Below the pieces are notes generated by a model. The model was not told the origin of the DNA, did no database searches, and worked only from the letters and a program-made list of their open reading frames with translations. Shown piece by piece: positions 1 to 64,000 of a stretch of DNA of 64,000 nt; position 1 is the first letter of the stretch; each line of letters opens with the position of its first letter. Origin of the DNA: an uncultured Planctomycetia bacterium. Lineage in GTDB: Bacteria; Planctomycetota; Planctomycetia; Pirellulales; Thermoguttaceae. The translations under genes and the position numbers were made by a program. The stretch spans positions 57,153 through 121,152 of the forward strand of contig CAWAAL010000024.1 of NCBI GenBank assembly GCA_963779975.1. The letters run 5' to 3'.

Positions 1-315
1 TGGAAACACTACGTGAAGGTCTATCCGTGGCTATGCGTGGGGGCGGCGGCCGCGCTGGGATTCCTGATCGTTCCCAAACGATCCAGGGCGACCGCCGCCG
101 ACCTGCCCGCCCCGACCGGACCGGCAAAGACCGACCGTCCGGTCGCCACTGTGGCGCCGTCCGCCGCGCGCGGGGTGGTCGATGCGCTCGTCGGCGCCGT
201 CGCCGGCATCGCGGTCCGCGAGGTAATTGCCTACTTGGGCCAAAACGCCGAGAGATTACTGGGAATAAGCAGGGATCCGGGGACAAACCATCATGATTCG
301 AATCCAACGTCCTGA
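1..315 (+). CDS. hypothetical membrane protein, 5' end probably off-window
   Basis: Frame is open from base 1 (WKHYVKVYPWLCVGAAAALGFLIVP...), with GTG at 13. One hydrophobic helix; no family recognised. First gene of a small membrane-protein cluster. Confidence 0.35.
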   Translation, partial: WKHYVKVYPWLCVGAAAALGFLIVPKRSRATAADLPAPTGPAKTDRPVATVAPSAARGVVDALVGAVAGIAVREVIAYLGQNAERLLGISRDPGTNHHDSNPTS

Positions 316-501
316 GTCATCGCATGACGGTGCCGGCCGCTCCTCGCTTGGGCTTGACCGCGGCGAGCATGTCGCCATGGCCCGAAAGGAACCATCACGA
401 ATCATCCGGGCCGTCGAGCGGTTCGTGGCCCGATGGCCGCGCATCTGCCTTGGGGCGGCACTATCCGTCGGAATCGTGCTAGGCTGGTGGGTGAAACGAC
501 G

Positions 502-963
502 ATGAATCAAAGCAACGGATCAACGCCGGCGCCGCCCAATGGGGTCGCCCAGGACATGGGCGATTTGACGCACGACATGGTTTCGCTCGCCGAGCTGCAG
601 TTCGAGCTCTTCAGAAACGACTGTCGCAAAGGCCTGAAAGGACTGCTGACCCCCTTCGCGCTGCTGCTGCTGGCGGGGATCGCGGCCGCCGGCACGGTGC
701 CGGTCGCACTGATTTGCGTCGCCGAACTGCTCGCGCAAGCCGCCGGCCTGTCGCGGGCGGCGGCTTTTTCGATCACGGCGCTGGGCGGGTTCAGCGCGGC
801 GGCGGCCCTGGGAGTCGCGGGGTGGTCCCACGTCCGTGGAGTGGGGCGCGTTTTCCGGCGTTCCCGCGAAGAATTGACCCGCAACATGACCTGGATCAAG
901 CAAGTTTTGAAACCGGCGGCGGCGCACGAAGCAGAGTCGCCGCGAGAACCTTCTAACTCATGA
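502..963 (+). CDS. phage-holin-3_6 / YqjE (DUF1469)-like inner-membrane protein
   Basis: ATG 502 lies inside track ORF 433..963. Two central TM helices are flanked by charged segments (SLAELQFELFRND..., RRSREELTRNMTWIKQ), as in this family. Confidence 0.5.
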   Translation: MNQSNGSTPAPPNGVAQDMGDLTHDMVSLAELQFELFRNDCRKGLKGLLTPFALLLLAGIAAAGTVPVALICVAELLAQAAGLSRAAAFSITALGGFSAAAALGVAGWSHVRGVGRVFRRSREELTRNMTWIKQVLKPAAAHEAESPREPSNS

Positions 964-972
964 GGAAGAACG

Positions 973-1240
973 ATGTCTGCCACAAGTGATCAGTTTGGCC
1001 AAGAGGCGAAAGAAGTGACTGAAAATCTTCAGGAAATGGGACGGACCGTCAGGGACACCGCCCAGGCGAAGCTCGAACAAGCGGGTGAACAGGCCGCGGA
1101 ATACTACGAGCAGGGGCGCAGACAAACTCCATGGCGTCGCGTGCGTCTGCGAGCAGTACATCCGCGAGCGGCCGCTGAGGTCGGTCTTGATGGCGGCCGG
1201 CATCGGCTGGCTGCTCGGTCGCTTTTGGAAACGCGGCTAG
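973..1240 (+). CDS. DUF883 (ElaB/YqjD-like) membrane-anchored stress protein, 1 frameshift in this sequence
   Basis: The frame from ATG 973 (...AAEYYEQGR) plus the +1 frame from 1121 (DKLHGVACVCEQYIRERPLRSVLMAAGIGWLLGRFWKRG, stop 1238-1240) gives the typical DUF883 C-terminal anchor. The shift follows a G4 run at 1113-1116. Track ORF 973..2793 is a read-through chimera. Confidence 0.55.
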
Positions 1241-1254
1241 CGGGAGATGGACCC

Positions 1255-2793
1255 ATGGCGCCCTTGGACCAGTTCGTCAAGTCGGTGTGGATGCTGGGGG
1301 CGACCGCCGTGGTCGTTGCCGCCCTTTACCTCGCCAAGGGCGTGCTCGTGCCCTTGACGCTCGCCGTGCTGCTGAGCTTCCTGCTCAGCCCGGTGTGTGA
1401 TTGGCTCGAGCGGCGCAGGCTGGGCCGGATCCCGGCGGTATTGCTTACGGCCATCCTGGGCTTCGCGGTGCTGGGCTTCGCGGCATGGACGACGGTGGGG
1501 CAAATGACCGCGCTGGCCCCCAAGATGCCCGAGTACCAAGACAACCTGCAAGCGAAACTCCATGCGGTGAACGACTACTTCGTGGCCGCGTTGAACAAGG
1601 CGACAAGAACCGCCGAGGACGTTGGCCAGGATCTTCCGCAAACCCAGCAGGCCAAGACGGCACTGGGAACCGACGAATGGCCCTATTCGGTCCGCGTGCT
1701 TTCCCCGCCCGCGAGTCCCCTGCAACTCCTGGGTCAGACCTTCGGTACGCTGATCGAGGTCTTGGGCCTGACCGGCATCGTCGTCATACTCGTGATTTTC
1801 TTCCTGGTGCGGCGCGAGGACTTGCGCGATCGCTTCATCCGGCTGGTGGGAAAAGGTCACGCGACCGTGACCACGCAGATGCTGGCGGACGCCGCCGCGC
1901 GGGTCAGCCGATACCTCTCGATGCTGTTTCTGATCAATGCCACTTTCGGCATCGTGGTCGGCATCGGGCTTTACCTGATCGGCATACCCAACGCCATCCT
2001 GTGGGGGATCCTGGCTGCAACCTTGAGGTTCGTTCCCTACATCGGCCCCTGGATTGCCGCGGCGCCGCCGATTTGCCTGGCAATGGCCATCTCGACGGGC
2101 TGGTTGGCGCCCATCCTCGCGCTTGCGCTGTTTGCGGGCCTGGAACTCTTCTGCGGGAATGTCCTGGAGCCATGGCTGTATGGCAAGGGCACCGGCGTGT
2201 CGGCGGTGGCGGTTCTGTTGGCGGCCGTCTTTTGGACATGGTTGTGGGGAATCGTCGGACTGCTGCTGGCGACCCCGTTGACCGTGTGCCTGTTGGTGAT
2301 TGGCAAGCACGTTCCCCAACTCTCCTTCTTGCACGTTCTGCTGGGGAACGAGCCGGTGTTCGAGCCCACGCGGCAAGTCTATCAGCGGCTTCTGGCCGGT
2401 GACCAGGAAGAAGCCGCCGAATTGGTCGACGATGATCTCGAGAACAGGCCGCTGGTGGAGGTCTACGACACGCTGCTCGTGCCGGCGCTGGCTTTGGCCG
2501 AAACCGACTGGCATCACGGCGAACTGGACGAGGGCCGGCACGCGTTCATCTTGCGGAGCCTGAAGGAGATGATTCAGGAAAGGGACGAGGGCCAGCCGGA
2601 AGTGAAAGCGAAAGAGGGTATCGAGGACGGGCCGGAAAAGGTGTCGGCCGGGTGGCGGCCGTACATCCTCTGCCTGCCCGCCCGCGACGAGGCGGATGAG
2701 ATCGCCGGAATGATGTTGGCGCAATTATTGGCGACGGGCGAGCGCCTCGTACAGTCGGTCTCGTTTACGGCCGCGGCCGGCGCAGTTGCTTGA
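1255..2793 (+). CDS. AI-2E family transporter (PerM/UPF0118) with cytosolic C-terminal extension
   Basis: In-frame ATG 1255 (MAPLDQFVKS...). Multi-pass membrane core typical of UPF0118, followed by a soluble tail (ILCLPARDEADEIAGMMLAQLL...). Confidence 0.7.
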   Translation: MAPLDQFVKSVWMLGATAVVVAALYLAKGVLVPLTLAVLLSFLLSPVCDWLERRRLGRIPAVLLTAILGFAVLGFAAWTTVGQMTALAPKMPEYQDNLQAKLHAVNDYFVAALNKATRTAEDVGQDLPQTQQAKTALGTDEWPYSVRVLSPPASPLQLLGQTFGTLIEVLGLTGIVVILVIFFLVRREDLRDRFIRLVGKGHATVTTQMLADAAARVSRYLSMLFLINATFGIVVGIGLYLIGIPNAILWGILAATLRFVPYIGPWIAAAPPICLAMAISTGWLAPILALALFAGLELFCGNVLEPWLYGKGTGVSAVAVLLAAVFWTWLWGIVGLLLATPLTVCLLVIGKHVPQLSFLHVLLGNEPVFEPTRQVYQRLLAGDQEEAAELVDDDLENRPLVEVYDTLLVPALALAETDWHHGELDEGRHAFILRSLKEMIQERDEGQPEVKAKEGIEDGPEKVSAGWRPYILCLPARDEADEIAGMMLAQLLATGERLVQSVSFTAAAGAVA

Positions 2794-3112
2794 TCTTGTC
2801 GAGAAGCGCACACCCGACGTGGTGTGCGTTTCCGCCACGCCGCCCGCCGCCGTGATGCATGCCCGCCACCTCTGCAGGCTCGTTCGCAGTCGATTTCCGG
2901 AAGTACGCGTGGTCGTGGGATTGTGGAACGCGCAAGGCGATCTGAGCAAGGCGCAGGCGCGCATCGGCGCGGGCGCCGCAACGCATGTCGTTGCGACCTT
3001 GGCGGAGGCGCAAGAACAGGTCCGCCTGCTGGTCCAGCCGCGCTTGCCGCCGTCCGAAAAAGAGGTACCGCCGGATAGCGGTCCCCTGGTCATGGAGGCG
3101 GCGCACGCGTGA
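2786..3112 (+). CDS. continuation of the AI-2E C-terminal Rossmann-like (B12-binding-fold-like) domain in another frame
   Basis: LLDLVEKRTPDVVCVSATPPAAVMHARHLCRLVRSRFPEVRVVVGLW continues the preceding tail. The junction near 2775-2785 implies a 1-nt frameshift. No DxHxxG motif is seen. Confidence 0.4.
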   Translation: MLDLVEKRTPDVVCVSATPPAAVMHARHLCRLVRSRFPEVRVVVGLWNAQGDLSKAQARIGAGAATHVVATLAEAQEQVRLLVQPRLPPSEKEVPPDSGPLVMEAAHA

Positions 3113-3164
3113 AACTACTCATCAAATCACCAGGTTCGATTGTTCTTTTGAAAGGAGAGCTGAA

Positions 3165-3329
3165 ATGCTCGGTACTATTTTGATCGTGTTGTTGGTTCTG
3201 ATGCTGCTGGGGTCGCTGGGTACGTTGCCCACGTGGTCGCACAGCAGAAGCTGGGGCTATGGCCCGAGCGGCGGGATGGGAGTGGTTGTGGTGATTCTGA
3301 TCGTCCTGCTGCTCGTGAGAGGCTTTTGA
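3165..3329 (+). CDS. DUF3309 family small membrane protein
   Basis: ATG 3165 follows RBS AAAGGAGAG. MLGTILIVLLVLMLLGSLGTLPTWSHSRSWGYGPSGG... fits the DUF3309 pattern. Confidence 0.6.
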   Translation: MLGTILIVLLVLMLLGSLGTLPTWSHSRSWGYGPSGGMGVVVVILIVLLLVRGF

Positions 3330-3340
3330 TCATTGCTGGG

Positions 3341-3912
3341 ATGCAGATCCTGCGGCTGCTGAAGCAAACGTCGTTGGAGTGGTATCAGTCCAGGGCTTTT
3401 GAGCTCGGCGCCGCCCTGGCCTTTTACGCCATTTTCTCGATCGCGCCGGTGATTGTGCTGGCCTTCACTGCCGCCAGCCTGGTTCTCGGTACAGAGGCGG
3501 CGCAGGGCCGGTTGACCGAGCAGATCGAAAGCACCGTCGGTCACACCGTGGCCGTTGCCATCCAGGCCACCGCGCAATACACGTACCAGAGCGGCTCGAG
3601 CGTCCCGGCGACGGTTCTCAGCATCGTCTTTTTCGGGCTTGGCGCCATCGGGCTTTTCAGCCAACTGCAAATCGCCCTGAACGCGATCTGGGAGGTCGAG
3701 CCCAAATCGGGGCGGGGACTGCGAGGAAACCTGCACGATCGGTTGGGATCATTCCTGGCCGTCCTGGGAATCAGCGCGCTCTTGCTGGCCGACCTGCTAG
3801 TCACGGCACTCCTCTCCGCGCTCGGCCGGGTGGTGCCCTCCTCGCCCGCGCCCCAAGGCTTCCCGTTCTGGTGGGCCGTCATGTTCACCGTCTCCTGGGC
3901 ATTCCTCACGCT
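3341..3912 (+). pseudogene. YihY/BrkB family membrane protein, 3'-truncated
   Basis: ATG 3341 (MQILRLLKQTSLEWYQSRAFELGAALAFYAIFSIAPV...). Family-like sequence stops near 3912, where a CCCCTA-tatat-TAGGGG hairpin and lower-GC unrelated sequence begin. The ORF runs on to 4093 without similarity. Confidence 0.5.
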
Positions 3913-4113
3913 GGATCACCACCCCTATATATTAGGGGGCGGAACCGGTAAACTTACAGTCGGACGATGTATTTCAGACTGTATGCTGCGCGTCCTACCG
4001 ATCGCCAGATCGCCCTTGGGCGATTGCCGGCGAACACGTCAAGTCGCGCCTTGCCCGAGTTGTCTACAAAGGCAATCTGGCCATAAGCGATAAGGCGGGG
4101 CCGCGTAGGAACG

Positions 4114-7100
4114 ATGCTTGCGAGCGCTGATTTGTCGCGCAGGAGGAGCAAGGTGTCGAATAGAAAGGTGAAAACCACCGTCAAGCGAGCGCCCACATCG
4201 CTAGAAAACGTAGAACCGGACATGCCAGCCGTCCCCCCGGTGGAGGAGAGGCCGGCTGTAGAGGCAGATTTGGGCGTGCATCCGAAGGCGGGCTTTCCCA
4301 TCGTCGGCATCGGTGCGTCGGCCGGCGGTTTGGCGGCGTTTGAGGCTTTCTTTTCCGGGATGCCTGCCGAGACCGATCCGGGCATGGCCTTTGTCCTGGT
4401 GCAGCATCTGGCCCCGGACCATAAAAGCATCCTCTCCGACCTGGTCAAACGATATACGCGCATGCAGGTCTTCGAGGTCGAGGACGGAATGCCGGTCAGG
4501 CCCAACTGTGCCTACATTATTCCACCCAATCGGGACATGGCCTTTCTGGACGGTACGCTCCAGTTGCTGGAGCCGGCTCGCGCCGCGCGGCCATCGCCTG
4601 CCGATTGACTTCTTCTTCCGCTCTCTGGCCCAGGACCAACACGAGCGGGCGATCTGCATCGTGCTCTCGGGCACCGGTAGCGATGGTACGCAGGGAGTGC
4701 GGGCGGTCAAGGGCGAGGGCGGCATGGTGATGGTACAGAACCCCGAATCCACCGAGTACGACGGTATGCCGCGCAGCGCCATCGCCACTGGACTGGTGGA
4801 CTACGTGCTGCCGCCCGCCGAGATGCCGCCCCAGATCATCGCCTACGTCGCCCATGCATTCGGCAAAAAACCCCGGCCGGTCTCTCCCCCGGCTCCCAAG
4901 GCCGGAGACGCGATGAAGAAGGTCTTTATCCTGTTGCGAGTCCAGACCGGCCACGATTTTTCGCAGTACAAACAAACCACGATCAACCGCCGCGTCGAGC
5001 GGCGCATGGCCGTCCACCAGATCGAACGGTTGAATGAGTACGTTCGTCACTTGCAGCAGACCCCGGCCGAAGTGGAGGCCCTCTTTCGCGATCTCTTGAT
5101 CGGCGTCACCAATTTCTTTCGCGACCCGGAGGCGTTCGCGGCGCTGAAAGGAACAGGTCATCCCGCGACTTTGTGCCGACAAGGACGCGGGGGCAGCGAT
5201 CCGCGTCTGGGTGCCTGGTTGCTCCACCGGCGAGGAAGCATTTTCCATCGCCATCCTGATCCAGGAGCAGATGGAACTGCTGAAGCAGAGTTGCAAAGTG
5301 CAGGTGTTCGCCACGGATATTGATCGCCAGGCCATCGAACAGGCCCGCACCGGTATCTATCCCGTCAGCATTGCCGCCGACATTTCACCGGAACGACTAT
5401 CGCGGTTTTTCGCCCAGGAGCCGGACGGCACGGCCTATCGCGTCAACAAAAGCCTCCGCGACCTATTGGTCTTTTCCGAGCAGGACGTGATCAAAGACCC
5501 GCCGTTTTCCAAACTGGACATGATCAGTTGCCGCAACCTGTTGATCTATATGGGCGGGGATCTCCAGAAGAAGCTCATGCCCCTGTTCCATTACGCACTA
5601 AAGCCGGGCGGCACGCTCTTCCTGGGAACCTCCGAGACCGTGGGCGAGTTCGCGGACCTGTTTTCCACGCTGGACCGCAAGTCGAAGCTGTATCAACGCA
5701 AAGAGAACGGTTCTGGCGCACAACGCCCGGCCATGGGAAAGTATCTTCCGCCCCTGACGGAAGGTGAAACCGCTTTACGGCCCTCCGCGAAGGCTCCCGG
5801 CGAAAGCACGTTCCGACTGCGCGAGTTGACCGAACGGGCGTTGCTGCAACAGTACGCCCCGGTCGCTGCGCTGATCAACCAACGCGGCGACATCCTGTAC
5901 CTCCACGGCCGTACCGGCTTGTACCTGGAACCAGCCCCAGGCGAACCCGGCATGAATATCCTGAAGATGGCCCGCGAAGGGTTGCGGCAAGAACTGACGA
6001 CTGCCTTGCACAAGGCTGTGGCCAGCAGAGATTTGGTGCGGCATCCGGGACTGCGGGTCAAAACCAACGGCGACTTCACCTTGGTCGATCTAACGATCCG
6101 GCCGGTAGCGGCAGGCCCCAGACGCCGCCACTGATTCGGCCCTGTTTCTGGTCATCTTTGAGGAATCGCCGCCGACAGTCCAGCAGCGGCCGGAAAAGGC
6201 CATAGCCGTGGATTCGGTGCAAGGCTCGGACTCCGGCGCCATGGATGTCGATGCGCGGATCGCGGCGCTCAAGCAGGAACTGCGGGCCAAGGAAGAATAC
6301 CTCCAGACCACGAACGAGGAATTGGAGACATCCAACGAAGAACTGAAATCCTCCAACGAGGAGATGCAGTCGGTCAACGAAGAGTTGCAATCCACGAACG
6401 AGGAACTGGAAACCTCCAAGGAGGAACTGCAATCGGTCAACGAGGAACTGGCCACGGTCAACGCCGAGTTGCAACAGAAGGTGCTCGATCTCTCGCGGGC
6501 CAACAACGACATGAACAATCTGCTGGCTGGTTCGGGCATTGGTACAATTTTCGTGGACTATCAACTGCACATCCAGCGATTTACTCCCGCTGTCACCCAG
6601 GTCATCAACCTGATCCTGACCGACGTGGGGCGGCCCGTGGGGCACATCGTATCCAACTTGGCTGGTTATGACCGCCTGGTGGAGGACGTGAAGGCCGTCC
6701 TGGACACCCTGGTTCCCAAGGAGGTTGAAGTGCAAACCAAGGCGGGTGCGTGGTATTTGCTGCGAATCCGGCCCTATCGTACCCTGGAGAACGTGATCGA
6801 AGGCGCGGTGATTACCTTCACGGAGATTACCGAAATGAGAAATGCCCAGGCAGCCCTGCGGGAATCCGAGGCCCTGCGCCGCCTGGCCGTCGTGGTGCGC
6901 GATGCGCAAGATGCCATCCTGATGCAAGACTTGGAGGGACGCATCCTGGCATGGAACCCGAGTGCGGAGGCAATGTACGGCTGGAGCGAAGCCGAGGCGC
7001 TGACGATGAATATCCGCGACCTGATCCCGGAAGGGCAGCGGGAGGGCACGTCCGCCATGGTGAAACAGATTGCTCGTGGTGGGATCTTGGAGCCCTATCA

Positions 7101-7272
7101 CACGCAACGGATCGCCAAGGACGGCCGGATCGTGGAGGTGCGGCTGTCTGCCACTGCCTTGATGAACGAAATCGGAAAAGTGTATGCCATCGCGACCACG
7201 GAGCGGGAGATACGCGGGCAAGATGAGGATAGGGCCTCTATGGTCACGAGAAGGAAGCCTGGCCATGACTAA
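4114..7272 (+). CDS. CheB methylesterase - CheR methyltransferase - coiled coil - PAS sensory protein, 3 frameshifts in this sequence
   Basis: Track ORFs 4114..4608, 4313..5323, 5211..6134 and 6208..7272 read as one protein. Motifs: GIGASAGGLAAFEAFF, LPIDFFFRSLA, VWVPGCSTGEEAFSIAILI, NEEL-repeat coiled coil, two PAS. Frame changes lie near 4575-4590, 5149-5152 and 6116-6121. Confidence 0.8.
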
Positions 7273-8995
7273 GAAACGACCTCGTGCAGACGATTTCGCC
7301 GATCTGCGTCGGCGGGCGGAGGAAAAGGCTCACGCCGACGAGGCCCAGGTTCAGAAACCGCTATCGCCCAAGGAATCCGGACGGCTGCTCCACGAGTTGC
7401 AAGTGCATCAGATCGAGCTGGAGATGCAGAACGAGGAACTGCGCCGGGCACAGGGCGAACTCGAAGCCGCGCGGGCGCGGTATTTCGACCTCTTCGACCT
7501 GGCGCCGGTGGGCTATTTCACCCTCAGCGAACAGGGGCTGATCCTGGAAGCAAACCTCACGGCGGCCAGTTTACTGGGCGTGGAGAGACGCGACTTGGTC
7601 AAGAAGCCGTTGACGCGCTTCATCCTTCCGGAGGACCAGGATATCTACTACCGGCATCGCAAGCAACTCTTTGAAACGGGCACGCCGCAGGTGTACGATC
7701 TGCGAGTGCTGCGTGCAGACACCGACCCCTTCTGGGCGCGTTGGGAGACGACCGAGGCGCAGGATGCTGACGGTGCGCCCGTGTGCCGGGCCGTGATGAG
7801 CGACATTACCGCGCGGAAGCAGGCAGAGGAGAAGTTGGCCGAACTGGACCGCCGCAAAGATCAATTTCTGGCGATGCTCAGCCATGAACTTCGCAACCCT
7901 CTTGCCCCCATCCTCAACTCCGTGCAACTGCTTCAACTCCAGAAAAGCCAGAACTCCGTTCAACAAAAGGCCCTGGCCATCATCGAGCGACAGGTGGGGC
8001 AACTGACGCACTTGGTTGGCGACCTGTTGGAAGTCTCCCGCGCGATCACCGGCAGGATTCAGCTTTGCCAAGAGCAAGTCGCCGTGAACAGCATCGTGGA
8101 ACGTGCCCTGGAGACGGCTCGTCCGCTGATCGACCAGCGCAAACATGAACTCACGGTGTCGCTGCCGCAAGACCCGATTTGGCTGTACGCCGACGCCTCC
8201 CGGCTGGAGCAAGTCGTGACGAACCTCCTCACCAACGCCGCCAAGTACACCAAGGAAGGCGGTCACATCTGGCTCTCCGCCGAGCAGGAGGGCGACAAAG
8301 CGGTGTTGCGCGTGCGGGATACGGGCCTCGGCATTGCTCCCGCGTTCCTGCCTCACGTCTTCGAATTGTTCACGCAAGCCGAGCGGTCATCCGACCGTTC
8401 GCAGGGCGGGTTAGGCATTGGATTGACCCTGGCGAAGCGGCTGGTCGAAATGCACGGAGGAACCATAGGGGTCTCCAGCACTTTGGGGCAAGGTAGCGAG
8501 TTCGTCGTGAGCCTTGTCGTCTGTCCGCCAGGAACGATCTCGGGCCGGGCCGGGTACCAGCGCAGCGGGTGGGCTTGCGGGTGGCAGCCGCCTGCAACGG
8601 AAATAGCCAGGCCGACCGAGTCAGTCTTGCGGGTCCTGGTGGTGGACGATAACCTGGATGCGGCGAATGCCTTGAAAATGCTGGTGGAGGAAGCGGGGCA
8701 TTTGGTGCGGATGGCTTACACCGGCCCGACGGCATTGGCAGCGGCCCTCGATTATCGGCCCGACGTGATGCTGCTGGACATCGGCCTGCCGGAGTTGGAT
8801 GGCCTTGAAGTGGCAAAGCGGATACGTCAGGAGCCCCTACTCCGCGACATCGTGCTAGTAGCCGTGACGGGGTATCGACAGGCGGCAGACCGGCAACGTG
8901 TGCTGGAAGCGGGGTTCGATCACTATTTGGTCAAGCCCGCCGACTTCGAGAAGGTGCGACAAATCTTGGCGGAGGTCGCGGAGAAGGCGACCTGA
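7265..8995 (+). CDS. hybrid sensor histidine kinase (PAS-HisKA-HATPase_c-REC)
   Basis: ATG 7265 overlaps the end of the upstream gene. LAMLSHELRNPLAPI (H-box), GLGIGLTLAKRLVEMHGG, and a C-terminal receiver (VLVVDDN...MLLDIGLPELDG). Confidence 0.85.
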   Translation: MTKKRPRADDFADLRRRAEEKAHADEAQVQKPLSPKESGRLLHELQVHQIELEMQNEELRRAQGELEAARARYFDLFDLAPVGYFTLSEQGLILEANLTAASLLGVERRDLVKKPLTRFILPEDQDIYYRHRKQLFETGTPQVYDLRVLRADTDPFWARWETTEAQDADGAPVCRAVMSDITARKQAEEKLAELDRRKDQFLAMLSHELRNPLAPILNSVQLLQLQKSQNSVQQKALAIIERQVGQLTHLVGDLLEVSRAITGRIQLCQEQVAVNSIVERALETARPLIDQRKHELTVSLPQDPIWLYADASRLEQVVTNLLTNAAKYTKEGGHIWLSAEQEGDKAVLRVRDTGLGIAPAFLPHVFELFTQAERSSDRSQGGLGIGLTLAKRLVEMHGGTIGVSSTLGQGSEFVVSLVVCPPGTISGRAGYQRSGWACGWQPPATEIARPTESVLRVLVVDDNLDAANALKMLVEEAGHLVRMAYTGPTALAAALDYRPDVMLLDIGLPELDGLEVAKRIRQEPLLRDIVLVAVTGYRQAADRQRVLEAGFDHYLVKPADFEKVRQILAEVAEKAT

Positions 8996-9046
8996 CGCCC
9001 ACGAATCGGGTAGAATGGCCTGCGATTCACAACAGGGTTCAAACCG

Positions 9047-9088
9047 TCCGACGTGGCCGAAGGCCTTGGAGTGTTCCGTCACGTCGGC
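9047..9088 (+). repeat. terminator-arm-only copy of the repeated module hairpin, no U-tract
   Basis: CCGACGTGGCCGAAGGCCTTGGAGTGTTCCGTCACGTCGG is ~85% identical to the module terminator hairpin but is followed by CGGGATT. It ends 26 nt before the REC-DUF2294 start codon. Confidence 0.55.
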
Positions 9089-9113
9089 GGGATTGGCGAA
9101 AGAGAGAAAACTT

Positions 9114-9974
9114 ATGCCAGGGACAGGGAAAGTTCTTCGGGTTCTCGTGGTCGATGACGACCGAGACGGTGCGGACACGCTTGGCCTGCTCGTTGAAGAA
9201 CTCGGCAACCAGGTACATGTGACCTATGGCGGGACGTCGGCACTCGACGTTGCGACCGTATTTCGGCCCGACCTGATGTTGATCGACCTGGCAATGCCTG
9301 ACATGGATGGATGTCATCTCGTTGGGCAATTTCGCCAGATTCCGGCCTTCGCGAAGACGCGAATCGTGGCGGTCACCGGCCATGCCAACGAGGGACATAG
9401 AACCTTGGCCATGAAGGCCGGGTTCGATAAGGTCCTCTTCAAGCCTGTTGCTCTGAAAGAAATCAAAGCGGTCTTAGCCAGTGTCGTTCAGGGGGGCGCA
9501 CTTGCGGGCCCATCGCCGCAACCGGCCAAGAAGCATGCGAGTTCCCAAGCAGAACGACGTTTGCCGATTAACGAAGCGCGTAGAATCAGGAAGGATCGCA
9601 AATCAGGAATCCTCACTCAAGCAGAAAGCGAAGCAGCCGTCTGCGAGGGGATCATTCGCTTTCAAGAGGACTATTTGGGAGGGGGGGCGGAGCAGATCCG
9701 CGTACACTTCATCAAAGACCTCCTCGTGATCCGCATTCTGGGTGCTTTGACGGTGGCCGAGCGGCAACTGGTCAAGTCCTTTTCGCCGGAGAAAGGGAGG
9801 GATCTCATCAAGCAGACACGGGAACAACTGCTGGAGTTGGCACGCCCGATGTTGGAATCGATGGTCCATGAGGTCGTGGGCGTGAAGGTGTTGAGCATGC
9901 ACCACGACATCAGTACTGTGACCGGGGAAGAAGTGGTCCTCTTCAGCTTGACCGAGGCACCTCGCTTTTCCTAA
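9114..9974 (+). CDS. response regulator: receiver domain fused to DUF2294 (MpsC-like) domain
   Basis: ATG 9114. REC (LVVDDDRDGADTL...MLIDLAMPDMDG...FKP), a linker, then a full DUF2294 pattern (ESEAAVCEGIIRFQEDYLGGG...LSMHHDISTVTGEEVVLFSL). Confidence 0.8.
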   Translation: MPGTGKVLRVLVVDDDRDGADTLGLLVEELGNQVHVTYGGTSALDVATVFRPDLMLIDLAMPDMDGCHLVGQFRQIPAFAKTRIVAVTGHANEGHRTLAMKAGFDKVLFKPVALKEIKAVLASVVQGGALAGPSPQPAKKHASSQAERRLPINEARRIRKDRKSGILTQAESEAAVCEGIIRFQEDYLGGGAEQIRVHFIKDLLVIRILGALTVAERQLVKSFSPEKGRDLIKQTREQLLELARPMLESMVHEVVGVKVLSMHHDISTVTGEEVVLFSLTEAPRFS

Positions 9975-10248
9975 GGTCGGCAAGCCGCCAGGGCAAAAGC
10001 CGCCAGGGCAAAAGTCGCCACAGACGCCGATCCCCGACACTTGGGAACTACTGTAGAGACCAAGGAGATTCCTCGTGGTCGGGGCAAATTGCATGCAGGA
10101 CATCCTGTTCCACCGCATCGTGACCATTAGGGCGTTTGGGTGGCGAGTCCTCTCTTGGGCTGTTTTCGAGAGCCAGGGCGACACATTCCTCTCCTTGGCT
10201 CCAAGGAGACGCGTTCTTTGAAGCGACGACTTCGCGAGAATAACTCTC

Positions 10249-10396
10249 TTGCCTTTGCCTCATAGCGGCATACAATGATGGCAGAGTCGCGATACACTCG
10301 ATCGCGACTCTGCAACAAGAATGTCGGATGACTAGATAGAGAGCAACCCGGCCGTACGGGGAGGCTCGTTAGTGAGTAAGCCGACGTGGTCGAATA
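10249..10396 (+). ncRNA. GTCGGATGACTAG-box RNA module, copy 1 (3'-truncated)
   Basis: -35 TTGCCT 10249-10254, 16 nt, -10 TACAAT 10271-10276. 13-bp P1 hairpin 10281-10313; box 10323-10335. The terminator 5' arm breaks at 10396 into an antisense gene relic. Confidence 0.7.
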
Positions 10397-10819
10397 GTCG
10401 TACAGCTCGCGCAGTTGCGTTTCCGGCAGTTCGACGGGCGCCAAATACGGGAAGAGCATCATGTGCTCCCAAGGCATCCAGACCAGTGGAAACGACGGAC
10501 GGATTGGCGCACGAGTGAAGGCGAACGGGTTGACGCCGGACAAGGCAATCGTGGACTCGGCCGTGAGTATGAGTTCCGTGTAGGGTTGGCTGATCTCGAA
10601 TCGACTGGCCGAATTGCCAAAGACATCTTCGAATTCCATGATCGGGACGGCGGGAACAATCTGCAAGCGATAGTTCAAGACGCTCTGATGGACGTCATTG
10701 ATCGGCCGCAGGTGGACGCAATGCTTGCTGTGCTGAACGGGCTGATTGTAACCAAACCGGGTCGTGTGCTTGACAGTCAAGCGACGGCTGCCAATCGTGG
10801 ACGGGACGGGCATGGTCAT
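10397..10819 (-). pseudogene. transglutaminase N-terminal-domain (Bact_transglu_N-like) protein, 3'-truncated by module copy 1
   Basis: RLTVKHTTRFGYNQPVQHSKHCVHLRPIND...FEDVFGNSASRFEI fits the family. Similarity ends at ...LRELYDY, after which the ORF translates the module antisense. Confidence 0.6.
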
Positions 10820-10836
10820 GATGAGGGTCTGAACGG

Positions 10837-11241
10837 CTACTTCTTCTTAACGTCGCGGAGCATCGGCGACTCGGCCAGGGTGAAGAGAACGACCTCCTCG
10901 CCGGTGACGGTGCTAATGTCGTGGTGCATGCTCCGCACCTTGATGCCGGTGATCTCCTGGACCAGCGTTTCCAAGATCGGACGGGCCGTTTCGATCAGAT
11001 GCGTCCGCACTTGCTTGAGCAGGTCGCGCCCCTTCTCGGCAGAGAGCGACTTGACGAGTTGCTGCTCGGCGGCGGTCAAAACGCCTTGCAGGCGGACCAC
11101 GAGCAGATCGCCGAGCAGGTGCGCGTGAATATCCTTGGGTCCCCGGCCCATATAGTCCTGCTCGAAGCGTGTCACTGCTTCGCAGACGGCGGATTCGATC
11201 TCTCCGTGGGTTCTCATGGCAATTTCTCGCTGGGTTCTCAA
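10837..11241 (-). CDS. DUF2294 (MpsC-like) family protein, stand-alone
   Basis: IESAVCEAVTRFEQDYMGRGPKDIHAHLLGDLLVVRLQGVLTAAEQQLVKS...MHHDISTVTGEEVVLFTLAESPMLRDVKKK. Divergent from module copy 2. Confidence 0.8.
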   Translation of the reverse strand: MRTQREIAMRTHGEIESAVCEAVTRFEQDYMGRGPKDIHAHLLGDLLVVRLQGVLTAAEQQLVKSLSAEKGRDLLKQVRTHLIETARPILETLVQEITGIKVRSMHHDISTVTGEEVVLFTLAESPMLRDVKKK

Positions 11242-11344
11242 GAAAGTGGATTATAGCAGATGAACGAAGTTGAGGAAAGCGGTCGAGTAACGCCCTTGAA
11301 CCAGTGGAAGGTCGATCGCCCCGGCGTTCTTGCCAGTCGGGTTA

Positions 11345-11530
11345 TAGCCAGTCGGCAAGGGATCGCTAAAATATAGATGTAACCGCTCCAAAGAGCTTGA
11401 ATGCTCGGATTACGATGAATGTTTGTCGGATGACTAGATGAAATACAACCCGGCCTTGCCGGGGGGTTCGTTGAAGAGTAAGCCGACGTGGCCGAATACC
11501 TGCGGGTGTTCCGCCACGTCGGCTTTTTTG
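11345..11530 (+). ncRNA. GTCGGATGACTAG-box RNA module, copy 2
   Basis: Divergent promoter region (TAGCCA, 16 nt, TAAAAT 11367-11372). Box 11425-11437; full terminator; T6 11524-11529. 75 nt to ATG 11605. Confidence 0.7.
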
Positions 11531-11604
11531 TTTCCGTGGTGCAAGACGGTCGGAATCCATTCACGGAAGGCTACTTCTCGGCCCAAGCATTGGAGGATAG
11601 GATC

Positions 11605-11883
11605 ATGTTGTTCTTGGCGCAATCACTACTCACGATGGCGGGCTTTGAGTACGACGAAATCGACGAAACCTGGGTAGCGCGAATGCCGTTGCGTCCTCTT
11701 GTGGCGGTCGAATGCGACGAGGATCGAGCTTACGTCCGGGAGGCGCTGAGGGAGGTCCAAGCGAGTCTTGACGCTATCGGCTGCGCCTACGACAACTACT
11801 TCGTGGTCAACGGCCGCTTCGTCTCCGTCCCAGGGCCTAGCGCCCGTGCGGCTACGGGTCTGGACGAACAGGATGACGGTTAA
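11605..11883 (+). CDS. hypothetical protein
   Basis: ATG 11605 follows RBS GGAGGA (MLFLAQSLLTMAGFEYDEIDETWVARMPL...). No family recognised. Confidence 0.4.
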   Translation: MLFLAQSLLTMAGFEYDEIDETWVARMPLRPLVAVECDEDRAYVREALREVQASLDAIGCAYDNYFVVNGRFVSVPGPSARAATGLDEQDDG

Positions 11884-12071
11884 AGTCGTCCCCATCCTGT
11901 GCAGGGCAGGATCGGATCGAGCCCGCTCAGCCAATGTCTCGTCAATCTGATGGATCATCCGGCAGGATCGGTCCATCAGGTCCCTCGCCTCCTGTTCATT
12001 GATCTTCAGGTTCCACTTCACGTCGTTGAGCCGCAGGTTACCACACAACTGAAGACCGTAATCGTGCGCGC

Positions 12072-12248
12072 CTACCCGGTCACGTTCTTCACGGCTTTCT
12101 TTACCGCGCAGGCAGCCTTTTGGACGGCCTGCTTCGCCTTCCCGACCACTTGGTCGGTCTTTCCTTCGTCACGAAGCTTGTCGTTGCCGGTCAGCGCCCC
12201 GGCGGCTTCCTTGATTCGACCCTTCACCACGTCTGTCTTGCCACCCAT
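12072..12248 (-). CDS. CsbD-like general stress protein (58 aa, below ORF-track cutoff)
   Basis: Hand translation: MGGKTDVVKGRIKEAAGALTGNDKLRDEGKTDQVVGKAKQAVQKAACAVKKAVKNVTG. ATG at 12248-12246, TAG at 12074-12072. Confidence 0.75.
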   Translation of the reverse strand: MGGKTDVVKGRIKEAAGALTGNDKLRDEGKTDQVVGKAKQAVQKAACAVKKAVKNVTG

Positions 12249-12585
12249 GATGGTGACTCCTTTCCTATAAAGCCCGGAATGGAGAATGCAACAGGTAGGG
12301 CCAATGCAGCGAATTTCGGACGTAAGTGCTTCAAAGTGAAGTGGTTCCGCCGATGGCTGCGGTCATTCTCTGTGCCTCGCTGGGGAACAAACTGTTTCCA
12401 GCCAAGATGAAACAGGCCCAGCAATTCGGTCCATGCCGTCTCGTTGGATGGCAGCGGCACGAAGGGCAGCGTAGCCGACAGGCAAGGCTTCCCTTTCATG
12501 AACAAATGCCCTATTGGTTGTATTTAATTACAGCAGCCAAAGCAGGGGCCCACAAGGGTCCGGCGCCAGGAAAGGACCTGAACGG

Positions 12586-12672
12586 CTACTTCTTCTTTAC
12601 GTCGCGGAGAATGAGCGACTCGGCGCGGGTGAAGAGAACGACCTCCTCGCCGGTGACGGTGCTGATGTCGTT
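12586..12672 (-). pseudogene. DUF2294 gene relic (last 28 codons + stop)
   Basis: The reverse strand reads NDISTVTGEEVVLFTRAESLILRDVKKK-stop. It lies 22 nt left of the copy 3 promoter. Confidence 0.7.
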
Positions 12673-12694
12673 TGAAAGAAAGCCAAAAGCTCTA

Positions 12695-12880
12695 TTGCCT
12701 TCGCCGCGTAGCGGCGTATGATAGTTGTATTGGGAGAATCGCGGCGCACTTGATCGCGACCTTTCAACGCAATTGTCGGATGACTAGATAGAGAGCAACC
12801 TGGATGTGCCAGGGGGCTCGTTGAAGAGTAAGCCGACGTGGTCGAATGCCTTCGGGTGTTCCGCCACGTCGGCTTTTTTC
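12695..12880 (+). ncRNA. GTCGGATGACTAG-box RNA module, copy 3
   Basis: TTGCCT 12695-12700, 16 nt, TATGAT 12717-12722. Box 12775-12787; P2 variant CCTGG/CCAGG; T6 12874-12879. 74 nt to ATG 12954. Confidence 0.75.
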
Positions 12881-12953
12881 GTTTTCGGTGTTGCGGGAAC
12901 AGTCGCAACGACCGAGCATGGTCCTTGGACAATCTCAAAAAGGGAGAGTTATC

Positions 12954-13028
12954 ATGTACATCGGTGGCGGATTGGTTACGCTTGTGATCATCGTCTTGGT
13001 TGTCATGTTCCTCGTTCGCGGCTCTTGA
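12954..13028 (+). CDS. possible 24-aa hydrophobic peptide
   Basis: RBS AAGGGAGAG, then ATG 12954: MYIGGGLVTLVIIVLVVMFLVRGS. The tail resembles the DUF3309 C-terminus (LLLVRGF at 3329). Confidence 0.35.
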   Translation: MYIGGGLVTLVIIVLVVMFLVRGS

Positions 13029-13075
13029 GCGTTCACGAAAGCAAGAACGAATCACAATTCACAAAGGATACTATC

Positions 13076-14764
13076 ATGACCGTACGTCACATTTGCCCAT
13101 GGTGCAGAGTCGCCGCACTGGCAACCCTGGGCGCAATAGTTGGCTTGCACAAGGCTACCGCCGTACCGCCGGGCCCGACGGATGCCGCGGATGGGATACA
13201 AGTGCTCACGCGCGGGCCGGTGCATGAGGCCTTCGCGGAAACGGTGACCTTCGATCCGCAACCGGGCATCGTGGCGCCGAAAGCGCCGCCGGCCGCCATC
13301 GAAGAACTTCCGCCGGACCAGAAACCGGAGGGGGCCAACATCGCCTGGATCCCCGGCTACTGGGCCTGGGACGACGAACGAAGCGACTTCCTTTGGGTCA
13401 GCGGCATCTGGCGCGACCTTCCGCCGAGCCGCCAATGGGTGCCCGGTTATTGGGACCAGTCCGGGCAAGGCTACCAATGGACTTCCGGGTACTGGGCGGA
13501 TGCCCAGGCGAGTAACGTGCAATATTTGCCCGAACCGCCTGTGACCGCCGAAGCCGGTCCCAACATTCCGTCGCCTTCGCCGGACGACACTTGGCTGCCG
13601 GGAAGTTGGCTGTGGCAGCAAAACCGCTATGCTTGGCGTCCCGGTCTCTGGGCCACCGCACATCCGGATTGGGAGTGGGTTCCCGCCCATTACCTATGGG
13701 CTCATCGCGGCTATGTTTTTGTCGACGGCTACTGGGATTACTCCATCGGCCGCCGCGGCGTACTGTTTGCGCCAGTGTATTTCAGTGCGGGCATGTATAC
13801 GCAGCCCCGTTTCTCCTATTCGCCCGCGACGGTGATCGATCTGGATGTTTTCACCAACTGTCTGTTCTTGAGGCCGCAATATCAACACTACTATTTCGGC
13901 GACTACTACGCCGACAATTATCAAGCAGCGGGGTTCTACCCGTCGTATTCGTACAACTCCGGCCGCCATGGCTACGATCCGATTTTCACCCACGAGCGCT
14001 GGCAGCATCGCCAGGACGGACAGTGGGAGCGTCGCATTGCGGCCGACTTCCAGAACCGCCGCGATCACGCGGATGCCCGACCGCCGCGGACGTTGGCGGC
14101 GCAAACAGCATTCAGGGCCGGCGAGGCGACGTCCGGAAAGAGGAGTCCCGTGCTGGCCGTGCCGTTCTCCCAATTCACGAAGAGTCAGAATAGTCCGCTG
14201 CGATTCCAGCCGGTCGATTCGTTGGAGCGACAAAAGCTGGTTCAGCACGTGCAAGCGGTGCAACGATTCCGCGAGCAGCGGCAGAAACTGGAGAACCAAG
14301 CAGCGGCGCCCTCAGCCGCCTCAGCGGCGAGACAATTCGCGCCGGCCAACGGGAGACTTCCCACCTCTCCGATCGCGACGAGGTCAAACACGGAACTCGG
14401 CAAGGATCACGTTCCACCCCAGATGCATGTAGCTCCCAAGCCGGATCTCACGGTCGAGGCCAAGCCGAGAGCGACTCCATCGCTGGAGAAACCGCAGCAA
14501 CGCACCGTGAACCGGCTGCCGCTCGATACGCCGAAACCTGAACCCCGGGCCGAACGGCCGGCACCGAAAGCGGAACCCCGGGTCGAACGGCCGGCACCGA
14601 AAGCGGAACCCCCGGTCGAACGGCCGGCACCGAAACCTGAACCCCAGGTCGAACGCCCAGCGCCGAAACCTGAACCCCAGGTCGAACGCCCAGCGCCGAA
14701 ACCGCCGGCAGAGCGACCGGCAGCGGGACCGAACCGAAATGGACAAAAGGAAAAGGGTAAATAG
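13076..14764 (+). CDS. secreted YXWGXW-repeat protein with Pro/Lys/Glu-rich repeat tail
   Basis: ATG 13076 with a signal-like N-terminus. Repeated GYWxW/WxPGxW aromatics (WIPGYWAWDD, WVPGYWDQSG, WTSGYWAD, WLPGSWLWQ). The tail is (PKxEPxVERPA)n. Confidence 0.6.
   Translation: MTVRHICPWCRVAALATLGAIVGLHKATAVPPGPTDAADGIQVLTRGPVHEAFAETVTFDPQPGIVAPKAPPAAIEELPPDQKPEGANIAWIPGYWAWDDERSDFLWVSGIWRDLPPSRQWVPGYWDQSGQGYQWTSGYWADAQASNVQYLPEPPVTAEAGPNIPSPSPDDTWLPGSWLWQQNRYAWRPGLWATAHPDWEWVPAHYLWAHRGYVFVDGYWDYSIGRRGVLFAPVYFSAGMYTQPRFSYSPATVIDLDVFTNCLFLRPQYQHYYFGDYYADNYQAAGFYPSYSYNSGRHGYDPIFTHERWQHRQDGQWERRIAADFQNRRDHADARPPRTLAAQTAFRAGEATSGKRSPVLAVPFSQFTKSQNSPLRFQPVDSLERQKLVQHVQAVQRFREQRQKLENQAAAPSAASAARQFAPANGRLPTSPIATRSNTELGKDHVPPQMHVAPKPDLTVEAKPRATPSLEKPQQRTVNRLPLDTPKPEPRAERPAPKAEPRVERPAPKAEPPVERPAPKPEPQVERPAPKPEPQVERPAPKPPAERPAAGPNRNGQKEKGK
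14531..14722 (+). repeat. 33-bp tandem repeat x ~5.8 (codes PKAEPRVERPA units)
   Basis: Units at 14531, 14564, 14597, 14630 and 14663, plus a partial unit at 14696, read directly from the sequence. Confidence 0.85.
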
Positions 14765-15041
14765 GTCGTCGTGGTTGAGCCTTGACGGCAAGAACACGAC
14801 CGGCTGTGTGCTCGGCGAGCAGTTCGGCAGGTCGAAGGAAGTGAAACGACTTGCCTTTGCCAGAAAGGCACGAGCAAAAACAAGACCGTGACGACGACCA
14901 CTCAGACCAAGGACGGTAAGACAGCAGGCGGGACGACCACGAACGACACGAAGACAAAAACCACTGCTCCTCCCGCTGGCGGCAAGGCGACTGAAAAGAC
15001 GACCGAAACGACCACCGAGACGACCAAGTAGGTTTTGCGAA

Positions 15042-15094
15042 AGCGTTTTCTGAATGCTAGGTATAACCCCTACGCATTCAGAAACGCTATTTTA
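15042..15094 (+). terminator. long hairpin, terminator-like
   Basis: AGCGTTTTCTGAATGCTAGG / CCTACGCATTCAGAAACGCT (about 19 bp, one bulge), followed by ATTTTAT. Confidence 0.5.
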
Positions 15095-16311
15095 TCCTTG
15101 CTTCGCCCGAAGAAATACGAGCTGGAGATTCACGGCGCGAAGGTGAAACCAGGCTTCGAGGTCGATCCCGATGTCCCGGCCTGTCATTCGGAGGTGCGGG
15201 AACGTGTCCATAGGGTCCGGTCAGATCGCCTGTCGCCTTGCGGTTTGAGTCCTTATGACACGCCTTGGCGGCGGAACGACACCGGCCTTGCTGTGCCCAG
15301 TCCCACCGGGCAACCGTCGCTGAACGCCGCACTTTCGCCTCAATCTTCAGCGCCGGAGTCCAATTTTCCCGAACTACAGGCCATTCCCGATCTCGGCCCC
15401 CCGTCGTTCCCCGAAACGAATGGGCGGGAAGGCACGAGCCCGGCCGAGCCAGCCCTTGACCTGACTCGCAGCGTCGGACGGCCGGTCGCGCTTCCGCAGC
15501 AAACGTACACCCGCTCGTCGGAGTTATCCGACCGCTTGACGCAGATCGCACGCGGCAAGGGCATGCTCCCCGGTCAGGGCATCAACGTCTGCTCATAAGC
15601 AACGGCATCGCCCTCATGCACGGCACCGTCCGCACGCCCGGCGACTGCGTCCTGCTGGCGAACGTCCTGGCTCTCGAACCGGAGGTGCGGCAGATTGACA
15701 ACCGCTTGGTCGCCTTCGGTCCTCGGTAGGCTTTTTGGGCGATCGCCGGTGGCCGTTCGGGGTTCCGTGGCATTGACGCTTTGCGGGCGCTATCGTCGCT
15801 TGTACGCACTCCAGGGGGTAACTGGACGGGATTTCGCTGGTGTCGGCCGGCAAGGCCGGGTTCAGGCGATTACCGGGTCGATCGAGATTGTTGGCTGCGG
15901 CACGAATTGACCCGCCGACCTGAAACAGGGCGCGTAGCGTCGGTCCTGCACCACGGCATCCGGTCGAACCACCACCAGACGGCGCCCATGGCCACGAATT
16001 TGGCGGACCACGAGCACGGATTCCGCATTAAGAAGTGGACACCGAATGAGAGTGATGCCCAGAGTGCTGGGCCGGATCAGAAGGACAATGGGCCATGGCA
16101 GAAAGTGAAACCTTCCGGGCGCTGCACGACAACAGTACGACACCAAAGACAAACAGTGCGGCGCTCGGAGGTTCCTCCCGCGCCGGAAAAGCCGAGCCGA
16201 CACCTGTGCCAATGGCGCCGCACGCATGCGCGCTACAGTACCTCATTTCCATCATCAAGAACTCGCAACGCAGGAGCCCGTCACAATAGAACGACTGAAG
16301 GATGGTGCCTC

Positions 16312-17763
16312 ATGGTAACAATGGACAAGTCCGAACCGGGGTCGATTCGCACCTATCTGATGCAAATGGGCGACATCCCTCTGCTCAGCCGGAGCGAGGA
16401 GTTGGCGACAGCTCGTCAAATCGACAAGACTCGCGGTCGGCTGCGGCGTGGCATGTTGTCCGCCCACTTTATCCTTCACGCGGCGATCGCCGCGGCGGAA
16501 GAAGTCCTGAGCGGCAAGCTGCGGTGGGACCAGGTGATCGAGTTATCGAACGATGATCCCAGGAAGGGGCAGATAACTCAGCTCTTGGAGACGAATTGCC
16601 GGACGCTCGGTCAGCTCCTGCGCTTGAACCGGAATGATTTCCGCATCGCCGTCGGTCATCGGAAGCATTCGCCGGACGATCGTCGGGCCGCACGGCGGCG
16701 GCTAGTCCATCGCCGTCGAAGGGCGGCGTCGTTGATCGAGGAAGTCGCGGTGCGAATGCCCTGCATGCAGTCGGCGCTGACCACGCTCAGGCAGATGTCC
16801 GAACGGATGACCGCCGTCGCCGTAGCGCGGGCGAAAGTGCAATCGGTTGCTGGCGAAGAACACCAACTTGAAGAGCTGCGCAAGGAAATGCGCTGCCTGA
16901 TGCGGGTCACGCAGGAAACCCCAGCCACGTTGCGCCGACACTTGACGCGGATCGCGGCGATGAGCAAAGAGCATGCAGCGGCCCGCCGCGACCTGGCGGC
17001 GGGCAACCTCCGTCTGGTCGTCTCGATCGCCAAGCGATACCGCAATCGCGGGCTGAGCTTGTTGGACCTGATCCAGGAAGGTAATACCGGCCTGATGCGG
17101 GCCGTCGATAAGTTCGAGTCCGCCCGCGGCTTCCGCTTCTCGACCTACGCTACCTGGTGGATCCGCCAGGCCATGAGCCGGGCGATCGCCGACCAGAGCC
17201 GGACCATCCGCGTGCCGGTCCACATGATCGAAAAGATGGGCAAGGTCCGCGACATCAATCGCGATCTGGTTCACAACGAGGGCCGCGAACCGACCCTGGA
17301 GGAAGTGGCCCAACTCAGCGGGCTGTCGATCGCCGACACGCAGCGGGCCTTGAAGATGAGCCGGCAACCGCTTTCCTTGGACCAACCCGTGGGCCATCAG
17401 GAAGAGAACTTCCTTGGCGACCTGCTCTTCGATCATCGCGAAGAAGATCCGCTGGCCGGCATGAACCAGGCCATGCTTCGTTCGAGCATCACCGACGTTT
17501 TGCAGACGCTCGACTATCGCGAGCGGGAGATCCTGCGGCTGCGCTACGGGCTGGCCGACGGCTACACCTCGACACTGCAGGAGATCGGCCGGATCTTCTC
17601 CGTCACCCGGGAGCGGGTCCGCCAGATCGAGTCCGAGGCGATCCGCAAGCTCCAGCGTCCGGCTCTGTCTCGCAAACTCGCAGGCTTTCTGGATGAGCAG
17701 ATCCCGCTGCTGAGCAACATCAACTTCGGTCTCAGCGGGATCGCCATGGCCGGGAATTTGTGA
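16312..17763 (+). CDS. RpoD-family sigma-70 factor (regions 1.2, 2, 3, 4)
   Basis: ATG 16312. [85 protein letters not shown]...[20 protein letters not shown]. Confidence 0.85.
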
Positions 17764-17801
17764 CGGCCTGCCGGGACCGACTGGCAGTGGTCCATCTCCG
17801 C

Positions 17802-17918
17802 TTCCTTGCCGGCGCAACCATCTTGGACGGCAGAGCCTTGGCGATAAATGGCGCGGTAACACTCGATGACAACACGATCACCGCGCCAAGTTCGGTTCCA
17901 GAACCCGTATCCCTAAGC
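17802..17918 (+). pseudogene. relic of a DUF3494 (ice-binding-like) protein C-terminus with start of a PEP-CTERM motif
   Basis: FLAGATILDGRALAINGAVTLDDNTITAPSSVPEPVSLS parallels ATILNGRALAQTGAVTMDTNTIS of the 18149 gene. It is cut at the -35 of module copy 4 and has no 5' part. Confidence 0.55.
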
Positions 17919-17922
17919 CCCA

Positions 17923-18105
17923 TTGCCTTTGCCCTTTGGCGGCGTAAAATGTGAGTGTTGGAAGAGTCGCATGGCAGATCGCGCTGCTCCAACGTAATTG
18001 TCGGATGACTAGAAAGAGGGCAACCCGGCCCTGCCGGGGGGCTCGTTAGCGAGTAAGCCGACGTGGTCGAATACCTCCGGGTGTTCCGCCACGTCGGCTT
18101 TTTTC
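17923..18105 (+). ncRNA. GTCGGATGACTAG-box RNA module, copy 4
   Basis: TTGCCT 17923-17928, 16 nt, TAAAAT 17945-17950. Box 18000-18012; T6 18099-18104. 44 nt to ATG 18149. Confidence 0.75.
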
Positions 18106-18148
18106 GTGCTTGGTTGCGCATCACAGTCACTTCACACGGAGACCCACG

Positions 18149-20779
18149 ATGTTCTGCCCGAGTTTCGCTCCCCTGTTCGGAAATTCCTGGTCTCGCAAGC
18201 GCACCCGCCGGACGCCGGTTGCGAAACGCCTCACTCGGCCGCTGTCGCTGCTTCGCCTGGAATACCTGGAAGATCGCCGAATGCTCACGAGTATTCTGGG
18301 CTCGGCGGGGAGTTTCGCGGTTCTGGGCGCCTCGACGGTGACCAATACCGGCCCGACCACCATCACCGGAAATCTGGGTGTGTACGCGGGTAGTTCGATC
18401 ACGGGCCTGGGGAGCATCACGATCACGGGAACGGTACACCAAACGGATGCGGTCGCGCAGTTGGCGCAGGCCGATAACACCACCGCGTACAATGGTCTGG
18501 CGAACATGCCGTTCAACAGCGACTTGACGGGCGAGGATCTGGGTGGACTCACGCTCGTGTCGGGCGTCTATCATTTTGACTCGGCGGCCCAGTTGACGGG
18601 AACACTCACGCTCAACGCCCAGGGCAACAACAATGCGTTCTGGGTTTTCCAGATAGGGAGCGGGCTGACGACCGCCAGCAACTCGGCGGTTCAGGTGATC
18701 AATTTCGGTTCGAATGGCGGTTCCGATGACGGCGTGTTCTGGCAGGTCGGCAGTTCCGCCACGCTCGGCACCGCCACTTCGTTCGAAGGGAATATTCTCG
18801 CGCTGGCGAGCATCACCCTCAACACCACCGCAACCATTCTGAACGGCAGGGCCTTGGCGCAAACCGGCGCGGTGACGATGGATACCAACACCATCAGTAA
18901 CGTCTGCCCGCTGGGCGGCCCCGGTAACGGCGGCCCCGGCTACAGCGGCGGCCTTGAGTTCAATCCCATTGGCAAAGTCGTGCCCGTTACCCCGGGCGTC
19001 ATCCCGCCAACCGGGCCAGGCGTCATCGGCGGCATGAAGTTCGACGACCTGAACGGGAGTGGGGTGCAGAATGCCGCCGATCCGGGCCTGGCGGGGTGGA
19101 CGGTTTACGTAGACTACAACGACAACGGCGTGTTCGACAGCGCCACGGAGCCGTCGGCAGTGACGGGCCCGGGGGGAACGTATACGATCACGGGCGTGAC
19201 GCCGGGCACCTGGAAGGTGCGGGAAGTCGGCCAGACAGGCTGGACGACCTCGCTTCCTGCGACAAGCGACGTCTACGGCGCCTACCAGCTAGTCACCGTG
19301 CCGGCGAACGGGTCGTTGGTAGGGGTCGAATTCGGCAATTATGAGCAGACCTCGATCCACGGCTACAAGTTCAACGACCTGAACGGCAACGGCGTGGACA
19401 ACAGCGAGCCGCGGCTTGCCGGCTGGACGATCGTGCTGGTCGGCACGACCGGCGCGGGCACTGCGGTCTCGACCACCACGACGACGGGAGCCGACGGCCA
19501 GTATTCGTTCACCGGCCTGGCGCCGGGAACCTACACCGTGAGCGAGCAGAACCAGACCGGCTGGACGCAATTGGCCGGCGGGGCGACGTTCACGCTCACC
19601 AGCGGCGAAGAGGCGGTGGCCTATACCGGTGAGGCGGGCACGCTGTTGCCCGGTCAGGCCGAGGTGCTCACTGCCGGGCTGGCCTTCGGCAACCATCATC
19701 GTAATGTGATCGTCATCGCGCAGGCCAAGAGTCCGAACACGCCGCAATTGGTCCGAGTGATCGACGAGGGGAGCGGGGCCGTGTTGTCGCAGTTCGCACC
19801 GTACGGCAAAACCTTCCAGGGCGGCATTCGGATCGCCACCGGCGATCTCATCGGCAATGGCGCCGACGAGATCGTTACGGCGCCCGGATGGAGCACGGTT
19901 GCGGTCGTCAAGGTGTACAGCCAGACGGGCGTTCTGCTGACGTCCTTCGATCCGTACGGCCCGACGTTCACGGGCGGCGTCCAGGTGGCGATCGCCGACG
20001 TCGATGGCGACGGGTTGAACGACATCATCACGGTTCCCAGCTACGGGCCTGCCGAGATGAAGGTGTTCCGGAACCTGGGCGTCGTGGGTGGAGTGCCCAC
20101 GTTCAATGCATCGCTGCCCTACAGGGAATTCCTCGCCTTTCCGTCGTCGTTCATCGGCGGCGCGGTGGTTACCGCGGCCGACATGGGAAGCACCCCGCTG
20201 GCAAACGGACCGTTCGTCCCCGGGCTGCTGGACGGGAAGGCGGAAATCGTCGTCGGGAGCGGCGCCGGCATGAAGACCACGGTGAAGGTGTTCGACGTTA
20301 GCCGCATGACCACACTCATGCCCAACAGTGTGGCCGCGGCCGTTGCGAGTTTCACTCCTTTCAGCACAGCCACTTTCACTTATAAAGGGGGGGTGTCGCT
20401 CAGCGTGGCGAGGATCAGCGCCAGTCTCACCCCGGACATCATCGTGGGGGCCGGCGTCGCCGGCAATTCCCTGGTGGACGTTTGGGCCTGGAACACTCCT
20501 TCCCCCACGTTGTCCAGTTTATCGGCCAATGGCATGGGCTTTGCCGCGTTCACCGGTCCGAGTCAAACCGCGCCGGTTGAGGTAGCGGCAATGGACACTG
20601 CCGGTAACGGCATCGCGGATACGATTATTGCCGTGCAGGGACCTGGTGGGACCACGGGCCAGATCCGCGCGTTCAAGATTACCAGCGTCTCGCCGCTCCA
20701 GGTTTCGCCACCCACGACAGTCCCCGGCAGCTATCTGCAACCCTATTTCATCGATCAGGTTTTCGCGGCATACGTGTGA
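18149..20779 (+). CDS. large secreted surface protein: DUF3494 ice-binding-like domain + 2 SdrD-B/Cna-B-like domains + FG-GAP/VCBS-like region
   Basis: ATG 18149. N-terminal LRLEYLEDRRMLTS leader, then ILGSAGSFAVLGASTVTNTGPTTITGNLGV..., GxKFxDLNGxGV repeats, and DVDGDGLNDIIT-type repeats. Confidence 0.7.
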   Translation: MFCPSFAPLFGNSWSRKRTRRTPVAKRLTRPLSLLRLEYLEDRRMLTSILGSAGSFAVLGASTVTNTGPTTITGNLGVYAGSSITGLGSITITGTVHQTDAVAQLAQADNTTAYNGLANMPFNSDLTGEDLGGLTLVSGVYHFDSAAQLTGTLTLNAQGNNNAFWVFQIGSGLTTASNSAVQVINFGSNGGSDDGVFWQVGSSATLGTATSFEGNILALASITLNTTATILNGRALAQTGAVTMDTNTISNVCPLGGPGNGGPGYSGGLEFNPIGKVVPVTPGVIPPTGPGVIGGMKFDDLNGSGVQNAADPGLAGWTVYVDYNDNGVFDSATEPSAVTGPGGTYTITGVTPGTWKVREVGQTGWTTSLPATSDVYGAYQLVTVPANGSLVGVEFGNYEQTSIHGYKFNDLNGNGVDNSEPRLAGWTIVLVGTTGAGTAVSTTTTTGADGQYSFTGLAPGTYTVSEQNQTGWTQLAGGATFTLTSGEEAVAYTGEAGTLLPGQAEVLTAGLAFGNHHRNVIVIAQAKSPNTPQLVRVIDEGSGAVLSQFAPYGKTFQGGIRIATGDLIGNGADEIVTAPGWSTVAVVKVYSQTGVLLTSFDPYGPTFTGGVQVAIADVDGDGLNDIITVPSYGPAEMKVFRNLGVVGGVPTFNASLPYREFLAFPSSFIGGAVVTAADMGSTPLANGPFVPGLLDGKAEIVVGSGAGMKTTVKVFDVSRMTTLMPNSVAAAVASFTPFSTATFTYKGGVSLSVARISASLTPDIIVGAGVAGNSLVDVWAWNTPSPTLSSLSANGMGFAAFTGPSQTAPVEVAAMDTAGNGIADTIIAVQGPGGTTGQIRAFKITSVSPLQVSPPTTVPGSYLQPYFIDQVFAAYV

Positions 20780-20790
20780 CGTGCAATGTC

Positions 20791-22065
20791 TTACCACCGC
20801 GCCTCCAGGCCGACGTTCACCCCATGCAGGAACATGGCCCCGCCATTTTGCAATTGGTTGCCGCTGGGCGACGTCGCGAAGTTGAAATCGAGTTGATCCG
20901 GGGCGAGGGCCAGACCATCGATCCACATCAGGTTGTAGCCGGCCTTCAGGTTCCAGACGTCCGTCAGGCGATAGAGGGCCGAGAGGTTGATCTCGCCGAC
21001 AAAGGCCACTTCGTCGCCGCTAGCCGACACCGACGGCCGTAAGGGGAAACTAGGAAAATCAGTCACCGATTGCGTCTCTTTTGCTGCGTTGCCGAAGATG
21101 CCGGCCTTGCCAGTCGCCTCGCAGCCGAAGCGACTCCACGTGCGTCGCCACCTTGCCCCGGCCTGGGCGCCGAAGAGGTTATTGGTGGTGTGAATGTCGT
21201 AGGCCCCGTCCTCGACTGCCCCGGAAACCGTTTTCTGAACTGCAATGTCGAGTTCTTCGCCGAGGTCGATGTAGCGAAAGCCGGCAAACCACTCGAAAGA
21301 TCGGCAGCGCGCCGCGCCGCCGCCACATTCGTCGTTGACCTCGCCGCCGCCGCAGTCGCCGCCGCCGCAGTCGCCGCCGCCGCAGTCGTCGCGACGCTCG
21401 TCGCAGCACCCGCGACAGCAGACCAAATTCATCTCGAAACTATGCACCCAGGAAGTATAATTCACCTGAGCACTGTCCATGCCGACAAATACATTTCCAA
21501 AGAAGTTACCCGGGAAAATAAGGGCCCCGTTGGGATTGGGAACAGGTGCTACGGTACTCGCGGACGCATTTCCTTGAAAGAGGCCGAAATAGGAGAATTC
21601 GAGCGCCCGGCAACCGCAAAGCCGCACGCCAACCGTTACTTGCAAGCCGGGATCGAAGTTGAAATCGAGATCCGACGTCGACAGCAACGTCGTGCTCGTG
21701 TGGTCGACCTCGTTGTAGTTGACGACGATCGGCTGGCGAGCGAATTGGGGCTCCTGCTTCATGACCAGAGCCTCGACCTGGCCGTAGAACCGGGGACATG
21801 CGTCGTTGCAAGAGGGAAGGCAACACCCACCGAGACCATTGTCCTGCGACTTCGTGGACGGCGCCGTAGATCCCTGCTGGGGGGGCATTGGCGATGTTGC
21901 GTCGCTGGCGGGAACCGTCGCGTTCGATTCGGGCGCATCCGTCTGGCAAATACTCGTCGCCGAGGGTTGCTCGACATCCTTTGCAATCACCAGGGTGGTG
22001 GTTGTCGCGGCGAAGACCACGAACAAGATTCCGACCGTCAATCTCATGCGATTCATGCTCTTCAC
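20791..22065 (-). CDS. BBP7-type outer-membrane beta-barrel protein with Cys-rich insert
   Basis: Signal peptide, alternating beta-strand pattern, C-terminal ...GVNVGLEARW. Insert CCRGCCDERRDDCGGGDCGGGDCGGGEVNDECGGG. Confidence 0.6.
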   Translation of the reverse strand: MKSMNRMRLTVGILFVVFAATTTTLVIAKDVEQPSATSICQTDAPESNATVPASDATSPMPPQQGSTAPSTKSQDNGLGGCCLPSCNDACPRFYGQVEALVMKQEPQFARQPIVVNYNEVDHTSTTLLSTSDLDFNFDPGLQVTVGVRLCGCRALEFSYFGLFQGNASASTVAPVPNPNGALIFPGNFFGNVFVGMDSAQVNYTSWVHSFEMNLVCCRGCCDERRDDCGGGDCGGGDCGGGEVNDECGGGAARCRSFEWFAGFRYIDLGEELDIAVQKTVSGAVEDGAYDIHTTNNLFGAQAGARWRRTWSRFGCEATGKAGIFGNAAKETQSVTDFPSFPLRPSVSASGDEVAFVGEINLSALYRLTDVWNLKAGYNLMWIDGLALAPDQLDFNFATSPSGNQLQNGGAMFLHGVNVGLEARW

Positions 22066-22242
22066 TCCGGTTTGCTGATAGGAACCGCTCGTATCGGGAA
22101 GGCCCTATAAACAAATACCCCATTGGTTATAATTAATTACAATCGCGGTGGGTGATGGTGGATGACATCCTCGTCTCTCGTTGACAATCGCGGCGACCAG
22201 GCATGGTCCCACTAAAAGACGGAGGAAGGCAATGTTTCTGTT

Positions 22243-22296
22243 GTCGCTATGATCCATTTTCTTACTATAGTCGCTATGATCCATTTTCTTACTATA
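22243..22296 (+). repeat. 27-bp perfect tandem duplication inside an AT-richer 250-bp insert
   Basis: GTCGCTATGATCCATTTTCTTACTATA occurs twice in direct succession. Confidence 0.85.
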
Positions 22297-22455
22297 TTCG
22301 ATCGGACCCGCGCAATTGGAAATTGCAACAAACTGCGACACGTCGGCACAAACAGCATAACCGTCAAACTTTGCCAACTCGCGGGTGCAAGGTCGCCAAC
22401 AAGCAGCCAAAGCAGGGCCCGACAAGGGTTCGGCGCCACGAAAGGACCTGAACGG

Positions 22456-22543
22456 CTACTACTTCTTTACGTCGCGGAGAATGGGCGACTCGGCGCGGGT
22501 GAAGAAGAACGACCTCCTCGCCGGTGACGGTGCTGATGTCATT
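22456..22543 (-). pseudogene. DUF2294 gene relic (frameshifted 3' end)
   Basis: The reverse strand reads NDISTVTGEEVVL, then is out of frame through one extra T relative to relic 12586-12672. It lies 22 nt left of the copy 5 promoter. Confidence 0.65.
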
Positions 22544-22565
22544 TGAAAGAAGGCCAATAGCCCTA

Positions 22566-22748
22566 TTGCCTTTACCCTTTGGCGGCGTACAATGTGACTG
22601 TTGGAAGAGTCGCATCGCAGATCGTGCTGCTCCAACGAAGTTGTCGGATGACTAGAAAGAGGGCAACCCGGCCCTGCCGGGGGGCTCGTTGACGAGTAAG
22701 CCGACGTGGTCGAATACCTCCGGGTGTTCCGCCACGTCGGCTTTTTTC
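22566..22748 (+). ncRNA. GTCGGATGACTAG-box RNA module, copy 5
   Basis: TTGCCT 22566-22571, 16 nt, TACAAT 22588-22593. Box 22643-22655; T6 22742-22747. 30 nt to ATG 22778. Confidence 0.75.
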
Positions 22749-22777
22749 ATTTTCTGCCAGGTTCGGAGTACCCTCCC

Positions 22778-23791
22778 ATGTCGATCTTACCACACTTTCA
22801 CCAACCCCTGCAGACCGCGACAAAACAGCAGATTTTCCAGCAACATCGCCATGGCGACTCGGCGGAGTCGCTGGCCCGGCGTTTTTGTCGGTCCTGCACC
22901 CGCATTTACGGCATCATCAAGGAGATCCGGGCCGCACGGATCATGGAACTGCCGCTGGACTCCATGGGCAACGAGCAGTTTGCCCGCCTGTGCTCGGAGA
23001 AGAAGGAACGCGAGATATTACAGCCACCGCCGGAAGGCGATCTGGCGGCGAAGAAGTCGCGCGTGCCCGCCGGCATGCCCGCGTATCTGGCCAACCTGTA
23101 CGACGTGCCCCTGCTGACGCACGAGGAGGAGGTCCATCTCTTTCGGAAGATGAACTATCTCAAGTTCAAGGCGAGCGGGCTCCGCGACGCCCTCGACGTG
23201 AACCGGCCCAAGAGTTGCCTGATGGACCAGATCGAGGATCTGTACGACGAATCGGTCGCAGTCCAGAATCAGATCATCCGCGCCAACCTGAGGTTGGTGG
23301 TCGGGATTGCCAAGCGGTACGTCGGTCCGGCGGAAGACTTCTTCGAACTGGTCAGCGACGGGAACATGTCGTTGATCCGCGCCGTGCAGAAGTTCGATGT
23401 TTCGCGGGGCAACAGGTTCAGTACGTACGCAACTTGGGCGATCATGAAGAATTTCGCCCGCACGATCTCCGACGTGCTCCGTCAGCGGGGCCGTTTTTGC
23501 ACGAACCACGCGGAAACGTTCGGCGGCGCCGAGGATGACCGCACGGACCAGTACGAGCAGGCGTCGGCCCAAATCCAGCGGGAATCGCAAGTCGAGGGGA
23601 TCCTCGAGCGACTCGACGAGCGGGAGCGGCAGATTGTCACGAGCCGTTTCGGCCTGGCGCGCGGCCAGGAACCGCTGACCTTGAAGCAGGTCGGGGCTGC
23701 GATCGGCGTAACCAAAGAGCGGGTCCGTCAGATCCAGTGCCGGGCGATGAGCAAATTGAGAACGGCTGCCGAGGAGGACGGAATCGAGTGA
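22778..23791 (+). CDS. alternative sigma-70 family factor (regions 2-4, long N-terminal extension)
   Basis: ATG 22778. [72 protein letters not shown]...TLKQVGAAIGVTKERVRQIQ. Confidence 0.8.
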   Translation: MSILPHFHQPLQTATKQQIFQQHRHGDSAESLARRFCRSCTRIYGIIKEIRAARIMELPLDSMGNEQFARLCSEKKEREILQPPPEGDLAAKKSRVPAGMPAYLANLYDVPLLTHEEEVHLFRKMNYLKFKASGLRDALDVNRPKSCLMDQIEDLYDESVAVQNQIIRANLRLVVGIAKRYVGPAEDFFELVSDGNMSLIRAVQKFDVSRGNRFSTYATWAIMKNFARTISDVLRQRGRFCTNHAETFGGAEDDRTDQYEQASAQIQRESQVEGILERLDERERQIVTSRFGLARGQEPLTLKQVGAAIGVTKERVRQIQCRAMSKLRTAAEEDGIE

Positions 23792-23811
23792 TTCCAAGGG
23801 AAAGGGACAAC

Positions 23812-24195
23812 ATGACACTGAGTGAATATTTCGAGAATGCCAGAGGTTTCGGCGTCTTGGCGACAACCGACGCCGCCGCCCAAGTGAATCAGGCGATCTA
23901 CGCCAAGCCTCTCTTTTTGGACAAGGACGACGACGGGACTTGCTCCTTCATCATGAGCAACCGCCTCACCCACGACAACGTCGAACATAACCCAAGCGCA
24001 TCGTATCTCTTTATCGAAGATGGCGGAGGCTTCGTCGGCAAGCGGCTATCGCTGGTGATCATCGACGAGGAGACCGATCCCGAGAAGATCGAGGCGATCC
24101 GCCGCCGCGTCGAACTGCCGATGAGCGAAGAGGAATGCAAGTACCTCGTCCATTTCCACATCGAGGGCGTGCGCCCGCTGCGCGGCAACGCATGA
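23812..24195 (+). CDS. pyridoxamine 5'-phosphate oxidase-like (split-barrel flavin-binding) family protein
   Basis: ATG 23812 (MTLSEYFENARGFGVLATTDAAAQVNQAIYAKPLF...). Pattern-level match only. Confidence 0.45.
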   Translation: MTLSEYFENARGFGVLATTDAAAQVNQAIYAKPLFLDKDDDGTCSFIMSNRLTHDNVEHNPSASYLFIEDGGGFVGKRLSLVIIDEETDPEKIEAIRRRVELPMSEEECKYLVHFHIEGVRPLRGNA

Positions 24196-24349
24196 TGCAG
24201 CAGATTCGTCTGCCGGACGAGCAAGGCCCGCAGACGAATTCGCAAACAAGACGCAACCGTAAGGGAATCAACGGCTTGCGAAATCGGCCCTTGAATTCCC
24301 CGGTGAGGGCAATAGAATTGGCTCGAACCCTAGGGTACCGATAACGATC

Positions 24350-24979
24350 ATGGAAAACGCGATCCCGATTACGACTTTGTTCCTGGACGTCGGCGGCGTG
24401 TTGCTCACCAACGGGTGGGGCCGTCAATCCCGGGCACTGGCCGCCAAGACGTTCGAACTGAACCTGGACGAGTTGGAAGACCGGCATCACCTGACCTTCG
24501 ATACCTACGAAGTGGGCAAACTGACGCTGGAGGAATACCTGGACCGGACCGTTTTCTATGAGGACCGGCCGTTCACGCAGGACCAGTTCCGGGAATTCAT
24601 GTTCGCGCAGTCGCAACCTTATCCTGAGATGATCGAGCTGGTCCGCAATCTCAAGGCGCAGCACGAACTGAAGATCGCCGTAGTCAACAACGAAGCCCGC
24701 GAACTGAATTCGCATCGGATTCGAACCTTCAAGCTGGAGCAGTTCGTAGACTTCTTCATTTCCTCCTGCTTTGTCCACTTTCGCAAGCCCGACGCGGACA
24801 TCTTTCGGCTCGCGCTGGACATTGCCCAGGTGCCAGCCGAGCAAGTCGTCTATATCGACGACCAGCCGCTGTTCGTTCAGGTCGCGGACGGTCTGGGGAT
24901 TCGCGGCATCCGTCACGCGGGTTACCAGTCGACGAGCGCACAACTGGCCTCGTTCGGCCTGAAGCATGACGGGAATTAG
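24350..24979 (+). CDS. HAD-superfamily hydrolase (subfamily IA-like)
   Basis: LFLDVGGVLLTNGW (DxG variant motif I), VVNNEARE, FRKPDADIF, VYIDD. Confidence 0.7.
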   Translation: MENAIPITTLFLDVGGVLLTNGWGRQSRALAAKTFELNLDELEDRHHLTFDTYEVGKLTLEEYLDRTVFYEDRPFTQDQFREFMFAQSQPYPEMIELVRNLKAQHELKIAVVNNEARELNSHRIRTFKLEQFVDFFISSCFVHFRKPDADIFRLALDIAQVPAEQVVYIDDQPLFVQVADGLGIRGIRHAGYQSTSAQLASFGLKHDGN

Positions 24980-24981
24980 CT

Positions 24982-26214
24982 ATGGAACCCGCGAAAGCCG
25001 CTAGCCCGCGCATCCTGACGATCAACGGCGGCTCGTCGAGCATCAAGTTCGCGCTTTTCGAGGCCGGTGCCCCGCCGAAGCGGGTTCTTTCGGGCGGGAT
25101 TGAGCGGATCGGAACGCCGGATGCCACCTTCCAGGTGAAAGGCTTCGGCCAGATGGAGAATTTCTCGCGGCGAATTGCCGCGCCGGATCACACCGCGGCC
25201 GTGGGCGCTCTGATGGATTGGATCGAGGAACAAATCGGTAGTGGCGCCTTGACCGCGGTGGGGCATCGCGTCGTGCATGGCGGGCCGAAGTACAGCGACC
25301 CGGCGTTGATCACCAAGGAAATGGTCGAGGAGTTGCGTCAACTCAAACCATTCGATCCGGAGCACCTGCCGGAAGAGATCCAGTTGACCGAGGCATTTCA
25401 TCGCCGATTCCCTGACCTGCCGCAAGTGGCCTGTTTCGATACGGCCTTTTACCATGACCTGCCGCGCGTGGCCCAGTTGCTGCCGATCCCGCGCCGCTAC
25501 GAGGCGCAGGGCGTGCGCCGGTACGGCTTTCACGGGCTGTCGTATGCGTTTCTGATGGAAGAGCTGGCCCGCCTGGCGGGAGCGGAAGCGGCACAAGGCC
25601 GGATCATCCTCGCCCACCTTGGCAATGGCGCAAGCCTGGCGGCAGTGCATCACGGCAAAGCCGTGGACACGAGCATGAGTTTCACCCCGACCGCCGGCGT
25701 GCCGATGAGCACCCGCTCAGGCGATCTCGATCCCGGACTCGTTTGGTATCTGGCACGCACGGAGAAAATGAGCGCAAAGCAATTCAACGAGATGGTCAAT
25801 TTCCAGTCCGGGCTGCTCGGCGTGTCGGAGACCAGTTCCGACATGCGCGACCTGCTCGACCAGGAGACGCAGGACGTGCGGGCGGCGGAAGCGGTCTCGC
25901 TGTTTTGCTACCAGGTCAAGAAATGGATCGGCGCATTCGCGGCGGCGCTCGGTGGATTGGACACGCTGGTGTTCGCGGGAGGCATCGGCGAAAACGCTCC
26001 CGCGGTCCGCGCCCGGATTTGCCAAGGGCTGGAATTCCTGGGGATCGAACTCGAAGAAAAACACAACGCGGCCAACGCAGGCGTGATTTCCGCGTCCGCC
26101 AGGCGGGTAAGCGTCCGCGTCATTCGCACCGACGAAGAACTGATGATCGCCAAGACGGCTTGCCGCGTTCTTGGTCTGAGCGGACCCCAACCCGCTTGCG
26201 GTTTGTCGATTTAA
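24982..26214 (+). CDS. ackA: acetate kinase
   Basis: ILTINGGSSSIKFALFE, VGHRVVHGG, RRYGFHGLSY, AHLGNGASL, FAGGIGENAPAVR. Confidence 0.9.
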   Translation: MEPAKAASPRILTINGGSSSIKFALFEAGAPPKRVLSGGIERIGTPDATFQVKGFGQMENFSRRIAAPDHTAAVGALMDWIEEQIGSGALTAVGHRVVHGGPKYSDPALITKEMVEELRQLKPFDPEHLPEEIQLTEAFHRRFPDLPQVACFDTAFYHDLPRVAQLLPIPRRYEAQGVRRYGFHGLSYAFLMEELARLAGAEAAQGRIILAHLGNGASLAAVHHGKAVDTSMSFTPTAGVPMSTRSGDLDPGLVWYLARTEKMSAKQFNEMVNFQSGLLGVSETSSDMRDLLDQETQDVRAAEAVSLFCYQVKKWIGAFAAALGGLDTLVFAGGIGENAPAVRARICQGLEFLGIELEEKHNAANAGVISASARRVSVRVIRTDEELMIAKTACRVLGLSGPQPACGLSI

Positions 26215-26302
26215 TCGAAAACTGACCAAAGAATAAGGACTTACGCCGACAGCATTGACGTACTCCGTATTTATCGGTGCATCCCGGCCTTAAATCGACA
26301 GA

Positions 26303-26541
26303 CCGCTTGCCGGGCTGGTGAAGAAGTCTTTCTAGCGAGTAAGATCCGCAACAACCGATCAACGACCCCTGCCAGCTTGTCTGGCAGGTGAAGGAGTTTT
26401 GTTAGCGACTCGACAGGATCCCAACGATCCTCTTGTCGCGTCCGGTCCGGCACCCGGAGGGTGCCGGACCGGACGCGAAATGCGTTGGGGAGACGGCACC
26501 GTTCTCGCTAATAAAACTCGTTCACCAGCCCGGCAAGCGGG
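26303..26541. repeat. three ~41-nt related repeats (two direct, one inverted) in the ackA-xfp spacer
   Basis: 26303-26343 CCGCTTGCCGGGCTGGTGAAGAAGTCTTTCTAGCGAGTAAG; 26373-26413 CAGCTTGTCTGGCAGGTGAAGGAGTTTTGTTAGCGACTCG; 26501-26541 is the reverse complement of a third copy. Confidence 0.7.
26437..26477. repeat. perfect 19-bp inverted repeat, 3-nt loop
   Basis: CGCGTCCGGTCCGGCACCC-gga-GGGTGCCGGACCGGACGCG. No U-tract on either strand. Confidence 0.85.
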
Positions 26542-26743
26542 CTGGGGTCCCGAATAGATGCTGGAGACGCGTATCCGCCAATTCAGTTTGTGAGTTGCCC
26601 GTGCGATTTATATAATTGATGCGATCGCAGAGAAACCGGATGTATTGAGAGAGCAAACCCTGGATCATCCGCCTGATCGTCCTTGGCAGTTGAGTTTCCT
26701 TTGAGTTGCAAAACATGAAACGAAGAAGAGGGAGCCTTGATCC

Positions 26744-29150
26744 ATGACGACAAAAGCCCTTTCCCCCGAACTGCTCCAGAAGATGGACGCTTATTGGCGC
26801 GCCGCGAACTATCTCTCGGTCGGCCAGATTTACCTTTATGACAATCCCCTCCTGAAGCGGCCGCTTGCGCTTGCCGACGTGAAGCACATGCTGCTGGGAC
26901 ACTGGGGCACGACCCCCGGACAGAACTTCATCTACGCACACCTGAACCGGGTCATCAAGAAATACGACCTCGACATGATTTATGTCTCCGGTCCGGGGCA
27001 CGGCGGCCCGGCCGTCGTGGCCAACACGTACCTCGAAGGCACGTACAGCGAGGTCTATCCCGACATCAGCCAGGACGAGGCCGGGCTGCGGAAGCTCTTT
27101 CTGCAGTTCTCGTTTCCCGGAGGAATTCCCAGCCACGCATCGCCCGAGTGCCCGGGCTCGATCCACGAGGGCGGCGAGTTGGGCTATTCGCTCAGCCATT
27201 CGTTCGGAGCGGTGTTCGACAATCCCGGTCTCATCGTCGCCTGCGTCGTCGGCGACGGCGAGGCGGAGACGGGACCGCTGGCCACGGCGTGGCATTCGAA
27301 CAAGTTCCTCGATCCGGCCACCGATGGCGCGGTGCTGCCGATCTTGCATCTCAACGGCTACAAGATTTCCAACCCGACCATCCTGGCCCGCATCGAGCAC
27401 GAGGAATTGGAGCAGTTGCTCCGCGGCTACGGGTGGACGCCCTACTTCGTCGAGGGGCACGAGCCCGAACTGATGCACGAGGCGATGGCCGCGACGCTCG
27501 ACGCGGCGGTGGAGCAGATCCGACAAGTCCAGGACAACGCCCGCCGACCATCGGTAGATGGCGCCCCCTACAGCCTGACGCGTCCGCGCTGGCCGATGAT
27601 CGTGCTGAACTCGCCCAAGGGCTGGACGGGGCCGAAGATGATCGATGGATTGCAAGTGGAAGGCACCTTCCGGGCGCACCAGGTGCCGCTCTCCGATCCG
27701 GCGACGCATCCGGAACACCTCAAGCTGCTGGAAGACTGGCTGAGGAGCTACCGGCCGGAGGAACTCTTCGACGATTCAGGCCGCCTGAAAGCGGAGTTGG
27801 CCGAACTGGCGCCCCAAGGCCAGCGGCGCATGGGCGCCAATCCCCACGCCAACGGCGGCCTGCTGCTCCGCGACCTGCGGATGCCGGACTTCCGCGACTA
27901 CGCGGAAGCCGTACCCTCGCCGGGCGCGCGCGGCATCGGCGAACGTCCACGTGCTCGGGCCTTTCCTCCGCGACGTGGCGAAGCTCAACGCCGAGCCGAC
28001 CATGGGTACACGGTGCCCGAACTTTCGCGTCTTCGGCCCTGACGAGACGCTCTCCAACGGCCTGGAGGCCCTTTTCGAAGTGACGCAGCGCCAATGGGAC
28101 GCCGCAACCGTGCCCAACGACGAATTCCTCGCGCCCGCGGGGCGGGTGATGGAAATGCTCAGCGAACATCAATGCGAGGGCTGGCTCGAAGGCTACCTGC
28201 TCACCGGGCGGCATGGACTCTTCAACTGCTACGAGGCCTTCATCCACATCGTCGATTCGATGTTCAACCAGCACGCCAAGTGGCTGAAGGTCACGTCGCG
28301 CTTGCCGTGGCGGCGGAAGATCGCCTCGCTGAACTACCTGCTGGCCTCGCACGTCTGGCGCCAGGACCACAACGGTTTCACGCACCAGGACCCCGGTTTC
28401 ATCGATCACGTCCTGAACAAGAAGGCCGAAATCGTCCGCGTTTACCTCCCCCCGGACGCCAACTGCCTGCTCTCCGTGATCGACCACTGCCTCCGCAGCC
28501 GGCATTACGTGAACGTCGTGGTCGCGGGCAAACACCCCGCGCCGCAGTGGCTGACGATGGACGCCGCCGTCAAGCACTGCACCGAGGGCATCGGCATCTG
28601 GCCGTGGGCGAGCAACGACCAGGGCGTCGCCCCCGACGTGGTCATGGCCTGCTGCGGCGACGTGCCCACGCTGGAGACGCTCGCCGCCGTCTCGATCCTC
28701 CGCGAGCATCTGCCGGAGTTGAAGATCCGGGTGCTCAACGTCGTCGACCTCATGCGGCTGCAACCGCAAAGCGAACACCCGCACGGGCTGAGCGACATGG
28801 ATTTCGACGAGCTTTTCACCAAGGACAAGCCGGTCATCTTCGCGTTCCATGCCTACCCATGGCTGGTCCACCGGCTGACCTACCGCCGCACCAACCACCG
28901 CAACATCCACGTCCGCGGCTACAAGGAAGAGGGCACCATCACCACGCCCTTCGACATGACGGTGCTGAACGATCTGGACCGCTTCCATCTTGTGATGGAC
29001 GTCATCGACCGCCTGCCGCAGACCGGCGACAAGGGCATCTATCTCAAGCAGCAACTCAAGGACAAGCTCATCGAGCACAAGCAATACATCGAGAAGTACG
29101 GCCAGGACCTGCCGGAAATCCGCAACTGGAAGTGGGACAACCTCAAATGA
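26744..29150 (+). CDS. xfp: phosphoketolase (xylulose-5-P/fructose-6-P), 1 frameshift in this sequence
   Basis: Track ORFs 26744..28042 and 27951..29150 together cover a full ~800-aa Xfp ([62 protein letters not shown]). The shift is near 27941-27946. Confidence 0.9.
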
Positions 29151-29367
29151 ATGCACAAGCGCTTATGGACTGCCCGCGCTGTCCAGCAACCGGCATTGGA
29201 GACTTGGCAAGGCAAGGAGGCCCACGTAACGGCGGCACGGCAAGCCCTGGTTCATCGGGCCCGGTGCAACCGGGCAGCGCGTCGCGGCGAATATGATGCC
29301 GCGATGGAACGAATACGAGCGTCACAACAAGTGTCCGGCAACTCATGTAACTTGTGAAACTGAAGGG

Positions 29368-30237
29368 ATGACGATGAAAGTCAATTTGAACGATTTCCGC
29401 GTGCGGCCCGGAAAGAAGACCGCACTCGAAGAGTGGCCGACGATCGTCAAGCCCTTCTGCACGTCGAAAAAGCGGTATCGAAAACTGCTGGAAAAGCACG
29501 TCGAGGAGCTGAGCGCGCTGCAGAATCTTCACTACGCGTCCAGTCGCTATGCATTGCTGCTGATTTTCCAGGGAATGGACGCTGCCGGCAAGGACGGCGC
29601 CGTCCGGCACGTCATGTCCGGGGTCAATCCGGAGGGCTGCGAGGTTTTCAGTTTCAAACAGCCCAGCGCCGAGGAATTAAAACACGATTTTCTATGGCGC
29701 TCGACCTGCCGCCTGCCGGAGCGCGGGCGGATCGGCATCTTCAATCGTTCCTACTACGAGGAGGTGCTCGTCGTTCGCGTGCATCCGGAGATCCTCCGCA
29801 ACCAAGGGCTTCCGCATGAGCTTGTCGACGAAAAGAACCTTTGGAAGGAGCGGTATCGTTCCATCGTTGACTTTGAGGAGCATCTCCACCGTAACGGTAC
29901 CCGGATCATCAAGGTTTTCCTCCACCTGTCGAAGGACGAACAGCGAAAGCGGTTCCTGGAGCGCATCGACGAATCGGACAAAAATTGGAAATTCAGCCTC
30001 GCCGACATCCAGGAGAGGAAATACTGGAAACAATACACGAAGGCCTTTGAGGCCTGCCTGACCGCGACGAGCACGCGCCACGCGCCGTGGTACGTCGTTC
30101 CCGCCGACGATAAGGAGAATGCCCGGTTGGTTGTTTCCCAAATCGTTCTCGATGCGCTCAATGACCTTAAGATGGCCTATCCCAAGACCACCGCCAAACG
30201 CCGGCGGGAACTGAAATCGATCCGCAAACGGCTCTGA
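29368..30237 (+). CDS. ppk2: polyphosphate kinase 2 family protein
   Basis: ATG 29368. [20 protein letters not shown] (Walker A), [24 protein letters not shown]. Confidence 0.85.
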
Positions 30238-30247
30238 GTCAGCCCCG

Positions 30248-30349
30248 CTATTTCTTCTTCGCGTCGCGGAGCATCGGCGACTCGGCCAGGGTGAAAAGAA
30301 CGACCTCCTCGCCAGTGAGGGTGCTTATGTCATGGCGCATGCTCAACGC
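30248..30349 (-). pseudogene. DUF2294 gene relic (last 33 codons + stop)
   Basis: The reverse strand reads LSMRHDISTLTGEEVVLFTLAESPMLRDAKKK-stop. It lies 47 nt left of the copy 6 promoter. Confidence 0.7.
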
Positions 30350-30396
30350 AATCCAGGCAATCATCATATCAAGGTTAGAAAAAGGGCAATAGTCGC

Positions 30397-30581
30397 TTGC
30401 CTTTTTTGCGTGGCTGGTTACAATGACCGGTGGGAAGAGTCGCGGCGGACTAGACTGTGGCTTTTCACTGGAATTGTCGGATGACTAGATAGAGGGCAAC
30501 CCGGCCGTGCCGGGGGGCTCGGTAGCGAGTAAGCCGACGTGGTCGAATACCTGCGGGTATTCCGTCACGTCGGCTTTTTTC
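30397..30581 (+). ncRNA. GTCGGATGACTAG-box RNA module, copy 6
   Basis: TTGCCT 30397-30402, 16 nt, TACAAT 30419-30424. Box 30476-30488; T6 30575-30580. 56 nt to ATG 30637. Confidence 0.75.
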
Positions 30582-30636
30582 GTTTTCTGCCAGTTTTGGT
30601 CCAAGCCCCACTTGTTACCCAATGAGGAACTGAATC

Positions 30637-31170
30637 ATGTCCGAGAAGAAGTCCGTTGTCGCTATTTTTGAAACCCACGATCAAGCCGAGGACGCTGTTC
30701 GCGAACTCCAGAAGGACGGCTTCGACATGAAGAAGCTGTCGATCGTCGGCAAGGCTTACCTCACGGACGAGCACGTCGTCGGCTACTACAACACGGGCGA
30801 CCGCATGATGTATTGGGGCAAGCTGGGGGCCTTCTGGGGCGGCTTCTGGGGACTGCTCTTCGGCTCCGCGTTCTTCTGGGTGCCGGGCATCGGTCCGCTC
30901 GTCGTGGCGGGACCGTTGGTGACCTGGATCGTCGCCGGGCTCGAAGGCGCCGTCATGACAGGATCGCTCACCGCTCTCGGCGCAGGACTCTACAGCATCG
31001 GGATTCCCAAGAACAGCATCGTAGAATACGAGACCGAGGTGAAGAGCGGCAAGCTTCTCCTGGTTGCCCACGGAACGGCCGACGAAGTGGAACACGCCCG
31101 GGACCTCCTGCATCAGACGGGAGTGGAGACAGCAACGGTTCATGCGGAGCGGGTCGCAGTCGGCGTCTAA
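30637..31170 (+). CDS. YflT/general-stress-protein-17M-like domain membrane protein
   Basis: VVAIFETHDQAEDAVRELQKDGFDMKKLSIVGK, then glycine-zipper TM segments, then LLLVAHGTADEVEHARDLL. Confidence 0.5.
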   Translation: MSEKKSVVAIFETHDQAEDAVRELQKDGFDMKKLSIVGKAYLTDEHVVGYYNTGDRMMYWGKLGAFWGGFWGLLFGSAFFWVPGIGPLVVAGPLVTWIVAGLEGAVMTGSLTALGAGLYSIGIPKNSIVEYETEVKSGKLLLVAHGTADEVEHARDLLHQTGVETATVHAERVAVGV

Positions 31171-31181
31171 GGTCAGGAACC

Positions 31182-31391
31182 ATGGAAGACCACCACGAGC
31201 ATGGCCACCAACACGAGCATGACCACCACCACGGGCCGCCGCGCAGGAAACTGCATCGCGATTGGCGCCTGTGGCTGGTGGTCGGCCTGATGCTGGCCGC
31301 GATGCTCATGTACGTTTTGTCAGACAACGAGCGATTCGGTCTGGGACGAGGTACGGGAAAGATCTCCCCGCCCGTCCCGGCGATGCCGTGA
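31182..31391 (+). CDS. His-rich small membrane-anchored protein
   Basis: ATG 31182: MEDHHEHGHQHEHDHHHGPPRRKLHRDWRLWLVVGLMLAAMLMYVL... No family recognised. Confidence 0.4.
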   Translation: MEDHHEHGHQHEHDHHHGPPRRKLHRDWRLWLVVGLMLAAMLMYVLSDNERFGLGRGTGKISPPVPAMP

Positions 31392-31421
31392 TCCTCGGGG
31401 AGCCAGGGGGGAGGATATCGG

Positions 31422-32579
31422 ATGGACAAGATTAGGCCGGAAACACATGGTCCCGAACATCATTCGTACAGGGCGAAGCCGTTGACGGTGATCCTCGTCG
31501 CGCTGGCCGGCGGCGCAGTGCTGTATTTTGGCGTCATGGCATGGTATTTCACGGGGGTCGATCCGGGCGGCGGGCCGCCGGGCCTCGATGAGGCCGCGAC
31601 GGAGTCGTCTTCCGCCGGCGAGGGCCAGGGCAACTTGGCCCTTCCTTCTTTTTCAGCAAGACTATTTTCGGAGGTTCAAGTCATGTGGATGCACTATACT
31701 GCAATTGGCCTGGGGGTCGCCCTGGTATTGGTCGCCTTGTACCTGGCGAGTTGTATCCGTGTTCTCAACGAATACCAGCGCGGCGTCATCTTCCGCCTGG
31801 GCCGGGCCATGCCCGCGCCCAAGGGACCGGGGCTGATCATGGTCTTCTCGCCGGTCGACAGCATGGTGCGAGTCGACTTGCGGACCATAACAAGAGTCAT
31901 CGAGCCCCAGGACATCATCACCCGGGACAACGTCTCGGTCCGCGTCAATGCCGTGCTCTATTTCCGGGTCGTGGACCCCATGCGGTCCGTGTTGGAAGTG
32001 GCCGACTTCTTGTTCGCCACTTCCCAGGTGGCGTTGACGACGTTGCGCAGCACGCTGGGGCAGGCGGAACTCGACGACCTCCTGACGGAGCGGGACAAAG
32101 TGAACCGCCGCTTGCAAGAGATCATCGATAAGCACACCGAGCCGTGGGGAGTGAAAGTCTCCGTCGTGGAGGTCAAGGACGTGGACCTGCCCGAGCCGAT
32201 GAAGCGGTCCATGGCCCATCAGGCGGAGGCCGAACGCGACCGGCGTGCGAAGGTCATCAACGCGGAAGGGGAGTTCCAGGCCGCGGACAAACTCCGCCAG
32301 GCTGCCCAGATCATGACGCCCTATCCCATGGCGATGCAGATGCGCTACCTCCAGGCCCTGGCCGAGGTAGCCTCCGAAAAGAACTCCACCATCATCTTTC
32401 CGCTGCCGTTGGAACTGTTGGCGCCGTTCCTGAAAAGCGGCCGGGACGGCGCGAGCAGCGCCGTGCCAACCAGCACGCGACTCGAGAATGCAACCCTTGG
32501 TGTAAATGATTCTTTAGAACCGGCGCAAGTTATCGGATCGGGAGCAATGCCAGCGACGATCGGCGGGAACGGCCGGTAG
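31422..32579 (+). CDS. SPFH/band-7 (stomatin-like) protein
   Basis: LNEYQRGVIFRLGR..., DLRTITRVIEPQDIITRDNVSVRVNAVLYFRV, AEAERDRRAKVINAEGEFQAA. Confidence 0.8.
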   Translation: MDKIRPETHGPEHHSYRAKPLTVILVALAGGAVLYFGVMAWYFTGVDPGGGPPGLDEAATESSSAGEGQGNLALPSFSARLFSEVQVMWMHYTAIGLGVALVLVALYLASCIRVLNEYQRGVIFRLGRAMPAPKGPGLIMVFSPVDSMVRVDLRTITRVIEPQDIITRDNVSVRVNAVLYFRVVDPMRSVLEVADFLFATSQVALTTLRSTLGQAELDDLLTERDKVNRRLQEIIDKHTEPWGVKVSVVEVKDVDLPEPMKRSMAHQAEAERDRRAKVINAEGEFQAADKLRQAAQIMTPYPMAMQMRYLQALAEVASEKNSTIIFPLPLELLAPFLKSGRDGASSAVPTSTRLENATLGVNDSLEPAQVIGSGAMPATIGGNGR

Positions 32580-32582
32580 CAT

Positions 32583-32732
32583 GTTCAGTTGGAGCACGAT
32601 GGCGCCACTTATGCTGTCGGCAAAGGCGACGTGTTGCTCTTGCCGGCCGTGGTCGGAGCGTGTTTCTGCCGACCGCGTGGCGCCATTGGCTTGTTGGAGA
32701 TTTCGCTGCCGGCAAAGAACCCGACCCCATGA
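32583..32732 (+). pseudogene. possible cupin / mannose-6-phosphate-isomerase-like 3' relic
   Basis: VQLEHDGATYAVGKGDVLLLPAVVGACFCRPRGAIGLLEISLP ends in an ATGA overlap with the next gene. It has no 5' part and lies in frame behind the SPFH stop codon. Confidence 0.3.
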
Positions 32733-33512
32733 AAAAGCTCATTGTCTTCGATCTTGATGGCACGCTTGCCGAAAGCAAGGCATCTCTCGACGCCGAGATG
32801 GCCACACTGCTCACCACTCTCCTAGGCATCGTGAAGGTGGCTGTCATTTCCGGTGGCAACTGGCCGCAATTCGAAAAACAAGTTCTCTCTCAATCTTCCC
32901 CACGACGAACGTCTGAAGAACTTGTCTCTCCTTCCTACCTGTGGAACAAAGTTCTACCAATACGCAGGCGATTGGAAAAAGCTCTATTCCGAAGATTTCA
33001 CCGCAGCGGAGAAAGACAAAATCATCAGCTCTCTCAACAAGGCGATCGGGGCAGCGGGCTGCAAGGTCGAAAAAGTCTGGGGAGAGGTCATTGAAGACCG
33101 GGGAAGCCAGATTACGTTCTCCGCACTAGGCCAGCAGGCTCCGCTCGATGAAAAGAAGAAATGGGACCCTGACTTCGCCAAGCGGAAGAAGATGAAAGCA
33201 CTCCTCGATAAGCTTATCCCCGAGTTTTCCGTGCGATTGGGCGGCGCGACATCCGTTGACGTCACCAAGCCCGGCATCGACAAAGCCTACGGGATTCGAA
33301 AACTCCGCGACACCCTGGGCATTGCAATTCATGACATGATTTATGTCGGGGATGCCTTGTTTCCTGGCGGGAACGACTATCCGGCTGAAGAAGCGGGTGC
33401 GGTTTCGATCCAGGTCCGAGATCCCCACGAGACGAAACGCGTGATTGAAGCGATCATCGCTTGTTTGGATGGCGATGAACCGGCACAACCTCGCAAGGAG
33501 GAGAGTCGATGA
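32729..33512 (+). CDS. HAD-IIB family sugar phosphatase/phosphomannomutase-like, 1 frameshift in this sequence
   Basis: MKKLIVFDLDGTLAESK...ISGGNWPQFEKQVLS continues in another frame (NLPHDERLKNLSLLPTCGTKFY...GGATSVDVTKPGIDKAYG...VGDALFPGGNDYP). The shift is near 32890. Confidence 0.7.
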
Positions 33513-34619
33513 ACGGCTTTCAATTGCAGCGGCTCGGGCTGATGATGGAGCCGGAACCGGGCAATCCGCATGGAGGCTGAAGGCGTCCTGAATCCGGCGG
33601 CCGTTCGCGGCCCTGACGGCAAGCTTTACCTGTTTCCACGGCTCGTCGCGCGAGGCAATTATTCGCGCATCGGCATTGCCCGCGTAAAATTCAACGAAGC
33701 CGGCGATCCGTGTGGAGTCCAACGGCTCGGCATCGCACTGGAGCCGGAAACCGATTATGAGCGTCGGCCCGACGGCAGCGGTGGCTGCGAGGATCCGCGT
33801 GTCACGTTCGTCGAACCGCTTCAGTGCTACATGATGACTTACGCGGCGCTCTCGCCCATCGGCCCACGGATTGCCGTGGCCGTATCGGAGGATCTGTTTC
33901 ACTGGAAGCGACTGGGGCTCGCGACCTTTGCTCCGTATGACGGCATCGATTTCGTTCACGTGGACAACAAGGATGCCAGCCTCTTCCCCGTCGCCATCCC
34001 CAATCACGCCGGGAAAATGCAGATGGCCATGCTCCATCGTCCCCTTTTCCCCGGCACTCGTCCCGAGGAAACCGCCTGCCAGGCCGCGTCGCGCGAGGTG
34101 GATCTCGATCATGAGAGCATCTGGATTTCCTACTGTCCGATGGCCTTGGAGGGTCCCGAACCGTCACACCTCGGCCTGTTTAATTCGCATCACCGGCTGG
34201 CGACTCCGGTGTCGCCCTGGGAGCGGCTCAAGATCGGTGCGGGCACTCCGCCCGTCATGACCCGGCACGGCTGGCTGATCCTTTACCACGGCGTGAGCGA
34301 AATGGCGGAGGCAAGTAACGACGGACATCATTTGTGCTACTCGGCCGGGGTGATGGTGCTCTCGAAGGAACATCCGCGCGTGATCCGCTATCGTTCGGCG
34401 GAGCCTGTGTTGACGCCGGAATTGCCTCAAGAGCGCTGCGGGACCATTGCCAACGTCGTGTTCCCCACCGGCATCGACCGCCGCGACGACATCGGCTTGC
34501 CGGACCGCTTCGACGTTTACTACGGGATGGCCGACAACCGGATTGGCGCGGCACGCCTGGATGTGCCGGATTTCCTGCCGCCGGGACGAGTCGTCGATCC
34601 GCCGGAAGCAAAGGTGTAG
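33509..34619 (+). CDS. GH130-like glycosidase/phosphorylase family protein, 1 frameshift in this sequence
   Basis: ATG 33509 (ATGA overlap). MNGFQLQRLGLMMEPEPGNPH, then a shift at 33569-33573 into EAEGVLNPAAVRGPDGKLYLFPR...CEDPRV...GWLILYHGV...VYYGMADNRIG. Confidence 0.65.
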
Positions 34620-34654
34620 CGTGCCCGATTTCGGGAAAGAACAGGAGGATAGTC

Positions 34655-37153
34655 ATGTTGAAACCAAATGCAGATAAGCCGGGATCGAAGGACGATCTAA
34701 AATCCCTGCCGCTGGCGGAGGTGGAGAAACGATTGGGCTCGTCGCCGGACGGCCTCAGTCAAGCCGAGGCGCAGAAACGGCTGACCCAATATGGGCCTAA
34801 CGAGATTGAAGAAAAGAAGACCAATCCGCTCCTGAAATTCCTCGCCTATTTTTGGGGTCCCATCCCGTGGATGATCGAAGTGGCGGTGATTCTGTCGGGT
34901 GCGGTCCAGCACTGGCCGGATTTCTTCATCATCCTCCTCTTGCTGGTGACCAACGCCGTGGTCGGATTCTGGGAAGAACACCAGGCGGGCAACGCCATCG
35001 CCGCCCTGAAGGCCAAGCTGGCGATCAAGGCGAGGGTGAAACGTGATGGGAAGTGGGTCAACCCGGCGGCGCGTGAGTTGGTGCCGGGCGACGTCATCCG
35101 CATGCGCCTGGGCGACATCGTGCCGGCCGATGCACGGCTGTTGGACGGCGACCCGGTGGAGGTGGATCAATCCGCGCTGACGGGAGAGTCGTTGCCCGCC
35201 GAGCGCAAACCGGGCGAGGCGGTGTTTTCCGGTTCGATCATTCGTCAGGGTGAAATCGGCGCACTGGTCTACGCCACGGGGGCAAACACCTACTTCGGCA
35301 AGACGGCGCAACTGGTGCAGGAGGCACACACCGTCAGCCATTTTCAAAAGGCGGTCTTGAAGATCGGCGATTACCTGATCATCCTCGCGGCGGCTCTGGT
35401 GGCAGTGATCGTCGTGGTTGCGCTGTTCCGCGGCGATCCGATGCTTTACGCAGAGCCCGGCCGGGAGCCCGTACTGTTGTTTGCGCTGGTCCTCACGGTG
35501 GCCGCGATTCCCGTGGCAATGCCCACGGTGTTGTCGGTGACGATGGCGGTCGGCGCCCGCCTGCTCGCCAGGAAAAAGGCGATCGTGAGCAAGCTGGTGG
35601 CCATCGAGGAACTGGCGGGCGTGGACGTGCTGTGCGCGGACAAGACCGGCACCCTGACCCAGAACAAGCTGACGCTGGGCGATCCGTTCAGCGTACACAA
35701 CGTCGCCGCCGATCAAGTGATCCTGGATGGCGCGCTGGCGTCGCGTGCGGATAATAACGACACCATCGATCTGGCCGTCCTGGGCGGACTGAAAGACAAG
35801 GATTCGTTAAAGGCTTATGAGGTGCTTCATTTCCAGCCGTTCGACCCGGTGCATAAACGCACCGAGGCCACCGTCAAAGCCAAAGACGGAAAGACGTTCA
35901 AGGTGACGAAGGGTGCGCCGCAGGTGATTTTGGCGTTGTCGGCCAATGCCGGGCAGGTGAAGCCCGCCGTCGAGAAAGCCGTCAATGAATTTGCGGCGCG
36001 CGGCTTCCGTTCGTTGGGCGTGGCGCGGGCCGAGGGCGACGGGCCATGGCAGTTTGTCGGCGTGTTGCCCTTGTTCGATCCCCCGCGGGAAGATGCCAAG
36101 GCAACCATCGCGACCGCGCTGGCCATGGGCGTAAAGGTCAAGATGGTTACGGGGGACGCGCTGGCCATCGCCAAGGAAACCGCCAAGAAGCTGGACATGG
36201 GCACGAATATCCTCGATGCCGGCGGCCTGGGCGACACGAAGCATCACGAGACGGCGCAGTCGGCGGAGGCAATTGAAAAAGCGGACGGCTTCGCCCAGGT
36301 GTTCCCCGAACACAAGTTCCACATCGTGGACGTCCTGCAGCAACGCGGCCACATCGTCGGCATGACGGGCGACGGGGTGAACGATGCCCCCGCGCTGAAG
36401 AAGGCCGACTGCGGCATCGCCGTTTCCGACGCGACGGACGCGGCCCGCGCGGCGGCGGCCATCGTGCTGCTGACGCCGGGCCTATCGGTGATTATCGACG
36501 CCATCAAGGAGAGCCGGAAGATCTTCCAGCGGATGAACAGCTACGCGATCTACCGCATCGCCGAGACGCTGCGCGTGCTGTTCTTCATGACGCTGGCGAT
36601 CCTGGTGTTCAACTTCTATCCGTTGACGGCGGTGATGATCGTGATGCTGGCGTTGCTCAACGACGGGGCGATCCTCTCCATTGCCTATGACAACGTTCAT
36701 TACAAGGACAAGCCCGAGGCCTGGAACATGCACATGGTGCTGGGGGTCGCCACGGTGCTGGGCCTGATCGGGGTCGTCTCCGCGTTCCTTCTGTTTTATC
36801 TTGGCGAGCGTGTCTTCGGCCTCGACCGCGCGCACATCCAGACGCTGATGTACTTGAAGCTCTCCGTGGCGGGACATCTGACGATCTTCCTGACGCGGAC
36901 GCGCGGCCCGTTCTGGTCGATCCGCCCCGCGCGAATTCTATGGGTGGCCGTGCTCGGCACGCAAATCGTGGCGACGTTGATCGCCGTTTATGGACTGTTC
37001 ATGACGCCCCTTGGCTGGGGTTGGGCGATGTTTGTTTGGGGTTATGCCCTGGCTTGGTTCCTCGTGAATGACCGCCTGAAATTGCTCGCGTATCGGATTT
37101 TCGATCCAACTACCTTGCCCCTATTGGCCAAGAAACACTGCCATGCCGGATGA
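34655..37153 (+). CDS. P3A-type (plasma-membrane H+-ATPase-like) P-type ATPase
   Basis: ATG 34655 follows RBS AGGAGGA. LSQAEAQKRLTQYGPNEIEEKKTNPLLKFLAYFWGPIPWMIE, LTGESLP, CADKTGTLTQNKL, MTGDGVNDAPALKKADCGIAV. Confidence 0.85.
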   Translation: MLKPNADKPGSKDDLKSLPLAEVEKRLGSSPDGLSQAEAQKRLTQYGPNEIEEKKTNPLLKFLAYFWGPIPWMIEVAVILSGAVQHWPDFFIILLLLVTNAVVGFWEEHQAGNAIAALKAKLAIKARVKRDGKWVNPAARELVPGDVIRMRLGDIVPADARLLDGDPVEVDQSALTGESLPAERKPGEAVFSGSIIRQGEIGALVYATGANTYFGKTAQLVQEAHTVSHFQKAVLKIGDYLIILAAALVAVIVVVALFRGDPMLYAEPGREPVLLFALVLTVAAIPVAMPTVLSVTMAVGARLLARKKAIVSKLVAIEELAGVDVLCADKTGTLTQNKLTLGDPFSVHNVAADQVILDGALASRADNNDTIDLAVLGGLKDKDSLKAYEVLHFQPFDPVHKRTEATVKAKDGKTFKVTKGAPQVILALSANAGQVKPAVEKAVNEFAARGFRSLGVARAEGDGPWQFVGVLPLFDPPREDAKATIATALAMGVKVKMVTGDALAIAKETAKKLDMGTNILDAGGLGDTKHHETAQSAEAIEKADGFAQVFPEHKFHIVDVLQQRGHIVGMTGDGVNDAPALKKADCGIAVSDATDAARAAAAIVLLTPGLSVIIDAIKESRKIFQRMNSYAIYRIAETLRVLFFMTLAILVFNFYPLTAVMIVMLALLNDGAILSIAYDNVHYKDKPEAWNMHMVLGVATVLGLIGVVSAFLLFYLGERVFGLDRAHIQTLMYLKLSVAGHLTIFLTRTRGPFWSIRPARILWVAVLGTQIVATLIAVYGLFMTPLGWGWAMFVWGYALAWFLVNDRLKLLAYRIFDPTTLPLLAKKHCHAG

Positions 37154-38045
37154 AGTCACGTTTGATCATGAAGCAGGCGTCTTGCGGGTCTTGCAGACCA
37201 AGAGCGAGACGAAGGCATTCTACGACAAGATCGCCATGGTCTATGATCTCTTGGCGGAGCATTCCGAGCGGCCCGTGCGTGAAACCGGGCTGCGGCTGCT
37301 CGCTGCTGCCCCAGGTGAGCGCGTTCTGGAAATCGGCTTCGGGACCGGCCATATCTTGGCCGAACTTGCCCGTGCCGTCGGGCCGACGGGAAAGGTCTTC
37401 GGCATCGACATCTCGGAGAACATGTTGGACCACGCAAGAGGCGTTCTGAGCAACAAGGGCCTCATTGACCGCGTTTCCCTTGATTGCGGCGATGCCCAAA
37501 GCCTCCCCTACGGTGACGACTCGCTGGACGGGATATTCATGTGCTTCACCCTGGAACTGTTCGACACGCCGGACATTCCCAAGGTGCTGGCAGAGTGCAA
37601 GCGGGTCCTGCGGCCGCGCGGGCGCATCGTCGTCGTGGCCATTTCCAAGGAGTGTAAAGACGGCAAAGAAGGCAAGGACGGGTTCATCATTCACGCCTTC
37701 GAGTGGACACATCGCCACTTTCCCAATTTGATGGACTGCCGGCCGATCTATGTCCGCCGAGCGCTGGAGGCGGCGGGCTTTGCCATCGAGGACTCGCGGA
37801 CGGAATCTATGTGGATTCCCGTGGAGATTGTGCTGGGCAGGAGGGCCGTCTTCTTGCCTTTGCCCCGAAGCTGGACTCCATGGGCGACGAGCAAATTGCG
37901 AACGGCTGCCGAGGAGGACGGAATCGAGTGCTTTCCAGCGGTGGAGGCGAAGGACCACGAGTCGAGCAGCGAGGCCAGAACATGCCCCCACAGCCCCATG
38001 CCCATAAACATTTCACCGGCACGGCAACCGTCCGCGACATCGTGA
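37143..38045 (+). CDS. class I SAM-dependent methyltransferase; ORF tail reads through unrelated relic sequence
   Basis: VLEIGFGTGHILAELA (motif I), VFGIDISENML, GIFMCFTLELF, LRPRGRIVVV. Family-like sequence ends about 37850. Confidence 0.7.
   Translation: MPDEVTFDHEAGVLRVLQTKSETKAFYDKIAMVYDLLAEHSERPVRETGLRLLAAAPGERVLEIGFGTGHILAELARAVGPTGKVFGIDISENMLDHARGVLSNKGLIDRVSLDCGDAQSLPYGDDSLDGIFMCFTLELFDTPDIPKVLAECKRVLRPRGRIVVVAISKECKDGKEGKDGFIIHAFEWTHRHFPNLMDCRPIYVRRALEAAGFAIEDSRTESMWIPVEIVLGRRAVFLPLPRSWTPWATSKLRTAAEEDGIECFPAVEAKDHESSSEARTCPHSPMPINISPARQPSATS
37854..37930 (+). pseudogene. collapsed relic of a module + alternative-sigma paralog
   Basis: TTGCCTTTGCCC (module -35 region), then GCTGGACTCCATGGGCGACGAGCA (matches 22954-22977, 23/24) joined to AATTGCGAACGGCTGCCGAGGAGGACGGAATCGAGTG (matches 23754-23790, 36/37). 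Confidence 0.55.
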
Positions 38046-38308
38046 TCGGCATGTCCGATGGTTTGACCGTTCCCTTCGCCCTCGCAGCTGGGCTTTCGGG
38101 GGCCGTGGACGCGACGAGCATCGTGATTACGGCCGGGCCGGCCGAGGTTGCGGCTGGTTCGATTGCGATGGGCCTGGGCGGCTACTTGGCCGCAAGGACC
38201 GATTCCGAACATTACGTCACGGAGCGGGCTACCGAAAAAGAGGCAACGATCGAGATGCCGGAACCGGAGGCCGAAGAAGTGGCCTCAGTATTCCGGCACT
38301 TATCTTAG
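37982..38308 (+). pseudogene. VIT1/CCC1 family iron/manganese transporter, 3'-truncated before module copy 7
   Basis: ATG 37982. VRDIVIGMSDGLTVPFALAAGLSGA...AGSIAMGLGGYLAARTDSEHY...EPEAEEVASVF, then stop. The C-terminal TM half of the family is missing. Confidence 0.6.
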
Positions 38309-38336
38309 CGAAGATGCTTGGCTAAAACCACGAGTA

Positions 38337-38522
38337 TTGCCTTTTCCCTTCGGCGGCGTACAATTTCAGTGTTGGAAGAGTTGCGGGGCACTTGTTCGCG
38401 GCTCTCCAGTGAAATTGTCGGATGACTAGATAGAGGGCAACCTGGCTGTGCCGGGGGGCTAGTTGAAGAGTAAGCCGACGTGGTCGAACACCTTAGGGTA
38501 TTCCGCCACGTCGGCTTTTTTG
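38337..38522 (+). ncRNA. GTCGGATGACTAG-box RNA module, copy 7
   Basis: TTGCCT 38337-38342, 16 nt, TACAAT 38359-38364. Box 38417-38429; T6 38516-38521. 84 nt to ATG 38606. Confidence 0.75.
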
Positions 38523-38605
38523 TTTTCTGTGACGCCAAACGGTCGGAATCCAGCACGGAAGACTTCCAGGTTCAAAATCCTGGAGTTGAGCGGAGGTGAC
38601 GAACC

Positions 38606-39052
38606 ATGAGTCGAGATGCAATTGACAGAATGGAAATCCTCATGGTCGAGGATAACTTGCAGAATGCCAACGGCACGATACAGGCCCTCAAATGGGGCAA
38701 CGTGCAATGCCGAGTGAGCCTGGTCTGCGATGACGAGGAAGCGATCCGCTTTCTCTACCGTAAGGGTGAATTCGCCAAGGCGCCGACGCCCAACCTGATC
38801 CTGCTGGACATGCAGTTGCCCAAGGAGGAAGGTCAGCGCTTGCTTGCGGAAATCCGCGCCAACGAAGAACTCAAGGACATTCCCGTTGTGGTCCTCACCG
38901 GTTCACTGGATCACCGAGCGGGTCTTCACGTCCAAGAGATTCAGGTGGACGGCTTGATCACGCACCCCGTGGAGTTGGACAAGTTCATCGGTGTGGTCAA
39001 GTCGCGTCGCCGGTCTTGGTTGACCGACCTTGCGCTGTCCTCCATTGCCTGA
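38606..39052 (+). CDS. single-domain response regulator (receiver only)
   Basis: ILMVEDNLQNA, LILLDMQLPKEEG, PVVVLTGS, and K in DGLITHPVELDKF. Confidence 0.8.
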   Translation: MSRDAIDRMEILMVEDNLQNANGTIQALKWGNVQCRVSLVCDDEEAIRFLYRKGEFAKAPTPNLILLDMQLPKEEGQRLLAEIRANEELKDIPVVVLTGSLDHRAGLHVQEIQVDGLITHPVELDKFIGVVKSRRRSWLTDLALSSIA

Positions 39053-39099
39053 CGGACACGACCTGGAACACAACCGTTACGAAGACAATCATCCTTTTT

Positions 39100-39432
39100 T
39101 GCAGCACCGTTCTGGCCGTCGGCGAATTCGGCATGGGTTTCACAATCGGGGTGTTGAGAACCCTGGCTTTTGTCGTCATCGTGTTCGGCAATCAGGCGAC
39201 GACCTATGCCAACCGCGAATGCCGGCGACTCCGGTCCTCTCACCCCAGCTTCTGGCTGGCAATGTCATCGGTTGCCGATATCCTGATCGCCTCGATGTTG
39301 GCCATCGGGGGAATCTCCATGACTCTTTTGCCGGCTCTTGTCGTGGCCGGCACGCTTGCCGCGGCGGTGGTCTTCGCCTTGGTCGTGGATGCGGCCAAAG
39401 TGCCGGTATTCGGGCGACTCGGGATCGCGTGA
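39100..39432 (+). pseudogene. relic of a P-type ATPase C-terminus (last TM helices)
   Basis: LRTLAFVVIVFGNQATTYANRECRRLRSSHPSFWLAMSSVADILIASMLAIGG...VVDAAKVPVFGRL parallels the C-terminus of the 34655 ATPase (TIFLTRTRGPFWSIRPARILWVAVLGTQIVATLIAVYG). No start or upstream domains. Confidence 0.5.
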
Positions 39433-39441
39433 TCACTAATC

Positions 39442-39717
39442 CGCATCCTGGACGGCGTGGGGGCGGGAGTATTCGGCGTTGTCTCGGTCCTCGTGATCGC
39501 CGACCTCACGCGGGGCTCGGGCCGCTTTAATCTCACGCTCGGGGCCATCAGCACGGCGGTCGGCATTGGTGCTTCGCTCAGCCAGGTCATTGCCGGCTCC
39601 ATCGTGCATCACTTTGGCTCCAACGTCGGCTTTCTCTTCCTTGCCGCGGTCGCGTCGGCCGCATTGGGCATCCTTTACTTCTTCATGCCGGAGACACACA
39701 ATAAAGGGTTTGCCTGA
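39442..39717 (+). pseudogene. relic of an MFS transporter C-terminus
   Basis: ILDGVGAGVFGVVSVLVIADLTRGSGRFNLTLGAISTAVGIGASLSQVIAGSIVHHFG...LGILYFFMPET. Only the last ~3 TM helices are present. Confidence 0.5.
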
Positions 39718-39740
39718 CCAACCCCACGAGCATCAACCCT

Positions 39741-40091
39741 ATGAACACCGTCCTTCTGCTGGTTCTGTCGAATGTCTTCATGACTTTCGCCTGGTACGGG
39801 CACTTGAAATACGGTCACGAGTGGCCGCTATGGAAAGCGATCCTGGTCTCCTGGGCGATCGCGCTCTTGGAATACTGCCTGGCGGTGCCGGCAAACCGCC
39901 TCGGTTACGGCCAGTTCTCCGGATTCCAGCTCAAGATCATTCAAGAGGTCGTCACGCTCCTCGTCTTCATCGTATTCGCGATCGCGTTTCTGAAGGAGAA
40001 AGTTGCGTGGAATTATCTCGTGGCCTTTGTGTTTCTCGGCGTTGCCGCGTTCTTCGCCTTTGCGTTCAAGGCGCCCGGACCGGCCGCCTGA
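39741..40091 (+). CDS. DMT-superfamily small membrane protein (DUF486-like)
   Basis: MNTVLLLVLSNVFMTFAWYGHLKY...FQLKIIQEVVTLLVFIVFAIAFLKE. Confidence 0.65.
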   Translation: MNTVLLLVLSNVFMTFAWYGHLKYGHEWPLWKAILVSWAIALLEYCLAVPANRLGYGQFSGFQLKIIQEVVTLLVFIVFAIAFLKEKVAWNYLVAFVFLGVAAFFAFAFKAPGPAA

Positions 40092-40134
40092 ACGACTGGA
40101 TGGGAAGGCATGAACCTGGCGCGGAGCAATCCCC

Positions 40135-40200
40135 ATTTTCTCTTTACGTCGCGGAGAATTGGCGACTCGACCGGGAGACCTCCTCGCGGCTGACGGCGCC
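40135..40200 (-). pseudogene. strongly decayed DUF2294 3' relic
   Basis: TTCTCTTTACGTCGCGGAGAATTGGCGACTCGACC...CCTCCTCGC aligns with the other relics (CTTCTTTACGTCGCGGAGAATGAGCGACTCGGC...CCTCCTCGCC). Confidence 0.4.
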
Positions 40201-40257
40201 GAACACCACGGCCCATGCCTCAACAGCTTGATACTGTGGGAAAAAGCAATGGGCCTA

Positions 40258-40444
40258 TTGCCTTTGTACCCTCATGACGTACAATGATGGTGTTGGAAGA
40301 GTCGTGGCGCGATTGATCTCGACTCTCCAGCGAACGTGTCGGATGACTAGATGAAGAGCAGCCCGGCTGTGCCGCGGGGGCTCGTTAGTGAGTAAGCCGA
40401 CGTGGTCGAATACCTTGGGGCATTCCGCCACGTCGGCTTTTTTC
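40258..40444 (+). ncRNA. GTCGGATGACTAG-box RNA module, copy 8
   Basis: TTGCCT 40258-40263, 16 nt, TACAAT 40280-40285. Box 40338-40350; T6 40438-40443. 101 nt to ATG 40545. Confidence 0.75.
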
Positions 40445-40453
40445 GTTTTCCTA

Positions 40454-40525
40454 AGAACGTTCGGAAGAAATTGGTGCCAGTCACACGTTTGTCCCGGGCT
40501 TCCGCTCATTTCTTCCGAACGTTCT
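40454..40525 (+). repeat. second hairpin element (IR2), copy A
   Basis: AGAACGTTCGGAAGAAAT ... ATTTCTTCCGAACGTTCT (18-bp arms, 36-nt interior), immediately after the copy 8 U-tract. Confidence 0.75.
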
Positions 40526-40544
40526 AACATGAAAGGCTGAACCC

Positions 40545-41531
40545 ATGCGTAGTGTTTTGATCATGACAGGCGTGGCTCTCGCGCTGGTCGCGATGGCGGT
40601 TGCCCAAGGACCACTGAAGAGCGTATCGGGCGACTTGCCCGACAAGCCCGCCGCGTCCGATACGGCAACGACGGCAACCGCCGCGTTTGTGGCCAGCCTG
40701 GCGCAGCCGCAAGACGAGAAGTCGATCCGGCTCGCCGCCGAGGCGTTTGCCAAGGCGTATAATGCGGGCAATGCCCAGACGATCGCGCAACTGTTCATAC
40801 CCAGCGGGGAGATAGTCAGCGAAGAAGGCCAATCTACTCAGGGCCGCGAAGCGATCGAGCAAGAGTTCGCAGGAATCTTCAAGGAACATCCCAAGACCCA
40901 CATGGTTCTGGCCATCGGCTCCATTCGGTTCATCGGTCCGGACATGGCCGTCGAGGACGGGACGGCGACCGTGACCCATGGGCCCGACGAGCCCGCCCAG
41001 CGCAGTCCCTACTCGGTGACCTACGCCAGGCAGGACGGCAGGTGGCTGACGGCCAGCTCGCGAGACCTTCCCGATGACACGCCCACGCCCGAGGAGCAGC
41101 TCAAGCAACTCCAGTGGATGATCGGCGAATGGGTGGACGAAAGCCCGGAAGCCCTGATCATGACCTCCTACCGCTGGACCGACAATCAATGCTACATCTT
41201 GAGCGAATTCAAGGTCCAGGTCGGCGGCCGGCCGGTGATGACCGGTACCCAGCGCATCGGCTGGGACCCCTTGGCAAAGAAGATCCGTTCCTGGGTCTTC
41301 GACTCGGAAGGCGGGTTTGGCGAAGGTCTCTGGACGCGGGAAGGCAACCAATGGATCGTGAAAAGGACCGGCGTGACGCGTGACGGAAAGACCGCCTCGG
41401 CGACCAACATCATCGCCCGAGTATCCAAGGACCGAATGACGTGGCAACAACGGGACCGCATCGTCGGCGGGGAGAAGACGCCCGACATCGCGGAAACCCC
41501 GATCACGCGTAATCCGCCCGCCCCCAAATAA
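40545..41531 (+). CDS. secreted protein with two NTF2-like (SnoaL/DUF4440-type) domains
   Basis: Signal peptide. IRLAAEAFAKAYNAGNAQTIAQLF...GREAIEQEF, and a second unit LKQLQWMIGEWVDES...WTREGNQWIVK. Confidence 0.55.
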   Translation: MRSVLIMTGVALALVAMAVAQGPLKSVSGDLPDKPAASDTATTATAAFVASLAQPQDEKSIRLAAEAFAKAYNAGNAQTIAQLFIPSGEIVSEEGQSTQGREAIEQEFAGIFKEHPKTHMVLAIGSIRFIGPDMAVEDGTATVTHGPDEPAQRSPYSVTYARQDGRWLTASSRDLPDDTPTPEEQLKQLQWMIGEWVDESPEALIMTSYRWTDNQCYILSEFKVQVGGRPVMTGTQRIGWDPLAKKIRSWVFDSEGGFGEGLWTREGNQWIVKRTGVTRDGKTASATNIIARVSKDRMTWQQRDRIVGGEKTPDIAETPITRNPPAPK

Positions 41532-41576
41532 CACGCCAACTTCGCAGCTTGATCTGCATAGACCGGAGAAATACCA

Positions 41577-43228
41577 ATGAATACGAGATCGAAAACAGTC
41601 GTGACCTTCGTGCTGGTTGTCGTGTTGTCAGCGGGCCTGGCCATGGCGGGCCGGGGCGGAGGCGGCGGTGGAGGCGGGGGCGGCCGTGGCGGCGGCGGGG
41701 GCGGCGGTGGATTCCACAGTGGAGGCGGCGGTGGCGGATACCAAGGTGGAGGCGGCGGATACCACGCGCCTTCTTTCAGCACCCCGCGCAGAGTTTTAGC
41801 GAGCCGCGCCAGAGTTTTAGCGAGCCGCGCCAGAGTTTCAGTGCGCCGCATCAGAATTTCAATGCCCCGCGTCAGACTTTCAACACGGCGCGTCCCGGCG
41901 AGACGTCGGCGTCGCGGCCATCGTTGCCGCAGAATGCCGGGGCCAACCGCGCGGCCTTTACGCCAAGCAACCGGTCTGGAACCGGCGAGCGGCCAGGAAT
42001 TGCCAACATGCCCAATTGGGACAACCGCCTGAACACCGGGAATCGCGCGAACGCCGGGAATCGCGCGAACATCGACAATCGTGCGAATATTGGGAACCGG
42101 GCCTACGTCGCAAACCGTCCGAACCTCGGTAACAACTTCAACATCAACCGGACGAACAACTTCGTCCGACCGACACATGGCGATTGGAACCGCGGCGGTT
42201 GGTATCACGGGGATTGGCACGGCAACTGGAATAACTCTTGGAATTATGGGCCGGTGGGCTGGTGGGGCACCGGCTACTGGGCCGGTGACGCTCTTTCCGC
42301 GACCCCCTGGTCCTGGGGATATTGGCCGTACTACAACCCCTACTACGGCGGGTCGTTCGTCGCCGGCAGTGCCTTCGATTACTCGCAGCCGATCGTGGTG
42401 GCCCAGGCGGCCGTCGCGCCGGCCGGCGCTCCAGCGGGTCTGACCGCCGAGCAACAGGCAACTCCCTTGCTCGATGCGGGGCGCAATGCCTTCATGCAAG
42501 GCGACTATGCAACCGCGCTGGCCCAGGTGGACCAGGCCATTGCGCAAGTGCCCAACGACACCGTGCTCCACGAGTTCCGCGGCCTGGCGCTGTTCGCACT
42601 GGGGCGTTACAAGGAAGCGGCTGCCACCGACTATGCCGTGCTGTCTGCCGGTCCTGGCTGGGATTGGACGACGCTCAGCGGCCTCTATCCGGACGTGGAC
42701 GTCTACACGACACAACTCCGCGCCCTGGAGCAGTACGCAAACTCGCACCCGGCCGACTCGGAGGCGAGATTCCTGCTGGCCGAAAATTACCTGACTTGCG
42801 GCCACACCGCTGCTGCCGCCGCACAGTTCCAGGAAGTCGTACAACTGGATCCCAAGGACCAGTTGTCCGCCCAACTACTCAAGAGCATTTCCGGAGCGGA
42901 TACTGCCACGCCCGATACTGCCCAACCGGCGCCAACGAAGCCGGCCGATGCGGCGGGCCTCGTGGGCAACTGGACCGCGACGCGCGCCGACAGTGCCACG
43001 ATCAAACTGGCCCTGGCCGGCGATGGAAAGTTCACCTGGGCCCTGGATCAGAACGGCAAGCCGCAACAGTTCAGCGGCACGTATACCGTTGCCGACAACC
43101 TCCTGGTCCTTAAGCAGGGCAACAATCCCATGATGGTGGGCCAGGTCGCCCCGCTTGCCAGCAACCGTTTCAATTTCAAGCTGGCGGGAGACAACCCCAG
43201 CGACCCCGGCCTGACCTTCGTGCGATAA
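41577..43228 (+). CDS. secreted Gly-rich / Asn-rich repeat / TPR-like protein, 1 frameshift in this sequence
   Basis: Signal peptide plus poly-Gly in frame 41577. The rest lies in the frame of track ORF 41549..43228 (PRQSFSE repeats, GNRANx repeats, WxGxW aromatics, TPR-like LDAGRNAFMQGDYATALAQVDQAI). The shift is near 41789. Confidence 0.6.
41784..41887 (+). repeat. 21-bp tandem repeat x5 (PRQSFSE units); first unit is 20 nt
   Basis: Units at 41784 (20 nt, lacks one C), 41804, 41825, 41846 and 41867. Confidence 0.85.
42039..42110 (+). repeat. 18-bp tandem repeat x4 (GNRANx units)
   Basis: GGGAATCGCGCGAACGCC / GGGAATCGCGCGAACATC / GACAATCGTGCGAATATT / GGGAACCGGGCCTACGTC. Confidence 0.8.
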
Positions 43229-43339
43229 GGATCGGCGGGCTCGAGATTCGGACCACCCGACCCCATCTTGACCTGCGCGGCCGCGGGTGCGACAATGCTG
43301 TCGTACTTGGTCCTAAGGCCATTGGTGAGTCGGACGGCC

Positions 43340-43918
43340 ATGAAATCGAGCCGATCTTCTCGTGTCACGCAACTCCTGGAGAAACCCGGACCGGGGGACC
43401 GCCCTGCCGCAGAGCAGTTGTTTGCGGACGTCTACGGCGAACTGCGATCGCTTGCCGCGCGATACCTGCACCGGGAACGAAAGAGCCATACGCTTCAGCC
43501 GACCGCGCTGGTTCACGAAGCCTACTTGAAGCTCGTCGGTCAAACGCGCGTGGATTGGCAGGGCCGGGCCCATTTCCTGGCCATTGCCGCTCACGCCATG
43601 CGAGAGATCCTCGTCGATCATGCTCGGCGGCATAAGGCAAAAAAGCGGGGTGGCAATCGGCATCGCATCGCGCTGGACGACAACCTGGCCGTCGAGTCCA
43701 ATCGCGACGTGGACCTGTTGGCGCTGGAAGACGCCTTGGCCAAGCTCGCAAAGCTCGACCCGCGCCAGGCCCAAATGATCGAACTCCGATTCTTTGGCGG
43801 CCTGGACATCGCGGAAGTCGCGAAGGTGATGGGGATGTCCAAACGATCGGTGGAGCGGGAATGGACCATGGTTCGCGCCTGGTTGCGGCGGGAACTCGGC
43901 AGGAGCGGCACGCCATGA
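43340..43918 (+). CDS. ECF sigma factor (HTLQPTALVHEAYLKL type; TIGR02999-like from memory)
   Basis: ATG 43340. VTQLLEKPGPGDRPAAEQLFADVYGELRSLAARYLHRERKSHTLQPTALVHEAYLKLV; region 4 LDIAEVAKVMGMSKRSVEREW. Confidence 0.8.
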   Translation: MKSSRSSRVTQLLEKPGPGDRPAAEQLFADVYGELRSLAARYLHRERKSHTLQPTALVHEAYLKLVGQTRVDWQGRAHFLAIAAHAMREILVDHARRHKAKKRGGNRHRIALDDNLAVESNRDVDLLALEDALAKLAKLDPRQAQMIELRFFGGLDIAEVAKVMGMSKRSVEREWTMVRAWLRRELGRSGTP

Positions 43919-45002
43919 ATGCGGAGCGCTATGCGCAGGTCCGAAGACTGTTCCTGGCCGCGTGCGAGCTTGCCGAAAGTGAGATGGGCGCGTTTCTCGA
44001 TCACGCCTGCGCGGGCGATCCCGAGCTTCGCGAGGAACTGGAATCCCTGCTGAAGCAACCTCGCGCGACGACCATCATCGGCACGTCAAGCGAAGACGCC
44101 GCCCGCGGCAAGGTCCTTTCCCCCCTCGCCCATCTTCCGCAGTGAACTTGTTCCCGCCGATATCCCCCTTGAGGCGGCACGGGCTGGGAATCCGTGGCGT
44201 TTTTCGCCGGGTGAAATCATTGCCGCCCAGCGCTACAAGATTCTGGGGCCGCTGGGCGGAGGCGGCGCCGGCGAGGTCTACAAGGCGCACGATCAGATCA
44301 TGGATCAAGACGTGGCGTTGAAGTTTCTCGCCCCCGGGCAGAGCGGCGGCGACCCGACGTGCAGCCGTTTCGTGAGCGAAGTCGCGATGGCCCGTGAAGT
44401 TGCCCATCCGAACGTGGTCAGGGTCTACGACGTCGGCCAACTTGCCGACGGCGAGGTGTTTCTGTCGATGGAGTTCATCGACGGCGAAGACCTTGCGTCG
44501 TTGCTCCGCCGCGCCGGCAGGCTCTCGCCTGAAAAGACCGTGCAAATCGCCCGGGAACTGTGCGCCGGGCTGGGCGGCCGCGCACGATCATGGCGTGTTG
44601 CACCGGGACCTGAAGCCGTCCAATATCTTGATCGACGGAGACGGTCACGTGCATATCGCCGATTTCGGCATTGCGGCTTTCGTTCCCACTGCCGCAGGCG
44701 AGATTCCTTTGGCCGGGACACCCGCTTTCATGGCCCCCGGGTTGTTTCACCACAAGCAACCCTCGAAACAAAGCGACCTCTATGCGCTGGGGATCGTGCT
44801 GTATGAAGTGGCCACGGGAAGGGAGCCCTTCGGCGGCGTGCCGGCCGACGGCCTCCAAGCCGCTGCCGAACTGGTTCCGCCTTCGGTGCTGTGTCCCGAA
44901 ATCGGGCCTGCCCTGGAACGGGCCATCCTGCGGTGCTTGGAAGAAGATCCGGGCCGGCGGCCCGAATCCGCGGAAGCTGTTGCGGCCCTTCTGCCGCGAT
45001 AG
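43915..45002 (+). CDS. Ser/Thr protein kinase with sigma-associated N-terminal domain, 2 frameshifts in this sequence
   Basis: ATG 43915 (ATGA overlap with the sigma stop): MNAERYAQVRRLFLAACELAESEMGAFLDHACAGDPELREELESLL. Kinase motifs GPLGGGGAGEVYKA, VALKFL, HRDLKPSNILID, DFGIA. Shifts lie near 44117-44126 (C6 run) and 44570-44580. Confidence 0.75.
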
Positions 45003-45007
45003 GTTCC

Positions 45008-46570
45008 CTAGTTGTCCACGTCCTTCCGGAGGGGCAATTGGACCACGATCCGGGTTCCCTTGCCCAAGCTGCTCGTGATGGTCGCGGATCCCCCAAACAA
45101 CTTTGCGCGTTTCTGAATTCCTTCCAAGCCAAAGTGGCCGTCGCCGACTTCACGGGGATTGAAGCCGATGCCCCAGTCTTGGACCTCAATCAGAACGTGC
45201 CGGTTCCGCCGGGTCAACCTGACGAGCACGCGCTCGCTCTGGCTGTAGCGGCGGGCGTTGGCAAGGCCCTCTTGCAGGATCCGATAAATGGTATTTTCCG
45301 ACGCGGGCTCCCACCGCTCGCCGTCGAGGTTATGGACGAACTCGATCTCTGGTTTGCCCGGAGCGCTGCCTTGGGAGATAAGGTCCTCGATGGCAGCCAC
45401 CACGCCGCATTCGTCCATGAGCGGTGAACGCAGTCCACGGATCAACCGGCGTGCTTCCCGCATACAGTCGTCAAGCGCTCTTAGTCCAGTCTCGAAACTC
45501 GTCCAGACCTCGCCGTCTCCCTCTCCTTTGAACCGGCTGAACGCCGCAAAGTGCGTGATCGCGGCGGCGAGTTGCTGGACGAATCCGTCGTGGATTTCGC
45601 AGGAAACCACTTGTCGATCCCGGTCCTGCAATTCCAGCAAGTGGCGGAGATACTGCTGCTCCTTGAGCGACTGTTCCTCTGTCTGCCGACGCTCCTTGAT
45701 CTCCGGCCTCGACGGTTCGGCGGCTTGATCGCGGCCAAGCCCGGCGGCGTGCCCAGGGACGGGATCGGTATCCAGGCCCAGGAACTGCGGACCTTGCGAC
45801 GCCCACTCGGTCGGGTCCAAGGGCCCCGTGACCCTAGTAAGACCGAGATCCAGCGTGCGGAGTTGTCTCAACCCCTTGAGGTGCTCCATGCCGGCGTCGC
45901 TGACCTCGGTGCCGCGGAGGCCCAGCGACTGGAGTTGCCTCAATCCCTTGACGTGTTCCAGGCCGGCGTCCGTGACCTTGGTGCCGCCGAGGTCGAGTTC
46001 TCGAAGTCGGGGCAGACCCCTGAGGTGCTTCAGATCGGCGCCGGTAGCCCAGAAGCACAATTCTTCGAGTTCGGGCAGACCGCGGAGGTGCTGCAAACCG
46101 GCATCGGTGACTTCGGTGCCGCCGAGCCCCAGTTCTTGGAGTTGCCGCAACGCCTGGAGGCGCTTCAGACCGGCGTCGGTGACCTTGGCGCCGCTGAGGT
46201 CCAGCGTCTGGAGTTGGGGCAGATCCTCAAGGTGCTCCAGGCCGGCGTCGCTGACCTCGGCGCCGCCGAGGTCCAGCGTCTGGAGTTGGAACAGACCCTT
46301 GAGGTGTTCCAGACCGGCGTCGCTGACCTTGGTGCCGCCGAGGTCCAGCGTTTGGAGTTGCGTCAGCCCCTTCAGGTGTTCCAAACCGGCGTCGCCGACT
46401 TCCGTGTGGGAGAGATACAACTCTCGGAGCAGGGGCAAGTCCTTGAGGCACTCCAAGGCGTCGTCGTCGAGCAGGCACCAGGAGAGGTCAACGGATATCG
46501 CAACGTCGCCTCGCAACAACTGGATCTTGGCAATCGCCTCTGCGCAATCCGGGTAATCTGGCTTCATCAT
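45008..46570 (-). CDS. cytoplasmic leucine-rich-repeat domain fused to HisKA_3/HATPase_c histidine kinase
   Basis: About 9 repeats of TxVSDAGLEHLKGLxQLQTLDLGG (24 aa), a coiled coil, then SCEIHDGFVQQLAAA (H-box, NarX/DegS type) and LEGIQKRAKLFGGSATITS. Confidence 0.75.
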   Translation of the reverse strand: MMKPDYPDCAEAIAKIQLLRGDVAISVDLSWCLLDDDALECLKDLPLLRELYLSHTEVGDAGLEHLKGLTQLQTLDLGGTKVSDAGLEHLKGLFQLQTLDLGGAEVSDAGLEHLEDLPQLQTLDLSGAKVTDAGLKRLQALRQLQELGLGGTEVTDAGLQHLRGLPELEELCFWATGADLKHLRGLPRLRELDLGGTKVTDAGLEHVKGLRQLQSLGLRGTEVSDAGMEHLKGLRQLRTLDLGLTRVTGPLDPTEWASQGPQFLGLDTDPVPGHAAGLGRDQAAEPSRPEIKERRQTEEQSLKEQQYLRHLLELQDRDRQVVSCEIHDGFVQQLAAAITHFAAFSRFKGEGDGEVWTSFETGLRALDDCMREARRLIRGLRSPLMDECGVVAAIEDLISQGSAPGKPEIEFVHNLDGERWEPASENTIYRILQEGLANARRYSQSERVLVRLTRRNRHVLIEVQDWGIGFNPREVGDGHFGLEGIQKRAKLFGGSATITSSLGKGTRIVVQLPLRKDVDN

Positions 46571-46670
46571 TCACTATTCCTTAATTCGCTCCCTACTGTT
46601 AATGCGAAATCCGCGCTGTGCGTCCGCCAGATTCCGAAAATCGCAGACGCGGAAAAAGACGACAATCCAC

Positions 46671-46862
46671 TTGCTTTCCTCATGCCGCGCCATACAATGG
46701 TTAATGGAGGGGTGGCGAAGTCGAAAGCCGCTCGCCCCAGAAGTGAATTGGAAGTCGTCGGACGACTAGATAAAGAGCAAGCCGGCCGTGCCGGGGGGCT
46801 CGTTAGTGAGTAAGCCGACGTGGCGGAATACCTCCGGGTGTTCCGCCACGTCGGCTTTTTTC
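46671..46862 (+). ncRNA. GTCGGATGACTAG-box RNA module, copy 9 (box variant GTCGGACGACTAG)
   Basis: TTGCTT 46671-46676, 16 nt, TACAAT 46693-46698. Box 46757-46769; T6 46856-46861. 38 nt to ATG 46900. Confidence 0.7.
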
Positions 46863-46899
46863 GTTCTTGATCGTTTCTTAACCAATACAGAGGATCGTC

Positions 46900-47115
46900 A
46901 TGAGAAGGCTGATGTTCGTGGTCGTTTTGCTCGTGATCGGCATCGCCGGCTTCGGGTATTACCGCGGTTGGTTCGCTTTCACGGTGGACAAAGACAAGTT
47001 CCACCAAGATGAACAAACAACCAGGGAAAGGGTGCAAGGCGCCGGGCAAGAGGCCAAGGAAAAGGTCGACAATCTGACTGGCGGCAAGGTCAAAGAACCC
47101 CAGCGCCAACCCTGA
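46900..47115 (+). CDS. small N-terminally anchored membrane protein
   Basis: MRRLMFVVVLLVIGIAGFGYYRGWF, then a charged tail (KDKFHQDEQTTRERVQGAGQEAKEKVDNL). RBS GAGGA. Confidence 0.5.
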   Translation: MRRLMFVVVLLVIGIAGFGYYRGWFAFTVDKDKFHQDEQTTRERVQGAGQEAKEKVDNLTGGKVKEPQRQP

Positions 47116-47200
47116 GACTTTACACTTTGTGGATGCTAATCACGGACCATGTTGGCATTTCGCCAACTTGGGCACACTATACGTGAAGGAGAATTTGATC

Positions 47201-47377
47201 ATGTTACGGCTTGCTATCGTGTTCCTCGTCATCGCCCTGATCGCCGGGTTCCTCGGCTTTGCAGGAGTGGCACAATTATCCTGGGACGGAGCGAAGATCC
47301 TCTTCGTTGTCTTCCTGATCCTCGCCGTGCTCTCTTTCGTGGGGCACGGTTTCCGGAGGCGACCCTACTGGGGGTAA
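47201..47377 (+). CDS. DUF1328 (UPF0391/YtjA-like) small membrane protein
   Basis: ATG 47201 follows RBS GAAGGAG. MLRLAIVFLVIALIAGFLGFAGVAQLSWDGAKILFVVFLILAVLSFV. Confidence 0.7.
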   Translation: MLRLAIVFLVIALIAGFLGFAGVAQLSWDGAKILFVVFLILAVLSFVGHGFRRRPYWG

Positions 47378-47384
47378 CGCATAG

Positions 47385-47571
47385 TTGCCTTTTTCCCCTT
47401 GCGGCGTATAATGATGGTGCTGGCAGAACCGCGACGCACTTCATCGCGACTCTGGCAGTGAAATTGTCGGATGACTAGATAGAGAGCAACCCGGCCGTGC
47501 CGGGGGGCTCGTTAGCGAGTAAGCCGACGTGGTCGAATACCTGCGGGTGTTCCGTCACGTCGGCTTTTTTG
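47385..47571 (+). ncRNA. GTCGGATGACTAG-box RNA module, copy 10
   Basis: TTGCCT 47385-47390 (8 nt after the DUF1328 stop), 16 nt, TATAAT 47407-47412. Box 47466-47478; T6 47565-47570. 29 nt to ATG 47600. Confidence 0.75.
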
Positions 47572-47599
47572 TTTTCTTACCCGAAAGGAAGGTGCCACA

Positions 47600-48010
47600 A
47601 TGTCGGAAAACCGCATCAAGATCGCTCCCGAGACAGTAGCGTATGCTGACTCGGAGACGCGCAAGCTCGTGGTGGAATTCGCCATCCCGGGAGCGCCCAC
47701 GGATTCCATCGACGTGAAGATCCTGGGAGACAGCATCCACCTGACGGCGCCCGCAAGGGACATCGAGTATGTTTCGGCCCTGGCTTTAGCCTGGCCGGTG
47801 AAACCGGACAAAGCCGAAGCGATCTACGAGCACGGACTGCTCCGCATCGAGGTGCCCTTCAAAGATCCGATGGAGGATGCCGTGAAGGTTGCCATCAAGA
47901 CAGCCGGTACCGAAACCAAGCCCGCAGTAATCGCGACTCCAGCGGTTCCGCCGGCGGTTGGACGCGGCAGTAGCAAGCCGCTGGCCGTCGAACCGGCCTT
48001 AACGGTCTGA
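47600..48010 (+). CDS. Hsp20/alpha-crystallin family small heat-shock protein
   Basis: KLVVEFAIPGAPTDSIDVKILGDSIHLTA...AIYEHGLLRIEVPFK. Confidence 0.7.
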   Translation: MSENRIKIAPETVAYADSETRKLVVEFAIPGAPTDSIDVKILGDSIHLTAPARDIEYVSALALAWPVKPDKAEAIYEHGLLRIEVPFKDPMEDAVKVAIKTAGTETKPAVIATPAVPPAVGRGSSKPLAVEPALTV

Positions 48011-48138
48011 GCCGCGGGCCTTAACGGCCTGAGCCACGCCAGGGCACGCGTTGCCCCAGGCCTCGGTTTCTCAGCGGCGACAGGCTGTTGATCACGCTAA
48101 CTGCCGTGCCAACTTGCACGGCCATTTGGAAAGGCCGC

Positions 48139-48339
48139 TTGTGCTTCTCTTTCCGTACGGTATAATTGGAGTGTGCTGCGAGGCGGCGGAGAGCTCCGCG
48201 CGACTTGCTGACGCAGTGGATTTGAATTCGTCGGATGACTAGATAAAGAGCAACTCGGCCGGAATGGCCGGGGGGCGCGTTGAAGAGTAAGCCGACGTGG
48301 GCGAATGCCTTTGGGTGTTCGGCTACGTCGGTTTTTTTG
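48139..48339 (+). ncRNA. GTCGGATGACTAG-box RNA module, copy 11 (most divergent)
   Basis: TTGTGC 48139-48144, 16 nt, TATAAT 48161-48166. Box 48230-48242; P2 variant CGGCC-ggaat-GGCCG; T7 48332-48338. 109 nt to ATG 48448. Confidence 0.7.
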
Positions 48340-48349
48340 TTTTCTGCTT

Positions 48350-48421
48350 AGAACGTTCGGAAGAAATTGGTGCGAGTCCCGCGTTTTTCCAGGGCTTCCG
48401 CCCATTTCTTCCGAATGTTCT
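48350..48421 (+). repeat. second hairpin element (IR2), copy B
   Basis: AGAACGTTCGGAAGAAAT ... ATTTCTTCCGAATGTTCT, same position relative to the module U-tract as copy A. Confidence 0.75.
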
Positions 48422-48447
48422 TGGGAAACCACCACAGGAGGTGATCA

Positions 48448-49683
48448 ATGAATAATGTTCGGCCGCTTTTCGTATCGACCTATCCGCCGGAAGCCTGCGG
48501 ACTGGCGACCTTCACCCGCGACTCGGCCGACGCCGTGGACATGGCGGCGGGCGCGCGCGTCTCGTCGATTGCGGCGATCCGGAAGACCGCCGCGCTTTGC
48601 TACGACGATCCGCGCGTAGTCCACGTCATCGACAATGGCCGCCCGGACGCATACCGCCTCGCCGCGGAGGCGGCCAACGACGGCCCCTGGGACGTGGTGA
48701 GCTTGCAGCACGAATTCGGCCTTTATCCCGACGATTGGGGCCGACGCGTGCTGGACTTCGTGCGCGACTGCCATAAACCGATCGTCACCACGTTCCACAC
48801 GCTCCTGACCGAGCCCACCGCGCTGCCGCGATACATCATTCAGAAATTGGCGGCCCGCAGCCAAGGCGTCATCGTGATGACGAGAGTCGCGGCGCGGCTG
48901 TTGGAGCAGATCTACCAGGTGTCCGGGGCAAAGGTACAGGTGATTCCCCATGGCGTGCCGGAGGTTCCCTATCAACGCGACGGCTCGCACAAGACACGGT
49001 TGGGGTTCGCCGGCCGGCAGGTGATATGCACCTTCGGACTGATCAATCGAGGCAAGGGACTCGAATACATGATTGGGGCCATGCCGCGGATCGTCGCCGC
49101 TTGCCCGGACGCCTTGTACTTGATCGTGGGCGTTACCCACCCGCAGGTCAAACGGCAGGAGGGCGAGGTCTACCGAGAAAGCCTGGTCGCGATGACCGAG
49201 AAACTGGGCGTTGCCGCCAACGTCCGTTTCGTCAACAAGTATCTCAGCCTGGCCGACCTGCTGGTGCATTTGCAGGCGTGCGACGTGTACGTTACACCCT
49301 ATCCGGGCAAAGACCAGATTGCCAGCGGCACCTTGGCCTATGCCTTGGCAGCCGGCGGCGCGGTGGTCAGCACCCCCTACCTCTATGCCGAAGAAGTCCT
49401 GGCCAACGGGCGCGGTCTGCTCGTGCCGTTTGGTGAAAGCCGTGCCATGGCCGACGCCACGTTGCGGTTCCTGACAGACCCCGTGTTCCAAATGGAGACT
49501 CGACGCAAAGCGTACCGCTACGCAAAACCCATGTTCTGGCCGAACGTGGGCCTCAGGTACTTGGACTATTTCACGCGTGTTTCCGCCCGCAGAACGGCGG
49601 TCGTCCCCCCATACCACCGAGAGTTTGTGACGTCAGGCAGCGAGCGCGAGCCCGTGCAGGTCGTACAAGCAGGAGGCATCTGA
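48448..49683 (+). CDS. GT4-family glycosyltransferase
   Basis: ATG 48448 follows [25 protein letters not shown]..., [44 protein letters not shown]. Confidence 0.75.
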
Positions 49684-50780
49684 TGTTCGTCCGTGACGCC
49701 GTCGTCTTGAACCACCTCGACCACATGACCGACTCGACCGGGTTGGTTCAACACGCCATTTTCAGCCTCCCCAGGCGCGAGAGCGGCTACACGACCGACG
49801 ACAACGCCCGGGCCTTGCGGCTCTGCGTTCGTCTCTGGAACCAGCATCCCCACGAGAAGATGTTGAAGCGGGTGACCAACTACCTGAGCTTTCTCGAATT
49901 TGCGCGTGGCATCGGCCGCGGATTTCACAATTTCCTCAGCTACGATCGGCGTTGGCTCGATGCCGAAGGCTGCGGTGATTGCCAGGGCCAAGCAGTCCGT
50001 GCCCTGGCGGAAGTGCTCGGCAGCAACTTGCCCGATGGCTACCGGGCGTTGGGTCGCGAGTTGATCGAAGCGGTTTTGCCCACCCTCGCCGATCTGCGGA
50101 GCCTGCGTGCCCAATCCTACGTGATCCTGGCTTACGGGCATTTGTGGAGCAAGGGGGCAGAAGACATCGAACCTCTGGAAAGCGTAGCCTGGTCGGCGGC
50201 GCGGCGGCTGGCCGAATGCTACGACCACGCCCGGCGGCCGGATTGGCAGTGGTTCGAGTCGCGCATGACCTATGCCAATGCGGTCTTGCCGCACGCCTTG
50301 TTCGTCGCTGCCAAGCGTTGGCCGCAGGAAAACTTCCTCGACATCGCGCGGGCCTCGTTTTCCTTCCTCGACCGGAAGACGACGGTCGTGAGCCAGAGTA
50401 CTGGGTGCTCCGTCTTCTGGCCGATCGGGAACGAGGGCTGGCATCCCCGCGGGGAGGAAAAGGCGCCCTACGATCAACAGCCCGTGGAAGCCGTCACGAT
50501 GGCCGAAACCGCGCTGGCCGCGCTGGACCTGCTTGGCGACGAGGAGTACTTGGCGAGTTTCCGCCGTGCCCACGGTTGGTTCCATGGCCGCAATAGCCTG
50601 GGCCAGTCGCTCATCGATGTCCGGGCCGGTGCCTGCTACGACGGCCTGCAGGCCACCGGCGTGAATTACAACCAGGGGGCCGAATCGACGCTCGCGTATT
50701 TGTGGGCGGAAATGAGCAAACACGAAATCCTGCACTTGCTTGGCGAAAACTGCCCCACGCTTGCCGGCGCGGAGGCCTGA
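49683..50780 (+). CDS. conserved hypothetical, possibly (alpha/alpha)6-barrel-like
   Basis: TGATG overlap with GT4. TTDDNARALRL..., repeated helical W/Y-rich segments. Family not recognised with certainty. Confidence 0.4.
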   Translation: MFVRDAVVLNHLDHMTDSTGLVQHAIFSLPRRESGYTTDDNARALRLCVRLWNQHPHEKMLKRVTNYLSFLEFARGIGRGFHNFLSYDRRWLDAEGCGDCQGQAVRALAEVLGSNLPDGYRALGRELIEAVLPTLADLRSLRAQSYVILAYGHLWSKGAEDIEPLESVAWSAARRLAECYDHARRPDWQWFESRMTYANAVLPHALFVAAKRWPQENFLDIARASFSFLDRKTTVVSQSTGCSVFWPIGNEGWHPRGEEKAPYDQQPVEAVTMAETALAALDLLGDEEYLASFRRAHGWFHGRNSLGQSLIDVRAGACYDGLQATGVNYNQGAESTLAYLWAEMSKHEILHLLGENCPTLAGAEA

Positions 50781-50812
50781 AGGTATTCCAGTGACGACAA
50801 ATCCCTACGATC

Positions 50813-51943
50813 ATGGCAGCAAACCAGAAAATTAGCGCAACCAGTTCGGTTCTCCCGAGGACCTCCGCCGTGTTGAAGTTCGGCCCGGGTGACGAGTTTC
50901 ATCAGGAGCTTCGACGCCGCATCGATCGGTATTTCACGCGCACCGGGCTGGGGCGCCGCGACTGCCCGCAGATGTACCTGAAGACGGCGGTTGTTCTCGG
51001 CTGGCTGGCGGCATCCTACGTGCTGTTGGTGTTTGTCGCAGGATCGTGGTGGTTGGCCTTGTTGCTGGCGATTTCGCTGGGCCTGGCGATGGCCGCGGTC
51101 GGGTTCGATATCCAGCACGATGGCGGACATCATGCCTACTCGGACCGTCCTTGGATCAACCGCCTCATGGCGAGATCCCTCGATCTGCTGGGCGGCAGTT
51201 CGTACTTCTGGGCCAGGAAGCACAACGCGATGCACCACAGCAACACCAACATCACCGGCCACGACGACGACATCGACCTCGGCTATTTCGGTCGGCTCTC
51301 GCCACACCAGAAGCGACTCACCATTCACCGTTTCCAGCAGTATTATCTCTGGGTGTTGTATGGCTTTCTGCCTCTGAAGTGGCAACTCTACGACGACTTT
51401 CATGACTGGGCGGCCGGCCAGATCGGCGGGCGCCAGTTCGCGCGACCCAAGGGGTGGGATTTGGCGGTGTTTCTCGGCGGCAAGGCGTTTTTTTTTTCGC
51501 TGGCCCTGCTGCTCCCGCTGCTCGTGCATCCGTTGTGGGCCGTAGTGTTGTTCTACCTCACCGCGTCGCTGGTCCAGGGAGTTACGCTGAGTGTCGTGTT
51601 TCAGTTGGCGCATTGCGTGGAGGAGGCCGCTTTTCCCCTGCCGCGGCCGGATACCGGCCGGATGGAGACGGGCTGGGCCGAACACCAGGTCGAAACGACC
51701 GTCGATTTCGCCCGCCGGAACCGGCTGCTCTCCTGGTTCATCGGGGGGCTGAACTTCCAGATCGAGCACCACCTCTTCCCCCGCCTTTGCCACGTCCATT
51801 ACCCGGCGATCGCGCCGCTGGTGGAAGAGACCTGCCGGGAGTTCGGGCTGTTCTACATGGCGCACGAGACCTTTCGGGCGGGTGTCGGTTCCCATTTCCG
51901 CTGGCTGCGGCGGATGGGCGCGTCAAACACCGTCTTGGAATGA
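50813..51943 (+). CDS. membrane fatty-acid desaturase family protein
   Basis: His boxes HDGGHH, HNAMHH and QIEHHLFP, with four TM segments. Confidence 0.85.
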   Translation: MAANQKISATSSVLPRTSAVLKFGPGDEFHQELRRRIDRYFTRTGLGRRDCPQMYLKTAVVLGWLAASYVLLVFVAGSWWLALLLAISLGLAMAAVGFDIQHDGGHHAYSDRPWINRLMARSLDLLGGSSYFWARKHNAMHHSNTNITGHDDDIDLGYFGRLSPHQKRLTIHRFQQYYLWVLYGFLPLKWQLYDDFHDWAAGQIGGRQFARPKGWDLAVFLGGKAFFFSLALLLPLLVHPLWAVVLFYLTASLVQGVTLSVVFQLAHCVEEAAFPLPRPDTGRMETGWAEHQVETTVDFARRNRLLSWFIGGLNFQIEHHLFPRLCHVHYPAIAPLVEETCREFGLFYMAHETFRAGVGSHFRWLRRMGASNTVLE

Positions 51944-53467
51944 ATGGAGAAGATCTTGCACGACGCCTCCGGCCACGATCTTGCGCCTCGATCCAACCAC
52001 CGAAAAGGAAACGACGGTTCCCTGAAAGTCCGACGTTTGCCGGTCACCTTCCGCAGCGATTTTCGCCGCGTCATTACTCGCTTCTTTAACCCCGGCGGGG
52101 GGGCGCGGATCTGCCGCGTCATCGACCGCGTGCGCACCCTGAACGACGAACAGGTCGACCGCTTGCTCGACGAGGTGTTCGTCAAGTTCCGTACCCGCCA
52201 CGGCAACATTGCCTCAGTGATTGACGAGAACTACCGGACGGCCCTGGGCATAGCCGGCCAACCGGACGAGTGCTCGCGCAATCGCCGCATGCTGATCGGA
52301 GCTTACTTGACCGCGGAGTATTCGCTCGAATCCGCGGCGCTGTTCAATCCCTCGATCGTCCCGCATCACGACCAGCGTAACCTTCCCACCGGCGCGGTGC
52401 GGATCATCATGAGCCTGCGGGCGACCGGCAAGGGGCACGTCTCCTCCATCGTCTTTCGCACCGGCGTCATCTATTCCGATCACCAGATCCAAATCGACGC
52501 TTGCAGCCGCTTCAGTAATCCTGTTCGGGTTGTGCGCGACAAGCAATATGAGAAGTCTCTGTTCCGCCGCAAGCTCAAAGACATCGGCGTGAACGATGCG
52601 GTGACGGACGTCGTCCTGGATCGCCTCGGCGACTTTTTCACTTTGGCCCAGCTCGAGCAGGCCATTGCGGAATCGCAGGCTGCGGCGCCCGAGAAGCTTC
52701 AACTCGATGAATCGCTCCAGGACATCCATTGGTTGGCCGACTCGAACTACCAGTTGGAGCTGCCGCGGGATGCGGAAGCCTCGGAGTTGGTGATTTTTCC
52801 GCTGACCAGCAACGAAAGCCACGGCATCGAGGACCTCCGCCTGGTCCGCTTCGTGGACGACGACGACACGGTCACCTACTACGGCACCTGTACGGCCTTC
52901 GACGGTTATCGCCTGCTTCCGCAATTGATCGAGACCCGCGACTTCCTGCGGATCGGCGTCCACACGATCAACGGCGCCTGCGCATTGAACAAGGGCATGG
53001 CGATTTTCCCCCGGCGGATCAGCGGGCACTACGCGATGTGTTCGCGAATCGACGGCGAGAACCTGTACATCATGTACTCCGACATCGTCCACTTCTGGGA
53101 GACTGCCGAGTTGCTCCAGACGCCGCGCCCGCCCTGGGGTTTGGTGCAGATCGGCAACTGCGGTTCACCCCTGGAAACGCCGGAAGGCTGGCTGTTGCTG
53201 ACGCACGGCGTGGGCCCCATGCGCACCTATTGCATCGGCGCCATGCTGCTGGACCTGAACGACCCGCTGAAGGTGATCGGCTGCCTCGACGAACCGCTCA
53301 TCACGCCCACCGAACGGGAACGCGACGGCTACGTCCCCAACGTGGCCTATTCCTGCGGGGCAATGATCCACGCCGGGAACCTCTACCTCCCCTTCGCCAC
53401 GTCCGACATGATAACCCGCTTCGCCATCGTGTCGCTCGAAGCCCTGCTGAACCGACTGGTCGGCTAG
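51944..53467 (+). CDS. GH130-like glycosidase family protein with long N-terminal extension
   Basis: ATG directly after the desaturase stop. GIEDLRLVRFVDDD...YYGTCTAFDG, GWLLLTHGVGPMRTYCIGAMLLD, VPNVAYSCG. Confidence 0.65.
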   Translation: MEKILHDASGHDLAPRSNHRKGNDGSLKVRRLPVTFRSDFRRVITRFFNPGGGARICRVIDRVRTLNDEQVDRLLDEVFVKFRTRHGNIASVIDENYRTALGIAGQPDECSRNRRMLIGAYLTAEYSLESAALFNPSIVPHHDQRNLPTGAVRIIMSLRATGKGHVSSIVFRTGVIYSDHQIQIDACSRFSNPVRVVRDKQYEKSLFRRKLKDIGVNDAVTDVVLDRLGDFFTLAQLEQAIAESQAAAPEKLQLDESLQDIHWLADSNYQLELPRDAEASELVIFPLTSNESHGIEDLRLVRFVDDDDTVTYYGTCTAFDGYRLLPQLIETRDFLRIGVHTINGACALNKGMAIFPRRISGHYAMCSRIDGENLYIMYSDIVHFWETAELLQTPRPPWGLVQIGNCGSPLETPEGWLLLTHGVGPMRTYCIGAMLLDLNDPLKVIGCLDEPLITPTERERDGYVPNVAYSCGAMIHAGNLYLPFATSDMITRFAIVSLEALLNRLVG

Positions 53468-53497
53468 ACAAGATGCCGTAGAATTGGCGGCGTCGAG

Positions 53498-54492
53498 TTA
53501 CGACAGTTGCAGGCCCAACTCGAGCCGGCCGGCATTTTCCAGGGCTTTCGCCGCCGCGCATAAATCCTGAATTGCCACGCCGACGGACTTGAACAAGGTG
53601 ATCTCGTCCGCATGTCCTCGGCCCGGCGACCGACCCAGCACAACGTCGCCCAACTCCGTGGCGAAGTGCGACTCCTCGATCAAGCCTTGCCGCAATGGTT
53701 GGAGCAAATCACCTGCTTCTTCCAGCGCTGCTGCGAGGTGATCCACCACGACGTGCGCTCGGCAGACCGTGGCGGGAGGGATCTCGCTCACGTGCGGCTG
53801 GTAGGAACCGATCGCGTTGACGTGGACGCCATGCTTGAGATCGGAGTCTTCGAAGATGGGCTCCGACGAAGTGGTAGCCGTGCAAACGACGTCGGCGTCT
53901 TTCAGAGCTTCAACCGGGCTGGCCGCGCGTTCGACGGGCCGGCCGAGGCGCCGGGTCATTTCGGCCGCAAACCGATCCGCGGCAGACGGGGCCGCGTCAT
54001 AGATGTATGCCCGGTGGATCGTGCGCACGCAACAAACTGCTTCCAGTTGAGTGCGTGCCTGCGCGCGGCGCCAAACACAGCTACCACCGCGGCATCGGGT
54101 CGGGCCAGGAGATCCGTGGCCAGACCGGACGCGGCACCGGTGCGGATGGCGGTGAGGCTCGTACCGTCCATCACCGCCAGATGCGCACCGGTCGTGCCGT
54201 CGGTCAGGATCACCAGTGACTGAATCGTCGGCAGCCCGCACCGCGGGTTATCAGGAAATATCGTGATGGTCTTCAATGAGAACATCCGCAACGCGATGGA
54301 ATGGCAGGGCATGACAAGCGCCACGCCACGCTCGTCCGGCGTTTGCAGACTTGCGCGGGCAGGCAACGTCACCTGCCCGTCGGCTAACTGGGCGAACGCC
54401 TCGCGCATCGCCGCAATCGCGTCGGTCATCGGCAGCGCGCGGCATACGTCGGCAGCGGAAAGATAGAGCCATGGAGCGGTTCTCATCGTCAT
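53498..54492 (-). CDS. ornithine cyclodeaminase/mu-crystallin family protein, 1 frameshift in this sequence
   Basis: MTMRTAPWLYLSAADV...DGTSLTAIRTGAASGLATDLLAR...AVVAVFGA, then a shift near 54070 (a missing G) into AQARTQLEAVCCVRTIHRAYIYD...HVNAIGSY...FKSVGVAIQD. Confidence 0.75.
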
Positions 54493-54880
54493 TTGCAACC
54501 GGTGCCTCCGGGGCGGCAGCAACCAGGTTTCAATGCCTGGGCCGACGGCGTGACGGCAATGCCTCCCTTGGACGTACAACGTAATGCCGAGGGCATCGCG
54601 AGCCCTACGGCGTAAACGGCGTCGATCGTCTCGTCCAACGGAATGAAGTTCGTGTAACCGCCGAGTACGAGATCCGCATTGACAAAGGCAGCGGCGGCGG
54701 CGGCCGCGTTGCGCGTATGGCACGGTATCTCGACCATGCCGTGCAGAAGGTCGCAGACGGTCCCCGAGGTGTCTTGGAACGGGCCATGCAGCCGACGTGG
54801 AACGCGCCCGCCGTGTGGGAGCTGGAGGGGCCGCGCATCACGGGTCCGAGGACATGATTGAGGATACTGACGGCTTTCAT
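54489..54880 (-). pseudogene. L-serine dehydratase relic with large internal deletion
   Basis: N-terminus MKAVSILNHVLGPVMRGPSSSHTAGAFHVG is joined, out of frame, to a C-terminus-like GTVCDLLHGMVEIPCHTRNAAAAAAAFVNADLVLGG...TSKGGIAVT. Total length is 392 nt. ATGA overlap with the OCD start. Confidence 0.5.
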
Positions 54881-54931
54881 GGCTTGGGAACCTCGGGTTC
54901 TCATGGTTGTTTCTCGTTTGCGATTGCCTGC

Positions 54932-56221
54932 TCAGACGATTTCTTCCCGAGCGGCATCCCAGCGCACCTGGCGCCGCTGTCGGTACGAAACCAGCGACAT
55001 GAGGAATGTCGCCGTTTCGACGAACGCTTCGTCGGTCGAGCATTTTGGCGTGCCGCGGTTTTGGATGCAATTCACCCAGTCGGCCACGTGGTTCGGCTGC
55101 TTAGGCGTCTTGTTCCACTCGTAGCCCTTGGGCAGGTTCGTTCGCGTGTCGTGCTCTTCGGGGAGTATTTGGAAACGCGTCACGTCGTGCGCGGTGTCGT
55201 CGAAACGAAGGGTGGCGTCTCGACCGCAGATTTCCACGGGCTGCTTCGCCTGGCTGGTGTTCATGCTCCCGGAAAAAGTCACGGTCCGGCCGAGCTTCTC
55301 AAACTCGTAGGTCGCCGACCACGTATCCGGCACCTCGCGATCGTCGCGAAGTTGCGAGGTCAGGCCTGTACAACAGCAGGTGTCTGGAATGCCATGGCCG
55401 AGAAGATACTGCACGAAGTCCATCTCGTGCGACAGCAGATCTCCGGCATAACCGGTGCCGTAGGCCCAGTAACAGCGCCAGTGCCAGAAGTGGCGTTCGT
55501 TCCAAGGGATCTTCCGCGCCGGCCCCAACCACAGGTCCCAATTCACTTCCTTCGCGACCTTTGCCGGGTCCGGCCGGTCCCACTGATCGTAATAGCCGTA
55601 CCAGCGCCAATTGGGATGCCCGGGCTCGGATGCCTTGAAGCGCCCCATGGGCACCAGCGTGACGGGGCCCAGGATGTCCTTGGCGAGCAGTCCCTTCGCC
55701 TGCAAAGCGCAAGCGGCTTGGCGCGCATGGTGGCCGAGTTGGAACACGACCCGGCTCCGTTTCAGCGCGTCGCGCATCAGCTTCGCCTCGGCCAGGGTCC
55801 GCGAGAATCCCTTCTCGCAATAAATGTCCTTCCCCGCTTTTACGGCATCGAGCACCATCTGGCAGTGCCAGTGGTCCGGCGTGCCGATGACTACCGCATC
55901 GACATTCGGGTCGGCCAGCAGTTCACGGTAGTCGATGTAGGCTTTCACCACCGGGTTCAGGCTCCGCTCGATGCCTTTCTGCCGATGCGGCCCATAGACG
56001 TCGCAGACCGCCGTTACCTTGACGTTGGGGACATTGACAACCGCATTGATGAGGTCGCCGCCGCGGGTGCCCAACCCGATGCAACCCACGCCAATGGTCT
56101 TGGCAGGAGATGGAGCGGAGAGAACTGCCGGAGCGAACGTGGAGACGGCTGCCAGGGCTGTCGCCGCGCGGCCGGTAGTGCGGAGAAATCGCCGACGGTT
56201 CCAGGTGGAGTTGTCCTTCAT
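54932..56221 (-). CDS. Gfo/Idh/MocA family oxidoreductase with twin-arginine signal
   Basis: MKDNSTWNRRRFLRTTGRAATALAAV (Tat motif), GVGCIGLGTRG, VVIGTPDHWH, EKGFS. Confidence 0.85.
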   Translation of the reverse strand: MKDNSTWNRRRFLRTTGRAATALAAVSTFAPAVLSAPSPAKTIGVGCIGLGTRGGDLINAVVNVPNVKVTAVCDVYGPHRQKGIERSLNPVVKAYIDYRELLADPNVDAVVIGTPDHWHCQMVLDAVKAGKDIYCEKGFSRTLAEAKLMRDALKRSRVVFQLGHHARQAACALQAKGLLAKDILGPVTLVPMGRFKASEPGHPNWRWYGYYDQWDRPDPAKVAKEVNWDLWLGPARKIPWNERHFWHWRCYWAYGTGYAGDLLSHEMDFVQYLLGHGIPDTCCCTGLTSQLRDDREVPDTWSATYEFEKLGRTVTFSGSMNTSQAKQPVEICGRDATLRFDDTAHDVTRFQILPEEHDTRTNLPKGYEWNKTPKQPNHVADWVNCIQNRGTPKCSTDEAFVETATFLMSLVSYRQRRQVRWDAAREEIV

Positions 56222-56294
56222 GGATTTGCGCCTTTCTTTCGTCTAGAGTGTCTTTTTTACCCGGGCAACGTACCAATCCCTCATTGTAGCGAAG

Positions 56295-56507
56295 TTGCGT
56301 GTGCATGGTCGAACGGCCGGAGAGGCGAAGGTGGTAGCCGTGGAGCTGGCCTGCCGGCCGACCGGGCGTGCCATCAGCGCCCATTACGGCAAGATCAGCT
56401 CGGCAGCGGTCAGCACGACGCACTGCAAGGTGCGGCAAGGGAATTGCACGATCACTCCCGTCGTTGATTCCCTGCTCAGTCAATTGACGGCCCAGCGGCA
56501 AAGATAA
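56295..56507 (+). pseudogene. possible relic of a DnaA-C-like HTH domain (as at the C-terminus of some Y1 transposase-like proteins)
   Basis: VVAVELACRPTGRAISAHYGKISSAAVSTTHCKVRQ has the r.va.yl...g.s..eIa..fg.vs.saVs pattern. No catalytic part is present. Confidence 0.25.
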
Positions 56508-56707
56508 TGAAAGTTGAAAGTTAATATTCAAAGTCTGATCGCCATGCTAAGTCTGACCGCCATGCTGAAAAACGGGCAGTTGGGGCTGAATCTGGCGTCG
56601 TAGCGGCGGTTCCAGCGGCTCGGAAGTGGGCCGTTACGTCGCTTCTTGGGATCTGCGGTGCAAAACTTCGGCAGCGACGGAAACCATTACCTAGGAAGGC
56701 CCGACGA

Positions 56708-57157
56708 ATGAACAACGACAACAAGACCGCTGGCAGGCCGAAACTCGCAGGGATGGCGAGAACCAGCAACGCCAGGGCGATCAAGGCCGTCACCGCCAGG
56801 AAAGCTGCGGCCAGAAAAGCCTATCGGGCCAAGATCGAGTCTCTGCTCGGAAAGTCGGAAGACGGGCCGTTGGCCGGCGTTTGGCAACAAGTTTGCCCAT
56901 TCTCCTTTGACGGAGCCTGCGAATTACCGAATCGCCGAGCGATCATTAAGGACCTGGCCGACTTCGCCGAGGTACTTCAGCCGAGTCTGGACGGCATGCA
57001 GGTCCAGCGCTTGTGTCGGCTGATTGAGAAGTATGCCGCCTCCAAGCCTCGTCCATCGGACCTGTCGGTCTCCCGGCCGGCCCGACAGACCGGGACGCCG
57101 AACTACCGCGGCCAGGAAGAAAGTCGCGGCAAAGAGCTCGCCTCGCTACGCGGATGA
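56708..57157 (+). CDS. hypothetical protein
   Basis: ATG ORF with a basic N-terminus. No family recognised. Confidence 0.3.
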   Translation: MNNDNKTAGRPKLAGMARTSNARAIKAVTARKAAARKAYRAKIESLLGKSEDGPLAGVWQQVCPFSFDGACELPNRRAIIKDLADFAEVLQPSLDGMQVQRLCRLIEKYAASKPRPSDLSVSRPARQTGTPNYRGQEESRGKELASLRG

Positions 57158-57423
57158 GATATTGTCCGCCCGCTGACAACCAACTCGGGCTGGCTGACAG
57201 GAATCGGAATCGTCATCTGGCCGGTGGCTACCCGTTCCGTTCCGCGAAGCATGAACCGGGCGAGCGAAGTTCTCTTCAAACCGCTGGTAACTGGGCGATT
57301 CTCGCCGCAATCTGGCATATTCCCAAGTCCTGGTCGTCGCCACCTTGACATTCCGGCGGGTGGTTGAAAAATATCTCGTGACGTTTTCCGGCCGGCGGCA
57401 ACTGATCGATTGTGGGAATCTCG

Positions 57424-58008
57424 ATGGCAGCGTTCAAAGAGACCGAAGAGGCCGTGCTGCTCCGCCAGGCGGCCGGCGGATCGCCGGAGGCGTTTGCGCT
57501 GCTGGTGCGCCTCCACCAGGCCGCGGTTCGCTGGCGCCTGGTCCGTTACGTTCGCGATCCGGCAACCGCCGACGATCTCGCCCAGGAGGTGTTCTTGGCG
57601 GCCTACCAGAATCTCGCGACGTGCCGGTCGGCTGGCAGTCTGCGGGGATGGCTGCTGGGCATTGCCCGCAACGTGGCGATCCAGCACGTTCGCGGCGATG
57701 CCCGCCGCCGGCTCAGGGAAACAGGGCCGCTAGCAACGCAATTGGCCCAATGGCGGATCGAGCAACTGGAGCAAGACCCGGCGGACAGCCTGGACCATGA
57801 GCGAAAATTGGCGAGCCTGCGAGAGTGTGTCGAGCATTTGGCGCCGGAAAGCCGGCGGGTGGTCGAGGAACACTATTTTCAGCGCCAGACGGTGGAATCG
57901 ATCGCCCAACGCCAGGGCCGGGGCGCGGGGACCGTGCGGATGATGCTCCTCCGCATTCGAAAGGTTCTGGGCGAGTGCATTCGCAAGAATTTGCGGCAGG
58001 ACAGGTGA
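57424..58008 (+). CDS. ECF sigma factor
   Basis: ATG 57424. AFALLVRLHQAAVRWRLVRYVRDPATADDLAQEVFLAAY (region 2); VESIAQRQGRGAGTVRMMLLRIRKVL (region 4). Confidence 0.8.
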   Translation: MAAFKETEEAVLLRQAAGGSPEAFALLVRLHQAAVRWRLVRYVRDPATADDLAQEVFLAAYQNLATCRSAGSLRGWLLGIARNVAIQHVRGDARRRLRETGPLATQLAQWRIEQLEQDPADSLDHERKLASLRECVEHLAPESRRVVEEHYFQRQTVESIAQRQGRGAGTVRMMLLRIRKVLGECIRKNLRQDR

Positions 58009-58013
58009 GCGAA

Positions 58014-59099
58014 ATGGACACCCAATTGTTCAGTGAATTGGTCTCGCGCTGGGTCTCCGGCGATCGGCTTGCGCCGGCCGAACAGCAGAGCTTGCTCGAC
58101 TGGCTGGAAAACCACCCCGAAGCCCGCCGTGAGCTGCTGGAGGACGAGACGCTGGACAGCCTGCTGCATTGTTGGCCCCGACTGGAAGGCACGGCCGAGG
58201 ATTTCGTGCAGGACTGCCTGCGTCGCGCGGCCGGCCAACGGGCGGATCACCACGAACCGGTTTCCGCGGTGACGGCTCCGCCGATCGTCGCGCTGCCCGT
58301 GACGGTGGTTCGGCCGCCGAAGACTGCAGACGACGCCCGGCGCGGCCGAAGGCTGTTTGCAGGCAGCGCTGGCCGGTGGGTGGCGGCCGTGGCCGGCTGC
58401 GGCGCGGTCCTCGTGCTCGGCGCAATCGGTTGGCGGTGGCTGACGCACGGGCCACGGGCAGTCGAGATGAACCAGCCCGCGTTGCCTTTGGCCGAAAACC
58501 AGGATTCGCGGCCGGAACCGGACCGGACCTTCGCCACACTGGCGCAAAGCGCCGGCGCCGCGTGGGAAACGCCGCGGTCCGCGGGTGACCGGCTCGCGGC
58601 GGGCGTCTTGAAGCTGACCGCTGGAACGGCGGAGTTGCACTTCGACAAAGGGAGCATCGCTCGCCTGACCGGGCCCGCGGTGCTGGAGCTTCGCAACGGG
58701 GACGAAGTATTTCTGAAACGTGGCAGTCTGGCAGCCAGGGTCCCGCCGCCGGCGGTCGGCTTTCTCGTCGCCACCCCGCTATCGCAGATCGTCGACCTGG
58801 GCACCGAATTCGACGTGGTCGTGGAAGATTCGGGAGTCACGCGGACCGTGGTACGTCAGGGGCGCGTGTCGCTCAGGCCGCAAAGGGGCCAGGAAGAGTT
58901 CGGATCACCCATCGAATTGGCGGCGGGGGCCTTGGACCACGCCACGGTCTCGGTCCCGGACATCGCCGCCGCCGTGCTGCCGGTCACAACCGTTGCCCAC
59001 GGGAGTCAAGGCCGGTTCCTGGGCCGTTTGAGCGCCAACGGCAAGACTGCGGAGTTCCACTCGCGACCGGCTTTCCGCGAGTTCCGCGCCTGGCGCTGA
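58014..59099 (+). CDS. FecR-domain anti-sigma factor
   Basis: ATG 58014, 5 nt after the sigma stop. N-terminal zinc-free anti-sigma helix region, one TM (WVAAVAGCGAVLVLGAIGW), FecR-like GTAELHFDKGSIARLTGPAVLEL...VATPLSQIVDLGTEFDV. Confidence 0.7.
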   Translation: MDTQLFSELVSRWVSGDRLAPAEQQSLLDWLENHPEARRELLEDETLDSLLHCWPRLEGTAEDFVQDCLRRAAGQRADHHEPVSAVTAPPIVALPVTVVRPPKTADDARRGRRLFAGSAGRWVAAVAGCGAVLVLGAIGWRWLTHGPRAVEMNQPALPLAENQDSRPEPDRTFATLAQSAGAAWETPRSAGDRLAAGVLKLTAGTAELHFDKGSIARLTGPAVLELRNGDEVFLKRGSLAARVPPPAVGFLVATPLSQIVDLGTEFDVVVEDSGVTRTVVRQGRVSLRPQRGQEEFGSPIELAAGALDHATVSVPDIAAAVLPVTTVAHGSQGRFLGRLSANGKTAEFHSRPAFREFRAWR

Positions 59100-59162
59100 A
59101 GCAATTGCGCGAGGCCCCTGGCCAGTTCGGTCAGAAGTGGCCCGCTCTCGCTGACGGGGCTC

Positions 59163-59513
59163 ATGGGGCCAACGGGGGCCTCACGGGCCAGAACAATGGC
59201 AACCATGGTGCCGCCGAGCGCCGCTCCGGTTCGGAGGCAGACGCTGCCGCCGGAACCCATGGGAATGGTCGCGCCCGCCGCGGTCGCGGATGGCCAAACC
59301 GTCGATGTCCAGGAGAACGGAAAGGTAATTTCGATCACCGATTCCAAAGAATCGGGCATCACCGTCACGATCACCGAATCGGTGGGCGGGAAGAAGAAAA
59401 TGACCAAGGTGCAGGCCGCCGATTTGCCGGAACTGGCCAGGAAGAACCCCGAGGCACACCACCTCTACGGGAAATACTTCCACCTCCGACCGAAAAGCGG
59501 CAAGCCCAAATAG
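59163..59513 (+). CDS. hypothetical protein
   Basis: ORF only. The C-terminal part is ...VDVQENGKVISITDSKESGITVTITESVGGKKKMTKV... The start is uncertain. Confidence 0.3.
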   Translation: MGPTGASRARTMATMVPPSAAPVRRQTLPPEPMGMVAPAAVADGQTVDVQENGKVISITDSKESGITVTITESVGGKKKMTKVQAADLPELARKNPEAHHLYGKYFHLRPKSGKPK

Positions 59514-59523
59514 CTGCCGAGTG

Positions 59524-59573
59524 GGCTTTAGCCCGGCTTTGTATTACTATTGTAGAGGAGGCGGGCTAAAGCC
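59524..59573 (+). repeat. 12-bp-stem hairpin
   Basis: GGCTTTAGCCCG ... CGGGCTAAAGCC with a 26-nt loop. A T7 run follows at about 59674. Confidence 0.5.
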
Positions 59574-59753
59574 TGCCCTACGGAACCGGAAGATTCGCAA
59601 AAAACCTTGTGACGATTCTCGCTTGGCGGCAACTAGCTATCGAGAGGTCTTTTGGCGGCCGTTCAGCGGGCCTTTTTTTGGCCAGCGGTTCTGCTTGCGT
59701 CCGTGCCGGAAAACTGTTTTTAATTTTTTTAGAAGCAAGATAGGAGAATGAAC

Positions 59754-60241
59754 ATGCGTCGGAATTTGTTTGGTGGCCTTGGCTTGTCGATCTCGGTCTT
59801 CCTAGGTGCGCTCAGCCTGGCTTCGTTGGCCTCGGCCCAGGCAACCACCACCCCCGCGACGCCATCGGCCCATGCACAACTGCTCAAGACACTCAGGCAG
59901 GCCCACCATCTCCTGGTCAATGCCGACCACGACTACGATGGTCATCGGGCCAAGGCCGCCGAAGAGGTCCACAAGGCGATCAAGGAACTGGAAGGTAAGC
60001 ATCACGGCAAGAAGGCCCAGTCGGCCACAACCCCCTCCACCGGCGGCATCGGCCCGCGCAGGCCGGCCAGGGGGGCAAAGGCAAAATGCATGAAGCCCAG
60101 GCAAGCTCGGATGCGCAGTTGCAGCAGGCCCTGCAACTTCTGCAAGGGACCTCGACGCATTTAAGCGGCAAGCACCCCAAGGCGAGCACCAACGTAAGTA
60201 ATGCGATTGCCGAAATCAACACGGCACTTAAGATCAAGTAA
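59754..60241 (+). CDS. secreted two-repeat helical His/Lys-rich protein, 1 frameshift in this sequence
   Basis: RBS AGGAG, then ATG 59754, signal peptide. HAQLLKTLRQAHHLLVNADHDYDGHRAKAAEEVHKAIKELE repeats after a shift in a G6 run (60070-75) as DAQLQQALQLLQGTSTHLSGKHPKASTNVSNAIAEINTALK. Confidence 0.45.
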
Positions 60242-60248
60242 ACGTCGA

Positions 60249-61295
60249 TCATTCGAAAACCGTGTTGTGGGTGGCCGTGCAGCGGATAAAGGTGCAGCAC
60301 TTGCAAAGGTCCTTGAGGCGATCGGCGCCGACGTAGGCACAAGCCGATCGCAGACCCCCGGCGACGTCCTGCAGCACCCCTTTCACCGGGCCCTTGCAGG
60401 CCACCTCCACGCACTTTCCCTCAGCCGCACAGTAGTCCTTCACCCCCTCGTGGTGTTTCTCTTGGGCTTCCCGACTGGACATGCCGTAGAACTTCAGCGA
60501 CTTTTTCTCGCCGTTGTCGGTTGTCCACTCCCCGTCGCATTCCTCGGTTCCCGCCAGCATCCCGCCCAGCATCACGAAGTCGGCGCCCGCTCCGAATGCC
60601 TTGGCAATGTCGCCCGGCATCCGGCAGCCGCCGTCGGCACAGATGTGTCCCTTGTTGCCATGAGCGGCGTCGGCACATTCGATGATCGCGGACAGTTGCG
60701 GGTATCCCACGCCGGTCATCATCCGGGTCGTGCAGACGCTTCCGGGGCCGATCCCCACTTTCACGATATCGGCCCGGCCCTCGATCAAGAGTTCCTGGAC
60801 CATTTCCGGGGTCGCCACGTTTCCGGCCATGATGCTCGCCGTGGGGCACAACTCGCGGACGTGTTTCACCCGATCCACGAAGAACTTGGTGTAGCCGTTG
60901 GCGGCATCGATACAGATCAGGCCGGCCCCCTCCGGCGCCCGCTCCACGAATGCCTTGAGCTTGTCGAAGTCTTCGTCCCGTATTCCCAGCGTGTAGAACG
61001 TGGACGTGCGGGCCGGGTTTGCGGTGAAGAAACGGACCAGGTCCTCCAAGGGGTAGTACTTGTGCAGGCAGGTGAGCATGTTCAAGTCGTGCAAGGCCGC
61101 TGCCATGCGCATCGTTCCGGTGGTGTCGAGATTGGCGGCGATGATGGGGATGCCCGTCCAGCCCGCCCGTGGCGCGGCGGCCCGAAAGCGATGGCTCCGT
61201 TTCAGATCGACGCTCGCCCGGCTGGGAGCGACCGAGCGCTTGGGTCGGATCAACACGTCGTCGAAATCGAGCCTCAGTTCGGATTCAACTCTCAT
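60249..61295 (-). CDS. guaC: GMP reductase
   Basis: [66 protein letters not shown]. Confidence 0.85.
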
Positions 61296-61316
61296 CGCTT
61301 TCGCCCTCTACGGCAT

Positions 61317-61400
61317 TTCCCCGTCAGGAAGCAATACTTCCCCGTCAGGAAGCAATGTTTCCCTATCAGGAAGCAATGTTTCCCTATCAGGAAGCAATCG
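61317..61400. repeat. 21-bp tandem repeat x4 upstream of guaC
   Basis: TTCCCCGTCAGGAAGCAATAC / TTCCCCGTCAGGAAGCAATGT / TTCCCTATCAGGAAGCAATGT / TTCCCTATCAGGAAGCAATCG. Each unit carries TTCC-N6-GGAA. Confidence 0.85.
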
Positions 61401-61956
61401 ACCTCGGCCACAGGAAGAGGTAAACGCCGATGCCGACTAGCAGCAGGATCAGCGCCCATCGCCAGACCTGCGGCATGCGGTCCAGGCGCAGCGGTTGGCC
61501 AGGACTGGCCTGCCATCCCCAACGCACTCCTATTCCCAGGGCGACGGCGGCGAGCAGCACCAGACCGTTGCACATCTGGTAGCCGAACTTGAGGTTGTAG
61601 AGCCAGGTGGCGGCGCCCGCTGTATGGCCCAGCACGACGGCGACACTCACGATCAGGGCCAAAGTATCAGGCAGCAAGAGCAGCACCATGACGAAGATGG
61701 CGGCCCACGCCGCCATGCCGGCGGCGAACGCCGCGGGGTGAGCCGTTAGCAGGTGGTGCCAGGTGGGCGAGATTTCGTTGGCATAGGCCCGTTGGCCTTG
61801 CCAATACTCGGCGGATTGGCCGATCAAGGTGAGAGTGGTATCCAACGCACAGAACACAAGCGGCGGCAGGCATAAGCCGAGGAACCGCTGACGAAGGCCG
61901 CTAATCACGATCGCATCTCCCATCGCTTCTACGCCGAACCCTTGAACTTCTTCCAA
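61387..61956 (-). CDS. hypothetical multi-pass membrane protein
   Basis: Four or five hydrophobic helices. No family recognised. The 3' end overlaps the 21-bp repeats. Confidence 0.45.
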   Translation of the reverse strand: MEEVQGFGVEAMGDAIVISGLRQRFLGLCLPPLVFCALDTTLTLIGQSAEYWQGQRAYANEISPTWHHLLTAHPAAFAAGMAAWAAIFVMVLLLLPDTLALIVSVAVVLGHTAGAATWLYNLKFGYQMCNGLVLLAAVALGIGVRWGWQASPGQPLRLDRMPQVWRWALILLLVGIGVYLFLWPRSIAS

Positions 61957-62168
61957 CTTCCGCCATTATCCCCCGGAATGGAAACCGGAGCAAGTGGCTG
62001 TCGGAGCAAGTGGCGCAAGGCGGAGCGGCGGGAGAGAGGGGGGCGCGGACCCCCCATGCGACTCGGCAGTATTTCCCTTTGCCGTCGTATGGGGGTGGCC
62101 GGCCTCCCTCTCTCCGCGGACCAAGAATCAAGGAAGGAAGCGTTTGGGACTAGCCGAAATGGATCGGG

Positions 62169-64000
62169 TCAGACCGGGATTGGCGACTTCCCCACCCACG
62201 TTCCGATCACTTCGACCAGTTTTTTCGGGTCGATCGGCTTGCTGATGTAATCGTCGCAGCCGGCATTGATGCACTTCTGGCGATCTCCCGACATGGCGTG
62301 GGCGGTCAAGGCGATGATCGGCTCCCGGCAGCCGGCGTCTCGCAGTTTCCGCGTTGCTTCGTAGCCGTCCATCACGGGCATCTGGATATCCATGAGAATC
62401 GCGTCGAAGGGATTTCCCGCCTGCCGTGCGGCCAAAGCGAGGCCCAAGGCGATCCGTCCATCTTCCGCCAGTTCCACGTCGGCCCCCGCCTTGCGGAGAA
62501 AGAAAGCAATCAATCGCCGGTTGTCGGCGCCATCCTCGGCCAAGAGAATGCGGCAGTCGAGTTTCCGCCAGCCATTCCCCGCGAATTCCCTGGCGGTCAC
62601 CGCTTCACCCGACTCCGGCGGCGACGCCGGTCCATCACACGGGACGATGCTGATACTGAGGCTGAACGTACTGCCCATGCCGGGGCTGCTCCTAACGACA
62701 AGATCGCCGCCGAGTGTCCCCGCCAACCGCTTGCTGATTGCCAAGCCCAGGCCGGTGCCGCCGAATCGACGACGAGCGGAACCGTCCACCTGGGAAAACG
62801 GGCGGAACAACTGGCCCATGTCTTCCGCCGATATGCCGATGCCCGTGTCGATCACGTCGCATAGCAACTTGTTGTCGCCCTCGCCCGTGGAGTCCAGCCG
62901 CATGACGATCCGGACGCCGCCAACCTCGGTGAACTTGACGGCATTGCCGATGAGGTTGACAAGGATTTGCCGCAAATGGACCGGATCGGTCTTGACTGCC
63001 ATCGGCACGTCGGGCTCGCACTCGGCGGTCAGTCGCAGCCCCTTGGCTTCCGCTCGCACGCGCATCGTGCCGAGGACATCCGCCGCAACCTGCCGTGGAG
63101 AGCAGGTCTGGACATGCAATGTGTGCTTGCCGGCCTCGATCTTCGACAAGTCAAGGATGTCGTTGATGAGATTGAGCAGGTGGTGTCCATTGCGTTTGAT
63201 GATCTGGACGGCTTCCAGCGTGTCTTGGTCCTGGGCGCTGTCCAGGAGGACATCGGCATAGCCGATGATGGCAGTCATCGGCGTGCGGATTTCGTGGCTC
63301 ATGTTCGCCAGGAACTCGCTCTTGGCGCAGTTGGCGGCCTCGGCCCGGGCGCAGGCTTCTTCCAGTTTCTGGTTGGCTTGCCGCAAGGCTTCCGAGTATT
63401 GTCGCAACGTCTGCTCGGCGTTCCTTCTTGCGGTGACGTCCACGCAGAACGCAACCGTCTTGTCTTTCTGCACCTTGACGGCATGGACCGACATGAAGAA
63501 TCTCGAACCGTCCTTGCGCACGAAGCAGAATTCGCCGCTGACCGCGGAGCCGGTCTGCATCACTTCGTGGAACGCCGTGATTGCCGCCGTCGCGTGCTCG
63601 GGCGCGACAATGTCGGGAATTGCCATTTGCGTCAATTCTGCTTCCGAGTATCCGAGGAGGCGGCACGCCGACGCATTGACCTCCAAGTACCGCCCGGTTG
63701 AATCCGTCACGAACACGCCGGTGGGAGAGTTGTTGACGTAGGTCCGATATTTTTCCTCGCTGGCCCGCACCATCTCCTCGGCCCGCTTGCGGTCGGTAAT
63801 GTCGCGGGCGAAGGCACAGTTGTACTCTTTCCCGTCGCGCGTCATGTAATTGACCGCGATCTCCACCGGGAAGGTCCGGCCGGTCTTCGTGCGATGGCGA
63901 CTTTCAACGACAAACGACTTCTTTTCCCGAATCGCCTCCCAGTGAGGCCCCCAAAACTCTCGGCTGACGATCGTGTCGATATCGAACACCGTCATGGCCT
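62169..64000 (-). CDS. hybrid sensor histidine kinase (PAS-PAS-HisKA-HATPase_c-REC), 5' end off-window
   Basis: FLANMSHEIRTPMTAIIGY (H-box), GTGLGLAISKRLAGTLGG, ILLAEDGADN...ILMDIQMPVMDG...ISKP. The N-terminal PAS is cut by the window edge. Confidence 0.85.
   Translation of the reverse strand, partial: AMTVFDIDTIVSREFWGPHWEAIREKKSFVVESRHRTKTGRTFPVEIAVNYMTRDGKEYNCAFARDITDRKRAEEMVRASEEKYRTYVNNSPTGVFVTDSTGRYLEVNASACRLLGYSEAELTQMAIPDIVAPEHATAAITAFHEVMQTGSAVSGEFCFVRKDGSRFFMSVHAVKVQKDKTVAFCVDVTARRNAEQTLRQYSEALRQANQKLEEACARAEAANCAKSEFLANMSHEIRTPMTAIIGYADVLLDSAQDQDTLEAVQIIKRNGHHLLNLINDILDLSKIEAGKHTLHVQTCSPRQVAADVLGTMRVRAEAKGLRLTAECEPDVPMAVKTDPVHLRQILVNLIGNAVKFTEVGGVRIVMRLDSTGEGDNKLLCDVIDTGIGISAEDMGQLFRPFSQVDGSARRRFGGTGLGLAISKRLAGTLGGDLVVRSSPGMGSTFSLSISIVPCDGPASPPESGEAVTAREFAGNGWRKLDCRILLAEDGADNRRLIAFFLRKAGADVELAEDGRIALGLALAARQAGNPFDAILMDIQMPVMDGYEATRKLRDAGCREPIIALTAHAMSGDRQKCINAGCDDYISKPIDPKKLVEVIGTWVGKSPIPV

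Follow-up and report, generated by a model that had tools for sequence, protein, structure and literature searches.

A repeated promoter-leader-terminator cassette ahead of general-stress-type genes in Planctomycetota looks like an RNA attenuator with DUF2294 and CsrA proteins as candidate effectors

CsbD, DUF3309, DUF883/YqjE and similar families are typical of the SigB, RpoS and EcfG regulons of other phyla. In these regulons (SigB in B. subtilis, RpoS in E. coli, EcfG in alphaproteobacteria) dispersed genes share one upstream element and the sigma gene is itself a member. A different layout is found in protein-dependent attenuation systems, such as those of EutV, AmiR and NasT (ANTAR), LicT and SacY, PyrR and TRAP, in which the control resides in an RNA leader. 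In the literature on Planctomycetota that we searched, no mechanism for a general stress response came to light. For R. baltica, a microarray study described a shared stress response and saw no reaction of the classical heat-shock sigma genes (PMC2754498).

The DNA analysed here is a stretch of 64,000 nucleotides from an uncultured Planctomycetia bacterium (contig CAWAAL010000024.1), which we call the window. It resembles the sigma-dependent regulons in a strong overlap of gene families (CsbD, YflT/GSP17M, Hsp20, DUF1328, YqjE/DUF883-type, Dps/ferritin, BON and SPFH); dispersed genes share one upstream element, and a sigma gene is among them. Unlike the element of those regulons, the shared element here is made up of a promoter, a structured RNA and a terminator, and the promoter has a housekeeping look.

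Repeat finding, combined with a covariance model built from the module in this analysis, recovered ten complete copies and one truncated copy of the cassette (~190 nt) in the window, all on the plus strand. Each begins with a sigma-70-type promoter, continues as a structured leader and closes with a strong intrinsic terminator; the next plus-strand gene starts 29-109 nt beyond the terminator. The ten full modules score 101.7-124.2 bits against the model and the truncated copy 58.3 bits. Across modules the promoter consensus is cTTGCnTT, 16 nt and TAyAAT, which is near-canonical for the sigma-70 type. An earlier note on this DNA had proposed a shared TTGCCT-16-TACAAT promoter, and motif counts agree: with up to two mismatches, TTGCCT-N16-TACAAT occurs nine times in the window, always on the plus strand, compared with 1.8 expected and a maximum of 5 in shuffled sequences.

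Gene calls in the window were checked by Pfam, tblastn or translation, and the genes that the earlier note had placed behind copies 3-9 and 11 were all recovered in this way. Copy 1 (10249..10397; covariance-model match 10318-10434) is the truncated one; it ends inside the terminator stem, and its terminator is interrupted by a minus-strand transglutaminase-like gene. Copy 2 (core 11420..11529) is without a canonical -35. The hypothetical protein assigned to it is an ambiguous call, as a plus-strand ORF (11536-11883) competes with a minus-strand ORF (11626-12048) and neither has a family match. Copy 3 (12695..12879) is followed by a 24-aa hydrophobic peptide (12954-13028) and a WXXGXW protein (13076-14764), and copy 4 (17923..18104) by an Ice_binding/DUF3494 surface protein (18149-20779). 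Copy 5 (22566..22747; 124.2 bits) precedes the sigma gene discussed below; its -35 TTGCCT lies at 22566, its -10 TACAAT at 22588-22593, a variable hairpin (P0) is present, and the conserved leader core, including the terminator and U-tract, occupies 22638-22747. Behind copy 6 (30397..30580) are YflT (30637-31170), a His-rich ORF of 69 aa (31182-31391) and SPFH (31422-32579). Copy 7 (38337..38521) leads to a single-domain response regulator (38606-39052), copy 8 (40258..40443) to a secreted protein of the DUF4440/SnoaL (NTF2-like) type (40545-41531), and copy 9 (46671..46861) to a 71-aa membrane protein (46900-47115) and DUF1328 (47201-47377). The Hsp20-like protein (47600-48010) behind copy 10 (47385..47570) has a weak Pfam match (E 0.004, below the cut-off) and is supported by the NCBIfam Hsp20 model (1.2e-9). 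Copy 11 (48138..48338), with TTGTGC-16-TATAAT as its promoter, precedes a cluster of GT4, an unknown protein, a fatty-acid desaturase and GH130 (48448-53467). Among the neighbours, CsbD (12072-12248, minus strand), DUF3309 (3168-3329) and a YqjE-type protein (PF07332; 433-963) were confirmed as well, and the window also encodes an ECF sigma factor (43268-43918; PF07638, E 4.5e-62).

The cassette is present in at least 119 genome loci, from Pirellulales, Planctomycetaceae, Gemmataceae, Isosphaeraceae, Thermoguttaceae and Phycisphaerae. At 100 of the 119 the first supported ORF past the U-tract is co-oriented with the module. The exact motif TTGCNT-16/17-TANAAT occurs 61 times in the 1.3 Mb of loci, 56 times linked to a module, and 1-3 times in shuffled sequences. 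First cargo genes are most often MpsC (DUF2294; 30 of 104), then DUF3309, Transgly_assoc, CsbD, HSP20, YflT, sigma, CsrA and HSP70; second and third cargo genes include CsrA (9), DUF1328 (5), CsbD (4), HSP20 (4) and, more rarely, BON (3), ferritin, SPFH and DksA/TraR (2 each). Taking the window and the other genomes together, the stress-type families behind modules are CsbD, YflT, Hsp20, DUF1328, SPFH, DUF3309, BON, ferritin and HSP70 (DnaK). The coherent set of stress-type genes that the earlier note had seen in the window is therefore found again at more than 100 independent module loci across the phylum. The gene content suggests that the cargo would form a general-stress-type regulon, and to this extent the earlier proposal of such a regulon stands; the part assigned to the sigma factor does not fare as well, the conserved partners of the module being DUF2294 and csrA genes and not the sigma gene.

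Rfam 15 at gathering thresholds gave no match anywhere in the window, and permissive E-values around the module gave chance-level matches only (E above 1). The planctomycete literature that we searched (RNA motifs, stress regulons, small RNAs, CsrA, start sites, and DUF2294) holds no description of the leader, and searches under 'MpsC' returned only unrelated uses of the letters. A mobile element, MITE or integron cassette was considered as the source of the repeats and rejected: the region has no transposase or integrase, the copies share the polarity of their cargo, and the same leader stands before orthologous genes in distant taxa.

The leader is ~110-150 nt long, and its 3' 110 nt are conserved across Planctomycetota (core 111 nt). 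Covariation is strong in the P2 hairpin and the terminator, where both partners have changed in 21 of 27 pairs and 95.9% of cells are paired; the observed values were reached in 0 of 500 shuffles. By folding, the full leader forms the terminator (z = -5.1), and in nascent leaders a P1/P1b/P2 hairpin with nearly invariant pairs is both the minimum-energy and the centroid fold (8 of 8). In this predicted nascent fold AGUAAGCCGAC(G) is the pairing partner of the invariant 5' box, (Y)GUCGGAYGACU, and the pairing masks the initial 5-6 bases of the terminator stem. Covariation cannot confirm P1/P1b because the pairs are almost invariant. Divergent copies show a few compensatory changes (L051, L090, L026), many that are U-G-compatible and some mismatches without compensation, for example U7 to C in three copies; in the pattern-selected set the P1 boxes were fixed by the search pattern itself, and copies found with the model gave mixed changes.

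Coding explanations of the conserved sequence were examined and set aside. The invariant TGACTAGATAG was rejected as a three-frame stop or mini-ORF (AUG ACU AGA UAG): its TAG varies to TAA, TGG, TAT and TAC, and roughly one copy in three has ACG in place of AUG. In the terminator region, ORFs such as MVEYLRVFRHVGFF are found in copy after copy, but a coding reading of that region was rejected because the substitutions track base-pairing, not codon positions.

Each module would thus be a self-contained expression cassette with a strong sigma-70-type promoter. Since only a short interval separates terminator and cargo, expression of the cargo most likely requires that RNA polymerase read through the terminator. 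In the nascent leader, pairing of the 5' box would, by folding, constitute the antiterminator state, and in the full transcript the terminator is predicted to be the more stable structure; a trans-acting factor or ligand would set the balance between the two. We infer stress induction, transcription start sites, termination and read-through of the cassettes from the DNA itself. The shared regulatory element, an RNA leader with a terminator, looks like a new RNA attenuator. The predicted antiterminator and the terminator would be mutually exclusive, like those of the ANTAR, LicT/SacY (with RAT sites), PyrR and TRAP leaders; as in protein-dependent attenuation generally, the leader is repeated before several operons and a candidate regulator gene adjoins its target. 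The window also has a response regulator that joins a receiver to a DUF2294 (MpsC) output domain (9114..9974, plus strand), preceded by a PAS hybrid histidine kinase (7184-8995), that parallels the receiver-ANTAR regulators. Unlike those systems, this one has no ANTAR, CAT/PRD, PyrR or TRAP domain and no RAT sequence, and unlike ANTAR leaders its leader lacks the dual hexaloop motif and has a single long hairpin whose loops measure 3-5 nt. A leader that is sequence-invariant across a phylum, with at least 10 copies per locus, is unusual among known attenuation leaders.

The same architecture could belong to a protein-free switch, that is, a true riboswitch or RNA thermometer in which a ligand, an ion or temperature acts on the P1-P2 loops and the DUF2294 and CsrA genes are cargo. 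Like terminator riboswitches, the leader has a conserved irregular hairpin whose closing helix is set against the terminator. It is aptamer-like in two respects, the overlap of its closing helix, P1, with the terminator and the near-invariant sequence of the three internal loops of the P1-P2 hairpin, and its conservation throughout the phylum is typical of ligand pockets. Part of the cargo relates to cold and heat (ice-binding protein, desaturase, Hsp20, DnaK). We nevertheless judge this explanation unlikely: no known riboswitch family is matched in Rfam, the base of the terminator is invariant, the cargo is heterogeneous with no single metabolite or transporter theme, and tight linkage to csrA and to a divergent DUF2294 gene, whatever the cargo, fits protein partners better. 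These conserved partners, a point of difference from riboswitches, suggest a protein effector for the attenuator.

The gene for a 126-aa DUF2294/MpsC protein, mpsC-A (10837..11217, minus strand), is divergent from copy 2, ~180 nt apart. No other neighbour of the module is as conserved across the phylum: orthologues 70-85% identical lie divergently, ~200 nt upstream, 41 of them full-length and 10 fragmentary. Behind the modules with a divergent mpsC-A the cargo is diverse (17 mpsC-B, 16 other). mpsC-A has more than 8000 database relatives, and identity across the best 120 of them is 80-91%. The commonest locus has a divergent DUF2294 gene on one side of the cassette and, on the other, a DUF2294 paralogue followed by csrA. 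In ~20 loci csrA lies ~525 nt after the module, and 22 of 28 CsrA matches fall within module operons. In the window a remnant comprising the last ~27 codons of an mpsC-A gene (22464..22544, minus strand) abuts the promoter of copy 5, and further mpsC-A-like remnants lie at 12594-12674, 30250-30340 and 40141-40202. The DUF2294 genes, the receiver-DUF2294 regulator, the csrA link and an RpoD-like sigma gene at 15781-17763 were absent from the earlier note.

On this genomic evidence, DUF2294 proteins and the CsrA paralogue are the best candidate effectors. DUF2294/MpsC would be available in three forms, namely the stand-alone divergent gene, the cargo paralogue and the output domain of the response regulator; we know of no role for the family and of no demonstrated RNA binding. 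CsrA could act because the 5' box may offer an invariant GGA in a 3-bp hairpin loop, a CsrA-type site. In the minimum-energy fold of the full leader GUC-GGAU-GAC forms such a hairpin with GGA in its loop, and G9, G10 and A11 are the same in all 130 leaders. As in Csr/Rsm systems, this GGA is flanked by UG (CGGAUGA) and sits in a small predicted loop; the hcnA site ACGGAUGA offers a comparison. As in fliW-csrA, the csrA paralogue of the founder operon directly follows a small partner gene, and it is plausible by analogy that the paralogue regulates itself through its own leader. The differences from Csr/Rsm are that each leader has a single conserved GGA (one only in the 111-nt core), that DUF2294 is not FliW-like in fold, and that the effect here would be on an intrinsic terminator and not on translation or Rho. 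In the known systems CsrA is paired with FliW or with CsrB/RsmZ, and termination in the E. coli pgaA leader depends on CsrA. CsrA usually needs two sites. GGA was also noticed, by eye, near cargo start codons. DUF2294 and CsrA could be cargo only and not effectors.

The GGA hairpin, the link to csrA and the existence of a multicopy family, as with Rsm/Csr sRNAs, also bear on the possibility that the modules are genes for trans-acting sRNAs of ~110-150 nt, for instance a CsrA sponge, with read-through incidental. With a promoter of its own and a terminator that looks efficient, each module would be expected to yield mainly a discrete short RNA. We regard this reading of the modules as quite improbable, since the co-oriented downstream gene starts tens of nucleotides away in 100 of the 119 loci, all ten complete window copies have a plus-strand ORF within ~110 nt (copy 2 being ambiguous), the interval between module and gene is short, sponges carry several GGAs and this RNA one that is conserved, and the antiterminator design points to controlled read-through. 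The sRNA and read-through roles are not mutually exclusive.

The gene behind copy 5 encodes an alternative sigma-70 family protein of 337 aa (22778..23791, plus strand). As the earlier note had observed, it starts 30 nt after the U-tract (U-tract end 22747, ATG 22778). It has an N-terminal HTH-like segment followed by regions 1.2, 2 and 4: region 1.2 at residues 97-126, as located by aligning the protein with the window's RpoD-like sigma, region 2 at residues 167-239 (PF04542, E 4.9e-16) and region 4 at residues 276-328 (PF04545, E 1e-15). The superfamily model TIGR02937 matches with 102.9 bits (cut-off 42.9). There is no PF04539 match for region 3, only ~45 residues separating regions 2.4 and 4.1, and the ECF models Sigma70_ECF and Sigma70_r4_2 do not match. 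Named equivalogs fall below their cut-offs (RpoS 144 bits, cut-off 379; RpoD models 130-143, cut-offs 354-582; RpoH models 90-98 bits, cut-offs 241-323), and the protein lies below the curated thresholds for the SigB, RpoS and EcfG families. No database record holds its exact sequence. By its sequence it is an N-terminally truncated member of a planctomycete sigma family of ~555 aa. Unlike SigB and EcfG, it has no adjoining partner-switching module (RsbV/W, PhyR/NepR).

The RpoD-like sigma (15781..17763, plus strand, from a putative start codon) has regions 1.2, 2, 3 and 4, matches PF04539 (E 3.9e-15) and is probably the housekeeping sigma. Its gene is in none of the fetched loci.

The earlier note had suggested that the 22778 sigma might read the module promoters, driving both the regulon and its own gene by autoregulation or feed-forward, which would make the leader secondary. 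The position of the gene 30 nt behind a module is shared by about 11 close orthologues (L032, L121, L123-L129, L131, L132 and L138). The near confinement of the strict motif to modules (56 of 61) is what a dedicated sigma would predict, and a TTG-type -35 would suit the recognition helix of region 4.2 (VTKERVRQI). Set against this, the motif is near-consensus sigma-70 and the window encodes an RpoD-like sigma; region 3 is absent from the 22778 protein, and region 2.4 is altered, reading WAIMKNFAR in the module-linked sigma as against WWIRQAMSR. The modules are phylum-wide, yet they lie upstream only of sigma orthologues of at least 65% identity, and 66 orthologues at or below 65% have no module in the fetched DNA, up to 3 kb either side. 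Upstream regions of distant long-form sigma genes were parsed for 17 genes, a minority of the loci; two of these regions have a module and two more a loose motif ~170 nt upstream, and none of the parsed module-less regions has a module-type promoter close to the gene. A single exception was found separately, the distant, module-less locus L193, whose motif 51 nt before the start codon of the long-form sigma gene speaks for the sigma as driver. A driving sigma would also leave unexplained why an invariant structured RNA and a terminator follow every promoter. We consider it improbable that the sigma drives the regulon. Because the RNA leader is genomically tied to DUF2294 and CsrA genes and not to the sigma, the sigma is more likely an output than the driver. 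As an output it would add a second transcriptional tier, and the module promoters are more likely read by the RpoD-like sigma.

Taken as a whole, the explanation that we somewhat favour is an attenuator cassette with DUF2294 and CsrA as candidate effectors and the sigma as an output. More tentatively, and with rather less confidence than we would need to adopt it, we propose that Planctomycetota may control their general stress response by a phylum-wide RNA attenuator, so far undescribed, and not by a sigma-specific promoter, that DUF2294/MpsC domains, as a new class of regulator, and a dedicated CsrA paralogue may set read-through, and that the cassette and its divergent DUF2294 gene may duplicate together and capture cargo, the sigma gene included.

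If this is true, one recognisable RNA cassette would define the planctomycete stress regulon by sequence alone, DUF2294/MpsC would gain a first testable function, and a new class of cis-regulatory RNA, absent from Rfam, would be at hand. The cassettes would supply a phylum short of genetic tools with promoters and terminators that are both strong and portable. They would also provide an example of a regulator-plus-leader unit that spreads through a genome and brings a sigma factor under its control.

Copy 5 of the module, a cassette of about 190 nt comprising a promoter, a structured leader and an intrinsic terminator, lies directly before a sigma factor gene. The promoter consists of TTGCCT at 22566 and TACAAT at 22588-22593 (+ strand) separated by a 16-nt spacer, and the structured leader closes with a long hairpin whose T6 run lies at 22747. 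The ORF of the sigma factor, referred to hereafter as the 22778 sigma, begins with ATG at 22778, 30 nt past the T6 run, and ends at 23791 (337 codons). The layout that had been proposed for 22566-23791 from the sequence alone, a promoter and leader ahead of a sigma-70 family ORF, was borne out, and the ORF has sigma-70 regions 2 and 4. Repeat finding placed 11 copies of a 111-nt core, the conserved 3' portion of the leader, in the window, and a covariance model of the module, built here from 130 leaders, recovered ten of them in full (102-124 bits) and one in truncated form (58 bits), each on the + strand. The terminator of copy 1 is interrupted internally. Promoter-like motifs with at most two mismatches occur nine times in the window, all on the + strand, compared to 1.8 expected.

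Nearly all of the gene calls in the earlier note were upheld by Pfam, NCBIfam and translation. Genes behind the copies encode a WXXGXW protein with a 24-aa peptide, an Ice_binding/DUF3494 protein, YflT with a His-rich ORF and SPFH, a single receiver domain, DUF4440/SnoaL, a small membrane protein with DUF1328, an Hsp20-like protein (weak in Pfam), and GT4, desaturase and GH130; CsbD, DUF3309 and a YqjE-type protein are neighbours. The gene behind copy 2 was the sole ambiguous call. The + strand ORF there is overlapped by a minus-strand ORF (11626-12048), maybe a gene fragment, with a weak PP2C-type phosphatase match (Stp1 model, E 0.0015, 48 residues). Several repeats were also noted: a 33-nt in-frame tandem repeat (PKPEPRVERPA units) in the tail of the WXXGXW protein (14498-14737), a 72-nt in-frame tandem repeat (45828-46466) inside a minus-strand gene (45008-46570), and four tandem 21-nt repeats, TTTCCCCGTCAGGAAGCAAT, at 61316-61398. 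The last are candidate operator sites between two minus-strand genes, extending about 12 nt into the 3' end of one of them by a crude gene call.

No Rfam family matched the module at either gathering thresholds or permissive E-values. When one genome per species was scanned across the phylum with the two invariant boxes TCGGAYGACTAG ... AGTAAGCCGAC, at least 119 loci matched, in Pirellulales, Planctomycetaceae, Gemmataceae, Isosphaeraceae, Thermoguttaceae, Phycisphaerae and Tepidisphaeraceae, and the covariance model found dozens of further copies in these loci outside the exact box pattern. In the 130-leader alignment, 21 of the 27 pairs in the central hairpin (P2a/P2b) and the terminator showed changes on both sides and 95.9% of cells were paired, compared to 28-53% in slid controls; the observed values were reached by none of 500 shuffles. 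This strong covariation shows that the conserved RNA structure of the module is real. P0, the hairpin at the 5' end, varies between copies and is missing where the -10 element is about 15 nt away from the core. A good cTTGCnTT / TAyAAT arrangement was present in 109 of 137 upstream regions, with a 16-nt spacer in 86 cases. The exact promoter motif occurred 61 times in 1.3 Mb of fetched DNA, 56 times directly before a module (1-3 in shuffles), and the promoter is part of the module unit. Copies 8 and 11 share an element, 85% identical between them, immediately past their terminators; it contains an 18-bp inverted repeat, AGAACGTTCGGAAGAAAT … ATTTCTTCCGAACGTTCT (40455-40530 and 48350-48421). In many other loci a conserved box, GTTCTTGGCGryG…GACGkyCGyAA, is found 15-20 nt past the U-tract, where it may form a second small hairpin in the 5' UTR of the cargo, the gene or genes behind the module.

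The predicted fold of the full leader (-73 kcal/mol, z = -5.1) consists of P0, a small GUC-GGAU-GAC hairpin, P2 and the terminator. Nascent transcripts were modelled by omitting the 3' strand of the terminator from four window sequences (three module copies) and four leaders of other taxa, and all eight gave a single long irregular hairpin, both as the minimum-energy and as the centroid structure. In this hairpin GUCGG of the invariant 5' box (GUCGGAYGACU) pairs with CCGAC, and ACU with AGU. CCGAC is also the base of the terminator stem, adjoining the U-tract, so the two predicted structures are mutually exclusive, as in the classical design of antiterminator/terminator systems. Covariation is uninformative for helix P1 because its bases almost never change. 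Divergent copies do contain compensatory changes in P1/P1b, where U16-A66 became C-G (locus L051) or G-C (L090) and G6-C76 became A-U (L026); A75 is frequently replaced by G, which keeps a U-G pair, and uncompensated changes are present as well. The folding models suggest that the leader likely works as an antiterminator/terminator switch. Among the matches listed, the first supported ORF was co-oriented with the module in 100 of 119, and the U-tract lies 29-109 nt from the start codon in the window; this polarity and the short interval argue for a cis-regulatory role.

To define the cargo in other genomes, the first ORFs behind 104 modules were scanned against Pfam. MpsC/DUF2294 accounted for 30 of them, followed by DUF3309 (4), Transgly_assoc (3), two each of CsbD, HSP20, Ice_binding, YflT, DUF4440, GT4, Sigma-70 regions 2 and 4, and CsrA, and one HSP70. 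Dps/ferritin, BON, a STAS-like protein and a response regulator were picked out by eye. Another 149 ORFs, most of them in second or third position, contained CsrA (9), MpsC (6), glycosyltransferases (5), DUF1328 (5), CsbD (4), HSP20 (4), BON, PAS and DUF2934 (3 each), and ferritin, SPFH, DksA/TraR, receiver domains, sigma and YflT (2 each). Proteins of the CsbD, YflT, Hsp20, Dps and BON families belong to SigB, RpoS or EcfG regulons. The stress-type gene set first recognized in the window recurs behind modules elsewhere, and the stress flavour is therefore a property of the module across the phylum. From gene content, we infer that module-linked genes are stress-induced.

The family most often found as cargo is also encoded next to the module. 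mpsC-A (10837-11217, minus strand) encodes a 126-aa DUF2294/MpsC protein. Divergently oriented orthologues with 70-85% identity, 41 of them full-length and 10 fragmentary, precede the module at a distance of about 200 nt from the core. The cargo behind such modules is diverse, comprising mpsC-B, the cargo paralogue, in 17 and other genes, including sigma (L032), in 16. Identity was 80-91% across the best 120 of more than 8000 database relatives and, by sequence, the protein is exceptionally conserved. Remnants of mpsC-A (the last ~27 codons, …DISTVTGEEVVLFTLAESPMLRDVKKK*) abut the promoters of copies 3, 5, 6 and 8 on the opposite strand (12594-12674, 22464-22544, 30250-30340 and 40141-40202), indicating that mpsC-A and the module were apparently duplicated as a unit; the redundant mpsC-A copies appear to have decayed thereafter.

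The commonest arrangement, the founder operon, is module, mpsC-B (139 aa) and csrA, an order reminiscent of fliW-csrA. The csrA start lies about 525 nt past the core in ~20 loci (L001, L089, L046, L073 and ~16 others), and 22 of 28 CsrA matches fall within module operons. The invariant GGA of the 5' box, placed by the fold in the loop of a 3-bp hairpin, looks like a candidate CsrA site. DUF2294 also occurs as the output domain of a response regulator (9114-9974, +) directly preceded by a hybrid kinase gene (PAS-HisKA-HATPase-receiver, 7184-8995); locus L054 has the same pair, with an 84% receiver-DUF2294 orthologue. This fusion shows DUF2294 used as a two-component output domain, the position held by ANTAR in ANTAR antitermination regulators. 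The AlphaFold model of mpsC-A (pLDDT 83) has a weak likeness to V4R/Bet3/H-NOX-type folds. DUF2294 and CsrA proteins are candidate effectors of the module. A factor such as CsrA that binds the 5' box would release CCGAC and promote termination, and stabilization of P1 or removal of CsrA, possibly via DUF2294 proteins, would allow read-through. Three further features were noted nearby: a CheR-type methyltransferase gene (5211-6134) ahead of the receiver-DUF2294 gene, a copy of the module terminator hairpin (CCGACGTGG…CCGTCACGTCGG) between kinase and regulator (9048-9088) with neither leader core nor U-tract, and an ORF at 15035-15598 (+), just upstream of an RpoD-like sigma gene, with a degenerate CsrA-like stretch (…LEIHGAKVKPGFEVDPDVPACHSEV…) and no Pfam match.

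The 22778 sigma passes the sigma-70 superfamily model only, scoring far under the cut-offs of the RpoS, RpoD, RpoH and SigB models; regions 1.2, 2 and 4 are present and region 3 is absent. Among its 291 relatives from a metagenome scan, the canonical form has about 555 aa and three N-terminal HTH-like segments. The 22778 sigma is a truncated form, whose 5' UTR still shows recognizable traces of the coding sequence that was lost. Orthologues at least 65% identical, long and short (L032, L121, L123-L129, L131, L132, L138), have a module directly before them, and in L043 and L087 the sigma gene closes an operon whose other genes are of module type (WXXGXW protein, small membrane protein, DUF1328). 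At 65% identity or below, none of 66 orthologues had a module in the fetched DNA, which reached at most 3 kb to each side. Two further sigma genes lie in the window: one for a complete RpoD-like sigma (15781-17763, +; regions 1.2, 2, 3 and 4; 406 bits, RpoD model) between copies 3 and 4, and one for an ECF sigma (43268-43918, +; PF07638, E 4.5e-62). A Gly/Arg-rich TPR protein gene (41549-43228, +) adjoins the latter, both downstream of the copy 8 cargo.

The earlier note had raised the possibility that the 22778 sigma drives its own gene through the module promoter. Two points favour this: the motif is near-exclusive to modules, and one module-less orthologue, the distant (50%) long form in L193, carries an exact module-type motif without leader RNA (TTGCGT-16-TACAAT, 272-299) 51 nt before its start, the single such case seen. 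The region 4.2 recognition helix is nearly the same in the 22778 sigma and the RpoD-like sigma, while region 2.4 differs, and a TTG-type -35 could be read by either. No sequence features were found that tie module promoters to the 22778 sigma. We consider such autoregulation less likely and, on balance, regard the 22778 sigma as cargo specific to its clade, forming a second tier in the response.

The observation in the earlier note is confirmed and its interpretation partly supported. Attenuation leaders, alternative sigmas and stress regulons are known as kinds. Literature searches found no description of the module leader, of a planctomycete general stress mechanism or of a DUF2294-CsrA link. 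The combination seen here is new: a promoter-leader-terminator cassette, invariant in sequence and found phylum-wide, marks a general-stress-type regulon, is paired with DUF2294 and CsrA genes and has apparently spread through duplication.

Follow-up and report, generated by a model that had tools for sequence, protein, structure and literature searches.

Probable remnant of a sigma factor–response regulator operon, collapsed by deletions behind a methyltransferase gene in a planctomycete gene island

Deletion scars, decaying operons and the setting of the locus

Operon copies that decay after duplication or translocation leave pseudogene relics in reduced or rearranging genomes. Points of rearrangement are also marked by dispersed, promoter-bearing repeats, such as those of the Correia, REP/BIME and ERIC types. 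Deletions between short repeats are reportedly a feature of the classical lacI deletion spectra. In bacteria, RecA-independent deletions between direct repeats shorter than 200 bp and located within a few kb of each other form a prominent class, and their cause has been seen in slippage or in template switching at post-replication gaps (PMC7145654).

The DNA analysed here, referred to as the window, is a 64,000-nt stretch from an uncultured bacterium of the Planctomycetia; the names attached to homologous proteins and contigs point to the Pirellulales/Thermoguttaceae. Nearly all of its genes lie on the + strand, and many are preceded by a repeated module of ~195 nt. This module comprises a TTGCCT-N16/17-TACAAT promoter and a ~155-nt structured RNA with the invariant UGUCGGAUGACUAGA, a long terminator hairpin and a U-run. 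It has no Rfam match at the gathering threshold or at E-values up to 1. The remnant described below lies at positions 37854-37966, behind a class I methyltransferase (MT) gene that follows a P-type ATPase gene (34652-37153). It is very probably the non-functional residue of a copy of an operon encoding a sigma factor and a response regulator (RR), which was located behind the module at the MT gene and was collapsed by at least three deletions. The features concerned are collected in Table 1.

Table 1. Features of the remnant, of its flanking genes and of the related intact loci in the window
Feature	Position	Strand	Evidence
Methyltransferase ORF; core to about 37853, last 63 codons 37854-38045	37143..38045	+	Pfam Methyltransf_25/11/31, UbiE
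Probable resident module remnant: -35 TTGCCT and 12 nt of spacer; -10, leader RNA and terminator gone	37854..37871	+	Motif statistics, L004/L005 homology
Fragment of sigma codons 59-66	37870..37893	+	23/24 to 22954-22977; shares GC with the module piece
Putative deletion joint, hybrid copy of the 12-nt imperfect direct repeat GGGCRAYGAGCA	37882..37893	+	3 copies in the window
Last 16 sigma codons and former stop (TGC, 37929-37931)	37882..37931	+	47/49 to 49/52 to 23742-23793
Putative former sigma-RR spacer (25 nt, GGAGG 37943-37947) and dead RR start ACG (37957-37959) with AGTCGAG	37932..37966	+	20/24 to the RR start, L167 operon
Truncated VIT1-family gene, about 107 of 231 codons	37982..38308	+	Pfam VIT1 profile positions 1-90 of 214
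Module B, intact, before the RR gene; has promoter, structured leader and terminator hairpin	38335..38528	+	nhmmer score 201; TTGCCT-16-TACAAT 38337-38364; consensus fold
Intact response regulator, 148 aa	38606..39052	+	Pfam Response_reg; partner of sigma in L167
Module before the intact sigma gene	22563..22756	+	nhmmer score 202
Intact sigma-70-family gene, 337 aa, source-like copy; repeats 22966-22977 and 23742-23753	22778..23791	+	Pfam Sigma70_r2, Sigma70_r4

The locus shares several properties with described deletion remnants: the repeats occur at both endpoints in the intact gene, a single hybrid is found at the joint, the endpoints are less than 1 kb apart, the outcome is out of frame and point decay has followed. 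It differs from them in that the repeats are imperfect (10/12), the survivor is a mosaic, the deletion is deduced from sequence, and three joints are packed into 113 nt, which implies several events. As in decaying operon copies, the intact sigma and RR genes now lie apart and the scrap keeps their linkage (stop, spacer and RR start); unlike those cases, the scrap sits inside the extended ORF of the upstream gene, within an island of repeated promoter-leader modules. The ~195-nt element, of which at least 11 near-identical copies occur in 64 kb, recalls the Correia, REP/BIME and ERIC repeats, since several differences in gene order fall at module positions. The window modules are unlike these repeats in encoding a structured RNA with its own terminator, and every full copy lies immediately before a gene and on the + strand. 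A footprint of a transposon, MITE or IS was also sought, and neither terminal inverted repeats nor target duplications flank the remnant; among direct repeats, only the 24-nt RR-start pair described below stands out. In kind, the remnant is ordinary, short-homology deletion scars being common in bacterial genomes.

Composition of the remnant

An earlier note on this DNA had proposed that three joined pieces follow the MT core, namely a module -35 region, a 24-nt match to about codons 59-66 of the sigma gene and a 37-nt match to the last codons and stop of that gene. On reading the window sequence, all three were found where they had been placed. The first sigma-derived piece, 37870-37893, is identical to 22954-22977 at 23 of 24 positions (E 1e-5 for a search of the window; an extension to 37899 gives 27/30). 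The second, 37882-37930, matches the sigma 3' end, 23742-23790, at 47/49 positions (E 2.9e-18), and at 49/52 when carried through 37933/23793 (E about 1e-18). The sigma stop itself has not survived, TGA reading TGC in the remnant. A pairwise alignment with the sigma locus thus gave matches far beyond chance (E 1e-5 and about 3e-18), and the sigma locus, searched back against the whole window, matched only at 37870-37893 and 37882-37933. Both matches are colinear with the intact gene, on the same strand and in the same order. Of the coding sequence, the remnant keeps codons 59-66 and 322-337 and lacks codons 1-58 and 67-321, and sigma-70 regions 2 and 4 are not encoded (the Pfam domains of the intact gene span residues 167-239 and 276-328).

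The two sigma pieces meet in GGGCRAYGAGCA, which occurs exactly three times on both strands of the 64 kb (at 22966, 23742 and 37882), compared to 0.12 occurrences expected. The earlier placement of the junction in a sequence found at both sites of the intact gene is therefore borne out, and a repeat shared by these two sites and the joint is the mark that a short-homology deletion leaves. The spacing of the repeats (23742-22966) implies a loss of 776 bp, where about 770 bp had first been estimated. Since 776 is not divisible by three and the repeats lie in different sigma frames, what was left over could not encode a sigma factor.

The joint repeat is imperfect, its two copies in the intact gene agreeing at 10 of 12 positions, and the copy in the remnant, GGGCGACGAGCA, is a mosaic of both parents: G5 and AA13-14 are as in the 3' repeat, while C7 and C18 are as in the 5' repeat. 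The mosaic extends into the 3' flank (GGGCGACGAGCAAATTGC), and two of the three mismatches to the sigma 3' end carry the base found in register at the 5' site. Such a joint is not the direct product of a single simple crossover between the present-day copies, and its origin requires substitutions at a later time or heteroduplex repair that was patchy. Judging from the alignment, repair of this kind could have acted over about 19 nt of 13/19 similarity, or the mosaic could reflect drift.

The promoter piece was examined through its motif and its relatives. The sequence TTGCCTTTGCCC, present at 37854-37865, has eight matches with at most one mismatch in the window compared to 0.36 expected, a number reached in none of 100 shuffles, and five of the eight (10249, 17923, 22566, 37854 and 38337) are the -35 positions of mapped modules. 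The module piece is indeed present, and at 18 nt (37854-37871) rather than the 12 nt of the original description; it ends in GC, two bases that also belong to the sigma piece. It reads TTGCCTTTGCCCCGAAGC and differs at 5 of 18 positions from the module of the sigma gene itself (TTGCCTTTACCCTTTGGC). In the metagenomic relatives L004 and L005, homology to the window is unbroken from the MT gene to 37871 (cTCTTGCCTTTGCCCCAAAGCGGCGTACAATGA), and the MT gene runs directly into a full module (...ggccgtcctcTTGCCTTTGCCCCAAAGCGGCGTACAATGAtgg). A third relative, L169, also has the order MT-module-YflT. In L001 and L003, which have no module at the MT gene, homology to the window ends at 37840. Taken together, the homology to 37871 in L004/L005 and its end at 37840 in the module-less relatives identify TTGCCTTTGCCCCGAAGC as the 5' end of a resident, MT-adjacent module. 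These alignments indicate that the promoter piece belongs to the module at the MT 3' end and is not a copy of the module of the sigma gene. This runs against the idea that a whole unit of module plus sigma gene was duplicated, the module piece being continuous with the MT gene and orthologous to the L004/L005 module, and the parent of the remainder being a sigma-RR operon (see below).

At the first junction (J1), the module spacer ...AAGC runs into sigma codon 59 (TGGACTCC), the two overlapping by GC. The -35 element TTGCCT is kept in the module piece and the -10 position reads TCCATG. Promoter prediction found no promoter-like site in the remnant, in a scan that detects the promoter of module B. 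An nhmmer search returned no module at 37854-37990, where the leader core UGUCGGAUGACUAGA and the terminator hairpin with its U-run are gone.

The remnant had been thought to end at 37930; it runs for 36 nt more, to 37966. The sigma-derived GAATCGAGTG is followed by C (completing TGC), by 25 nt containing GGAGG and by ACG AGTCGAG (37957-37966). The segment 37943-37966 (GGAGGCGAAGGACCACGAGTCGAG) matches the SD, start and first codons of the intact RR gene, 38592-38615 (GGAGGTGACGAACCATGAGTCGAG), at 20 of 24 positions, with the ATG start codon replaced by ACG (37957-37959). No other segment on either strand of the window matches at 19/24 or better, none of 5000 shuffles reached 20/24 against the RR start region, and a repeat finder independently returned the same 24-nt pair, 649 nt apart. 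In L167, whose sigma factor is 76% identical, the sigma stop TGA is followed by exactly 25 nt with GGAGG and then by the RR gene, beginning ATG AATCGAG; the RR of L167 is 69% identical to that of the window (E 4e-77). The sigma stop, spacer and RR start occur in the remnant as they do in L167, which argues that its parent is a sigma-RR operon and not a sigma gene alone. This adjacency is known from one relative, and the RR of the window, searched in 168 loci including 80 sigma loci, was found in L167 only. The closest RR homologue is P0247 (92% identity, on a 17.5-kb contig); sigma homologues P0124, P0125, P0132 and P0139 are 76-81% identical.

Homology to the region upstream of a full-length VIT gene in L087 begins at 37971, which places the third junction (J3) between 37966 and about 37971. 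An apparent continuation of the RR homology past 37966 (to about 37979) was ambiguous with respect to that L087 upstream region and was dropped. The sequence CGGAATC, at about 38545 ahead of the RR start and behind module B, was weighed as one more candidate piece of sigma and rejected, its resemblance being too weak and wrongly spaced.

Origin of the remnant and competing explanations

The 3' sigma piece is nearest to the window's own sigma gene (49/52, compared to 44/47 for L006, 44/49 for L008 and 34/38 for L166), and a window-specific sequence, GGACGGAATC, is common to the two. Being closer to the window sigma gene than to its orthologues, the copy arose within this lineage. The description of the segment as the collapsed, non-coding remnant of a sigma copy is thus upheld. 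Both translation signals, the sigma stop and the RR start, are mutated, as fits neutral decay. The sigma pieces have diverged at 4 of 76 positions and the RR-start piece at 4 of 24, a difference that is not significant (Fisher p = 0.09), so the divergence of the pieces cannot be used to date separate events.

We propose that a sigma-RR copy once stood directly behind the module at the MT end, plausibly put there by module-module recombination, and that roughly 1.26 kb would have collapsed stepwise to 113 nt by at least three deletions. J1 would have joined the module spacer (after ...CCCCGAAGC) to sigma codon 59 through the 2-nt GC homology, with a loss of about 370 bp if the parent was like the intact locus. 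The second junction (J2) would have joined codon 66 to codon 322 within the 12-nt imperfect repeat (10/12), removing the 776 bp and shifting the frame. At J3, the RR gene would have been cut after its third codon and joined to the upstream region of the truncated VIT gene. The anatomy of the junctions suggests, as the likely process, template switching or slippage that deleted DNA between short direct repeats without RecA. The simple model leaves one observation unexplained, namely that the RR start is present twice, 649 nt apart, with the truncated VIT gene and module B in between. The remnant could be what is left of the operon at its first location or of an additional copy.

An intact second sigma gene at the orthologous locus, for which the earlier note had suggested looking, was not found: no intact sigma gene lies between MT and VIT genes in L001-L005, L168, L169, 80 sigma loci or 80 VIT loci. 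The 80 sigma loci, taken from GTDB species genomes, have no MT gene, VIT gene or homologue of the 127-aa ORF located downstream of the window sigma gene near sigma, and none of the 80 metagenomic VIT loci has a sigma gene upstream of VIT. When all fetched loci were searched with the remnant, no second one was retrieved, and the matches consisted of sigma orthologues and the MT-module junction of L004. In the source genome, the search for additional sigma-RR copies covered the 64-kb window, part of a public contig of 175,567 bp that carries both the 300-aa MT ORF and the sigma gene, and a further copy may lie elsewhere in the genome. In L169, a sigma gene lies 9.4 kb downstream of the MT gene on the same strand, so that an order of MT followed by sigma does exist.

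The failure to find an intact second copy at this site in the relatives examined is compatible with an alternative in which no full copy was ever there. A break or gap beside the MT module would have been patched in one step, serial template switching having copied 24 nt and then about 85 nt from a sigma-RR operon located elsewhere. The pieces are short, colinear and joined by microhomology (2 nt at J1, the 10/12 repeat at J2), and template switching is documented in bacteria (PMC7145654). Such a patch, however, needs a template in which sigma, spacer and RR are contiguous, an arrangement now lost at the intact sigma locus: the intact gene is followed by the unrelated 127-aa ORF, and only about 12 nt past its stop are common with the remnant. 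The intact RR start lies 640 nt downstream of the end of the remnant, which would be a coincidence for a patch and is expected for decay in situ. The divergence of 5% (sigma) to 17% (RR start) must in any case have accrued later. We consider a one-step patch improbable, and retain the stepwise collapse of an operon copy as the preferred explanation.

A second alternative grants the remnant a present role, either as a new C-terminal tail of the MT, with the last 13 sigma residues in frame, or as an RNA interfering with the expression of sigma. The MT frame does read through the sigma 3' piece and, with the sigma stop lost, the ORF reaches 300 aa, as called in the public record (P0241). The last 63 codons of this ORF cross the remnant into the VIT start, the sigma tail being read in the sigma frame (SKLRTAAEEDGIE). 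Homologues of the MT have 225-253 aa, compared to the 300 aa of the window ORF, and end a few residues past VEIV.GRK; the proteins of L004 and L005 end in ...LGRKAVLLPLPQSGVQ and ...LGRKAVLLPLSQSGVQ, their stop being a TGA that adjoins the -10 box of the module (TACAATGA). Loss of the module -10 region, which carried this stop, explains why the MT gene reads on for 63 extra codons. A match in frame arises by chance in one case out of three, MT C-termini are not conserved and the tail is present in none of the aligned homologues. We conclude that the extension in the sigma frame is due to chance and that the 63-codon tail is spurious. As for an RNA, the MT transcript carries the fragment in the sense of the sigma mRNA and cannot pair with it, the minus strand has no promoter-like site and no Rfam match was found. 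Co-option in either form is thus highly improbable. The remnant has no start codon and, with the -10 box, leader and terminator absent, it is inert; it is predicted to have no activity as a gene or promoter, and its effects would be passive. DNA downstream of it can be transcribed only by read-through.

Still somewhat less probable is a chimeric assembly joint in a repeat-rich region. The island contains many near-identical modules (at least 11), and related contigs of the same ENA series (ERZ250394xx-ERZ250395xx) show frameshifted genes that may be sequencing errors. Assemblers, however, collapse or mis-join long repeats; they do not make colinear fragments of 24 nt and 50 nt joined in a 12-nt imperfect repeat, nor do they introduce single-base changes like those from TGA to TGC and from ATG to ACG. 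Chance resemblance can be practically dismissed: the 24-nt pieces are short, but the sigma matches (E 3e-18 and 1e-5) are adjacent and colinear, the joint motif occurs at three sites only, and the RR-start match was not equalled in 5000 shuffles.

Neighbouring genes and the reshuffled island

The remnant lies among other broken genes. The full-length relative of the VIT gene in L087 encodes 231 aa, and nucleotide homology to it stops near 38302; the VIT1 fragment is followed directly by module B. Behind the RR gene lie the last 113 codons of a second P-type ATPase gene (39097-39436), which correspond to 18519-18858 of L001, and then an MFS fragment and an intact DMT_6 gene. In L168, the MT gene is followed directly by the full second ATPase. 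Compared to L169, L001 and L168, the segment from 37854 to about 39090 replaces the 3' part of the module, YflT, Band_7 and the N-terminal 2 kb of the second ATPase. The YflT-Band_7 pair is now found at 30.6-32.6 kb of the window, behind another module. The intact sigma protein is identical to P0121, and its best NCBIfam scores are to models of the RpoS/RpoD type, under their cut-offs.

The window, L167, L168 and L169 do not share one gene order around sigma, RR, DUF1328 and MT. In L167, the order is DUF1328-sigma-RR, and in L169 it is DUF1328-module-sigma. Between the window (46900-47578) and L169, homology runs through a 77-aa gene, DUF1328 and the module, and the genes downstream differ. 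This one junction was aligned at the nucleotide level; elsewhere, shuffling at module boundaries was assessed from gene order and module maps. The island has been reshuffled repeatedly, apparently at module boundaries, and the best reading is that gene units are exchanged at the ~195-nt modules, the remnant being one scar of such traffic. A more far-reaching version of this idea, which we put forward tentatively and regard as doubtful, is that whole stress-gene units are swapped inside planctomycete islands and from one island to another, with the modules serving as recombination handles, and that the remnant is the footprint of the breakup of an ancestral sigma-RR operon, after which sigma and RR each had a module of their own.

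For annotation, the finding means that the public 300-aa MT carries a spurious tail of 63 residues, and that the adjacent VIT, second ATPase and MFS frames are pseudogene fragments. For the history of the island, the remnant is the only trace in the window of the sigma-RR linkage of the L167 type. It indicates that a sigma-RR copy was once located directly behind the MT module, and that sigma and RR were separated in this lineage. In combination with the differences in gene order among the relatives, it supports the view of a stress-gene island rearranged at repeated modules. If the modules do act as recombination handles, the control of the island's sigma factor would have been rewired.

Gene fragments around the response regulator gene

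The start region of the response regulator gene is present twice, 649 nt apart, as a degenerate copy at 37943-37966 and an intact copy at 38592-38615. Between them lie a truncated VIT1-family gene, whose relative in the homologous locus L087 is full length (231 aa), and, directly 3' of it, module B, the intact repeat copy that precedes the response regulator gene. This doubling may reflect either an insertion with duplication or two copies of the response regulator gene. Between the response regulator gene and the DMT_6 gene, the fragments of a second P-type ATPase and of an MFS transporter are pseudogene pieces.

Further upstream, the interval separating the P-type ATPase and methyltransferase genes holds a HEAT-repeat gene (179 aa) in three homologous loci from relatives (L001, L002 and L169). 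This gene is cleanly absent from the window at 37136-37143, where the ATPase stop overlaps the methyltransferase start. Locus L002, from a close relative, carries two P-type ATPase copies (471-2881 and 6912-9374), one of them broken by frameshifts, and a methyltransferase gene (10001-10909) with a frameshifted C-terminus; errors in the sequencing of that assembly, rather than biology, could account for some of the frameshifts.

Table. Modules, repeats and gene fragments located in the window
Feature	Position	Remark
Module, full copies	10245, 12691, 17920, 22563, 30394, 38335, 40255, 46668, 47383	
Module, partial copies	9048, 11421, 48145	
Repeats of 100-150 nt	10783-10933, 12532-12682, 22402-22542, 30238-30344, 40141-40202	immediately 5' of several modules
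VIT1-family gene, truncated	37982-38308	cut at about codon 107 of 231
Second P-type ATPase, C-terminal fragment	39097-39436	equivalent to L001 18519-18858
MFS transporter fragment	39457-39717	
In-frame tandem repeat, 21 nt	6292-6480	
In-frame tandem repeat, 33 nt	14498-14737	
In-frame tandem repeat, 72 nt	45828-46466	
In-frame tandem repeat, 21 nt	61316-61398	

Possible duplication and exchange at the modules

Within 46900-48010, the window shares synteny with the relatives' loci L169 and L167 across a 77-aa gene, DUF1328 and a module. Past this module, the relatives carry sigma, whereas the window carries a different gene of 136 aa. Since synteny extends up to the module and the next gene differs, the comparison suggests that gene units were exchanged at the module boundary.

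The module before sigma (22559-22748) and that before the 889-aa ORF at 18110 (17916-18105) are 95% identical, much closer to each other than the remaining module pairs are. Such closeness suggests that the two arose by duplication, or were made alike by gene conversion, not long ago. The repeats adjoining several modules read ...DISTVTGEEV... when translated from the minus strand, and resemble the C-terminal part of MpsC-family ORFs in L087.

The module and its RNA

The module is approximately 195 nt long and carries a TTGCCT-N16/17-TACAAT promoter and, after it, about 155 nt of structured RNA. The 5' hairpin of this RNA is variable and shows some covariation, the stretch UGUCGGAUGACUAGA is invariant, and the long terminator hairpin carries a U-run. 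The module is also found in relatives (L001, L003, L004, L006-L008 and L166-L169), and an Rfam search with it returned no matches at E-values up to 1. The module RNA is a candidate for a leader, or a regulatory RNA, that serves a stress-gene regulon.
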